Made by a program: the position numbers and the translations under genes
Notes under the pieces: model-generated
What the model was told of the DNA's origin: nothing
Seen by the model: only the letters and a program-made list of their open reading frames with translations
Database searches by the model: none
NCBI GenBank assembly: GCA_051362555.1
Contig: CM120648.1
Coordinates: 19,154,587 to 19,218,586, forward strand
Length of the DNA stretch: 64,000 bases
Direction: 5' to 3'
Source of the DNA: Lingula anatina
Taxonomy: Eukaryota > Animalia > Brachiopoda
Part shown: positions 1 through 64,000 of the stretch, in pieces
Layout of the letters: every line of letters begins with the position of its first letter
Position numbering within the stretch: position 1 is the first letter of the stretch

Positions 1-3000
1 AACATGATACAGCAGTGGCACTCGTTTTTGTTATTCACTACTCGAAGGTAGGAGCATTGGCCATATCCTCTGGTACTTGCGTCTGAAAAGTGGTGTATCT
101 CTGCTGTGACAATTTTTCCAAAGTCTTGGGGAATATAGCATCTTGATAAATGAATTTCCGCTAGCTTTGGCAATTCACGCAGCCATTTCTCCCATCTTGG
201 TCTGAGTTCTTCTGATATTGGATCATCCCAGCTGGCTTTGGACGCACACATCTCCTGCAGTATCTGTTTGCCTAATAGGATAAATGGTGCTATACAACCC
301 AGGGGATCATAGACAGAGTCAACAGTCGAAAGAATTCCTCTTCTAGTCATCGGTCTTTCATTCAGTGTTAACTGAAAGCTGAGCTGGTCGCTATGGGTAT
401 CCCACTGAATTCCCAATACTCTCTCTGTGGCAGGTAAAGGCAAATCAACAGTGGTGCTCTGTGTCCCTCTTTCTGATACGGGAATACTCTCCAAAACTTC
501 TTGGTTGTTGCTAATAAACTTGTGAAGTCTTATATTTGCTTTCTGAAATAGCTGACGTACGCCTTCAATAAGCTGCTTTGCCTCCTCAGCAGAATCAATG
601 CTTAATAACAAGTCGTCTACGTAAAGGCAATTACCAGCTACCCAGCAAACCTTCTCATCAAATTCTTCTCCATGGTCTTCAACCAGTTGTTTCAAAGCAA
701 AGTTAGCACACGCAGGGGAACTGGCAGCTCCAAACAGGTGAACTGTCATCCTAAATAGCTTAGGTGTGCCTTCTAGGTCTCCATCCCACCACAGGAACTG
801 GAAGTAGTTACGATCTCGTGGGTCTACCTTGAACCGATAAAACATTCGTTCTATGTCTCCTACCACGGCTACTGATCCCTCTCTGAATCTCAGGAGACAT
901 CCTATCAGACTGTTGGTGAGGTCTGGACCTGAGATGAGGTTCTCATTCAGGTTAATGTTCTTATATCTCGCTGCGCAGTCAAATACTACCCTGAGCTTTC
1001 CTTTACGTTTATGGTAAACTCCATGGTGCGGCACGACCCATCTGTGTCCTCCAGCTACATCTTTGTCTGGAACAGGTTCAGCTTCTCCGCTTTCTATCAT
1101 CGTGTCCATGAACTTCTTATATTCGGCGGCAAATTCTTTGTTTGCAAATTTCTTTCTCAGATGCTCAAGTCTTCTCATGGCCATGGGCATGTTGTCAGGC
1201 AACTGTGGGGCATCAGTTCTAAATGGTAGAGGCATGGTATAGAAATTGTCTTGGTCTTGATAGATTGTGTCTTTCATCTTCCTTAAGAACTTCAAGTCAT
1301 CCTGGGACAAGGACTCTTCTGACTTGTGCTCATCCCTGAAGTCCGCTTCCAGTAACTGAATTATCTCTGGCTCAGTTACTGTCTCTTTAACCTTTGTTCT
1401 GTGGACAAAAGTCACTTCTCCTCTATCATCGACTCTCAAATCCTTTTGTATTTCTTTCCTCATCACTCTGTGACTGAGGTGATATTCATCTGTGTCTTCT
1501 CGTCCGGTCCTTCCCACGACGCTCCATCCCAGGGGTGTCTGTACTCCATAGGGTTCCTCGTTTGCTCCTACTCTGACACTAAGGGGTACCAATGCACGAG
1601 AGCAGTTGTAACCTATAAGTAAACCTGCGTCGCAATTCTGGAGCGGTGCAATTTGGCTCTGTATATTTTGCAGGTGATTCCATCTTCTCGCATCCGATGG
1701 TCTAGGTACATGTTTCTTGTTGAATGGTATGTTTTCTCTTGTATAACAGGTTGGTAGTGCTATAGTTTCTGTTAAGTTAAGACCTCTTACAGTCAATCCT
1801 GGAACCTTTGAAGTTTTGACTACATAGCTGGAGTTGACTGTTGAAATCCTGATACTTGTAGGTATGCTTTCTGCATTCAGCTTGGCTGCTAACTCGTCGC
1901 TAATGAACGTAACATCACTTTGACTATCTAGAAGAGCATATGTCAGGATTTCATTCCCGGAATTTCCTACAGATACATAGACTGGAATTGTCATCGAACT
2001 GATAGCTCCCTCTTGGCAAGTACTTGACAATGTTCTTACATGTTGATCTTCTGGGTGTAGGGCTTCGTAGTCCCCATGTAGTATGGCAGGGTGTTTACGA
2101 CCACATCTACTGCATTGTTCCTTCCTTTTACACTCCTTGGCTAAGTGACCGTTTCTAAGGCAGCTTAGGCAAAGACCTCTTTTCTTTATAAACTCCATTC
2201 TTTCTTGTGGCGTTTTTCTTTCGAAGTTTCGGCATTCTCTGATGTCGTGTCCTATTTTCTCACAGAATGTACAGGCATTTTTCGTGACAGGAGGCGTTGG
2301 TATAGCTTGATCGCTCGTCTTCGTCATAAGGCTGGTGGAAGTGGGGGTTTTCTTGCTAAATGCAGTTTCAGCTGGTCTCATAACAGGGTTATTTACAATG
2401 TCGGATTCCTTTTTTACAAACTCTACAAACCTCTTGAAGCCTGGGAAACCTTGTGATTCTTCGACAATTCGGGCCCATCTTCGTGTGATCCATTCAGGTA
2501 GTTTCTGAAGTAACTTCCTATTTTCCCGACAGTCGTCCAGGATCTTCAACTCTCCTACATGACCTGTTGCTGCTAAACACTGCCTGAGAAAATCTGATAG
2601 TTTTCTAAGTCCCTTACTGTCTCTACTGTTAATCTTGGGCCACTTTTCTAATTTGTCTCTGAAAGCCTCTGCTATCAAAAATTTATCACCATATCTATCT
2701 TCAAGTATCTCAAGGGCTTCAATGTAAGCCTCTTCTGAATCTAAGTAAAACAAATGATCCACTGTCTCTTTAGCTTCTCCTCCGAGGTACCTCTTTAGGT
2801 AGTACAGCCTCTCACTGGGTGGGATATTTCTGCTTTCTATTAGAGTCTTGAATGCTAGTCGCCATGTTACATATGCTAGATAATTTCCCTCAAATACAGG
2901 TGGCTCTGGAATCGGTAATCTACTCAGGCTCAACTTCTCTAAGGCCCTCACAACATCATGGCTATAGCTGCTGTCTGACTCCTTCTTAGTAGTATCTTCA

Positions 3001-3365
3001 CCTCCCAATGCTTTCCTAAAGATTTCTTCCCTTTTCTTGCTTTCATTCAGTTCTGATTCTAACAAGAGCCGCTTTCTTCTCTGCTCTAAACGTATCTGTT
3101 GCTCTTCTATTTCTTGCTGTGCTGTAAGGTACTTCAGCCTTTCCTTCAAAGCAGCCTGTCTAGCTTCTTCTTCTAACTGTCGCTCCTTAAAAGATACGTT
3201 TGAGCCGGCTTGACTGACGGAGTCATCTGGATCTAATTCCTCAATTAGTCTTCTTCTCAAATCATCTTTAGGCGATATGTTTCTGAATGTTACTTCTTGG
3301 TCAGTTGGTGCCTGAGAAGGAACTGTCCTAGTGCTGGGAGTCTTGGTAATGGTAGCTGCATCCAT
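1..3365 (-). CDS. BEL/Pao retrotransposon gag-pol polyprotein, open to the window edge (partial)
   Basis: Manual translation from ATG at 3365: MDAATITKTP..., gag LPIPEPPVFEGNYLAYVTWRLAFKTLIE..ERLYYLKRYLGGEAKE, triple zinc knuckle (CTFCEKIGHDIREC, CLSCLRNGHLAKEC, CSRCGRKHPAILH), protease YALLDSQS, RT LRVVFDC..GPDLTN..HLFGAASSP..YVDD, RNase H region YDPLG..HHFSDAS..GYG. It is missing from the ORF track, consistent with no stop before base 1. Confidence 0.95.
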   Translation of the reverse strand, partial: MDAATITKTPSTRTVPSQAPTDQEVTFRNISPKDDLRRRLIEELDPDDSVSQAGSNVSFKERQLEEEARQAALKERLKYLTAQQEIEEQQIRLEQRRKRLLLESELNESKKREEIFRKALGGEDTTKKESDSSYSHDVVRALEKLSLSRLPIPEPPVFEGNYLAYVTWRLAFKTLIESRNIPPSERLYYLKRYLGGEAKETVDHLFYLDSEEAYIEALEILEDRYGDKFLIAEAFRDKLEKWPKINSRDSKGLRKLSDFLRQCLAATGHVGELKILDDCRENRKLLQKLPEWITRRWARIVEESQGFPGFKRFVEFVKKESDIVNNPVMRPAETAFSKKTPTSTSLMTKTSDQAIPTPPVTKNACTFCEKIGHDIRECRNFERKTPQERMEFIKKRGLCLSCLRNGHLAKECKRKEQCSRCGRKHPAILHGDYEALHPEDQHVRTLSSTCQEGAISSMTIPVYVSVGNSGNEILTYALLDSQSDVTFISDELAAKLNAESIPTSIRISTVNSSYVVKTSKVPGLTVRGLNLTETIALPTCYTRENIPFNKKHVPRPSDARRWNHLQNIQSQIAPLQNCDAGLLIGYNCSRALVPLSVRVGANEEPYGVQTPLGWSVVGRTGREDTDEYHLSHRVMRKEIQKDLRVDDRGEVTFVHRTKVKETVTEPEIIQLLEADFRDEHKSEESLSQDDLKFLRKMKDTIYQDQDNFYTMPLPFRTDAPQLPDNMPMAMRRLEHLRKKFANKEFAAEYKKFMDTMIESGEAEPVPDKDVAGGHRWVVPHHGVYHKRKGKLRVVFDCAARYKNINLNENLISGPDLTNSLIGCLLRFREGSVAVVGDIERMFYRFKVDPRDRNYFQFLWWDGDLEGTPKLFRMTVHLFGAASSPACANFALKQLVEDHGEEFDEKVCWVAGNCLYVDDLLLSIDSAEEAKQLIEGVRQLFQKANIRLHKFISNNQEVLESIPVSERGTQSTTVDLPLPATERVLGIQWDTHSDQLSFQLTLNERPMTRRGILSTVDSVYDPLGCIAPFILLGKQILQEMCASKASWDDPISEELRPRWEKWLRELPKLAEIHLSRCYIPQDFGKIVTAEIHHFSDASTRGYGQCSYLRVVNNKNECHCCIM

Positions 3366-3979
3366 TTTTAATGTCAAGCAGTGAGCAGGTATTCTTAGAA
3401 AGGAGGGAGGGGGCAGGTGGTATGGGCAGCGTAACTTATTTGAATTCAAATAAACTTATCTACACTACACAAGACAAGTAAATTTCAAAATGTAGACAGT
3501 TTCTCTATAAGTAATAAGCTAGCTAAAACATTTGAACATCAACAGCAAACATGTAAAATTGCCGAGTATCTCAATCTTAACAAACAAATAAATTAATAAT
3601 CATATGTATATTTAGATAGCCAATAATATATTCAGCTACTCTGAGATCTACTAGTATTTATAGTTATCTGTGGATATGAAATCAAGTGTCAACATATACT
3701 CGAGAAAGTCTCAATTTCAGCTTTATTGCAAGCTGCGGATTGGATCTTAGCTCAATTTCCTTAATTACAGTCCCACCAGTAACTGCTAGTACTTGACTGG
3801 GCCGGGTCATCTAAATAATGGCTGTTGACTGGCTCCAGGCATCTCAGATATCTAGAGTTACCACAGGTTGTAAGTAGGTCATAAATTCTGTTTTCTTGGT
3901 TCGGTTGTTCGGTACGGGCCGTCTCAGGGCTTTAGTTGCGGACTATTGGTATGGGCTATCTCAAATCCTAGTCGTTGAC

Positions 3980-4807
3980 TGTAGCCACTTGCAATACTCA
4001 CACACAACAACAACAGCTTTGCGTCGTTTTTACTGATTTATTAAACCTTAAACCGTCAACTGAAAAAAAAAAAAATAATTGAAATAAAATATGAAAATCA
4101 TCTCATATTCTTGCCCTAGTTCTTTTATATAATGCTATTAAGTCACTTAAATAACATCTTTACTTAACAGTTGCATGTTATCCTATCTTTATCTCCAAAA
4201 TATAAGTAACTCTTACTGACTTTGGGCTATTCTAGTGTAATGCAAGCGACTGGGTTCTAAATGATTGTGTAGTAAATCTCATCTGGCGCAACTAACACAA
4301 TGAAAAAATACGCTTTTAAAAATAACATTGATTACGAACATAAAACAAACAATCTTTAACTCGCAACTAGTACAGCTACATTCTCGTTTCTAAACAATAC
4401 ACTACACTTTACTGAACTTTCTTTACTCCAATACTGAAAGGCACAGTGATTGTGTTACATGTACTGTGCATTGTACATCAGACCGGCATTTCTAACGCTA
4501 CTCAAAGTTGCAGTTTACAATGGAAAACTAATTTTATCTTCTCGCAATTATCTTTAAATGAACTTTCATAACTTAAAATTAATTGCTAACCTTATGGGCC
4601 AGATTCCTGTTACAAAAACACTTGTAATTACGGCTGTCTCAGCATTTAATATCAGCCGATCTCATTCCACATGGAATCACATTCTATCCCATCATTATCA
4701 TAAGCGCGCTAAAAACAATTGTTATTCAACACCGATGCGACAAACAAGTGAGTAGCGCGTCCGAAGTAAAGAAATAAGATTTATCTATAAAACACTGCTC
4801 TGGCAGT

Positions 4808-4811
<4 letters not shown>
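3980..4811 (-). repeat. Candidate 5' LTR (~830 bp)
   Basis: On the minus strand it starts TGTTACTGCC (4811), ends GGCTACA (3980) and has AATAAA ~60 bp before the end. The second LTR is outside the window, so boundaries are inferred. Confidence 0.6.

Positions 4812-4885
<74 letters not shown>
4811..4885. repeat. (TA)n microsatellite
   Basis: Pure AT dinucleotide run directly adjoining the LTR terminus. Confidence 0.98.
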
Positions 4886-4888
<3 letters not shown>

Positions 4889-6839
4889 GAAAACACTAAC
4901 AATACTTAATTGAGACACTATAGTTCTTGTAAATATTGAATTGAAAATATTCATAATAATTAAGATGCCCTAGCACTTTTATAGAAGTTGCCAATATTGA
5001 ATCGAAAGTACTAACAATACTTAAATAAGACACTTAAGTAATTGTAAAATACTTGTAAATATTGAATTGAAATTACAGACAATGCTTGATTAAAGATGCA
5101 TACAAAGTCAATTTTTTGTCACAAAAACCAACCAAATGCCAGCATATAGTTTCAAGTAGTATAACTAAGAGAATTACCAAAAGGCATTGTTTAATTTTAC
5201 CCGAAAATGATGTTTGAACAGATTTTTCTGCTGGCATTCTAAGCTGTATGTCAATGGGGCAGGAAAGTAGGTCACAAATGTAGGTTAAATTTACAACCAT
5301 AAATTTAAAGAAAGGAGCAGTCTGAAGGTCTTTTATGGCTGATTGAGTGATCTATTCAGTTTATCCCTTGGCATGTCGAATTTATTTGAGTCATATAAGA
5401 ATCTAGTAGAAGTGGTTTACATGTGTTACTGGGAATCCATGCTCCACCGATGCTCGGTTCGTATGTACCTTTAAGACAGTGCTCTCGTACATGTACTTGT
5501 TAAGTAGTTGTAAAAATTGACTTAAATAGGCCTACTGACAATATGAAATGAAGACAGTCTAATACTTGTAAATATTGAATTGAAAATACTGACAGTACTT
5601 AAGTAATTGTAGAATACTTGTAAATACATAACTGAAAATACTGATAATACTTAATTGAAAGCCTCTAGTAAATATTTAGCTGAAAATTCCAACAAAACTT
5701 AAATAAGACACTCCTGTAAAGTACTTGTGAAGTACCAGTAAATATTGGATTGTAAAATACTGACAACAGATAGAAAAGTTTGGCGTAGTCAAACGACATT
5801 TTATGGCGACAACAATCTCCAGAGCTTATTTATGCACATGTCCATTCTGCACATGCTCAATTGTGCACTAGAGGGGTAATCTCCTTTGAGGCACATGTTG
5901 CTACTTATACCATGGGGCATCACTGCCTGGCCTCAGTTTGCTTGATTCATCTGTTCACGAGCATGATACAATTAAGCTACAAGTTATATCAAATCTGCAA
6001 CTGAAATCTTCAGTTCAAAAAATTCCATTTTACCACAAATGAAATTTGTGCAAAATTGTTGGTAAATAATAACTTTTGCTGACTCGTCGCATCATAATTT
6101 TTAGGATGATGAGTCTCATTGAATATTTGATATATAATCTTTATCCCTAAGGCCATAACATTTAATACAGGCAACAATTTGCTACATTGTTATTATTGTA
6201 AAAACGATTAGGATAGAGGGGTTATATAATAAAAGCGGCCTGGTTTGGCTAAATCACGAACAAACAATATTCCTTGTTGCCTTCTTTCTTGCTATGAATG
6301 AGACTATAAAAGTTGGTGGTACACTGAGATGGAGGAGACATAAAGTTAAATATATATATATATAACTCTCAAAATAACTGATTTAATGTGGATATATAGA
6401 TAATCCAGTTATTACAGTTATCACCTTAACATTCATATCTTTTGACATTTGTGTTTATTTCAATATATGAATTACACACCAGTGTATGTCTTGTTTTCCT
6501 TTTTATGGACAGACTCTGTCTGGACATTCACTCCTCAGCCGCATCTGCTTTTGTCTATAGTGCTGCCTATGCTGTACTTTCTTCATTAACACACAACATC
6601 AAATATGTTCATAAATATACGGGCAAGCCAAAGTCCCTACAGAATTTAATGCAGATGGAATTTAACCACGTTGAAAAGACGATAGATTGACACTCTCCAT
6701 GATTAAGACAGTGCTCTAGTACTAGATAGTACTTGTTAAGTAGTTGTAAATAACCATTTTGGTAAAAAATTCATCACAGAAAACACTATGGGAACAGCCC
6801 TCTGATTCACAACACATAACAGTTTAAAGTTTGCATTTT

Positions 6840-7175
6840 AACATTGAGATATCAGGCTTGCTCAGTGACTGTGTACATGTGCTGCCACTTACTGGTGACC
6901 AATTGTACCAGCATGGCACAAGAGGCAGAGGTGCTGGTCAGCTGTATGTACCATGGGTAGGGTGTACAGACAGCTATGGCCACATCTTCATTGCTGACTG
7001 TTATAACAACAGGATAGTGGCACTGAGTCCACAGGGACAGTTGATCAGATACATTGCCACTGAGGATGATGATAGACTGGTGTATCCTACCTACAGCAGT
7101 AGCCATCAACCCTGCTGACCTATTGGTGGCGGCTGAGGCATAGAGTGAATTGAGGACCTTCAATACTCGAAATGA
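6840..7175 (+). pseudogene. Truncated, frameshifted NHL-repeat (TRIM2/3-like) gene fragment
   Basis: CVHVLPLTGDQLYQHG..CTDSYGHIFIADCYNNRIVALSPQGQLIRYIATEDD closely matches 29650-29965 at DNA and protein level. There is a 4-bp duplication frameshift (ctacctac, ~7087), an in-frame TAG near 7141, and the 5' blades are absent. Confidence 0.9.
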
Positions 7176-8325
7176 AACATATTGCTCAGATTTTACATAT
7201 TGTAATACTGGGCTCATTAACTGGAAAGCATCGCAAATCGCTACTGAGTACAAGCATGGTGATTTGTTGCAATTCCATAACTCATAAGCATCACAATTTC
7301 CAACCGAGTGCTTATAGTAATAGTGGTATCACCTTTAGTCTGAGGTCATTATTTGTGGCGATTAAATCCCATCGCAAAGGCCTTTTGCACATACATGATT
7401 AGTCATTTTATGTGTCTTTCATGTAATTAAACATACAGTGTCTTTCATGTAATTAATTGGGTTTCTAGGGATAATAGCATATGTATAACAATGCATGAAA
7501 GCTAATGAAAGATGGAGTCACTCGGCACCTCTGATAGAAAAAAAAAAAAACTTGCGGTAAATTTTCATGTGCTAAAGTCATGTTTTGTCATGCATAAAAA
7601 ATCAACTTTTAACATTTCATATATCATGTTATATTTTCTGATGACTGTTCATCTGTGTAGTCTTTCTATAATAATTATCTGTCAAACAATCAACAATCAC
7701 AACAGGAAGGTCACTTTGTTAACACTGAAGTAAAATACTGAAAATACTTTATGAAAACGACATCCTTCTTTCAAAAACTGACGTGCGGGTTATCTTCTGT
7801 ATGATCTCCCCACTAAAGCATAGACATATATGCAAAAGTCTTCACATTTATCGTGTAACATCTTTGATCTTGTAATATGTTCATTTCAATTAAAAATAAT
7901 TAAAAAGAACGGCTGTTTGATGATATTCTTTTAATGAACTGGTAAATTTTTTCTGGGACTTATACGATTTTATAGTTAATTTTCATTTCTCCCATTTTTG
8001 TTTGTAAAGCACAAAAATGCACAGACTTTGTGTACATTTAAGATCAAGTATCCGTAAAAGGCGAGTAATTGAGAATTATTGTCGACATTTTAAAGTCAAA
8101 ATTTGGGGTTTTTTTTCATATGGATCATTTGTTATGAATATTGGCATACAGAGATACAGAGACAAATAATTTTAAGTTTCAAAAATAATTCCAAAGTAAA
8201 AAAAAATACTTAGCAAAAGAAATTGGCACTGGCCCAACACAAAGTCTCAACAGTCAATACTGAGTAGGGCCTCGGAATGCTTCAATGCAGGCCGCGATCT
8301 GTTGGTGCCTGCATACTTCAGATAA

Positions 8326-9683
8326 AGCCCTCGTCACACTTATTCGGAATCAGCAAGAATGAAGAAGAATGAGCCTGAACGAAGAATTTTTAAAATTCGC
8401 ACCACATTCGGGGAAAAATTCAAATTGACCTTAATAATTGTAAAAGTACCGTTGGAATACTCAGAATGCGATTGAATTCACCTGGAATGATGAGTGCACT
8501 TTCGACTGTATTATCTCTCAAAAGCAGTTCGAATGTAGTTGGAAAATTAGGAATATTTATAATGCTGTAAGAAGGCAGTAAGAATATTTTGAATATACTT
8601 TGAAAGGCGCACTAGTGCAGTTTGATTGCTGGCAACATTAATATTTCAGCTCATCCGAGGCACATTCGAAACATTCTGGCGGGATATAAAATCCCCGTCA
8701 CACTAGAGGCGGAATGATTAAGAATGGCGTCTGAAATACAATTCTTTGTGCATTCCAGGATATTCAAAGAGCATTCTAAAACATTCTAAAAATTCTGAGT
8801 CCATTCCAAATATTTTTACCCTTTCTTGTGGCCGGGTTGAATGTTTTTGTCATGTCAAAAACTTTGGAAGTGCATTCCAAGAGGAAATTTATTGAATGAC
8901 ATTTGAACAGTATTCTAACTGCACTATGACTGCATTCTAAATATTATCACGGCATTCTTACAGCATTCGAAACATTATGACCAGTTACCATTCCTGTGGC
9001 ATTATTTATACACTATTGGCATCGTGTTACATTCTAAACATGTGAGAAAGTAATTTTAATTAAGTATTTTAGGTATTTCAGCTGCGTTATGTTTAATTTT
9101 TTTTACATTTCAAACCATAATTGGCAGCCATACCGGGAGCAGTTGACTGCATTTGAGTTCGCTTCATGTATCATTCGAGGCACCTTCTAACATACATCTG
9201 CCTGCATTCGGCCAGCAGTCAAACCACACTCGTGCGGCATTTGAATTTCATTCGGAATATTCTGACTGCAATTTGAAATTTTTACTCCCGATTATGGCAC
9301 GAATTTTTCAATTAATTCATTCTGGCTGGTTCTATCTTGATTCCTGCTGGTTCCGAATAAGTGCGACGGGGGTCTTAAGTCGCGTGCCAGTTCGAATATC
9401 CCTCGAATGTGATCAGAATGTTTCGAATGTTGTCGGAATGCTGTGAGAATATTTAGAATGTAGTCACAGTGCTGTTAGAATGCTATTCAAATGCCATTCG
9501 ATAATTTTCCATTTGAAATGCACTTCGGAAGTTTTAAACATTCAGGCCGACCACAAGAATGGGTAAACCTATTTGAAATGCACTCGCAATTTTTAGAATG
9601 CTCTCTGAATATCCAGGAATGCACAAAGAATTGTCTTTCCGACGACATTCTTGTTCATTCTGCCTCTAGTGTGACAGGGGTAT
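8326..9683 (+). mobile_element. Non-autonomous PIF/Harbinger-like element (outer copy), GAATG/CATTC-rich
   Basis: Ends AGCCCTCGTCACACTTATTCGG ... CTAGTGTGACAGGGGTAT; left flank TAA, right flank not conserved. Confidence 0.6.
8690..9375 (-). mobile_element. Same-family element nested in inverted orientation
   Basis: Reverse complement begins AGACCCCCGTCGCACTTATTCGGAACCAGCAGGAAT, homologous to the outer left end; flanked by TAA on both sides. Confidence 0.65.
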
Positions 9684-9765
9684 CAGGCGTCAGATGGCGT
9701 TCTTGGAATCGTATTCCACTTCTCTTGCTGTAGTGCATGGATCAGCTGCTGGCTTTTAGGCCACA

Positions 9766-9835
9766 GTGTGTGTGTGTGTCTGTGTGTGTGTGTGTGTGTG
9801 TGTGTCTGTCTGTCTGTCTGTCCGTCTGTCTGTCT

Positions 9836-9892
<57 letters not shown>

Positions 9893-9921
9893 TCTGTGTG
9901 TGTGTGTGTGTCTGTCTGTCT

Positions 9922-9964
<43 letters not shown>

Positions 9965-9986
9965 TGTGTGTGTGTGTGTGTGTGTG
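9766..9986. repeat. Compound microsatellite (TG)n/(TCTG)n/(AG)n
   Basis: Directly visible. Confidence 0.97.
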
Positions 9987-10796
9987 TTATAGTTGCCATG
10001 GAGATAATGTGATGTGCTATTTACACTTTACACTGTAATACAGTATGTGGTAGATTATCAATTGAGAGAGTAGAATCAAGGTAGACACCAAGATTTTTTG
10101 GCAGTCCGTATATGAACGATACTATCTCCAATCCTGATAATGAGATAATGAGATTTTGAGTTTACTTTATATTTTGTGGGGGAGAAATGGCCAGAAACTT
10201 GATTTCATCGTTCATTATCATTTCAATCAAAATTTGTTCCTAATTGTCCATACCTCAAGGTCTGAGCCAATAGGTCATCATTTGTTCTATGGCAGCTTCA
10301 TGGTGCTAAATGTCACAGTGGATGTGTCACTGAGTGTCATCGGGATATGGTGATATCCTCGGTAAAACACGACAGTGGTGGTCTGTGGGGGGAAGAGATC
10401 TGTTACATCTTACGAGCAACGTATATATTATGGAATATACTGCCCTGTACAATTAGCATACATAAAAACGAGTTCGAGGCATGTATTTGCTATTTAATTT
10501 CAAATTGTCAGACAAAATCGCATAATCTTATAAGGATAATCTTGTTCCAGTTGGTTCAGCTACATACATAGGAAGTTAAGCTTCTCTACATCCATATCTT
10601 ACAGTAATTTACACTACTTGACCGTGGATATATATACATTGTTCTGCTTTAATTATCTTACATAAAAACAATCCCTTAAACAATGCACGCTATAATGAAT
10701 GTATCATAGAAATACTCCAAGAGATACTTAATATCTAAATAGACGCTGCTCTGAAACCTAAGCTATGCGTTATATTACAATTGTAATCTAAAGTAT

Positions 10797-11267
10797 ATTA
10801 ACACACACATATATACATGTGACCAACATACATTTACACCAATAGTTAATTAACACACACATATATACATGTGACCAACATACATTTACACAAATAGTTA
10901 ATTAACACACACACATATACATGTGACCAACATACAATTACACCAATAGTTAATTAACACACACATATATACATGTGACCAACATACAATTACACCAATA
11001 GTTAATTAACACACACATATATACATGTGACCAACATACATTTACACCAATAGTTAATTAACACACACACATATACATGTGACCAACATACAATTACACC
11101 AATAGTTAATTAACACACACATATATACATGTGACCAACATACATTTACACCAAAAGTTAATTAACACACACATATATACATGTGACCAACATACATTTA
11201 CACCAATAGTTTATTAACACACACATATATACATGTGACCAACATGCATTTACACCAATAGTTAATT
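10797..11267. repeat. 52-bp minisatellite, ~9 copies
   Basis: Unit acacacacatatatacatgtgaccaacatacatttacaccaatagttaatta repeated near-perfectly. Confidence 0.95.
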
Positions 11268-12066
11268 CCAATATTCACATTTCTCACTTTCATTTATTTA
11301 TTTTGCAAGTTGTCAAACACTTTTTTGGGTCATAAAAGGGGACATATAATGCTACCAGCTATTTGCTTCTTTCTACATAAATCCTGTTAAAATAATATAT
11401 AGCACGTACTTACCGTTGTCTTAGGTTATCAAAAATGCAAAATGTATACAACATGCAATATGATCGGCGTGTATTATCGTTTCCCTTCTTTATTTAACAA
11501 CACCCGATCTTTTTGTACATGGAGTGTTTCATATTGACGATGCACACAGGTCTTGGACTTTCTTTAACCTGAAACACACAAACACAAACACATATATGTA
11601 CTTATTGATAAGGTACGTACTATTTAAAAGTTTAATATAAAAATAAGTGATGTGCGTACATGTATGTCCATTTGTGTTTATATGTGTGTGTGTGTGTGTA
11701 CACGAGAAAAAGACATATCTTGAATCGCGAGCAGCGGACACTTTTGTATTGGCCTTTACAAGCTGATAACAAGTTTGTAGAACACGACGCACAGGCTGCC
11801 CTGATCTTACACTCCTTGCGTTATATTCTGGACCTCTTTTACATGCCCCTCCCCCCCAATTTGGCAACTTGAATTTGAACACTGAAAATTACATTCAAAT
11901 GAACATTTAACACTGACACGTTTTGTTCACTTTTAAAGCGGTAGTAATTTGAATAAAGCAAGTAGGAAATTCAAGAAACAATCACATGCATTCACGTCAA
12001 ACTGGCATAGAGAAATGCAGTTTTCAGTTTCTTCCAAGTTTTTAGTTAGAAGGAACTTAATTTTCA

Positions 12067-12106
<40 letters not shown>

Positions 12107-12927
12107 TATTCTGATTTTTATGATTTAAACAGGTCATTTGACCTTAATTGAACTATATTATTTTGTTGGGTCATTTCATAAAATACACCTCTGCAAGGAG
12201 AATTCTTTATCAAACAAAAAGCAAGGTATATTAAATTACAGATGAGGCAAATAAAATCAAATAATGCAATGCTTTAGTAGACGCAGTTATTATGTCATAG
12301 TGCTCAGGTATTTCCAAGGACTTCTCAGGGATCCAAGCACCCCTTGTGGTCTCTGCATTACTTTAAATGAAGTTAAATTCTGAAGATATACATCTATGTG
12401 TATGAATTTATAAGGCTGGAGACATTGCCCTCAGTTCTTTTTTTTTTATTTATTTAATTAATTATTTTATTTCGCTGAAGTTCAGTGGTTAACAGTGTCT
12501 GTTTACATATAGGATAATGCTCTTCTGATACAAGTTGGGCCTTTGGGTTTTCTGTACACAATGATCACACCGTAAGTGTTTTAAGAAAAAGTCCTTACAT
12601 GTAACAGCTCCTTGTACTTTATATATCATTTGTCTGAAGGGAACCTCCACCTTTCGGATCTCATTGCCTTAATGGTATGATTCAATCACCCGTCATTATG
12701 TCAACCATATATGAAATGGAGCGTGTGTATTGATTCCTGACTTTCATAAGGGGTCTTTCAACCAATTTCATATCAGATACTGGTAGAAAAGAATGAGAAG
12801 ACCTTTGGTGGAGGGTATAACCACTGCACATGCTTGGCACGTTTACACTCACCACTAGAATAAAGCGCAGGGCGCTGCAACTCAAAAATGAATTAAAATA
12901 TCCGACATTTACTGATGTTTGGGTAAT

Positions 12928-13150
12928 AGGGCGCATTCCCATAGATTTTAGATCGATTTATCCCCGTGGGGAGTCTCACTAGATTACTGTCAGATAATCC
13001 GGCTTAAATGTCCGTCCCGCCTACTATATGTACAAGATGTAAGGGGGTAATTAACTACCATGCGCGCTCGGCTGACTGCAATATAGCGTGAACCCCCAGG
13101 GAGTTAGGTCGATCTAGTTGGATCGATCTAAATCTCTGGGAATGCCGTCA
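12928..13150. mobile_element. ~220-bp palindromic MITE (family also at 20766-21490)
   Basis: cattcccatagattttagatcgat ... gatcgatctaaatctctgggaatg inverted ends; internal ggggagtctcactagatt shared with the other copies. Confidence 0.75.
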
Positions 13151-13438
13151 TAGACGACGTGCAATTCTTCCTTTATGCAAGGTTAGGGAGACAACAGGGA
13201 TTTATGGTTACAAACTGAAATAATATACCTGGAAACTTATCTGAAAACTTAGAGCAAAGATAAATTTAGCCTGCAAGTATATGATATCTTCAATATTATA
13301 AATCCATTACTCAATAAAAACGCCATTAGAATGAAAAGTATAATGGTAATAAAATTAAAACGCCACACAGGTTACACAAAGTGACAAGGAAACTTATCCG
13401 TGGCAATAACTGATATCTATGAATCAAGTCACAGAAGT

Positions 13439-13798
13439 ACAACGAGTTATTTCAATGACAGTATCCTCTTTCAGCAGTCACTGTGCTGGTAGGTACACAT
13501 GTATGCTAGTACCTGTTATACAACGAGTTATTTCAATGACAGTATCCCCTCTCAGTAGCTACTGTGCTGATAGGTACACATGTATGCTAGTACCTGTTAT
13601 ACAACGAGTTATTTCAATGACAGTATCTAGTACCTGTTATACAACGAGTTATTTCAATGACAGTATCCTCTTTCAGCAGTCACTGTGCTGGTAGGTACAC
13701 ATGTATGCTAGTACCTGTTATACAACGTGTTATTTCAATGACAGTATCCTCTCTCAGCAGCTACTGTGCTGGTAGGTACACATGTATGCTAGTACCTG
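13439..13798. repeat. 81-bp minisatellite, ~4.5 copies
   Basis: acaacgagttatttcaatgacagtatc... recurs at 13439, 13520, 13601, 13641 and 13722. Confidence 0.93.
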
Positions 13799-14626
13799 CT
13801 TTAAACACATATGACATGGTTACTTGGATATTGAAAAAGGCCGGAACACATGGGACATCAGTAGAATTGAGAAAAAAATGTGTGTAATCGTAAATCATAA
13901 TTTTCAACAACATTTTCTATTATAACATGTGCAGGTAACTTAAGTCACCTTGTTAAGATAATGGCACACAAAGAGCCGGTTGCCCGCCATTTCTTAAAAA
14001 GGGAAATCCCCGCCCTAATGTTGTAGATTGATAGTTTTCTGGCCAATAGATGTGTTTGTAACACTACATCCCAGACACATTTCCTGGCACATGTACCGTA
14101 GGTATGTGATTTTTTACTGGTCACAAATCCTCGAGCATCATCAAACCCCTTTAACCGTTTAACCCTGCAGGCAAACATGCAGCAGTTTATCAGAGGAAGG
14201 ATGCGACAGTTGCTAAGGATCATATTTACCTTATGTGGGGACGTTTGAGATAACGGACATAAATGCAGAAAGTCAAAAGTGTGAGTGTTATTTAAACTGT
14301 ATTTACTCGACCACACAGAGCACTTGTACTCGCTGATTAATTTCAGTTACAAAGCAACAACTGCGGCTATCAAAATAACAAGATGTAAGCCATATAGACA
14401 ATCTGCGGGCTGTCATTCCTCGCTGAATCAGCGGCCTACTGGTCCTACAATAAATCTAAACCAGCTACGCCAAATACTTTGATGTTGTCACTTGGATATC
14501 GGTCGTGCTTGTTTTGGCAGTTATTAGTTGCTCCCCTATGGTAAGTAAAACTCGCCTCTGATATTTTGCAGGTAGCTTTGATAGAGCTTTTTATCCAGTT
14601 TCACCTATATTATTGAGGACATTAAT

Positions 14627-14785
14627 CAGTGGCGGATTTAGGGGGTGTTAGGGGGATACTGACCCCCTTCTCTTTCGATTTCTGAAAAAAAATCACAACA
14701 ATGGTCCCCTCTTAAATTTAACCAAGGGGGGGGGGGGGAGGGGTCGCCTTTGCACCTCCTTCAAATAATCCTGGATCCATCCTTG
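14627..14785. mobile_element. Short degenerate MITE with G-tract
   Basis: cagtggcggattta ... ctggatccatccttg imperfect inverted ends; target duplication not clear. Confidence 0.5.
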
Positions 14786-16386
14786 ATTATGATGGAAATG
14801 ATTGAAAACTCATTGATAGCTTCGATGAATCGAATTATGGAACAGATTCAGGAGCACAAAGGCACTGTAACGTGGGAGTATATGAAGTGATTTGTAGTCA
14901 TATAGTAGTTGGAATTGTTTTAAAAGAGTATTAATTTCAGTCTTTTTTTCAAGGCTATGCTTCACAAGAGTGTCCTTAACAGAAGGAAAATCAGTTTTTC
15001 ACTGCTTTCTTGGACTTTACTCTGAAAAAAAGATCGCAAGATTGTCTAGATTTCCGTAGGGATAATTCTTGAAGCCGAGTCATAAAAAGAAAACATAATA
15101 TAATTTACTGCCGTATTTCAAGTTCAGTGTTATTGTTCAGTATGTCAGCTCAGCGTAGCAAGGACTGCATGTACATCGTGTGTACAAAGAAATAATTTTG
15201 GGTGACTATATTTAGAGAGAGCACATCGTAACCAACCGCTTATCGCAGGCAATACAAATAGTGATGTCGATTACCGTCATCACAACGTCAAAGCTGTTTC
15301 TGCTGGCAGAAATAGAAATTAAAACTAAGATGTATCTTTGAGAGTTCTGTTGACAACTGAGATATCTCTGTCTGATACACAGTTGTCTAACATATTCTCT
15401 TTTGTTGTTCTAAACTAAGGTTTTAACTGTAATGGTATAGGTCCTATACATACATGTATATTCTTCCATAATACACCACCGTACCATTCCACTATAGTTC
15501 TGCCTAAGTAACTATAGATGGGAGACATCTTCGGAGAATCCCATTTATGTAACCATCTATGTTACTCAGTGCTTACTGCATGGAGAAATTGTATGCAGGT
15601 ACCACACTGTCCCGAAATTGACACGGGATGGACACAAGATATATAAAAACTTTAAATAAGGTTCTGATCGTGAAAAAATCAAAGAAAAGAAAAGGCACCA
15701 CAAGCCGTTGACAAAAACATGTAATTCATTCAATGATAATTATAACATTCTGTTATGTGCATGTATAAAATACAAAATGTTAAACAATAAAAAGATAAAA
15801 AGGTAGAATTTGGTCAGATGACCGAATGTAATACAATGGAACATATTTCAAAATATGAAAGCTATGGGGAATATATATATCGCCGTTTTTACCCTCAAAA
15901 TAATAAATAAATAAAATAAATAAATAATTAAATAACCAATTACAAATACAGAAACGGCACGTTCAGCCGACGCTGATGTTTCGTGCATATTGTGCATGAT
16001 AGCAAGTTTTCGTCCAAAAACGGCTCAATTTTTTAAAGAAAAGAAACCTGCTTGTCAGTAGACCAGGTAAAGACATGATTCATGATGTTAATGTCACATC
16101 ACCATAACACGATATCAGTTGATTATATTGCCAGAAAAATCCCCTCTGTTGTGTTCGACAGATGTATACAGTATCATAGTATCATAAATTACATAAAGAA
16201 TCAATTTATAATAGAAAGATTTAATGCATTAAAAAAGCTAAATTTAACAAACTTTGAAAAAAAATGGGAAAATTGGTCAGACATGTTTGAATTTAATTAG
16301 CTTCAGCAAAATAATATATTCGCACTTTTTCTTGTTTAATAATCTATTGTAGTTTTGGTTGAATACATTGTGGTATCGATCTTTAC

Positions 16387-16435
<49 letters not shown>

Positions 16436-19400
16436 TATTTTTTTATTATTATTATTACACCTATTGTTCACGAGATTAAAATCTTATATTCGTGTGTGTG
16501 TGAGAGAGAGTGTGTGTGTAAGAGGAGAGTGAGTCTGCATTTACCATATTTGGGTATATGTACATTCTTACACTGAAAAAAAAAAAAGATGTATACAGTA
16601 TCACTTATTACACAGTCCTGCGTTCTTGGCACTGGTTACACTAGAGTGCTGATTATATTGTCGTACTGCCAGAAAAAACCTCTCTGTTGTTCTCGACGGC
16701 TGTATATACATGTAGTATCACTTATCGCACGCCCTTTACTGCCTCTTTGCCAAACATATTTGATTAATTGCATTTCTTGTGAATTAAACATGTAACATTC
16801 ACAGGGACTGATATCTATTATCCATCCCTTTTGTAAACTGTTGCATCCTGTACGCATTTTTAGCAACGAAAAAAACCCCGCTAACATTCGCCCATTATGT
16901 CGTGAAAGACATTGGAAACTTAAACAATTCTGTTCGTCAAAGTTCTCCTTTACCTGAACACCCACGAACACCGTTTTAACACCAACATACTGACACCATT
17001 TAGTACTCCAAAACCCTGTCAGCAATTTTTTCTTAAATTTTCATTTCGGATATTATTGTTGCTAAAGCAAAATAGTGCCTTTGTTTAGTTAAGATCTGTA
17101 AATAAAGGATCGTAACTCCATAACAAAAGGATTAACAAAAATATCGGCAAGCAATTGTAGCCCACTGACTCGTGGTCAACTATGCCAATTTTCGTGATAC
17201 AATCTTATTTGTGGATAAAAGTATGCCCCAAACCGATTTCTATCCCACCGCAAAAAAGAAAGAAAAGAAAGGTTAAATTATAAAACTTTGAGCTGATTGC
17301 AACGAGAACTATAACGTCGATATTTTGTATTTTCGAGGGCATTTTTTTGTTTTAAATCAGCAAAGATAGATCCATAACTGAATAATTAGATGCAGGAAAA
17401 TATCATTTTCGATATCTAGAGGATAACAAATGCTTAAAATACCCGTCAGCTTATTAATCCCTAACAATCTGCACACAGCTTATCAGACCGAGTCCTTGGG
17501 TGACGTCACCACTTATTCAGCAAGCGGGGACTCCGCCTGACGCAACACCAGCCCTATTTAAAAAATCTCTGAAAATTTTTGTTAATTAGGTATGACTTCC
17601 TTTTTTTCAGATACGTTTTAAAAATACGGTTTTGGTAATTTCCCTTCTCATAATAAACAAGGAAAGGTGCTTCAAGGGGGGGGGGGGGAGGGAGGGGGCA
17701 CAAGTTCAACGTTCACCATTTGTATGAATAGTGCTTTTGTTGGCCAGCACCGCACCGACTTTTTGGAAATTTAAAATAATGAGAGAACTCTTAACTTGCA
17801 CGCCTTTCTAAGGCGCCAATGCATTTTAAAGTCATGTGTCTGTCTACATAGGTTTATAACCCTGAGCTACGCAAACTTAGTTGAAGTTATAACAACAGTT
17901 AAATTATTTCCATCGATTGTTAACGCTGCATAGGGACTGCAGTGTTACAGAAAGGAAACTTGTACCGAAAAACGGGAAATTTGTCTTGAATAATTCCTCA
18001 TTGTGTAACTCAAGTTCAACAAGGTCGTTACAAATACAGTCTTCTCAAGACAACTTCTCTACAGAGTATATTCAATGGACACTAAATCTAATTTCATTTA
18101 ACTGACCCTGTCACCTGTATGTAAAGATATGCAAGCTATGATATCATTCTCTGTTTACCTGCAGACGCCATATCAATAAAGTTAACCTCTATAACCAAGA
18201 TAAACTGATCAGGGCATGGGAATTCATTGACATCAGAGCTGGGTGCTGAGATATTACTGTTTGAAGAGATTAAATCTGTCTACTCTTGTGGACGCAGGCT
18301 GGCACTGTGACAGTCACTGTATGTTTAAGAGGGAGATAGGACACTGTCACCCGAGCAATATATACCAGCTCACCTTGAGCATCAGAGATGTTTTGGCATT
18401 TATCTTGAGAGAGTGGCTGTCTATCATGTCACATACATACTAGACTAGTAAACTGAGCGAAAAAAATGGCCTAACCCAGGACTAATTGCAAAAAAAATAA
18501 AATTGTAATAATGTTTTTTTAGAAAGCTAAATATCCAAATTTCAACATATTAAAAAACTAGAAAAATTTTAATAGTGGAAAATGTTTTTAAGGCAGTTTT
18601 CCAAGATGGCCGCCAATATATTAAGTCTCTATAGGCAAAGGGTAGCGCGCCTCGTTTTTGCCAGGTACGATATGGCGAGATGGTGTAGCCTTGTAACACC
18701 AGAGGAAAACTCTCACCATACATGCTTGCTCCGTCAAATGTGTCCGTCCCGGTAGCCATGAAAACCTTATTTAATCCCTGGTGCCGCGTCTGATACATGT
18801 ACATGTACTTCAAAGCGCATAGTGATACACATCTTGAAAAGCGATAGCGCGATCCATTTATTTATTCTGGATCATTTGGTGCCGCGTCTGGTAGTTAGGT
18901 AGGCCTGACAAAGTAATCGGATGGCATTGTTTGTATCTGTGTTGAGAAAGTACCCGTCACTCATGTTAAAACGAGTTTTGATAGGTAACGATGCAGGATT
19001 GATTTCAATGATTTGGCACTTGTCAGGTCAACTGAATAATCCAGCGATTATTTTAGAAAACTCACCTTGCAAAATGTCATCTAAGTATATATCTGGTAGT
19101 AAGAAGGTGCTCAGCTGCACAACAAACAATGAGTCTATTGCAAAAAATGCATGTATTCATTTCTTTGTGTGTATGTAGAAGTTTCGTCAATTTTTATTAA
19201 TTTTTTTTTCATTTTATTTTATTTTCTTGTAGATTAATTTTGTCTAAAACTACATAAATCGACTTTGTTTGTGTTTCCTGCTACATATCATTGGTCCCCT
19301 AGTTTGTATCATCTGGCGTTGTCTCTGGGCAGAAATGCCGAACAAAATGGCAGAACGCTGACAATCCTATCGCGCCATCGGAAAATGTTACCAAAAAACG

Positions 19401-20765
19401 ATTTTTGACATCTCTAAGTCCTCAAAGATAGTAGACAATGAGCAAGGGTTCCATCGATCTAACTTTGCGGGAGTTCTTGCTAATATGACTTCGGTATAAT
19501 CAGCTCAATTGCCTATATAGTGGCAAGCCCCGTTATAGCAGTAACTAGCAGCTTAATTAGGCGTGTGTTCATTTAAGTCTTCGGTATAATCAGTTCTATT
19601 GTCTATATAGTGGCAAGTCCCGTTGGGTAACTAGCAGCTTAATAAGGCGTGTCAACATTTAAGTCGCTTACACTGAATACAATTTAGTGAGAATCCCTAC
19701 AGAGTTAGAACTTTATCCAGCAGTCACGGCTCCACTCCCGTGTACTTCCACCTAAAAATGAAAGCTTCACGTCTTACACAAAACAGAATCATAGAAACAC
19801 TACTATGTTCTAATATGCAGTTTGAAAAAAATAATAACTTCCCAAAATTAAACAGAGATGCGTTTTGTCCAACAGTCGACGCTGTAGCTACATTTTGGGA
19901 AAAATTCGTTTTTGGTTTTAGGATTTTTTAAATATCGGAATCAAACTTATTTCAACGGCATCATTAAGCGGGATGAAAGATTTTTTTCAAATGATACTGG
20001 GAAACTTTCTTGTTTCCATAATCCTATCGTAATAGCTGGATCCATATAATTCCTCGGGGATTCTTACTAAATTGCATTCAGTTTAACTGCCTTAAATATC
20101 TGCCCCTCCCCCCTCGTAACTTGAAGTACTTGGATAAAGTCAGTTATGGGAACGCAGTTTTAAACAACTTCCTTCTGATTTTATGGTCTTTTACGTTAAA
20201 TTTATCTTTACTTCATTGACTTCATTGGGCTTTTAACCTACAAAGACGGTAACTTTTAAATAAACAATTTCCTCCAAACTCCCTGATAACAATATGTAGG
20301 CCTAGTTCACATACTTCACAACAAGTTGCGTATTTTTGTAGGGATCAGTTCCTTATAGGGAGCTTTCCAACAGACGTTTTTCTTCTATTCTTTGAGGATT
20401 GAAAGAAGTGCAAAAGACTAGGACAAAGAGACCAAAGTCTGCCCTAGATTGATATGATCATACATGAGGCGTTTCAATATTTTAAGTCAGTTCGATAGCC
20501 GTCCTGGTATTAGAGAACATCCCAAAACCGAAAATGATATTTTTTTTTTCCCCAAAAATTAATTGGTCTTTTCGGAAGTTTGTTTATTTGTTAAAACCAA
20601 AACAGCAAATTAGAACAGGGATATTAATATTGACTCTACATCACAAAAAATAAAGCAATTATTCCCAATGCTATTGCCAAATTTATAATTTTCCGACGTC
20701 AACGATATTTTCAGATTATCCAGTTACAGCACATTTTAAAACTATTTTTTGCTGTCAGGGATCTC

Positions 20766-21490
20766 TAAGAGACCATCCCCACAGATATTTAGATCGATCT
20801 AGCCGCCTGGGGAGTCTCACTAGATTGGTGTCAGCTTAACCGGCTTAAATGTCCCGTCTACTGAAAGCTGTAAGGGGGTAAATGACTTTCGTGTGCGCTT
20901 GGCTCCTGGAACAGAAATTTAGCGAGTTATATAGCAATTTAGGGAGCAAGATCGATCCACTTGGATCGATCTAAATCTGTGGAAACCCAGTCTAAGACCC
21001 CATTCCCACAGATTTTAGATCAATCTATCCCCGTGGGGAGTCTCACTAGATTGGTGTCAGATTAGCTGGCTTCAATGTCTGATCAGCCTACTAAAAGCTG
21101 TAAGGGGGGGGGTAATTAACTATAGTGCGGCAGACAGCAATTTAGCGTGAATCCCCAGGGAGTTAGGTGGATCGATCTTAATCTGTGGGAACGCAGTCTA
21201 AGAGACCATTCCCAGAGATATCGTACTAACTTTGAATCGATCTATCTCTAAGGGGATTCTCACTAAATTGCTATCAACTTAGGCGGCTTAAATGTCTGTC
21301 ACACCTACTAAAGATGTTAGGGAATAATTAACTACCAGAGGCCGAGCGTGCACGAAAGTTAATTATTCCCTAGTTGATTCGAAAGGCATGACAGACATTT
21401 AAGCCACTTAAGTTGGTAGCAATTTAGCGTAAACCCCTTTAGAGTTAGACTGATCCTGTTGGGTCGATCTAGACATGGGAACCCAGTCTT
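20766..21490. mobile_element. Three head-to-tail copies of the palindromic MITE
   Basis: Each starts agac(c)ccattccca(c/g)agat and ends tgg(g/a)aac(c/g)cagtct, joined through TAA; Harbinger-like by the TWA flanks. Confidence 0.75.
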
Positions 21491-24141
21491 ACACAGTGTT
21501 ATAAATTAGGGAGTATTCAGATTCAAGTTAACATACATCTAGACATGGGAACCCAGTCTTACACAGTGTAATAAATTAGGGAGTATTCAGATTCAAGTTA
21601 ACATACGTCTAGACATGGGAACCCAGTCTTACACAGTGTAATAAATTAGGGAGTATTCAGATTCAAGTTAACATACATCTAGACATGGGAACCCAGTCTT
21701 ACACAGTGTAATAAATTAGGGAGTATTCAGATTCAAGTTAACATACATCTATACATGGGAACCCAGTCTTACACAGTGTAATAAATTAGGGAGTATTCAG
21801 ATTCAAGTTAACATACATCTAAGCATGGGAACCCAGTCTTACACAGTGTAATAAATTAGGGAGTATTCAGATTCAAGTTAACATACATCTAGACATGGGA
21901 ACCCAGTCTTACACAGTGTAATAAATTAGGGAGTATTCAGATTCAAGTTAACATACATCTAGACATTGGAACCCAGTCTTACACAGTGTAATAAATTAGG
22001 GAGTATTCAGATTCAAGTTAACATACATCTAGACATGGGAACCCAGTCTTACACAGTGTAATAAATTAGGGAGTATTCACATTCAAGTAAACATACATCT
22101 AGACATGGGAACCCAGTCTTACACAGTGTAATAAATTAGGGATTATTTAGATTCAAGTTAACATACATCTAGGCATGGGAACCCAGTCTTACACAGTGTA
22201 ATAAATTAGGGAGTATTCAGATTCAAGTTAACATACATCTAGACATGGGAACCCAGTCTTACACAGTGTAATAAATTAGGGAGTATTCAGATTCAAGTTA
22301 ACATACATCTATACATGGGAACCCAGTCTTACACAGTGTAATAAATTAGGGAGTATTCAGATTCAAGTTAACATACATCTAGACATGGGAACCCAGTCTT
22401 ACACAGTGTAATAAATTAGGGAGTATTCAGATTCAAGTTAACATACATCTATACATCTATACATGGGAACCCAGTCTTACACAGTGTAATAAATTAGGGA
22501 GTATTCAGATTCAAGTTAACATACATCTAGACATGGGAACCCAGTCTTACACAGTGTAATAAATTAGGGAGTATTCAGATTCAAGTTAACATACATCTAT
22601 ACATGGGAACCCAGTCTTACACAGTGTAATAAATTAGGGAGTATTCAGATTCAAGTTAACATACATCTATACATCTATACATGGGAACCCAGTCTTACAC
22701 AGTGTAATAAATTAGGGAGTATTCAGATTCAAGTTAACATACATCTAGACATGGGAACCCAGTCTTACACAGTGTAATAAATTAGGGAGTATTCAGATTC
22801 AAGTTAACATACATCTATGCATGGGAACCCAGTCTTACACAGTGTAATAAATTAGGGAGTATTCAGATTCAAGTTAACATACATCTAGACATGGGAACCC
22901 AGTCTTACACAGTGTAATAAATTAGGGAGTATTCAGATTCAAGTTAACATACATCTAGACATGGGAAACCAGTCTTACACAGTGTAATAAATTAGGGAGT
23001 ATTCAGATTCAAGTAAACATACATCTAGACATGGGAACCCGGTCTTACACAGTGTAATAAATTAGGGAGTATTCAGATTCAAGTTAACATACATCTAGAC
23101 ATGGGAACCCAGTCTTACACAGTGTAATAAATTAGGGAGTATTCACATTCAAGTTAACATACATCTAGACATGGGAACCCAGTCTTACACAGTGTAATAA
23201 ATTAGGGAGTATTCAGATTCAAGTTAACATACATCTAGACATGGGAACCCAGTCTTACACAGTGTAATAAATTAGGGAGTACTCAGACTCAAGTTAACAT
23301 ACATCTAGGCATGGGAACCCAGTCTTACACAGTGTAATAAATTAGGGAGTATTCAGATTCAAGTTAACATACATCTAGACATGGGAACCCAGTCTTACAC
23401 AGTGTAATAAATTAGGGAGTATTCAGATTCAAGTAAACATACATCTAGACATGGGAACCCGGTCTTACACAGTGTAATAAATTAGGGAGTATTCTCATTC
23501 AAGTAAACATACATCTAGACATGGGAACCCAGTCTTACACAGTGTAATAAATTAGGGAGTATTCAGATTCAAGTTAACATACATCTAGACATGGGAACCC
23601 AGTCTTACACAGTGTAATATTTTAGGGAGTATTCAGATTCAAGTTAACATACATCTAGACATGGGAACCCAGTCTTACACAGTGTAATAAATTAGGGAGT
23701 ATTCAGATTCAAGTTAACATAGATCTAGACATGTGAACCCAGTCTTACACAGTGTAATAAATTAGGGAGTATTCAGATTCAAGTTAACATACATCTAGAC
23801 ATGGGAACCCAGTCTTACACAGTGTAATAAATTAGGGAGTATTCAGATTCAAGTTAACATACATCTAGGCATGTGAACCCAGTCATACACAGTGTAATAA
23901 ATTAGGGAGTATTCAGATTCAAGTTAACATACATCTAGACATGGGAACCCAGTCTTACACAGTGTAATAAATTAGGGAGTATTCAGATTCAAGTTAACAT
24001 ACATCTAGACATGTGAACCCAGTCTTACACAGTGTAATAAATTAGGGAGTATTCAGATACAAGTTAACATACATCTAGACATGGGAACCCAGTCTTACAC
24101 AGTGTAATAAATTAGGGAGTATTCAGATTCAAGTTAACATA
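21468..24141. repeat. 60-bp satellite array, ~44 copies
   Basis: Unit tctagacatgggaacccagtcttacacagtgtaataaattagggagtattcagattcaagttaacataca-type, highly homogeneous, with two 8-bp slippage insertions (atacatct). Confidence 0.98.
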
Positions 24142-27081
24142 TAAGCAGGATACATTCATCTCTGTGGGGATTCTCGCTAAATTTCAGTCAATGTAATCAG
24201 TTAAATAGTCTTACTGTAATACACGCCACCTCGAGAAGTTAATAGGAAAAGAAAAGTGATCACGCCAGCATGATGTAATGTGTATTTGTCTTTAACGTGT
24301 GAATGCAGCTGAACAATATGAATGCAGCCGAATATCATCTACACTTTATCACCTATCTTATATGTGTGTAAATAAAGGCTTAGTGCCAGGTTGACACTTG
24401 AAGTTTGGGATTTGAACACAGCAGTCGTGTTTGTCTCTACATGTCATGGCGGAGGGTAACCTTTGTGGATGTGATTTTCTACAAGTAGGAAGGTACAGTT
24501 TTATAGTAGGGCAATTTTTTTGGTCTTCATTTCGTTAATTTAATTGATTGCATGGTCGAATCAGGGTTAATTATTGCACTTTGTCGCGGTGAATCACTAA
24601 ACGTTTTTCATTGGAGTTAGTGACCATTGTAGGTTGCTAGCGTGCCTTTTTGCATTTTAGTGACAGTCTTTAAAGAAATAGGAAAAACCCAGCAGGAAAA
24701 AACATGAAAGTAAAGCTTTCCATTCTGCTTGATGTAATCTGTTTACCAGATATCCTCTTTCGGTTTGGTAGCTTTAGTCCTTCTTGTGTTTGTCTAAAGA
24801 AGCGTGGACCAGTGTTGTAACAAATGGACAATGCTAATTAATTACAAGAAAACAATATGTGAACATTACAGGCCCAAACATAAAGAACGTACTGCAGGTT
24901 TTGTATGTTTTGGTGGTCACCATATAGAATGGGTTGATAAGTATAAATAGCTGGTGTCTTATGTAAAATATTTTTTTCAATAAACTGCAAAATTTCTATC
25001 TGAATCTGCTACTATAGCACTGGGTTTAATTACGGCAAAATGAAAAAAAAAAAACTTGATCAAATGGGATTCTACACATGCCTCAAATTGTTGAACAGCC
25101 GTGTGACTCTAAATAATTTTCGAGCATGGGTCGATATGTTTGGGTTTATTGGTAAATGAAAACCGTGGAAATGTTCTATATGACGACTCAGGTCGGATAC
25201 CATTGAAAGTTGTCAAATGGCTGAACATACTCAGATTTGGAACAGTTTGTTACTCATCCAAAATGAATTAAATGCCTGTGAAAAAAATCTTGAAGATTAT
25301 AAATTGGGGAAAATGGTGTTCCAAAGTTAGATTCTAAGATTGTGTGGTATGAAAATTCTTTTCTTTTTTTTCACAAATCAGTTGTTGATACAGAAAACAT
25401 TTAGCACTTCTTCTCTGAAATGGTGTTCCAAAGTTAGATTCTAAGATTGTGTGGTATGAAAATTCTTTTCTTTTTTTTAACAAATCAGGGGTTGATACGG
25501 AAAACATTAAGCACTTCTTCTCTGAAAAATTCCTAATTTATTTTAAAAAAAAGACATTTTGAAATTCCCTAAATCTCCGAACATATTTGACATTTAGAAA
25601 AAGAACTAAAAACTGAAAAGTGCATACATAGATTTAAACAGGAAAGAAAAACATTATATACAGACACTATAATTGTCTGTATATATTCTGATCGGTCTCT
25701 CTGTCCGTGTCGTCGCTGTTGCTTACTGCCGCCCCTCCCTGGCATTTTGCTCAGGCTACGGCCCTGTTACGGTAATTATTTTTTTCACCATTTAGGTCAC
25801 ATTTGCCTCATATTTAAGTATTTTTGTTGATGTGTATTTTGTTGATGTTTCTTCTTTTTGTTGTCTGTATATTTACTAGCTTTAATGGTCTAGTTTATAA
25901 CTTTTTGGGTTGGCACTTTACCTTTACCTAGAAACTGTACGTCACACAAACATGACCATTAATGAAATGATATCCCAACTATACAAAAAGGAATTACAAG
26001 ATGAGAATCCTCTCTTACTTCGGTGCACTGCTTATATTGAGAAAAGATATAAATTTCATGAAAAAATGGGTATCTAAACAAATGGTATGAATGAAATATT
26101 TAAGGTTTAAGTGAGTGTGTGTGTGGGGGGGGGGGGAGTCAATTAGCAACATTTTTTGTCACGATTTTTGATATAAGGCAGAAAAAATGTATACAACAGG
26201 TGTGTTACGAGCCCGAAGGACTGGGTGTTCAATGCACATTACAAGTAAATAAAATGATTATGTTGATATGATAAACGCAAGGGGTTCAGTCATAGCTAAC
26301 AATTAATAATAACACGATAACCCACAACAGCACTGCTGCATTACTTATTAACTCGAGTCTTCTTCCAGTCATGTTGTAGGCCTACTTTGGACTTATCTGC
26401 TGACAAACACGTGATGGGGCTAGAAACAGTGACAAGTAGATTTAGTACAATAATTATCCTTCACTTTGATATCATTTTTGTACCTCGTCTTACTTTATTC
26501 TATCAAGAAAAGGTGACTCCCGATTTCGCCACACAGAATAATTATTGAACACAGCTAATAAATTTTACCTACAGTTCTAACTCCCTCAATTCACAACAGA
26601 TAACTTATTAAGACAAGAGAGAGAGAGAAAGAGAAAGAGAGATGAGACGGGGGGGGGGGGGGGGGTGTCAAGAAATAGCCTACCTTACTCATGTTACTGG
26701 GTATATCTTCTCACTGCGATATATCTTCTCACTGCGATGGCTTTCTGTAATACAGCTGATAGCAATTATCCCTGGCAGAAAACGGCACAACAGGTCAGGA
26801 AACAAGCCACCTTGATATAATTGATACTATAAAAACTTTTACAAAGCTTTTCAAATTATCCTTTCCTATATTTGTATTTAATGTTCAACAGTTTTTCTTT
26901 TGTTTTGTTTATTATGTCGTTTATTGAGAAATATGTTTCAATGATTGCGTGAGTTAGAGCAGATACATTGATAAAAGAAGAGAGAGAGAGGGAGAGGGGA
27001 GGGGGAGAGAGAGAGAGAAGGGAGGAGGGTAGCTTTATATGTTGCCATGCGCACGCCTTGTCACTCTCCAGATCTTGTTTC

Positions 27082-27265
27082 CAGGGCCGTAGCCTCCGGG
27101 GTGGGGGGGGGGGGGGAGGGGGGCAAGGAGGGCAGCTGCCCCTCCCCCTGGAATTTGGAATTTTCCACACCGTGATAGGGGGACACACACCCCCCTTGGG
27201 GGTTTCGCCCCCTCATGTCCGCTTACTGCCCCCCCCCCTGGCATTTTGCTCAGGCTACGGCCCTG
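27082..27265 (+). mobile_element. MITE with 14-bp TIR CAGGGCCGTAGCCT and 5-bp TSD (GTTTC)
   Basis: gtttc|CAGGGCCGTAGCCT...AGGCTACGGCCCTG|gtttc. Confidence 0.9.
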
Positions 27266-27849
27266 GTTTCTATCAAGTTAGAGCAGGTAAATTGATGAAA
27301 GAAGATAGGAAGACAGAGAGAGAGAGAGAGAGAGAGGGAGAGGGGAGGGGAGAGAGAGCGAGAAGGGAGGAGGGAAGCCTTATATGTTGCCATTCGCGCG
27401 CGCCTTGGCACTCTCCAGATCTTGTTGCTATCACGTTTACTCAGAGCTTTCAAGCAAAACGACAAGCGACACAGAAATCGGTTACCCTATTTTTTGTATC
27501 CCTTTTTACCTTTTACAAAAAATTAGAAAAACGGAACTTTTTCATAATGATCTGCTCATACAGATAATTCCAGAAACAGGCCTACGCTTATTATAAATTC
27601 AGGGTTGGTCTTAGAAGCCATAGATTCTATTATCATTTCACCAGATTAAAAGAGAAGACTCTTTCCAGACCCCCCCATCTCCAGTCTGATACTGAAAAGC
27701 TAATCATGGTTACCTTCGCCTTCCTGTGGGTAGGGAAGATCATGATTTCTTGAAATTATTTTTCTAAAAGCGTACAGATGACATTCCCCCCTCCCCAACA
27801 TACTGTTGTACATGTACTGGTAGATTTGCAAAAATGACACCTTAAAGAC

Positions 27850-28439
27850 CAGGGCCGTAGCCTCCAGGGGGGGGGGGGGGGGGGGGGGGCAGGGGGGGGC
27901 AGGGGGGAGGGCAGCTGCTCCCCCCCAGGGCTGTGAGGTGCAAAAAAAAAAAAATAATAATCGCAAAGATAAAAAAAAAATATTAATAAATAATTGCTAA
28001 GTTGGTATCAATTCTGTGAGAAAATGCACTCATGGCCACTAGACAATCATTCAACAATATGTTTACAAAGGTGTACTGTTTACTTGTGTGTACTTAGCGG
28101 ATTGGCTCTCTTGCTTGTCCACAGAGGAAGTTACGTTATTCCTGATCCTGAGACAATCTACGAAATGAAGTCCAATTGGCGTGTTGTGTTGAAAAAATGA
28201 CTGTACTTATAGCAAAATGAACCCACAATTTCTGACTTCTAATTGAGCAATAAATAACAGTTAAAATGCACCAGAATGCAGTAGGCCTATTAGGGCCTAT
28301 ACATACAGTTTTTAAAAATTTTCCACACCGTGTATTATACATACAGTTTTTAAAAATTTTCCACACCGTGCTTCGCCCCCTCGTGTCAGCTTACTGCCCC
28401 CCCCCCCCCCCCTGGCATTTTGCTCAGGCTACGGCCCTG
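27850..28439 (+). mobile_element. Same MITE family, longer copy, 5-bp TSD (AAGAC)
   Basis: aagac|CAGGGCCGTAGCCT...AGGCTACGGCCCTG|aagac. Confidence 0.9.
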
Positions 28440-28499
28440 AAGACAGACGCGAATACTTTTAATCTTATGTCCCCCAGCCAGTTAGTCTGCAATCTCAAG

Positions 28500-28542
<43 letters not shown>

Positions 28543-29052
28543 TTTATTTTTTTATGTGAGGATTCTTGTGACCTTTGGTAATTACTAAGATGTCGGAGTC
28601 ATACCATGATTCTTCTTCTTCTTCTTCTCATTATTATTATTATTATTATAGAACAATCCTTATTCCTTGCAGATACCTGTTTTAAAATTGACATTCTACT
28701 GGCACCTGAACTCGCTGTGTCATCTATTATCCACTGCTCTGTGATGCCGTTTTGTTTCTCGTGGACTGTGATGCCGTTGCCGCCATTCTGTGTCCTGTCC
28801 TGGCCTTTCTCCTAAGCGAGTCAGTGCTGTATGTGATAAATAGGCGCCATTTTCTTCAACAGCCAGGAAGTAACAGGACGGAGATTGTGGGATAATGTTG
28901 AACATATTTGACAAAGAAAGAGATATGATCTGACCGACTTGTAGGTATATGGAGCAAGTGTTTATGTTACTGTGATCTCCAAGCTGCAGCACCAGAAGTG
29001 AACATAAAGTTTAGCAATCGCTGACAGAAATATTACAGGATCTACTGTCGGA

Positions 29053-29988
29053 ATGGAAGCCATGTTAGGGCAGTCTAGACGAGGTGTAAATCCAAGATCA
29101 GGACAGGTGACAGTACAGACACAACCTCCATTAGCTGAACAGGAAACAAATACAACATCAGCTCAACATCCTCATGTTTTCTTAGACAAGGCAGAATGTG
29201 TGCGTTCCTTCAGTACTGAACTAGAAGATGATAGAAGAACTGTCATAACTGGGTTAGCCATAGATAATGAACACATGTTTGTTGTGGATAATGAAAACAA
29301 CAGAACAAAAGTATTCACACATGAAGGACAATTTAAGTTTAACATTAAAGTAAACAGACCATGTGATGTGGCTGTGTCACAAACTGGTCACCTGTATATA
29401 ACATCACAGGGTGACAGTTGTGTCCAAGTGTACTCCACCAGAGGTCAGCAGGTGACAACCATGGGTCAGGGTCTACTGGAGTTACCATGGGGTATTACAC
29501 TGAACAGACAAGGTCATGTGATGGTTTGTGACGGAGGAAAGAAGTCCATCTTCACATTCCATGCAGACAGTGGACAGCTCCTGAACACTGTTCCACTCAG
29601 TATGTGTGAATACCCACTGTACATCACAGTGAACAGTGTGAATGATAACATTGTGATATCAGACACGTGGGGATACTGTGTACATGTGCTGTCACCTACT
29701 GGTGATCATCTGTACCAGTATGACGGCAGCAGAGAAGGCAGTAAACTGAGGTTACCACATGGAGTGTGCACAGACAGCTATGGTCACATCTTCATTGCTG
29801 ACACTGTTAACAACAGGATAGTGGCACTGAGTCCACAGGGACAGTTTTTCAGATACATTGTCACTGAGGATGATGGGTTCCTGTCTCCCACTGCAGTAGT
29901 CATCAACCCTGCTGGTCAGCTGGTGGTGGGAGAGGGGTGGGCCAATGTTAAGACATTCCAGTACATTGACCTGAAACAAGGTGAGTAA
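29053..29988 (+). CDS. NHL-repeat six-bladed beta-propeller (TRIM2/3-like C-terminal domain); probably an exon ending at 29980
   Basis: 311-aa intact ORF with repeated NHL blades (LELPWGITLNRQGHVMVCD, LRLPHGVCTDSYGHIFIADTVNNRIVAL, LSPTAVVINPAGQLVVGE). Consensus donor CAAG|GTGAGT at 29980/29981 (phase 1). The true 5' end is uncertain (possible acceptors at 29014 or 29038). Confidence 0.92.
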   Translation: MEAMLGQSRRGVNPRSGQVTVQTQPPLAEQETNTTSAQHPHVFLDKAECVRSFSTELEDDRRTVITGLAIDNEHMFVVDNENNRTKVFTHEGQFKFNIKVNRPCDVAVSQTGHLYITSQGDSCVQVYSTRGQQVTTMGQGLLELPWGITLNRQGHVMVCDGGKKSIFTFHADSGQLLNTVPLSMCEYPLYITVNSVNDNIVISDTWGYCVHVLSPTGDHLYQYDGSREGSKLRLPHGVCTDSYGHIFIADTVNNRIVALSPQGQFFRYIVTEDDGFLSPTAVVINPAGQLVVGEGWANVKTFQYIDLKQGE

Positions 29989-30584
29989 CATGTATTAACT
30001 GTGGATAGATATGATTATTATGTAAAATATTTGAAAGTTAATTAGTCTTACAATGTTTTTATCCATGAATATGTTTGCCTTTATTTCAATAAAAAAACTT
30101 TTAAGCATATTTAAATTCAGTGAGCACACAGCTGTGCTTTAGTAAAAATGTATGTAGAGTGGAGACATTTTCTATAGTTAATACTTTACTGTTACTGACC
30201 AATTTCCATGAACCCATTATAGTGATTAGGATTTTGAATAATGATGAAGAACTCTTTTTAATGGAATTTATAGTATGCTTTATTTGTATTTTTATTAAGT
30301 CACAAGAAAAACATCTTACATTGTTTAATCCCTGAACTTCTTGTCCATATGTCAGTGAAGAACAACTCAAATCTCACAACAGAACAGTCCAATTCTTCAT
30401 ATTCTTCATCTTGTAGCTGTTCATGAAAGCTTAGATATACCTAAATTCTCAAATGTATTTTGTCAAGTTTCTCGATGTCTTAATTACCACTTCTAGATTC
30501 AAAGACATTTCATCACCAGTTTGTTGTTAACACACACAAATAAATTAAATGTTGAAGTACTTTGGATGATACCTTATTTTCCTG

Positions 30585-31272
30585 GGGCCGGTTTCACAAA
30601 GCAGTAGTTAGTTAGCGATCGGTAGTTAGCCTCTCGCTAGTTATAGTGCCGTTTCACGAAGCAGTCGCTAGTTCTCTCGCTCTTTATTGTGTCGTTGTTA
30701 CCATGGATATTTAGCGACTGGTCAGACCAGTCGCTAACTCTAGAGTTTCATCGTACGCATGCGTAATGAGTGAAATAAAAAGGTTGCTTAGTTACCGTTG
30801 TCTGTCGTTTGTCTTTGTATCCAATATGGCGACAACCTTTTTTTGCTATCCGTACCCCCAGACGGCAACGTAGACTACGACGTTTTCATGAAAGGCAGAA
30901 TCTATTAGAATATACACGCGATGATGCAATTTACGAGAGGTTGCGCCTAGCTGTGACAAAAAGAGCGGCTAAAAGGTGGTGGAGATCCTTTACGACGACC
31001 TCAAAGCAGACGTTCTTATGCATTTCCAGCCGCCAGAAATTGGAGAGTTAGTGCTTTCGCGACACTTTTACGCAAGAGTTCCACTTCCGGTAGACTGTTT
31101 CGAGACTACGGTGAGTAACGAGAGAACTAACGACCGAACTTTACGACTGAACTTAGCGATGAGTTAACTACTGCTTCGTGAAACACCCCTCGAAAATCGC
31201 TAAGTTTGCTCGTTAGCGAGGTAGTTCAGTAGTTAGTTGTTCTAACTAACTACTGCTTTGTGAAACCGGCCC
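30585..31272 (+). mobile_element. PIF/Harbinger deletion derivative retaining the transposase N-terminus
   Basis: TIR GGGCCGGTTTCACAAAGCAGTAGTTAGTTAG at both ends, CTG target duplication; internal RRQRRLRRFHERQNLLEYTRDDAIYERLRL resembles the start of Harbinger transposases. Confidence 0.85.
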
Positions 31273-31522
31273 CTGACTTTGTGGATTGTTCTTTGCAAAT
31301 AAAACTAGCAGACGACCATTTTTGATGAAATGGAACTACTTTTCACAGGAATTAGTGTATTCATACACAACAGTGACCTTGGGTTTGGAATACAAAAAAA
31401 TAGTACATGCATTCATACTGTCACAGCATGCAAATTATAATGAAATATACAAAACTAAATACATTTTTATGTAACACAAGTTAAATGCATTTTTATTTAT
31501 TAAAATAATTTATTAATATTAA

Positions 31523-31568
<46 letters not shown>

Positions 31569-33398
31569 CTGGATAAAAACATTGATGAAATGGTTTTGAC
31601 CACCTTTTTGGACTTTTTAAACTTCATGCTGATAGACCCACATATTTATGTCAAAGGCCCAGACTAAATCTAGTCCCATGCATAAAAAGCCCAGACCCCA
31701 TGTTTATTACGCCCTGGCTGGGCCCATTCTTTATGGTGTTTGTTTTGTTAACAGCATAGTGGGCAAGTTAATTGACCAAGTTAATTGGCCAAGCTGCCAG
31801 TTTGTTTGTATGGCATGTGCGGGGGATGTCTTATAGAATAATAAAACCAGACAGAATATGCTGTGATTCCTAAATAAAATAGATTGGGGGGGGGGGGGAG
31901 GAGACACCAAGGGGCTCATGATTATAAATACCATAGCATTAATAATAATGGTTACATATGCACAACTCCTTTCTTATGTTTAAGTCATAACATGGTAAAT
32001 TGATCTGATTATCACGTAGGTGTAATATTTGGCCTTATCAAATATGTTTTTCATTGCATTAACAAAAATAAGTAAAATGTGTACAAAAGCCTGTTTCAGC
32101 AAAATGGTTTAAAATAATTTTTACTCAGAACATATCTTTGGAAGAACCTGCTAGGGGAGAAGACATATATGTTGTGGGAATTATACACCAATATCATATT
32201 CACCATAAATCATTGACATAAAGAGCTAGTGCATCATATTTATGACCTAAGTTGAAAATGACCCATCGTAACAGCTAGGAATAGGCACTTTTTGGACACA
32301 TAGTTGGCCATATTTTTGTAAATTGTAGTCGGATTATTATAATTCTTTTTTTATTTTGCTCCTATGAACAGTGTCTTTGATATCAGTCTAACAGCAATCT
32401 CTAATCATAAATTGTTAATTTATCAGACACTTGTAACATTAACCACATTTAATTGTTCACCCTGATTGTGAAACAGCTGCCTGCTCCAAATGTACTTGGT
32501 CTGCTCCAAATTTAAAAAAAAATATGGATGTTGATAAAATTTATTCTGAACAGTCTATAAGTCAGGCAGATTCAGTACAATGGCATATGTATTTGTAGGT
32601 TGATAAGTTATTAACTAAAGAAAAAAAAAAAACTTCATGTAATAATCATAATAGTTATACATAATACATGTATGATAATACATTTCACCACAATATGATG
32701 CAAAATTAACACCATCAAATGGAAACAAAAATAAACTTGTTTTTAAACCAACTCAACATATGTTTGTGCTACAAAACTGATACAACTGCACCAAATATCT
32801 TTTGCTATATGAAATACTTGTTGAAATGATGTTTTCAATAGAACTTATTTTTTATTTTATCTTTTTATTTAATCATGAGAAAAACTTTCTAAAATGTTGA
32901 TTCCCATTTCTTAGTATTATCATTATGCTTCACATATATATCAAGGCTGTTGCAATGTTTTTTTTAACTAGTAAACAAAATCTCTTACACTGCTACAGCA
33001 CATTATCTGCTAGCAACAATTTTTACATCTGATGGTTTTTAGAAGCTACTGTCCCTGTGATTCATCGGCTAATATTGCTTATATCTCAAGGTCAAATAGG
33101 CCAAAATCTCCTAAAAATGGGGGTTTAAAAAACATATATATGTTTGTGCCAATTTTTAGAAACTACACTGACCTAAGTGGGGGGATTACATTTTGGGACT
33201 TCATCTTCGGGAGTTTGGGGTCAATCGGTGCATTTTCACAGGGGAGGCAGCCGTTAGATGCCAAAGCTGAAAACTCTCTATTAAACCAGAACCCTTAATA
33301 CAAGAAACCTCTTGTTTTTTGCATTACATAGAGCTTGTCAAGCTCAATTGATATGTACTGGGGTTGGAATCCATTTTTTTGTTTGTTTTTGATATGTA

Positions 33399-35780
33399 CC
33401 CAGACAGCCTCAGTAATCTGGCCCACATCTGGCCCAGATCTGGCAACGTCTGGCAAAAGGTATGGCCCACGTATGGCTTGCCAGATCTGGGCCAGATGTG
33501 GCAATGTTTGGGCCAGATCTGGCCCAGACATTGCCACATCTGGCCCAGTCCACATTTGCTCATGTGGCCAGATGTCGGCCCAGATCTGGCATTATCTGGC
33601 AAAGGTATGGCATGCCGGATGTGGACCAGAAGTGGGCCAGGTTAGGGCCGGACATGGACCACATATGGCCCAGATTGTTTTTTTTTCTTTTTTTTTAAAT
33701 TATTTTTATTATTCAATTAAGATTACTATAAAAAAAAGACATACAAGATTCAAGATTCAAGTATTTATTCTGTGCTAAAACCCTAAACAAAATTATTACA
33801 CATTATATAACCTTGCTGGCAACTAACACGTAACAAATTAAGGGCCACTCCTTGTCTTTTTGTACAAAACAATGTATGTTTGAAAAAAAAAAAACTACAC
33901 TGCAAAAAGGCAAATATACAGACACTTAACAGGAGGAAATGTCACTTACATACATGTAAAGAAAACAGTTATAACAGCAATTTTTTTTCAACACAAAGCT
34001 GCTCATCGAGTCTGAATTAACACAAATTACAAAAATTGTAATTAATTATGCATATACATGGGGGGGGGGGAGGAGTTTGAGGGGGAAATATTTTTTCCTT
34101 GACAAGCTTATAATTATTAAAGGAATCAACAATGGAACAAGTAACTCTACCAAGTTAACAACAGTTCATTCAAATGTCAAGTCAAAACACAACATCCCTT
34201 CCTTTCTGGGAGAGAAACGGTCCTTTCAAAATATGTTAATTGACAGTTCAGTCTTTAAAATGTCTTTTCAAACATTTGCAGAATAGCATATGAACTCCAA
34301 CTTTTATTCCTTAAACCACACTGAAAATTCTCAAAACTAATCAACTCATATCAAATCCCATGTCCTTTCACTACTACGTACTGGTCTCTTCCTTTGCTTG
34401 CCTTTACGTCACATTCAAATGTTCCCTTCATTTTAAAGGTTTCTCAGACGTGTATGAATAATACTGTTTGTTTTCTGGTCCTCCACAAGAGCCACATTTA
34501 TTTTTCTTGGATTTCAGAATTCTCCATGTATTTTCATCAATGATATTACAATATGCACCTGAATCTGGTAATACACTGAGATTAACACCACCTCTATTTC
34601 CTCCATGTCTTCTGTGTATATTGCATTGGTTCCCACACCAAATGTATATGCACTCCTGGATTATCATGTTCAAAGCTGTCATTTACATGAATAATAGCTT
34701 CAGTTTTGCAGACTTTTGCAAAGTGATCCAACGTTCCATGTTTTCTCAGTCGGGGAGTTTCTACTTCGTTTTTCATGTCTAAACTCGTAATGTTAAGACT
34801 GACTTGGTTTGTCAAATGACTTCGGTTTCATCATACTCACAGTTTCTGGTGTTCCAATTCCATTTATGTATATTCATGTTTCTAACCTGTGTTTGGGAGA
34901 GTCCTGAAAATATCTTGTAAACCTGTCCCTGCTGAATACAACATAAGCGCGCGTCTCCTCTGTCATGTATTTTTAATTTTCTATCTTTGTTCATTATTCA
35001 TGCCGTCCGTTGGTTTTGAAAAGATCAATCTTTTCCGTCAGGTTAAAACTGTCTAGCCATCGCGTCAAGCGTGACCCTAATGTCTCTGGACTTCTGTACG
35101 GTTTGAATTCCGTAATTTCACATTTTCCTCCATTTTTTCAAAGAAAGTTGACTCACAGTTTTGCACTAGTGTTAATCCTCGTCGCCAGTGTTGATGCCTT
35201 CGAAATAAATCGCATCACGAATCAAATCACTCAACGAATTGTATCAGTTTGATAAGCTTGTGCTTTTTTCATATCCATAACTCTTTAGAAGAAACGCTAC
35301 ATCCGGGTCCCTGACCGGCTTATCATAAAAAGCGGAATCTTAAAACAGCAGAACGAGTAGTTCAAAAAAAGTTTTAGAACAGTGAATTCATTCAAATGTC
35401 AAGTCAAATTAAACAAATAGCACAGTTATGAGGGGACTTTGAAGAAAACAGAGAGAGATAAATTAAATCAAAATTTATCAAATGACGTCAGTTCACTGCA
35501 TTCAGCTCACTATAGTCCATAAAAAATAAATAAATAGAAAAAAAAAATTGAAAATGAAAGTACCATATCTGGCCCAAGTCTGGGCAGCATCTGGCAAAAT
35601 GTGGCATAAATGCCAGACTTTGCCAGACTTGGCCCAGATCTGGCAAGTGTCTGGCAAAATGTGGCATAAATGCCAGACTTTGCCCAGATCTGGCAAGTGT
35701 CTGGCAAAATCTGGCCCAGATATTGCCAGACCTTGCCAGATCTGGGCCAGACATGGGCCAGATTACTGAGGCTGTCTGGG
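33399..35780. mobile_element. Non-autonomous TIR transposon with CCC...GGG ends and TA flanks (CMC/EnSpm-like)
   Basis: ta|CCCAGACAGCCTCAGTAATCTGGCCCA ... TGGGCCAGATTACTGAGGCTGTCTGGG|ta; subterminal arrays of tggcccagatc motifs. Confidence 0.8.
34400..35301 (-). mobile_element. Degenerate Ty3/Gypsy gag-protease remnant with PBS
   Basis: Minus strand: short TG...CA segment (35301-35189), PBS-like TGGCGACGAGG (35187-35177), knuckle remnant GTLDHFAKVCK, protease VLPDSGAYCNIIDENTW; broken frames. Confidence 0.75.
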
Positions 35781-36207
35781 TAGGTTAGGAGTTGTGCTAT
35801 ATAAAAAAGTACATTTCGATATTCAGTAGTGAAGCAAAATGTGAAATACTCAAAAACTGGCAGAGATACACCCATGGTTACTATTGACCTTGAATAAGAA
35901 GTCACATACTGGCAGCCAAACTGTGACCTTGAAATTGACCTTTGACCTACTTTTCATCATGTACTAAGTCTTGCAAATTTTTTGCCTCTTTTATCTGCAA
36001 AAATGGCAGAGATACACTTACAGTTACTATTAACCTTGAATAGGAAGTCATATACTGGCAATCTTACTCTACGCCGCTTTGTAATCTGGAACATAGTCAA
36101 TCTTACACGTCAGACTTTGTGTGCAAATCGACTTTGTGATTTCTGATAAATGTCTGTATACTTCTCTTTGTTCTTCAGCAGTGATTCAGTATCCAGATTA
36201 CACACCC

Positions 36208-39200
36208 TTTTTATGTACAAACACAGATGTGTCTGTACATATAGCCATCATCTGCGTCTGTCGTCGCCGTCGTCGCCTTCGTCGCCGTGCACTTTTACCG
36301 ATAACACGATAAGTGGAATACTGTTTTTTCTTTTGGCTTGAAACTTACAGAGCTGATAAATATTCATAATACGCAGGTCAAGTTCGAAAATCAGCATGAT
36401 CGGGTCACTTTTAGGGAATTTATGCTGTTTTTTCACTTTTTTCAGCATATATGCAGCCCCGATAACACCATAAGTGGAAAACCTTTTGGCTTGAAACTTA
36501 CAGAACTGATGAATATTCATAATACGCAGGTTAAGTTCGAAAATCAGTGTGATTGGGTCATTTTTAGTGAATTTAGGCTGTTTTTTAATTTTTTCAGCAT
36601 AAATGCAGCACCGATAACACAATAAATGGAAAACCGTTAAATCTTTTGGCTTGAAATTTACAGAACTGATGAATATTCAAAATAGGCAGGTCAAGTTCGA
36701 AAATCAGCATGATCGAGCCACTTTTACGGAAGTTAAGCTGTTTTTTCACTTTTTTCAGCATTTTTGCAACACCGATAACATGATAAATGAAAAACTGTTT
36801 TACCCCTTGATTTGAAACTTACAGAACTGATAAATATTCATAATACACAAGTCGAGTTCGAAAATCAGCAGGATCGGGCCACTTTTTTGGAAGTTAAGCT
36901 GTTTTTTCCCTATTTTTTCAGCATACATGCAACACTGATAACACAATATAGGAAAAACAGATAGGCCAATTGTCATTATACTCACAGGAGTGGTCAATCT
37001 TACTAAAACGCAGGTTTAGTCCGAAAATCGGCATAATCGGTCCATTATTTTAGAAGTTATGCTGTTTTTTCACATTTCCTCAGATTTAATTCTTAGGCAT
37101 GTTAACAGTGTCATTATTGAACTATTAAGATACGTAAGTGTGTTTCTTTGGCATTTCCTGCATCTTTACAACATTGTTAGTTAATTTTGTAAAAATGATG
37201 GTAAACTTGTTATCGTGTATTGTGTAATAAAGTGTCAAAAATGAAAATAAATACATATCATTGCAGTTTGTCAGATTCAATCATCCACTATGTTCAGAAA
37301 CTCATAATGGATGAAATTGGACATATAACACTGTTCTATTGATATTTTTCCCATTTCATCAATTTTCTTAGTTTGTCATATAAAAATGGCAGTAAACTGT
37401 TTATTTTGTTTTATGTTAAAAATGGAAATAAACCCATATCAGAACAGTGCTGTCTTGTTTACATTTTGTAATTTTCAAGGTGTGACTTTGAAGTTCCATG
37501 GGACTGTAGACCTTTGCTTGTCACGTTTTCTGAATGTCCATGTTACTAATATTTTATTATGAAAATTTGATTGTCATTATGCTGTTAAACATTATGTAAT
37601 GTTGCATCAAAATTTGAAGAAACCCCTATTTATGGCACTGCTTCCATGAAGACCATTTTAGGAAAATCATGTCACTTACTGTTCTCAAACTTACAGGAAA
37701 GAAACATGGGACTAAAATACAGCTTCAGTAGGCAATGCAGTCTGTTTGGTAAATTTTTCTGGCAATTAAAACAATTTTTTTGTGAAAATTTAATTTTTCA
37801 CTTATTGGCATTTTCAAGGTGTGACTTAGTACCTCCACAGGCTTGAAGACCCATGCTAGTCACATTTTCTGAAAATCCATGATACTTATATTTTATTATT
37901 AAAAATTGATGGTCATCATGCTGTTAAGCATTATGTAATGTTGCATTAAAATAGAAGAAAACACAATTTTTGGTGCTGCTGCCATGATGACCATTATGGG
38001 AAAAAATTGTTACTTATGACTGTCAAACTTTCAAAAAAGAAACACAGGACTAAAATGCAGCCTAAGTTGGAAAAGCAGTCTGTTTAGCTTCTTTTTCTGG
38101 AAGTTATACATTTTAGTGAAATAATTATTATTATGTCTTTGGCATACTCATTGTGGGACTCGCGGCTCCCATTGACATGAAGCTGAATGGTAATCAACTT
38201 TTCTACATGTCCATGCTATTTATAGTCAATATTCAAAAATTGGTAATAATTATTCTGTAATTTTTTATGAAATGTTACATCAAAATTGACTAAAATCTTT
38301 TTGCACTGCTACTGCAAACAATATGAATAGAAAACTTATTATTATTTTTAACTTACAAGTATGATTTTTAGGATTGGCATGAACTTCAAATAAGAGAGCC
38401 AGCTCAGTTTTGTTTTCATTTTTCTCATTCTGTCACTTTCTAAATGTAATCTTGAACTCTGATGGGCCTGGAGCCTTGTGCTTTTACTTTCATCAGTGTT
38501 ACCTGTTGTGCATAATTAAAATTTGATGTTGACTGTACAGTTAAACATATTGTGTTGTTGCATCAGAGTTGGCAGTCTCCTGTTTTATTTTGTGCATTAT
38601 TTTTTCTGCTTTTCTTAAGGTGTGACTTATGGGCCTGAAGACCTGGGATAGACAAATTTGTGTGGTCAGTCTGTAAATTCCCTTTGGGTATTCACTAGGC
38701 TAATTTCAGTGCCACAAACTCATTCGCCTAATTAAGCAATTAAATTAAGCCATTAAATGAAATTTCATAAAGCACCCTTGTTGATATTTCCCTGTAAACT
38801 CCCAAAGGTTAAGCTCTCTGCCAGATAACATATCGTTCATAATAAGGAAGCAATGAATAGCAGCTTCATTGGAATTATATATATATTTTTTCTTTTTAAT
38901 TATTTCTCCAACACTGGCATTTTTAAGATGTGATTTTTAACTCCCATCCACAGGGCCGTAGCCTCCAGGGGAGCAAGGGGGCAGTTGCCCCCCCTGGGAT
39001 TTGAGGTGCAAAAAAAAAAAAAAAAAAATAATAATAATAATAATCAAAAAGGTAAAAAAAATAATTGCAAAGTTGATGTAAATTCTTTGAGAAAGTGCAC
39101 TCATGGCCACTAGCCAATCATTCAACAATCTGTTTACAAAGGTATACTGTTTTTAGCAAACTCAGTTCATGCCAATGCACCAGAATGCAGTATTATACAT

Positions 39201-39817
39201 ATAGTTTTTAAAAATTTTCCACACCGAGGGAGGGGGACAATCCCTCCCACACCCTACCCCCTCGGGGGGCTTTGCCCCCTCGTGTCCGCTTACTGCCCCC
39301 CCTGGCATTTTGCTCAGGCTACGCCCTGATCCACCTGAGGCTCTGCACATTTTCAGTATTTCCACATAAGCAGTTGTATTGGTATTTATGTCTTTAAACA
39401 CGCTGGAATATTATTTCATGCACTGTCATCTTTTTTCATATATTGGGACTTTCATCATGTGAATTTTAACTCTCATGGTCCTGAAACTGTAATCTTATTG
39501 AAGGGGTGGATTGAGACCATCTTCTGGGTCTCCTGGAAGACAGTCAGATTTTAAAGTTTATATTAACCGGTTTCTGTTGGAAGACCATCAAAATGGAGGA
39601 TGGATCAACAAGGATACTTTGGAATACTGTCAGAAAATATCTCTGGATCTGCATCTGTTAGTGACCATGTTACCTGTTGTGCATGATAATAAATTAGCGT
39701 TGACTGACTGTGCTATAATAAGCATACATTATTGCATCAAAATTGACAAAATAACCTATTTTGCATCTTTTTTTTTCTGTTTTTTGTCTGTACATTTGAC
39801 AGCTTTGCTGCCTTGTT
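36208..39817 (+). mobile_element. Helentron/DINE-1-like non-autonomous element (long family)
   Basis: T-run, hairpin ATGTACA(G/A)ACACA-GA-TGTGTCTGTACAT, (GTCGCC)n, ~161-bp tandem core, 3' sub-TIR gtctgtacat and stem-loop cagc-ttt-gctg, then TT. Confidence 0.8.
38951..39328 (+). mobile_element. Third CAGGGCCGTAG MITE, 5-bp TSD (ATCCA)
   Basis: atcca|CAGGGCCGTAGCCT...AGGCTACGCCCTG|atcca; empty site visible in the paralogous repeat near 51915. Confidence 0.88.
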
Positions 39818-40518
39818 ATCTATCTATTTTACTCAAAGTTTGTTTTACCCTGATATAAATAACACACCATAGTATTTTTGGGAATTTCTCAATTCAATTG
39901 AATTCAAAATTTTTAATTTAGCTGCGATTTATCGACTTTTGTCATCGTGAAAATATGAGATTTTACATAACACACTAATACCCAATGCATTTTCCATTTG
40001 AAAAAAAAAAAAAAAAAAACATTTCCACCAATTTAGAGTAGGTATGAGGGAGTTTTTGTGCAGGGGCGGAGCGATAAGGGGGAGTATCGGTGCAGGAAAA
40101 TATAAGTACAGGAAGTATTGGTGCGGGAAATTTAAACTGTGACGTACCTTATACACATGTAGGTACTGGGAATTGTCGGCGCGGGGGTTGTATAGGTATA
40201 ATAGTACGGAGGAGTATTTGTGCAGGGACTTAAAGCACAGGGGAGTATCTATCAAGGGACATACACAGATAGGTACGGAGAGAATTGGTGCCGGGGTGTA
40301 TAAGGTATGCTGCCGTTTAGTAGCAGTAGCAAAAGTGTACCAGTATTATGTTAAAAATTTGACGTTGTGACAGGAAAGGTAGTTTTAATGGGTGGATTCA
40401 AACATGGTCGTAGGCACGATCTGTATATATTTCTGTAACATACATTGAGCACTCCAATAACCTTTTCCCAGCCTATTTTGTCTTGATATAATCCTCTTCT
40501 GTGCTGCTCCTTCATTTA

Positions 40519-41063
40519 GAGCGCATTCTCAACGAATTAAGCCAGGCTTTACAAAGCCGGTGACCTAAAAATGGCGGACGTACATGAAAGAAAAACCGCC
40601 TAATCTTTTAATAGTCTCTCCGCCTCCTCACACGTCGTCCCTGCGGGGTACAGTAATTAAATCGCGTCTCCGTTCGCCATGTGGAAGCTACCTGAGAAAT
40701 ATTAAGTGCGCATGCTCATCAGTTAAACTCGTGGTGAAGAAAGCATGGCGGCTAAGGCGATCGAAGGAAAAAAGCTCTTCTGTTCTATTATCTTTGAAAA
40801 CAGAGACGAAAAAGGAATAATTTGGCCAGTAGAGCAGCAATGAATCGACTATCTACGGAGATAATATCACCAGAGATATCCACGGAAATATTTATGTTCG
40901 GAGCCGAGATTTAATTACAGTACCCCGCAGGGACGACGTGTGGGGAGGCGTGTGAGAGGCGGAGAGACTATTAAAAGATTAGGCGGTTTTTCTTTCATGT
41001 ACGTCCGTCATTTTTAGGTCCCCGGCTTTGTAAAGCCTGGCTTAATTCGTTGAGAATGCGCTC
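40519..41063. mobile_element. Harbinger-like MITE with ~140-bp TIRs, TTA target duplication
   Basis: tta|GAGCGCATTCTCAACGAATTAAGCCAGGCTTTACAAAGCCGG ... CCGGCTTTGTAAAGCCTGGCTTAATTCGTTGAGAATGCGCTC|tta. Confidence 0.88.
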
Positions 41064-41326
41064 TTACTGTTTAAATTCACTTCCTTTCTTGATTGACACT
41101 CCTTCCATCATCTCATCATCATCATTTAGACATAGCTGTTCAGTCTTGCTACTACTCACCTCCATCCTGTTACTCTCAAGCACATATGCAGGCATCCACC
41201 TCTCTAGATTTTCTCTCGCTTCCTCTCTGCTATCGCTTCACAATAAATATAACATCTGCAAACATCATCGTTCACCTTATCCATGAGTCCTTTTGTCAAT
41301 CTGAAGCATAACATTTGTATTACCAG

Positions 41327-41557
41327 GTGAGTTTAATGAACGGCTTCAACGGTTGTGTGAAAGGGGTAAGATTCCAGTATACCGACAGCGAGTAGCTATT
41401 GTTGGACCTTACGGTGTGGGAAAGACTCATCTCGCCAAGCGCCTTATCCATGAGGAATATATCAAAGAAGAAGATGCAAATACAACTGGCGTGAATATAT
41501 ACCGCCATAGGTGTGTTGTCCATAAAGCTGGCCGATCCTGTTGGATCAGAGGAAAAG
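41327..41557 (+). CDS. Exon encoding the N-terminal half of a Roc-type P-loop GTPase domain
   Basis: ccag|GT GAG...AAA G|gtaagc, 231 nt, phase 1-1: EFNERLQRLCERGKIPVYRQRVAIVGPYGVGKTHLAKRLIHEEYIKEEDANTTGVNIYRHRCVVHKAGRSCWIRGK; G1 GxxxxGKT and G2-like TxGV. Confidence 0.85.
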
Positions 41558-42006
41558 GTAAGCAGAATATAGGAAAACGTTAGACACATATGGAATTTGT
41601 TTATAAAGAATACAAAGAACAGAAGATAAGACATTTTCAATTTTACCACATAATTCACAATAAGGAATTATACATACATGAACGTGTGGGTGTCGAAATG
41701 TGTCCTTCCCTATCTTAGTATGGTAGACGAGGGGCTGAGTGAAAAAGTACCTAAATAAGTGGTGCCTTTGTATTGTTATCAATCAATTGACATACATGAC
41801 ACTTTACAATCTACTACTACAGCCCACTGATTATTTTTTAACTGGGTACAAACATGATAATTTCATTCTCTGTAAAAACACCATGCTTTATTTTACTCAA
41901 TATTGAATTAAATTTTTCAACGGTGTAGCCTGATACGTACACTCAGAAAAGGTACATTTAGATACAACGCTTGATCTAACTGTATGATCCTTCCACCTAT
42001 TCTCAG

Positions 42007-42162
42007 ATGATCCAAAAGACCAGTTTGCACAAAATATGGCAATTGGAGTACAGAATTCAGATACGTTTTGTGAGCCGGACTTAACAGTATTGGACCAAAT
42101 GCCACTAGAGGAATCCCTACCAGATTCGGAAGTGAATATTAATAACATGCTGACAAATAGAG
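42007..42162 (+). CDS. Predicted next exon (acidic linker/insert)
   Basis: ccttccacctattctcag|AT GAT...AGA G|gtattg, 156 nt, phase 1-1, open: DDPKDQFAQNMAIGVQNSDTFCEPDLTVLDQMPLEESLPDSEVNINNMLTNR. Confidence 0.7.
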
Positions 42163-42450
42163 GTATTGTACATGATTGTCTCGAATAGTTCATCTTGGTG
42201 CAATTTAAACAGATATTTGTAGTTATTCTTCTTTTTTGCCAAGAGATTCCACCTTCTATGTGTTTTTTGTTGGCCATTCCACATATATGTGCCTTGAAGA
42301 CAGCATCCCAAATTTTATTTTATATGTTTAAATTTTGTAAAGAAATTCCTTTCTAAATTCTTTTATCTTAGCCATGTTTTTGTTTACTTTAAAGTTGAGT
42401 CATTTTCTGCTAGAATGGTGTTTGATATTATTCTTCTCTTTATTCTACAG

Positions 42451-42501
42451 CTGCTCCCCCTGATGACAGTGAATTACCTGCCTCTCCTGACAAAACAGCA
42501 G
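42451..42501 (+). CDS. Predicted 51-nt micro-exon (Pro/Ser/Asp-rich)
   Basis: Strong pyrimidine tract ttcttctctttattctacag|CT GCT...GCA G|gtaaat, phase 1-1: AAPPDDSELPASPDKTA. Confidence 0.7.
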
Positions 42502-45500
42502 GTAAATAGTGCACATGTAGTAAAACAAGATTCTCGTGTATTCTTAGCTTGCCGATTAGGTATGTGAGTGTCTACATTCTTATTTTCATCAAACTGGGAC
42601 TTAGAACTCACATGGGCATCAAGCCCAGTGGTAATCAAATTTTCTTACTGTCCATGTTTTTAATAGAAGATAATTAAAATTTTGTGGTATTTATACAGTT
42701 GACCATTATGTTATATTGCATCAAAAACCTACTTTGTGCACTATCACCATAATGTCATAAAAAGAAAACTGTTACCTATTTTTTTATTTACAAAAATGGT
42801 TCTTAGGATTGACAAACAGCTTAAATTAGAAAACCAGCTCTTTTGAATTATTGTTTTAATCGAATTATGCATTTTTTGTGAAATTTTCATTTATCTCATT
42901 CTGGTGTGAGCTTGAACTCTCATGGGCCTGTTTTTACTTATAGTCCAAGAAATTGGTGCAGAAAAAAGGGTGAATTGTGCGTTTTTTACCTACAAGCATG
43001 AAATTTGCCACAGTTGTAGATAATGGAATTCTAAGCTTTTTTGGATATATGGGCATGTCTGAAAATTCCAGTATGGCCGCCAAATCCAATATGGCCACCA
43101 CAAATACTCTTTTAAATTAAAACATCTAATATATAGTCCTAAAATGGTTTAGAATATCATTTTATAGCTGGAAAATATCATGCTATGAATGAATTATCAA
43201 TATCCGCTTCTACAGGTGTATAGAATTCCAAAATGGCCTCCAAAAGTAAAATAAGCAGTTTACTTACGTAAAATATGCAGCAGTTTTGTAAAATCATCAA
43301 GCACTTACAATTACAAGCATAAAAATTGGCACAGTTATGTAGAACATGATTCTAAGCAACGTTGGATATAGGGGCATGTCTGAAAATTCCAATATGGCAG
43401 CCAATTTCAATATTGCCCCCAAAATACCCTTTCAAGGTGAAAGTTATTTGTATAGTCTTTTATAAAAATATCATTTAATGGTTAGAAAATACCATTGTAT
43501 GTATGAAGTATCAGTATCTGCCACTTAACGTTTTAAAATTCCAAAATGGCCTCCAAAAGTCAGCAGACCACAACTATTGAATTGTAATCACTCGTAAATA
43601 GGCATGTGGGCTTTGCAAACTACCTGTATAATCAGCATATTCCTACCTGTGCAGGAGCTATTCTACAGAGTTAAAAAAAAAAACATCAAGCATGATACAT
43701 TTATTATGTACTGAAAACAGTCCTTCTTTTGATAAACCAACATAAGTAGTTTGACTTTTTGCTCTTGATTCTCATTTAGATCAATTCCCAGTTAGCAATC
43801 TTCTTATATGGCACTCATGACTGACTCTCCCTTTCTAAGAAAAAAAGCATCGTGCAAAATTCATAAAATGTGAAAGAAACACCAGAATAACTTAGCCTTA
43901 AAGAGGCAAATATAAAAAACTTGGGGTGTACCAATTTTGTCTGTTGGTTATGATTCTTCAGCTAGATCAGTGCATGGCGCTTCATCAAATGCTCGTAAAT
44001 ATAAAAAAATGACAGCTAATCAAACATACAGGTCTCAACAATTTGGTGTTTTTTATTGGTAAAGTACTAAAAGCGGGGCACATTTGCACTCGATAATGTT
44101 ATGATGTTATCTTGTGCTTTAAAAGTAAATTAGAAAAGCTTCTTATTTAAAAAAATTGGCTTTAGTACATTCGCAGTAATGGCTACCGAGAATTTAGTGA
44201 AAATTTATGAGCAAAGAAATACCTGTACCCCAAACAGAGGGCAGGTGTTGATACGTGCTGTATCAAAGAGTTGCACTGCAGACTTCACACTTCGTGCACT
44301 AAAAAAGAAGCACTGATAGGCGCCAAACTTTGGTTTTCATTTGATCATTTGGCAACTTGTTTAGTTACAAACTTATACTTTCAAAAAACTGACATGAAAA
44401 TAAAAGAATTAAAATCCTCCAGACAGTTAATACATACAAAACTTCCAAAAACGATGTATTCTGAGGATTACACCAAGAAATTAGTGCAATATGGACTTTG
44501 AAAGGTAAATATTCATGAGATTTCCGGCATCATTGTCTCTGTGGGACAATCCAGAATGAAGCCATGAGGAGTATTCACTTACCCAGCTTACAAAATCTAC
44601 CAGGTAGCTCCTACCACATCTGTTTGTGGTTATGTGTGCAGTTGCTAACTGTGGTGAGGGGAGTCAGAAGCATTGGAAGACTGGTGCTATAAGGGTTCAC
44701 ACTAGTAACCTACATCTACTAATATGCCCTACCACACTTTCATATTCCTATTGACCCTCATGCATGTAAACTGATGCTTTCTGGTGTTAAAAACGACCAA
44801 TGCCTCTTGGTATTTTGTTGGGGAAAGTGGATTACATGTAGAAGCTTTAGCTTTAAGGAAATACTGGGAAAGCTGAGGGAAACACAACTACTAGTAAAGC
44901 TAGGCACACATTGATGAATGAAAATTATTTAACCAAATTAGTAGAAATTTCGGTGTAGCTAGCTGTTATCCTCTGTTGAGATATTGTCCATTTACTAAAG
45001 TAAAAGGTTGACCGCCCATAAAATGTGCAACTCTTACTTGATAAAATAACTTTCGTTAATTTGAAACTTATTTGTGAAAATACCTTGACATTTTCATATC
45101 CTTGACATTTATAGAATTGCTGCATGTGGTGTCACAACTAGACCAAAAGGAGTCCTGTTCCATTTTTATGTACAGACACAGATGTGTCTGTACATATTGC
45201 CATCACCTGCATCTGTCGTCGCCGATGGCGATGGCGATGGCGATGCCGGCGCCGTGCACTTTCCTTGTAAACACGATAAGTGGAGGGCAGTTTTACTTTT
45301 TGGCTTTATATTTACAGAGCTGATGAATATTCATAAAACGCAGGTCAAGTTCGAAAATCAGCATGATCGGGCCATTATTGTAGAAGTTATGCTGTTTTTT
45401 CACTTTTCAGCATATATTTCACATTTCCAAAGATTCAATTCTTAGGCATGTTAACAGTCTCATTATTAAACTAATAAGATACGAAAAAGTGTTTGTTTGG

Positions 45501-48500
45501 CATTTCCTGCATCTTTACAACATTGTTAGTTGATTTTGTAAAAATGATGGTTAATTTGTTATTGTGTATTGTGTAATAAAGTGTTAAAAATGGAAATAAA
45601 CTCATATCATTGCAGTTTGTCAGATTCAATCATCCACTATGTTCAGAATCTCATAATGGAAGAAATTGGACATTTAACACTGCTCTGTTGATATTTTTCC
45701 CATCTCATCAATTTTCTTAGTTGATCATATAAAAATGGCAGTAAACGGTTAATTTTGTTTTATGTTAAAAATTTTTAAAAATGGAAAAAAAAACATTTCA
45801 GATCAGTGCTGTCTTGTTTACATTTTGGCATTTTCAAGTTGTGACTTTCAAGTTCCATGGGCCTGAAGACCTTTGCTTGTCAAATTTTTATGTACAGACA
45901 CAGATGTGTCTGTACATCTTGCCATCACCTGCATCTGTCGTCGCCGTCGCCGATGCCAGCGCCGTGCACTTTCCTTGTAAACATGATAAGTGGAGGGCAG
46001 TTTTACTTTTTGGCTTTATATTTACAGAGCTGATGAATATTCATAATACGCAGGTCAAGTTCGAAAATCAGCATGATCGGGCCATTATTGTAGAAGTTAT
46101 GTTGTTTTTTCACTTTTCAGCATTTATGCAACCCTGTAAACACATTTTAAGGAAAACCGTTAAGCCTGTTGTCATGAAACTCACAGTAGTGGTCAATCTT
46201 ACTAAAACGCAGGTTGAGTTCGAAAATCAGGATAATCGGGCCATTATTTTAGAAGTAATGCTGCTTTTTCACATTTCCTCAGATTCAATTCTTAGGCAGG
46301 TTAACAGTCTCATTATTTAACTAATAAAACACGTAAAAGTGTTTGGTTGACATTTCCTGCATCTTTACAACATTATTAGTTGATTATGTAAAAATGATGG
46401 TAAACTTGTTATCGTGTATTGTGTAATAAAGTTTCAAAAATGGAAATAAACTCATATCATTGCAGTTTGTCAGCTTCAATCATTCACTATGTTCAGAATC
46501 TCAGAATGGAGGAAATTGGACATTCCGTCACTGTCACTGGCGCCGGCGCCGTTCACTTTCATTGTAAACATGATAAGTGGAAGGCAGTTTTACTTTTTGG
46601 CTGTATATTTACAGAGGTGATGAATATTCATAAAACGCAGGTCAAGTTCGAAAATCAGCATGATCGGGCCATTATTGTAAAAGTTATGCTTTTTATGTAC
46701 AGACACAGATGTGTCTGTACATATAGCCATCATCTGCGTCTGTCGTCGCCGTCGCCGTTGTCGCTGTCGCCGTCGTCGCCGTCGTCGCCGTCGCCGTGCA
46801 CTTTTACCGATAACACGATAAGTGGAAAACCATTTTGCCTTTTGATTTGAAACTTGCAGAACTGATGAATATTCATAATACGCAGGTCAAGTTCGAAAAT
46901 CAGCATGACCGGGTCACTCTTAGGGAATTTATGCTGTTTTTTCACTTTTTTCAACATATATGCAGCACCGATAACACGATAAGTGGAAAACCATTGTACC
47001 TTTTGGTATGAAACTTACAGAACTGATGAATATTCATAATATGCAGGTCAAGTTCAAAAATCGGCATGATTGGGCCATTTTTAGGGAATTTATGCTGTTT
47101 TTTCACTTTTCAATATAAATGCAACACTGATAACACAATATAAGAAAAACGGATTGGACAATTGGCATTATATTCACAGGAGTGGTCAATCTTACTAAAA
47201 CGCAGGTTGAGTTCGAGAATCAGCATAATCGGGCCATTATTTTAGAAGTTATACTGTTTTTTCACATTTCCTCAGATTCAATTATTAGGCATGTTAACAG
47301 TCTCATTATTGAACTTATTAGATGCGTAAAAGTGTTTGTTTGATATTTCCTGTATCTTTACAACATTGTTAGTTGATTATGTAAAAAAACATTGTAAACT
47401 TGTTATCATGTATTGTGTAATAAAGTGTCAAAAATGGAAATAAACTCATATCATTGCAGTTTGTCAGATTCAATCATCCACTATGTTCAGAATCTCAGAA
47501 TGGAGGAAATTGGACATTTAACACTGTTCTATTGATACTTTTCCCATCTCATCAATTTTCTTAGTTGGTCATATAAAAATGGCAGTAAAATGTTTATTTT
47601 GTTTTATGTTAAAAAAGTGTTAAAAATGGAAATAAACCCATTTCAGAACAGTGCTGTCTTGTTTACATTTTGGCATTTTTATGTACAGACACAGATGTGT
47701 CTGTACATATAGCCGTCATCTGCGTCTGTCGTCGCCGCCGTCGCCGTCGTTGCCGTCGCCGTCGCCGTGCACTTTTACCGATAACACGATAAATGGAAAA
47801 CTGTTTTTTCTTTTGGTATGAAACTTACAGAACTGATGAATATTCATAATACACAGGTCAAGTTCGAAAATCAGCATGATCGGGTCACTTTCAGGGAATT
47901 TATGCTGTTTTTTCACTTTTTTCAGCACATATGCAGCACTGATAACACGATAAGTGGAAAACCATTTTACCTTTTGACTTGAAACTTACAAAACTGATGA
48001 ATATTCATAATACGCAGGTCAAGTTCGAAAATCAGCATGATCGGGTCACTTTTAGGGAATTTATGCTGTTTTTTCACTTTTTTCAGCATATATGCAGCAC
48101 CGATAACACGATAAGTGAAAAACCAATTTACCTTTTGGCTTGAAAGTTACAGAACTGATGAATATTCATAATACGCAGGTCAAGTTCGAAAATCAGCATG
48201 ATCGGGTCATTTTTAGGGAATTTATGCTGTTTTTTCACTTTTTTCAGCATATATGCAACCCCGATAACACGATAAGTGGAAAACCATTCTACCTTTTGGC
48301 TTGAAACTTACAAAACTGATTAATATTCATAATACACAGGTCAAGTTCGAAAATCAGCATGATTGGGTCATTTTTAGGGAATTTATGCTGTTTTTTCACT
48401 TTTTTTCAGCATATATGCAGCACCGATAACACCATAAGTGGAAAACCAATTTACTTTTTGGCTTGAAACTTGCAGAACTGATAAATATTCATAAAACGCA

Positions 48501-51500
48501 AGTCAAGTTCGAAAATCAGCATGATTCGATTATTGTTAGGGAATTTATGCTGTTTTTTCACTTTTTTCAGCATATATGCAGCACTGATAACACAATAAGT
48601 GGAAAACTGTTTTTTCATTTGGCTTGAAACTTACAGAACTAATGAATATTCATAATAAGCAGGTCAAGTTTGAAAATCAGCAAGATCGGGCAATTTTTAT
48701 GGAAGTTATCCTGTTTTTTTTTTTTTTTTTCAATTTTTTCAGCACTTTTATAACACCGATAACATGATAAGTGTAAAAATGTTTTTCCTTTCCTTGGATT
48801 GAAATTTACAGAACTGGTGAATATTTATAATACGCAGGTCAAGTTTGAAAATTGGCATGATTGGACTATTTTTACAAAAGTAATGCTGTTTTTTTCCCTT
48901 TATTCAGCATACATGCAACACTGATAACGCATTTTAAGGAAAACCAATCAGCCTTTTGTCTTGCGACTCACAGGAGTGATCAATCTGACCAGTATACAGA
49001 TCAAGTTTGAAAATAAGCTTGATCAGTTAAGTTTTGATGAAGTTATTAGCCTTTTTGTATATAAGTGGTTTTTCTTCAGATTTAATTCTTAAGCATGTTA
49101 ACAGTCTCATAACGGTACTAATTGGATATGTTAAAGTGTTGTTTTAACATTTTCTGCTTCTTAACAATATTGTTAGTTGATCATATAAAAATGACCGTAA
49201 ACCTATTATCCTGCATTGTGTAATAAAGTATCAAAAATGGAAAGGAACTCATCATTGCAGTTCGTCAGATGCAATCATTCACTATGTTCAGAATCTCCAA
49301 ATGGAGCTAATTGGACATTATAAATTGTTCTATTGATATTTTTCCTATGTCAACAATTTTCCTAGTTGAACATTTAAAAATGACAGTTAATTGATGATGG
49401 TTTTATGTAAAAAAGGTGTTGAAAATGGAAAGAAAATCATTTCAGTACAGTTATCTCTTGTTAACATTTTGGCATTTTGAAAGTGTGACCCTAACTTCCA
49501 TGTCCTTGGAGACCTTTCCATATCACATTTTCTGAATATCCATGATACTTTTATTTTTTTATAAAAAATTTGATGGTCATTATGCTGTTAAGTATTATGT
49601 TATATTGCATGAAAGTTAAAGAAAACCCTATTTTGGACACTGCTGCCAGGATAGCGATTAAGGGAAAACCATGTTACTTATGATAATCAACCTTACTGAA
49701 AAGAGTGAAGTGCAGCTTGTGTTGGAAAACCATCGTAATTGTTTTCTGTTTTGAAAGCAATGCAGTACAGTGCTATTTGGTGCAATAAATGTATATGGAT
49801 AGTAGGCAGTTAATTCAGGGTTATAAAATAATTTGCTTAATTGATTTTCAAGTTATTTCAGGGTTATAAAATAATTTGCTTAATTAATTTTCAAGTGGGT
49901 ATTAAATGAGATTACATAAACACACATTGAGATTTCATTGTAAAGTCCCATCGGTTTAGTTTTCTTAACTGTGTCACATAATTAGGAATCGATGATTATT
50001 ATGCAGGTAAATGTTATTTAATATGGAAAATAAGTTTACAAAAAAAATTTTGTGTAACGCTTACATTAATGCTAAAGATGAATAACAGTGCCTTATTATT
50101 CTCAAACTCAATAGGGTTATTCATATCATGTTAGTAATTGTACAGCTAGATTAAAAGTTTGAATAGCAGCTTTATTGGTATTTTTTGTTATGTTTTATTT
50201 TACATTTTCTTTAAATTTTTTTATGCTGTTTTTTCACTTTTTTCAACATATATGCAACATTAATAACACAATATAAGAAAAACAGCTTAACCAATTGTCA
50301 TTATACTCACAGGAGTGGTCAATCTTACAAAAATGCAGGTTGAGTTCGAAAATCAGTGTTATCGGGCCATTATTTTAGAAGTTGTACTGTTTTTTCAAAT
50401 TTCCTCAGATTCAATTCTTAGGCATGTTAACAGTCTCATTATTGAACTAATAAGATACGTAAAAGTGTGTGTTTGATATTTCCTGCATCTTTACAACATT
50501 GTTAGTTGATTATGTAAAAATGATGGTAAACTTGTTATCATGTATTGTGTAATCAAGTGTCCAAAATGGAAATAAACTCATATCATTGCAGTTTGTCAGA
50601 TTCAATCATCCACATCTGCCATGATGACCATGATGGGAAAACCGTGTTACTTATGATTGTCAAACTTTCAAAAAAGAAACACAGGACTAAAATGCAGCCC
50701 AAGTTGGAAAAGCAGTCTAATGGGCTTCGTTTTCTGGAAGTTATACATTTTAGTGAAATATTCATTATCTTTTTGGCATATTCATTGTGGGACTCGGAGC
50801 TCCCATGGACATGAAGCCGGATGGTAATCAAATTTTCTACATGTTCATGCTATTTATAGTCAATAATCAAAAATTGGTGATAATTATTCTATAATTTATT
50901 ATGTAATGTTACATCAAAATTTACAATAATCTTTTTGCACTGCTACTGCAAACATTATGAAAAGAAAACTGTGTTATTTATTATTATATTTAACTTAAGA
51001 GTATGATTTTTAGGATTGGCATGCAGTTCAAATTAGAAAGCCAGGTCAATTGGGTTATCATTTATTATTGAATTTAATGCAATTTTGTGTGAAATTTAAT
51101 TTTTCTCATTCTGGCACTTTCTAAGTATAAACTTGAACTCTGATGGGCCTGAAGCCTTATGCTTTTACTTTCATCAGTGTTACCTGTTGTGCAAAATTAA
51201 AATTTGATGTTGACTGTGCAGTTAAACATAATGTATTATTGCATCAGAAGTGGTAGTCTCCTATTTTGTGCATTATTGTTTTGTGCTCTTCTTAAGTTGT
51301 GACTTATGGGCCTGAAAGACCTTTGAGAGGGTCAGTCTATAAATTTCCCTTGGGTATCACTTCGCTAATTTCAGTTATAAAGTAATTTGCCTAATTGATA
51401 GGCTACATAAAGCACACTTGTGATTTGAGATTACATAAAGCACACTTGTTGATATTTCCCTGTAAACTCCCATAGGTTAAGCTCTCTGCTAGATTAATAA

Positions 51501-51552
51501 TAAGGAAGCAGTGATAATTATGCAGGTAAGTTTTGTTTAATATTGCAAATAA

Positions 51553-51621
<69 letters not shown>

Positions 51622-51672
51622 AACTGAAAGATTAAAAGTTTGAATAGCAGCTTCATTGGAATTATATTTATT

Positions 51673-51856
51673 TACCTCTGCCAAGGAGGTTATATTTTCA
51701 CCCCTGTTTGTCATCAACATAACTCAAAAAGTTATGGACCGATTTTGCTGAAATTTTCAGGAACTGTCAGAAGTGGGCCAAAGAGGACAAAAATCAATAA
51801 TAATCAACAATTGCTACCTTGGCAGAGGTCTGCACTCTTGGAGTGCTTTTCTAGTT
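51673..51856 (+). mobile_element. Short DINE-like element carried inside the long family (also 58251-58473, 61961-62190)
   Basis: tacctctgccaagg-aggt ... ccttggcagaggt, stem-loop gcactc..gagtgc, ttttctagtt. Confidence 0.7.
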
Positions 51857-52497
51857 TTGTTATGTTTTCCTTTATAATTTTTTCTCAAACACTTGCATTT
51901 GTGACTTTAAACTCTCATCCGCCTGAGACTCTGACATTTCTGTTTTTCCACATAAGCAGTTGTATTGTTTTTTATGTCTTTAAACATTATGTTACTTATG
52001 TAATATTATTTTATGCACTGTCATCATTTTTCAAATATTGAGACTTACATCATGTGAATTTGAACTCTCATGGTCCTGAAACTGTAATCTTATTGAAAGG
52101 GTAGATTGAGACCATCTTCTGGGACTTCCGGAAGACAGTCAGGTTATTAAGTTTATATTGCCTGGTATCTATTTTTTCTTCTGTTGGAAGACCATCAAAA
52201 TGGAGGATGGATCAAAATAGATACTTTGGAATACTGTCAGAGAATATCTCTGGGTCCGCTCATGTTATTGACCATTTTACCTGTTGTGCATGATTATAAA
52301 ATTCAGTGTTGACTGACAGTGCTATTATAAGCATTATTTATTATTGCATCAAAATTAACAAAATGACCTTTTTTGCATCTTTATTTTCTGTTTTTTGTTT
52401 GTACATTTGACAGCTTTGCTGCCTTGTTTTTCACTTTTCAGCATATATGCAACCCTATAAACACATTTCAAGGAAAACCGATAGGCCTTTTGTCATG

Positions 52498-54146
52498 CAG
52501 TGATTGCGAAAGCCGTCGGACCACGGCCATATGCCGGCAAAAGTTCTGTGGGCTGGAAAACCCTTTTAACTCATCGGCCCACATGTCCGACGGACTAAAG
52601 TCAGTTTCTTTAACAGACACCTCGCCTCATATTTGAATTTATCGTAAAGCTCTAAGTACGCACTATTCGCAAGTAAAACTTTAACTTGCGCCATACTGGC
52701 GCGTTTTGTAATAAAGCTCTACGTACATTATGATGTCGCTCGAAGTGTGCGTAGCCATGGTGTGAGGGCTGACATGTGACCCGTTTCACAAAAAAATGTA
52801 TCGAAACTGAAACAACTACAGGTCAATGAAAAACGTACTGCTCAAGACTCTGAAAACAGGCCGCTCAAACTGCTTACGACTGGCCACGCGCGGACCTCTG
52901 AGAACACCTAACTACACGTGCTGGGTAAACAAGTATGGCTTCCGTCGGACTGCATGTTGAGTAAACGATAAGTGAAAAGGAGAAATATTCATTTGCTTTT
53001 TAGATGGGTGCTCTTAACTAATTTAAACGGATATTTTAAGTCATATTGCGCCTTTAGCGGTGCTATATGTCAAAATGAGGGACAACATCATTTTCCATGC
53101 GGAAAATCCGCAATGGCACAGTCAGGGTGCAAAACTGTCCATTACAGTATATTCATCTAAACTTTAGTCTTAGATATTGAATAAAAATTCTTTTCAGACT
53201 CTGGCCCGTAGCCAGGGATGGTTCAGGGGTTTCGAAAGAACCGCCTCTTATGCTGACAAAAGGTCCACTCTTGGTAAAATTTGATCTAGGTACATGGCGT
53301 TTTTATGGAAAAAGACCCTCCCCCCCCCTTTTAAAATTGCTGGCTACGGGCCTGCTATGAGAGCAATAGCTTTATTTTACAATAAAAATGGGATTTGTCT
53401 ACCTTTTCCATGTAGTGCAATTATTTGGCATAGTGCAATTATCAATTCTGAAGATTTTTCCATTAAGTACTGTACAATTTTTCAGACAGTATGTTTATTT
53501 TTGAAGATTTTTCCACACACTACAATTATTTAGGACTTCAGAGTAGTAGCATTTAGCCTTTTTTCATTGATTTTAATCATATAAAAAATATTGAAATACA
53601 ATGAATTTTCTTTAAATAATTCACGGCACACATTTTTAAAAAATGGCACACTTTTTTTGACCAAGTGGGCCAAAATGGCCCTACCAGATTTTGACCCAGG
53701 ACAATCCCTGCTAACAGACAAGCATTTTTCCAAGAGTGAAAATCTAAAAAACGTTACAAAAGTTGGAAGCTCCACTTCACTATGACTTATGTTTTAATTT
53801 AAGTCAAAAATTGGAATAAAATTTACAAAGGATACATGATCTTGTGTTAAAAGATTAGAAATTAAGATAGGCAACCCAGATGTAAAAAGGATAAAACTTA
53901 AATGCCAGAAAGCAACCAAAATGAAAGACGTTTAAACTTAAACCTTTAAACATCCTATTACATCTGGCCTGAAAATTAAAAAGCAACGATTTAAAATGCC
54001 AGACAATAATATTCATCAAAAATGAAGTGAAAATATACAGCTTGATTATTTTGTTGTGGGCCGGTAAAAAAAGGTGTGGGCTGACAAAATTTAATTTGCT
54101 CTAGCCCACATGTCTGGTAAGTTTTCAATCTCTTTCGCAATCACTG
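52498..54146. mobile_element. hAT-like non-autonomous element, 15-bp perfect TIR, 6-bp TSD
   Basis: gtcatg|CAGTGATTGCGAAAG ... CTTTCGCAATCACTG|gtcatg; empty site at ~55050. Contains a small MITE at 53201-53354. Confidence 0.88.
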
Positions 54147-55709
54147 GTCATGAAATTCACAGGAGTAATCGGTCTTACTATAACGCAGGTCAAGTTCGAA
54201 AATCGGCATGATCGGGCCATTATTTTAGTAATTATGCTTTTTTTTTTACTTTTCAGCATTTATGCAACCCTGTAAACACATTTTAAGGAAAACCGTTAAG
54301 CCTGTTGTCATGAAACTCACAGGAGTAATTAATCTTACTTAAATGCAGGTCAAGTTGGAAAATTGGCATGATCGGGCCACTATTTTAGTAGTTATGCTGT
54401 TTTTTCACTTTTCAGCATATATGCAACACTGTAAACACAATATAAGAAAAACAGATTGGCCAATTGTCATTAAACTCACAGTAGTGGTCAATCTTACTAA
54501 AACGCAGGTTGAGTTCGAAAATCAGGATAATCGGGCCATTATTTTAGAAGTTATGCTGTTTTTTCACATTTCCTCAGATTCAATTCTTAGGCAGGTTAAC
54601 AGTCTCATTATTTAACTAATAAGACACGTAAAAGTGTTTGGTTGACATTTCCTGCATCTTTACAACATTATTAGTTGATTATGTAAAAATGATGGTAAAC
54701 TTGTTATCGTGTATTGTGTAATAAAGTTTCAAAAATGGAAATAAACTCATATCATTGCAGTTTGTCAGCTTCAATCCTTCACTATGTTCAGAATCTCAGA
54801 ATGGAGGAAATTGGACATTCCGTCACTGTCACTGGCGCCGGCGCCGTTCACTTTCATTGTAAACACGATAAGTGGAAGGCAGTTTTACTTTTTGGCTGTA
54901 TATTTACAGAGGTGATGAATATTCATAAAACGCAGGTCAAGTTCGAAAATCAGCATGATCGGGCCATTATTGTAAAAGTTATGCTTTTTTTTCACTTTTC
55001 AGCATATATGCAACCCTATAAACACATTTCAAGGAAAACCGATAGGCCTTTTGTCATGAAATTCACAGGAGTAATCGGTCTTACTATAACGCAGGTCAAG
55101 TTCGAAAATCGGCATGATCGGGCCATTATTTTAGTAATTATGCTTTTTTTTTCACTTTTCAGCATATATGCAACACTGTAAACACATTATAAGAAAAACA
55201 GATTGGCCAATTGTCATTAAATTCACAGGAGTGGTCATTCCTGCTAAAACGCACGTTGAGTCAAAAATCAGCATAATAGGGCCATTATTTTGAAGAAATG
55301 CCGTCTTTTCACATTTCCTCAGATTTAATTCTTAGGCATGTTAACAGTTTCATATTTTAATTAATAAGATACAAAAAAGTGTTTGTTTGGCATTTCTTGC
55401 ATCTTTACAACATTATTAGTTGATTATGTAAAAACGATGGTTAACTTGTTATCGTGTATTGTGTAATAAAGTTTCAAAAATGGAAATAAACTTATATCAT
55501 TGCAGTTTGTCAGATTCAATCATTCACTATGTTCGGAATCTCAGAATGGAAGAAATTGGACATTTAACACTGCTCTATTGATATTTTTCCCATCTCATCA
55601 ATTTTCTTAGTTGATCATATAAAAATTGCAGTAAACTATTAATTTTGTTTTATGTTAAAAATTGTTAAAAATGGAAAAGAAAACATTTCAGAACAGTGCT
55701 GTCTTGTTT

Positions 55710-56077
55710 TAATATAGATTTTTAAATATTTAAGACATTGCAGAAATCTTGAGTTTGGCAGTTTCTCCATGAAACACTGCTTTTTGGTCATAGCATCCTA
55801 TAGTAAACTACCCCAAACATATACCCAAAACCCCCAAATCAAATGTCAAGTTTGACCTTGACCCTCATTTTCAAGGTCATTTGGCTATTTCATGGAGAAA
55901 TATTGAAGTGGGCTAAAAGTGATGTTTAGTTGACCCCCCCTCCCAATTCGCACATGCTCTTTCAGAATATAGGGTCACATTTAACCCATGACCTTCACAT
56001 GACCTTGTAAGAGCATTTTCACACCTATTTTGCAGGGGAATCCTCCGCCACTGGCTTTAGCCAGTTGCAGTCTAGTT
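55710..56077 (+). repeat. 3' fragment of another interspersed (TGACCTT-rich) repeat
   Basis: tgaccttgacc motifs and terminal hairpin actggc-ttta-gccagt then ctagtt; interrupts the long element. Confidence 0.5.
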
Positions 56078-56281
56078 AAAATTTGATGTTGAATTTGCAG
56101 TTTAACATAATGTACTTTTGCATCATAATTGACAGTAGCCTATTTTGTTATATCCTGCTTTTTGTCTGTACATTTGACAGCTTTGCTGCCTTGTTTATGG
56201 TCATTTGGGTCTAAATGTAACTAAAGGAGCGAAAAACCAAAAAAGAGTAAAGACTGTTGTCAGTCAGATTATATGGTAGTC

Positions 56282-58160
56282 TTTTTATGTACAGACACAG
56301 ATGTGTCTGTACATATAGCCATCATCTGCGTCTGTCGTCGCCGTCGCCGCCGTCATCGCCGTCATCGCCGTCGTCGCCGTCGGTGCCGTCGTCGCCGTCG
56401 TCGCCGTGCACTTTTACCGATAACACGATAAGTGGAAAACCATTTTACCTTTTGACTTGAAACTTGCGGAACTGATGAATATTCATAATACGCAGGTCAA
56501 GTTCGAAAATCAGCATGATCGGGTCACTTTTAGGGAATTTATGCTGTTTTTTCACTTTTTTCAGCATATATGCAGCACCGATAACACGATAAGTGGAAAA
56601 CCATTTTACCTTTTGACTTGAAACTTACAGAACTGATGAATATTCATAATACGCAGATCAAGTTTGAAAATCAGCATGATCGGGTCACTTTTAGGGAATT
56701 TATGCTGTTTTTTCACTATTTTCAATATAAATGCAACATTGTTAACACAATATAAGAAGTTAAGATGTGACTTTGAAGTACCATGAGCCTGCAGACCTTT
56801 GCTAGTCACATTTTCTGAATGTCCATGTTACTAATATTCTATTATTAAAAATTGATGGTCATTATGCTGTTAAACATTATGTAATGTTGCATCAAAATTT
56901 GAAGAAACCCCTATTTTGGGCACTGCTCCCATGATGACCATTTAAGGAAAATCATGTCACTTACTGTGCTCAAACTTACAGGAAAGAAACTTGGGTCTAA
57001 ATTACATGTGTACAGCTTCTGTAGGCAATGCAGTTTGTTTGGTAATTTTTTCTGGCAATTAAACAGTTTTTTGTGAAAATTTTATTTTTCACTTATTGGC
57101 ATTTTCAAGGTGTGACTTTGAAGTTCCACGATCCTGAAGACCTTTGCTTGTCACTTTTTCTGAATGTCCATGTTACTAATATTCTATTCTTAAAAATTGA
57201 TGGTCATTATGCTGTTAAGCATTATGTAATGTTGCATCAAAATAGAAGAAAACACAATTTTTGGTGCCACTGCCATGATGACCATTATGAGAAAACCGTG
57301 TTACTTATGACTATCAAACCTTAAAAAAAGAAACACTGGACTAAAATGGACTAAGTTGGAAAAGCAGTCTAATTGGCTTCTTTTTCTGGAAGTTATACAT
57401 TTGAGTGAACTATTCATTATCTTTTTGGCTCCCATGGACATGAAGGCGAATGGTAATCAAATTTTCTACATGTCCATGCTATTTATAGTCAATAATCAAA
57501 AATTGGTGATAATTATTCTACAATTTATTATGTAATGTTACATCAAAATTGACAACAATCTTTTTGCACTGCTACTGCAAACATTATGAAAAGAAAACTG
57601 TGTTACTTATTATCATTTTTAACTTCCAAGTATAATTTTAAGGATTGGCATGCAGTTCAAATTAGAAAGCCAGGTCAATTGGGTTATCATTTATTATTGA
57701 CTTTATGCAATTTTGTGTGAAATTTTCATTTTTCTCATTCTGGCACTTTCTAAGTATAAACTTGAACTCTGATGGGCCTGAAGCCTTATGCTCTTACTTT
57801 AGTCGGTGTTACCTGTTGTGCATAATTAAAATTTGATGTTGACTGTGCAGTTAAACATAATGTATTATTGCATCAGAATTGGTAGGCTCCTATTTTGTGC
57901 ATTATTGTTTTGTGCTTTCCTTAAGATGTGACTTATGGGCCTGAGAGGCCTTTGAGAGGGTCAGTCTGTAAATTTCCCTTGGGTATCACTAAGCTTAGTT
58001 TTGAGTTATAAATTCATTTGCCTAATTGATTATTAATAGGCCATTAAATCAGATTACATAAAGCACACTTGTTGATATCTCCCTGTAAACTCCCAAAGGT
58101 TAAGCTCTGCTAGATTAATAATAAGGAAGCAGTGATAATTATGGAGGTAAATTATGCAGG

Positions 58161-58203
<43 letters not shown>

Positions 58204-61200
58204 AACACGAAGATGAAAAGTTTGAATAGCAGCATCATTGGAATTATATTTACCTCAGGCTCTGCCAAGGAGGTTATATTTTCACCGTTTGTCTGTCATC
58301 AACATAACTCAAAAAGTTATAGACCGATTTTGCTGAAATTTTCAGGAACTGTCAGAAGTGGGCCAATGATTAGTTTTTGGTGGTGGTCTGGCTCAATTAT
58401 CAATCAATAATCAATAATAATCAACAATTGCTGCCTTGGCAGAGGTCTGCACTCTCAGAGTGCTTTTCTAGTTTTGTTATGTTTTCCTTTATAGTTTTTT
58501 CTCAAACACTTGCATTTGCGACTCTTAACTCAAATCCGTTTGAGGCTCTGCACATTTTCTGTATTTCCACAGAAGCAGTTGTATTGTTTTTATGTCTTTA
58601 AACATTATGTAATATTATTTTATACACTGTCATCATTTTTCAAATATTGAGACTTTCATTGTGCGACTTTGGTCTCTCATGGTCCTGAAACTGCAATCTT
58701 ATTGAAGGGGTGGATTGAGACCATCTTCTGGTTAGTCAGGTTATTAAGTTTATATTGACTGGTATCTATTTTTTTTCTGTTGGAAGACCATCAAAGTGGA
58801 GGATGGATCAACATAGATACTTTGGAATACTGTCAGAAAATATCTCAGGGTCCGCTCCTGTTATTGACCATGTTACCTGTTGTCCATGATTAAAATTCAG
58901 TATTGACTGACAGTGCTATTATAAGCATTATTTATTATTGCATCAAAATTCACAAAATGACCTTTTTTATGTACAGACACAGAAGTGTCTGTACATATAG
59001 CCGTCACCTGCGTCTGTCGTCGCCGTTGCCGTTGCCGTTGCCGTTGGCGTGCACTTTTACCGTAAACACGATGAGTGGAAAACCGTTTTACGTTTTGACT
59101 TGAAACTTACAGAACTGATGAATATTCATAATATTCAGGTCAAGTTCGAAAATCAGCATGATCGGGCCATTTTTAGGGAAGTTATGCTGTTTTTTCACTT
59201 TTTTCAGCATATATGCAATACCGTAAACACGATAAGTGGAAAACCGTTTTACCTTTTGGTTTGAAACTTACAGAACTGATGAATTTGTATAATACGCAGG
59301 TCAAGTTTGAAAATCAGCATGATCGGGTCATTTTTAGGGAAGTTTTGCTTTTTTTTTCACTTTTTTCAGCATTTATGCAACACCGTAAACACGATAAGTG
59401 GAAAACCGTTTTACCTTTTGGTTTGAAACTTACAGAACTGATGAATTTGTATAATACGCAGGTCAAGTTCGAAAATCAGCATGATTGGGTCATTTTTAGG
59501 GAAGTTTTGCTTTTTTTTCACTTTTTTCAGCATATATGCAACACCGTAAACACGATAAGTGGAAAACCGTTTTACCTTTTGGTTTGAAACTTACAGAACT
59601 GATGAATATTTATAATACACAGGTCAAGTTTGAAAATCAGCATGATTGGGTCATTTTTAGGGAAGTTATGCTTTTTTTCACATTTTCTCTGATTCAATTC
59701 TTAGGCATGTTAATAGTCTCATTATTGAACTAATAAGATATGTAAAAGTGTTTTTTTGACATTTCCTGCATTTTTACAACATTGTTAGTTGATTATGTAA
59801 AAATGATGGTAAACTTGTTATCTTGTATTGTGTAATGAAGTGTCAAAAATGGAAATAAACACATATCATTGCAGTTTGTCAGATTCAATCATCCACTATG
59901 TTCAGAATCTCAGAATGGAGGAAATTGGACATTTAATACTGTTCTATTGATATTTTTCCCATCTCATCAATTTTCTTAGTTGGTCATATAAAAATGGCAG
60001 TAAACTGTTAATTTTGTTTTATGTTAAAAAAGTGTTAAAAATGGAAATAAACCCATTTCAGAAAGTGCTGTCTTGTTTACATTTTGGCATTTTCAAGATG
60101 TGACTTTGAAGTTCCATGGGCCTGAAGACCTTTGCTAGTCACATTTTCTGAATATCCATGATACTAATATTTTATTATTAAAAATTGATGGTCATTATGC
60201 TGTTAAACATTATGTAATATTGCATCAAAATTTGAAGAAACCCCTATTTTGGGCACTGCTCCCATGATGACCATTTAAGGAAAATCATGTCACTTACTGT
60301 TCTCAAACTTACAGGAAAGAAACATGGGACTAAAATACAGCTTCAGTAGGCAATGCAGTCTGTTTGGTAATTTTTTCTGGCAGTTAAACAGTTTTTTGTG
60401 AAAATTTAATTTTTCACATATTGGCATTTTCAAGGTGTGACTTTGAAGTTCTATGATCCTGAAGACCTTTGCTTGTAACATTTTCTGAATGTCCATGTTA
60501 CTAATATTCTATTATTAAAAATTGATGGTCATTATGCTGTTAAACATTATGTAATTTTACATTAAAATTTGAAGAAACCCCTATTTTGGGCACTGCTCCC
60601 ATGATGAGCACTTAAGGAAAATCATGTCACTTACTGTTCTCAAACTTACAGGAAAGAAACATGGGACTAAAATACAGCTTTAGTAGGAAATTTAGTCTGT
60701 TTGGTAAATTTTTCTGGCAGTTAAACAGTTTTTTGTGAAAATTTCATTTTTCACATATTGGCATTTTCAAGGTGTGACTTAGAACCTCCACGGGCTTGAA
60801 GACCCATGCTAGTCACATTTTCTGAAAATCCATGATACGTATATATTATTATTAAAAATTGATGGTCATTATGCTGTTAAGCATTATGTAATGTTGCATC
60901 AAAATAGAAGAAAACACAATTTTTGGTGCTGCTGCCATGATGACCATTATGGGAAAACCGTGTTACTTACGACTGTCAAACTTTCAAAAAAGAAACACAG
61001 GACTAAAATGCAGCCTGAGTTGGAAAAGCAGTCTAATTGGCTTCTTTTTCTGGAAGTTATACATTTTAGTGAAAAATTCATTATTATCGTGTTGGCATAT
61101 TCATTGTGGGACTCGGAGCTCCCATGGACATGAAGCAGAATAGTAATCAAATTTCTAAATGCCCATGCTATTTATAGTCAATAATCAAAAATTGGTGATA

Positions 61201-61865
61201 ATTATTATATAATTTATTATGTAATGTTACATCAAAATTGACAAAAATCTTTTTGCACTGCTACTGCAAACATTATGAAAAGAAAACTGTGTTACTTATT
61301 ATTATTTTTAACTTACAAGTATGATTTTTAGGATTGGCATGCAGTTCAAATTAGAAAGCCAGCTCAATTGGGTTATCTTTTATCATTGAATTCATGCAAT
61401 TTTGTGTGAAATTTTCATTTTTCTCATTCTGGCACTTTCAAAGTATAAACTTGAACTCTGATGGGCCTGAAGCCTTATGCTTTTACTTTCATTGGTGTTA
61501 CCTGTTGTGCATAATTAAAATTTGATGTTGACTGTGCAGTTAAACATAATGTATTATTGCATCAGAATTGGTAGTCTCCTATTTTGTGCATTATTGTTAT
61601 GTGCTTTTCTTAAGATGTGACTTATGGGCCTGAAAGATCTTTGAGAGGGTCAGTCTGTAAATTTCCCTTGGGTATCACTTGGGTATCACTCAGAGTTATA
61701 AAGTCATTAATAGGCCATTAAATGAGATTACATAAAGCACACTTGTTGATATTTCCCTGTAAACTCCCAAAGGTTAAGCTCTCTGCTAGATTAATAATAA
61801 GTAAGCAGTGAAGTGAATTATGCAGGTAAATTTTGTTTAATATTGCAAATAATATTGCAAATAAG

Positions 61866-61922
<57 letters not shown>

Positions 61923-62806
61923 ATTAAAAGTTTGAATGGCAGCATCATTGGAATTATATTTACCTCTGCCAAGGAGGTTATGTTTTCACCCCTGTTTGTG
62001 TGTCATCCACATAACACAAAAAAGTTATGGACCGATTTTGCAGAAATTTTCAGGAACTGTCGGAAGTGGGCCAAAGAGGACAATGATTAATTTTTGGTGG
62101 TGGTCCGGATCAATAATCAATCAATTATCAATAATAATCAACAATTGCTGCCTTGGCAGAGGTCTGCACTCTCAAAGTGCTTTTCTAGTTTTGTTGTTTT
62201 CCTTTATAATTTTTTCTCAAACACTTGCATTTGTGACTTTTAACTCTCATCTGCCTGGGGCTCTGCACATTTTCTGTATTTCTACATAAGCAGTTGTATT
62301 GTTTTTTATGTCTTTAAACATTATGTAATATTATTTTATGCACTGTCATCATTTTTCAAATATTGAGACTTTCATAATGTGAATTTGAACTCTCATGGTC
62401 CTGAAACTGTAATCTTATTGAAGGGGTGGATTGAGGCCATCTTCTGGGTCTTCCAGAAGACATTCAGGTTATTAAGTTTATATTGACTGGTATCTATTTT
62501 TTTCTGTTGGAAGACCATCAAAATGGAGGATGGATCAACATAGATACTTTGTAATACTGTCAGAAAATATCTCTGGGTCTGCTCCTGTTATTGACCATGT
62601 TACCTGTTGTGCAAGATTAAAATTCAGTGTTGACTGACAGTGCTATTATAAGCATTATTTATTATTGCATCAAAATTGACAAAATGACCTTTTTTGCATC
62701 TTTATTTTCTGTTTTTTGTCTGTACATTTGTCAGCTTTGCTGCCTTGTTGCATCTTTATTTTCTGTTTTTTTGTCTGTACATTTGACAGCTTTGCTGCCT
62801 TGTTTT
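56282..62806 (+). mobile_element. Long Helentron/DINE-like copy with a second copy (58963-62749) nested near its 3' end
   Basis: Heads at 56287 and 58969; the outer sequence caaaatgaccttttt|gcatctttattttctg resumes at 62750, giving two successive 3' ends. Confidence 0.85.
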
Positions 62807-64000
62807 ACTTTAAAAGGGTTTTAGTGGGCATATTAGAATATTCAGACATGTCCCTATATAACAAATTGCTTAGAATCCTGTTCTGTGCAATTGAGCCAAT
62901 TTTCATGCTTGTAGTTTTAAGTGCATGATGAATTCACCATACTGCTGCTGTGAGTGGCCTTTTTTTCTTATTTTTGGATGCCATTTTGGATTTCTATACA
63001 CTTAAAGAATCAAATATTGATACTTCATGCATACCATAGTCTTGTCTAACCATAAAAGTTATTATAGGATTATATATACTTGTTTTAATTTTTAACGGGT
63101 ATTTGTGTCGGCTATATTGGATTTGGGGGCCATATATTGAAATTTTTAGACATGCTCATACATCCAAAAGTGCTTGGAATCCTGTTTTACAACTGTACCA
63201 AATGCAATGCTTGTAGTTTTTGATGAATTAACCACTCTGCTGGATATCTTGGATTAGTAGAGTGCTTTTTACTATTGACGGCCATTTTGGATTTAATACA
63301 CCTAAAAAAGCAAATATTGATTCTGAATTCATACCGTGGTGTTTTTTAACATTTGTATGATATTTACGCCCTTAAAAGACTATATACTTGAAGTTTTAAT
63401 TAGAAGCCGTATTTTTTGGAGGCCATCTTGGATTTGAAGGCCATTTTTAAATTTTCAGATATGCCCATACATCCAAACTTGCTCAAAATTTCATTTTCCA
63501 CAAACCTGCCAAATTTTATGCTTGTAGTTTTAAGTGCTTGATGAAATGGATATCTTGAATAAATGGTCTGCTTTTTTTTACTTTTGGCGGCCATTTTGGA
63601 TTTAATACACCTGAAGGATTCATACCATGGTGTTTTCTAATCTTTATATGATATTTTAAGTCATTAGAAGACTATGTACTTGAAGTTTTAATTTGAAAAG
63701 GTATTTTGGTTGCCATATTGGATTTGACGGCCATTTTGGAATTTTCAGACATGCCCATATATCCTAATTTGCTTAGAATTTTATTGTCCATAAGTGTGCC
63801 AAATTTCATGCTTGTAGGTAAAAAATGCACAATTTTTCACCAATTTCCTGGACTATTACATCGTTATATGCTGTTGTGCATAATTAAATTTTGGGGTTGA
63901 CTGTGCAGTTAAGCATTGTATTACATTAGAACTGACAGTCTCCTATTTTGTGCATTATTATTTTCTGCTTTTTTAAAACTGTGACTTAGATATTTCATGG

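What the first reader, a model, noticed from the sequence alone, without database searches (positions are those of the whole stretch)
29053..42501. Candidate NHL beta-propeller fused to a Roc GTPase (non-canonical Roco-like protein)
Seen: the NHL ORF ends CAA G|gtgagt (phase 1), and the next recognisable coding exon starts ccag|GT GAG (phase 1). Together they give in-frame ...QYIDLKQ-G-EFNERL...RVAIVGPYGVGKT...TTGV, followed by two more phase-1 exons; the 11.3-kb gap is largely transposons. Known: Roco proteins pair Roc-COR with LRR, ankyrin, death, kinase or WD40 domains, and NHL propellers are normally the C-terminal module of TRIM-NHL proteins. Inference: an N-terminal NHL sensor coupled to a Roc switch, possibly a lineage-specific immune-type receptor. 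G3-G5 and COR are not in the window, so the Roco assignment is incomplete.
Basis: partly seen in the sequence, partly recalled or inferred. Interest (0 to 1): 0.88.

Follow-up and report, generated by a model that had tools for sequence, protein, structure and literature searches.

The report
Shuffled propeller sensor on Roco GTPase
In a brachiopod (likely Lingula anatina), a protein-propeller exon taken from TRIM genes is spliced onto a GTPase switch, its copies differ almost only on the binding face, and it likely acts as the variable sensor of a family of intracellular immune receptors predicted to end in swappable cell-death modules.

Summary
Four phase-1 exons (29053-29980, 41327-41557, 42007-42162, 42451-42501) join into 455 codons without a stop: a six-bladed NHL propeller, then the first half of a Roc GTPase. 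RNA reads of the same species label splice an NHL exon end onto the P-loop exon (87 reads in 3 of 4 runs) and continue into a further exon matching the G3-bearing exon of paralogues. These reads come mostly from other alleles or paralogues, and G3/COR are absent from the window's remaining 21.5 kb, so completeness of this copy is unproven.

The family is the larger finding. One clade of near-identical NHL exons (83-89%), derived from Lingula TRIM-NHL genes, sits on two Roc-COR lineages only 27% alike and on a CARD-like tail. Differences between copies fall on the propeller's top face (38 of 69 loop positions versus 1 of 52 bottom). The closest Roc-COR relatives end in HEPN, caspase or a RHIM-like motif. 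Two bivalves have separately derived NHL-Roc-COR proteins.

Best reading: a sensor-switch-effector Roco immune receptor with NHL in place of LRR. Ligand and immune role are untested. RefSeq holds such models as 'uncharacterized'; my literature searches found no description. New variant of a known kind.

The parts
29053..29980 (+). Exon 1 coding part: Met, 42-residue low-confidence leader derived from the TRIM coiled-coil/NHL linker, six-bladed NHL propeller (residues 43-305), phase-1 donor. Read-through would stop at 29986-29988.
   Evidence: Pfam NHL; AlphaFold2 model pLDDT 86, 24 strands; best folds TRIM2/TRIM3 NHL, E 2.6e-20; 62-63% identity to Lingula TRIM-NHL tails from 29041 on; RNA depth 21-28x in run X4.
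28600..29052 (+). Likely 5' untranslated part of exon 1 (start not mapped); in-frame stop at 29005-29007; an AG at 29037-29038 could also serve as acceptor.
   Evidence: Mean depth 23.7x in bin 28600-29086 in X4, same strand as the exon; four RefSeq paralogue models begin at the same Met.
29981..41326 (+). Intron 1, 11,346 nt, repeat-rich (161-nt tandem arrays, 114-nt inverted arms at 40513-41069); AATAAA at 30088.
41327..41557 (+). Exon 2: helix, first Roc strand, P-loop (G1, GPYGVGKT), switch-I threonine region.
   Evidence: Pfam Roc positions 1-42 of 119; 95-96% identity to P0001-P0003; spliced reads.
42007..42162 (+). Exon 3: start of the long insert between G2 and G3.
   Evidence: 90-94% identity to P0001-P0003; joints on both sides; duplicated in model P0282.
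42451..42501 (+). Exon 4: 17-residue acidic/proline spacer; single here, tandemly repeated in other copies. Read-through stops three codons later.
   Evidence: Reads that go back 51 letters: 14/14/42 in X4/X5/X6; reads that leave for the next exon at 42501: 27/19/71; doubled in P0003.
42502..64000 (+). Repeat-rich stretch (81% repeated within the window) holding no G3, COR or effector exon; predicted continuation of a long intron.
   Evidence: tblastn with 7 and 11 relatives, Roc-COR profile and a 20-letter pattern with up to 3 mismatches all negative.

Best explanation
The window holds the first four exons of a spliced NHL-Roc gene that likely continues beyond the window into G3-G5, COR and an effector domain, and likely works as an intracellular sensor-switch-effector immune receptor of the Roco (AP-GTPase) kind. 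Shown: exon structure, family-level splicing, propeller fold (model), TRIM origin, the same exon on unrelated partners, top-face variation, effector tails on the nearest Roc-COR relatives. Inferred: the propeller's top face binds a fast-changing non-self or damage ligand; binding shifts the GTP/GDP and monomer/dimer cycle of Roc-COR; this brings C-terminal effectors together (HEPN RNase with intact R-x4-H and a membrane anchor as in P0048, or caspase, or RHIM-like motif), causing RNA cleavage or cell death. New receptors arise by shuffling at phase-1 introns.
For: Reads join NHL>exon 2>3>4>next exon coding AERDHL, which in P0003 and P0048 leads to WDFAGQ (G3) and THKD (G4). P0048 begins with the end of exon 3 and exon 4, is 86.5% identical to P0003 over 163 columns, and carries COR-A (E 3.2e-22), HEPN_DZIP3 (E 8.1e-19) and a hydrophobic C-terminal stretch. 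Its sisters (61-72% identical) end in HEPN (P0047), caspase (P0046, E 1e-50) or a RHIM-like motif (P0049, E 0.0072, below cut-off); P0004 has HEPN in front. Five NHL exons form one clade (SH-aLRT 99) among 16 Lingula TRIM NHL domains, yet the two Lingula NHL-bearing Roc-COR modules are rejected as one clade (p-AU 2e-98) and are 26.8% identical. Variable positions: top loops 38 of 69, bottom loops 1 of 52, strands 23 of 142 (Fisher p 3e-11); corrected top/bottom ratio 41.5 against 2.2 in the TRIM control. The top face is the ligand face of NHL domains (PMC4015489, passages). Same logic described for LRR-AP-GTPase-COR-effector proteins of bacteria (PMC8195603, passages) and LRR-ROCOs of brown algae (PMC11378527).
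Against: No G3/COR exon in the next 21.5 kb, and two RefSeq models (P0001, P0002) stop at the same exon 4. The reads are not from this haplotype, and the direct long joint was not displayed. No single database protein of this Roc lineage has NHL, complete Roc, COR and effector in one chain: P0003 lacks COR, P0048 lacks G1; the complete NHL-Roc-COR model P0006 belongs to the other lineage and has no recognised effector. All paralogues are gene models from a fragmented assembly. No dN/dS could be computed; five sequences only; top loops also vary more than bottom loops among TRIMs (0.60 versus 0.35). Nothing ties expression to infection. Top-face charge is not consistently positive (K+R 8-14, D+E 10-14), so an RNA ligand is not supported.
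Confidence: 0.6

Rival explanations
1. This particular copy is a truncated duplicate (NHL plus half a Roc domain) that ends at exon 4: a decaying copy, or a decoy that binds ligand but cannot signal. The family reading stands, but not for this locus.
For: No downstream exon within 21.5 kb; P0001 and P0002 end at the same read-through stop; some reads run on past exon 4 (10.8x in bin 42526-42576 in X6 against about 70x in exon bins); window letters at 41364, 42100, 42475 change residues relative to nearly all reads; an NHL pseudogene fragment lies at 6801-7164.
Against: All four exons are open with intact splice sites; intron 1 is already 11.3 kb and the downstream stretch is 81% repeats, so a longer intron is plausible; most reads leaving exon 4 go to the G3 exon or a second exon-4 copy.
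Confidence: 0.2
2. The fusion is real but not an immune receptor: the propeller is an RNA- or protein-binding module that targets a Roco GTPase in housekeeping or developmental work, and the pattern of variation comes from relaxed constraint on exposed loops plus gene conversion of the framework.
For: Known NHL domains bind RNA or proteins in development (PMC4015489, PMC9634614, passages); top loops are the more variable face in Lingula TRIMs too; no infection data.
Against: Bottom loops are equally exposed yet almost invariant (1 of 52); variation sits at equivalent positions around the conserved proline of each blade with 4-5 different residues among 5 copies; nearest relatives carry HEPN, caspase, RHIM-like, Death and CARD modules; expression differs strongly between runs (exon-2 bin 24x in X4, under 1x in X1, X2, X7).
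Confidence: 0.15
3. At this locus the NHL exon and the Roc exons belong to two separate genes (NHL-only gene ending at 29988; Roc gene with another first exon).
For: A stop follows the donor and an AATAAA lies at 30088; run X7 covers NHL (about 24x) but not exon 2 (0.24x); in X8 two sets of 3 reads enter exon 2 from non-NHL sequence.
Against: 87 reads in 3 runs join NHL to exon 2; depth falls from 21x to under 1x after exon 1 in X4; P0002 and P0003 show the same junction on other scaffolds; no other coding exon was identified in the intron. X7 and X8 are explained by the NHL exon and the Roc module each having other partners.
Confidence: 0.05

Closest known systems
Roco / AP-GTPase proteins (Chlorobium tepidum Roco, LRRK1/2, DAPK1, MASL1)
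   Same: Roc P-loop and, in paralogues, G3, G4 and COR-A; best solved matches for P0004 by sequence and for the P0006 model by fold are prokaryotic Roco, LRRK1 and LRRK2.
   Different: NHL propeller instead of LRR/ankyrin in front; no kinase; a long spacer built from small phase-1 exons of variable copy number between G2 and G3.
Bacterial LRR-AP-GTPase-COR-effector conflict proteins (PMC8195603)
   Same: Rapidly changing N-terminal repeat sensor, GTPase-COR switch, interchangeable C-terminal effectors including caspase and TIR.
   Different: Animal, multi-exon, NHL sensor of TRIM origin; modules exchanged at phase-1 introns.
Brown algal LRR-ROCO candidate immune receptors (PMC11378527)
   Same: Expanded Roco family, exon shuffling, variable sites on the ligand face of the sensor.
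   Different: There single LRR exons (phase 2) are shuffled within the sensor; here the whole sensor is one exon moved between unrelated signalling bodies, and effectors are swapped as well.
TRIM-NHL proteins (TRIM2/3/71, Brat; Lingula TRIM2/3-like expansion)
   Same: Six-bladed NHL fold; 57-68% identity to the closest Lingula TRIM tails; leader matches the TRIM linker.
   Different: No RING, B-box or coiled coil; propeller moved from C- to N-terminus; old stop replaced by a splice donor.
NLR / STAND receptors with HEPN_DZIP3 (PMC3710099)
   Same: Sensor-NTPase-effector logic; HEPN_DZIP3 is listed there fused to NACHT, CARD, Death, LRR in animal expansions.
   Different: The switch is a Roc GTPase, not a STAND ATPase; domain order is sensor first, effector last.
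Bivalve NHL-Roc-COR models XP_061193796.1 (Saccostrea echinata, Death tail) and KAL3892357.1 (Sinanodonta woodiana, HEPN tail)
   Same: Same domain order, including NHL-Roc-COR-HEPN in one chain.
   Different: Their propellers and Roc-COR fall outside the Lingula clades (long branches), so likely separate origins; uncharacterised.

Membership tests
Roco (Roc-COR) | Roc P-loop (G1) and switch-I region | tested here: met
   Exon 2: Pfam Roc 28.0 bits, cut-off 27, profile 1-42; GPYGVGKT. G-box labels are from my own knowledge.
Roco (Roc-COR) | Roc G3 (WDxxG) and G4 in the same chain | tested here: inconclusive
   Absent from the window. Present in P0003, which shares exons 1-4; reads link exon 4 to the start of that exon.
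Roco (Roc-COR) | COR domain in tandem after Roc | tested here: inconclusive
   Absent from the window and from P0003. Present in P0048 (continues exons 3-4) and in P0006 (same NHL exon, other Roc lineage).
Roco (Roc-COR) | GTP binding/hydrolysis and COR-dependent dimer cycle | not testable with these tools
   Needs biochemistry; mechanism taken from PMC6320773 (passages).
TRIM-NHL | RING, B-box and coiled coil before the NHL | tested here: not met
   TRIM queries P0008/P0011 match only 29041-29967 and the fragment at 6801-7164; in-frame stop at 29005-29007.
TRIM-NHL | Six-bladed NHL propeller | tested here: met
RNA-binding NHL (Brat/LIN-41 type) | Electropositive top surface | tested here: inconclusive
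   Residue count only: window 8 K/R versus 13 D/E; range over 5 copies net -6 to +4. No electrostatics computed.
NLR / STAND | NACHT or NB-ARC ATPase | tested here: not met
   Only P-loop-level hits below cut-off (E 0.012, 0.025); Roc is best; relatives are Roc-COR.
HEPN RNase effector | R-x4-6-H motif in a HEPN domain of the same chain | tested here: inconclusive
   Motif intact in P0004, P0047, P0048; not matched by my pattern in P0217; which effector this locus carries is unknown.

The most novel reading that the evidence does not exclude
Lingula has built an NLR-like repertoire on a GTPase: one TRIM-derived NHL exon became a portable, hypervariable recognition cassette under diversifying selection, is swapped by phase-1 exon shuffling onto different Roc-COR switches and death-fold adaptors, and triggers HEPN RNase, caspase or RHIM-type killing; bivalves reached the same NHL-Roc-COR-effector design separately. 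NHL propellers would then be an unrecognised class of variable pathogen sensors in lophotrochozoans.
Probability: 0.4. Interest if true: 0.82.

Novelty: new variant of a known kind. Interest (0 to 1): 0.66.

Why it matters
Animal Roco proteins are known mostly through LRRK2 and DAPK1; their many invertebrate forms have no assigned role. This family gives a testable case that they are intracellular immune receptors: the sensor face and its variable residues are identified, the effectors are of recognisable killing types, and the recent shuffling shows how such receptors are assembled. It also suggests why TRIM-NHL genes are expanded in these animals: the propeller may be a general variable binding scaffold. 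The fusion alone is less surprising, because invertebrate Roc-COR takes many partners ('as many as forty' combinations in PMC11378527).

Tried and rejected
No whole genome is held for this window, so paralogue count and sequence beyond 64000 could not be examined. No RNA holder was listed by the index; nine raw-read runs came by species label, of which 6 were laid (X1, X2, X4-X8 minus X3, X9: X1, X2, X4, X7; X4, X5, X6, X8, i.e. 7 distinct runs of 9). Laying the whole 14.6-kb locus was swamped by intron repeats and did not display the long joint. Search for G3/COR/effector exons in the window: negative. Complex prediction of the P0006 propeller with its own Roc-COR: no answer, score 0.00, controls not folded; it is used neither way. 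Whole-chain model of P0006: Roc-COR confident, first 163 residues unfolded for lack of alignment depth, so no statement on domain packing. ESM Atlas: nearest clusters are molluscan Roc-COR(-HEPN) and bacterial WD40-Roc; none of the ten rows lists NHL. NACHT/NB-ARC and intact TRIM readings rejected (membership table). Rows dropped: P0285 (partial; extraction failed) and P0145 (partial) from the variation count; 4 of 20 TRIM domains with under 230 aligned residues from the control (one search crashed on them); P0192 from the Roc-COR tree (motif not found), which has 30 hand-picked rows. Pfam was run on 40 of the 70 Roc-bearing new representatives, best 5 families shown each: NHL in 2 of 40; my own profiles found both domains in 1 of 140 new representatives and missed P0217, so other cases may be missed. 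Earlier scan notes: nothing found. Literature: ten searches showed no paper joining NHL with Roco or Lingula with Roc-COR.
Full report
1. Observation. The window is animal DNA; the best protein hits to both the NHL and the P-loop exon are Lingula anatina models (95-96% identity for exon 2), so the source is likely that brachiopod or a close relative (inference). Four exons of 928, 231, 156 and 51 nt have GT/AG ends and phase-1 junctions and join into 455 codons without a stop. Exon 1 is NHL (E 8.9e-21); exon 2 scores best as Roc (28.0 bits, cut-off 27), with NACHT and NB-ARC only as weak P-loop hits. An AlphaFold2 model of exon 1 has 24 strands at mean pLDDT 86 and matches TRIM2/TRIM3 NHL structures best.

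2. Splicing. Nine raw RNA runs were offered by species label; seven were laid. Over the whole locus, run X4 covered exon 1 at 21-28x and the exon-2 bin at 24x on one strand, with under 1x just after exon 1; X7 covered NHL but not exon 2; X1 and X2 barely either. The long joint was not among the 15 joints displayed, the table being filled by intron repeats. On 41200-42700 alone, the letters before the exon-2 acceptor match the NHL exon end in 12, 7 and 68 reads of X4, X5, X6 and in none of X8 (23 of 24 letters against the window). Exon 2>3 and 3>4 joints have 36/11/81 and 34/11/62 reads. After exon 4, 27/19/71 reads continue into an exon coding AERDHL, and 14/14/42 go back to a second exon-4 copy. 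X8 has two groups of 3 reads entering exon 2 from other sequence. The reads differ from the window at fixed or nearly fixed places, so they establish the splice pattern for the family, not for this haplotype.

3. What lies downstream. No G3, COR or effector exon is found in the remaining 21.5 kb, 81% of which is repeated within the window. P0003 (LOC106159696) shares exons 1-4 and continues through G3 and G4, then ends without COR. P0048 (LOC106168738) starts at the end of exon 3, continues through the same exon, COR-A, a HEPN_DZIP3 domain with R-x4-H and a hydrophobic tail. P0001 and P0002 stop at exon 4. The full protein of this lineage is therefore assembled by inference from overlapping models: NHL-Roc-COR-effector, most likely HEPN. 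Sisters in the same Roc-COR clade (support 100/100) end in HEPN, caspase or a RHIM-like motif (below Pfam cut-off), or carry HEPN in front (P0004).

4. Shuffling. The same NHL exon, starting at the same Met and ending at the same LKQ, heads P0002, P0003, P0006 (NHL-Roc-COR-A, 1064 aa) and P0007 (no Roc; weak CARD-like tail, E 0.0085, related to the tail of P0051). The five copies are 83-89% identical and one clade among 16 Lingula TRIM NHL domains (SH-aLRT 99, quick tree, midpoint root). Their leader aligns with the TRIM linker and their end with the TRIM C-terminus, so the exon is a front-truncated TRIM-NHL gene that gained a donor (inference). The Roc-COR of P0006 is 26.8% identical to P0048, and holding the two Lingula NHL-Rocos together is rejected (p-AU 2e-98). 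A young exon on old, unrelated bodies implies recent shuffling. Intron phases of the paralogues were not seen; they are inferred from the protein junctions.

5. Variation. Using strand order from the model and the definition of top (b-c, d-a loops) and bottom (a-b, c-d loops) in PMC4015489, 38 of 69 top-loop positions vary among the five copies, against 1 of 52 bottom and 23 of 142 strand positions (p 3e-11); the most variable sites flank the conserved proline before strand a of each blade. Pairwise difference is 0.378 top, 0.012 bottom, 0.089 strands, against 0.60, 0.35, 0.36 among TRIMs. Exons 2-4 differ at 8-9 of 146 residues from P0001-P0003. This is the pattern expected of diversifying selection on a binding face, but five protein sequences without codons cannot exclude relaxed constraint with gene conversion. 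The face is not consistently basic, so the ligand is open.

6. Other animals. In a search of 1.84 billion representatives with P0006, Pfam found NHL in 2 of 40 Roc-bearing hits scanned (of 70): a Saccostrea NHL-Roc-COR-Death and a Sinanodonta NHL-Roc-COR-HEPN model. In the 30-row Roc-COR tree the four NHL-bearing rows need four label changes; long branches make the oyster's place unsure. The other hits carry many front and tail modules (Neuralized, ankyrin, SH2, Macro, Bcl-2, RRM; TIR, Death, CARD, caspase, OTU, GT4, kinase), so modularity of invertebrate Roc-COR is general and lowers the surprise of the fusion as such.

7. Mechanism. Most likely a sensor-switch-effector receptor: ligand on the propeller top, a change in the Roc-COR nucleotide and dimer cycle (PMC6320773 reviews competing models), then effector activation. 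Every step of this is inferred by analogy with bacterial LRR-AP-GTPase-COR-effector proteins (PMC8195603) and brown algal LRR-ROCOs (PMC11378527). The invariant bottom face may be an internal or partner interface; that is untested. Confidence 0.6; rivals: truncated copy 0.2, non-immune role 0.15, two separate genes 0.05.

8. Literature seen. Passages: PMC8195603 (plus supplements, 12 of 13 files searched, one cut when stored; the two 'NHL' places shown of four were sequence letters), PMC4015489, PMC3710099, PMC9634614, PMC6320773, PMC7159879. PMC11378527: passages, section 10 and its one text supplement, no 'NHL'; its Figure 2 of animal domain combinations is a picture I could not see and might show NHL-Roc. 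PMC4104024: listing only. A 2018 survey of Lingula immune genes and early Roco phylogenies are recalled only and were not found in the library. Ten searches showed no description of NHL-Roco proteins; subscription papers are largely not covered.

9. Verdict. Real, expressed at family level, already present in RefSeq as uncharacterised models; a new variant of the Roco kind. Interest 0.66, carried by the shuffled, face-variable sensor and the effector-swapping family rather than by the fusion alone.

Noticed in passing
window 6801-7164 (+): Fragment of a TRIM-type NHL gene (last two blades) with stops and a frameshift; a pseudogene 22 kb upstream on the same strand.
   Followed up: partly
window 3-3455 (-): Open 1151-codon ORF running off the window: Pao/BEL-type LTR retrotransposon polyprotein (DUF1759, RVT_1, Peptidase_A17).
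   Followed up: partly
window 21467-24141: Satellite of 38 copies of a 70-nt unit, 96% matches.
   Followed up: no
window 36297-37077, 46806-48928, 54147-56735, 59059-59686: Dispersed arrays of a 159-161-nt unit, often preceded by a GTCGTCGCC-type microsatellite; abundant in RNA reads; likely a non-autonomous mobile element family.
   Followed up: no
window 40513-41069: 114-nt inverted arms, 96% complementary, 329 nt apart, 260 nt before the exon-2 acceptor; MITE-like.
   Followed up: no
window 41324-41332: The exon-2 acceptor reads CAG|GTGAGT, which is also a consensus donor sequence, and repeats the six letters after the exon-1 donor; possible site for re-splicing.
   Followed up: no
P0141 (LOC106167508), residues about 575-1027: Sister of P0006's Roc-COR (77% identical) with a long C-terminal domain that Pfam does not name; looks by eye like a trypsin-type protease effector.
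   Followed up: no
P0281/P0282 with P0048: A caspase fragment is annotated next to the HEPN-tailed Roc-COR gene, suggesting tandem arrays of Rocos with different effectors.
   Followed up: no
P0155 (Owenia fusiformis CAH1786849.1): Bcl-2-Roc-COR-caspase architecture, sister to a Lingula Roc-COR-caspase (P0166).
   Followed up: no
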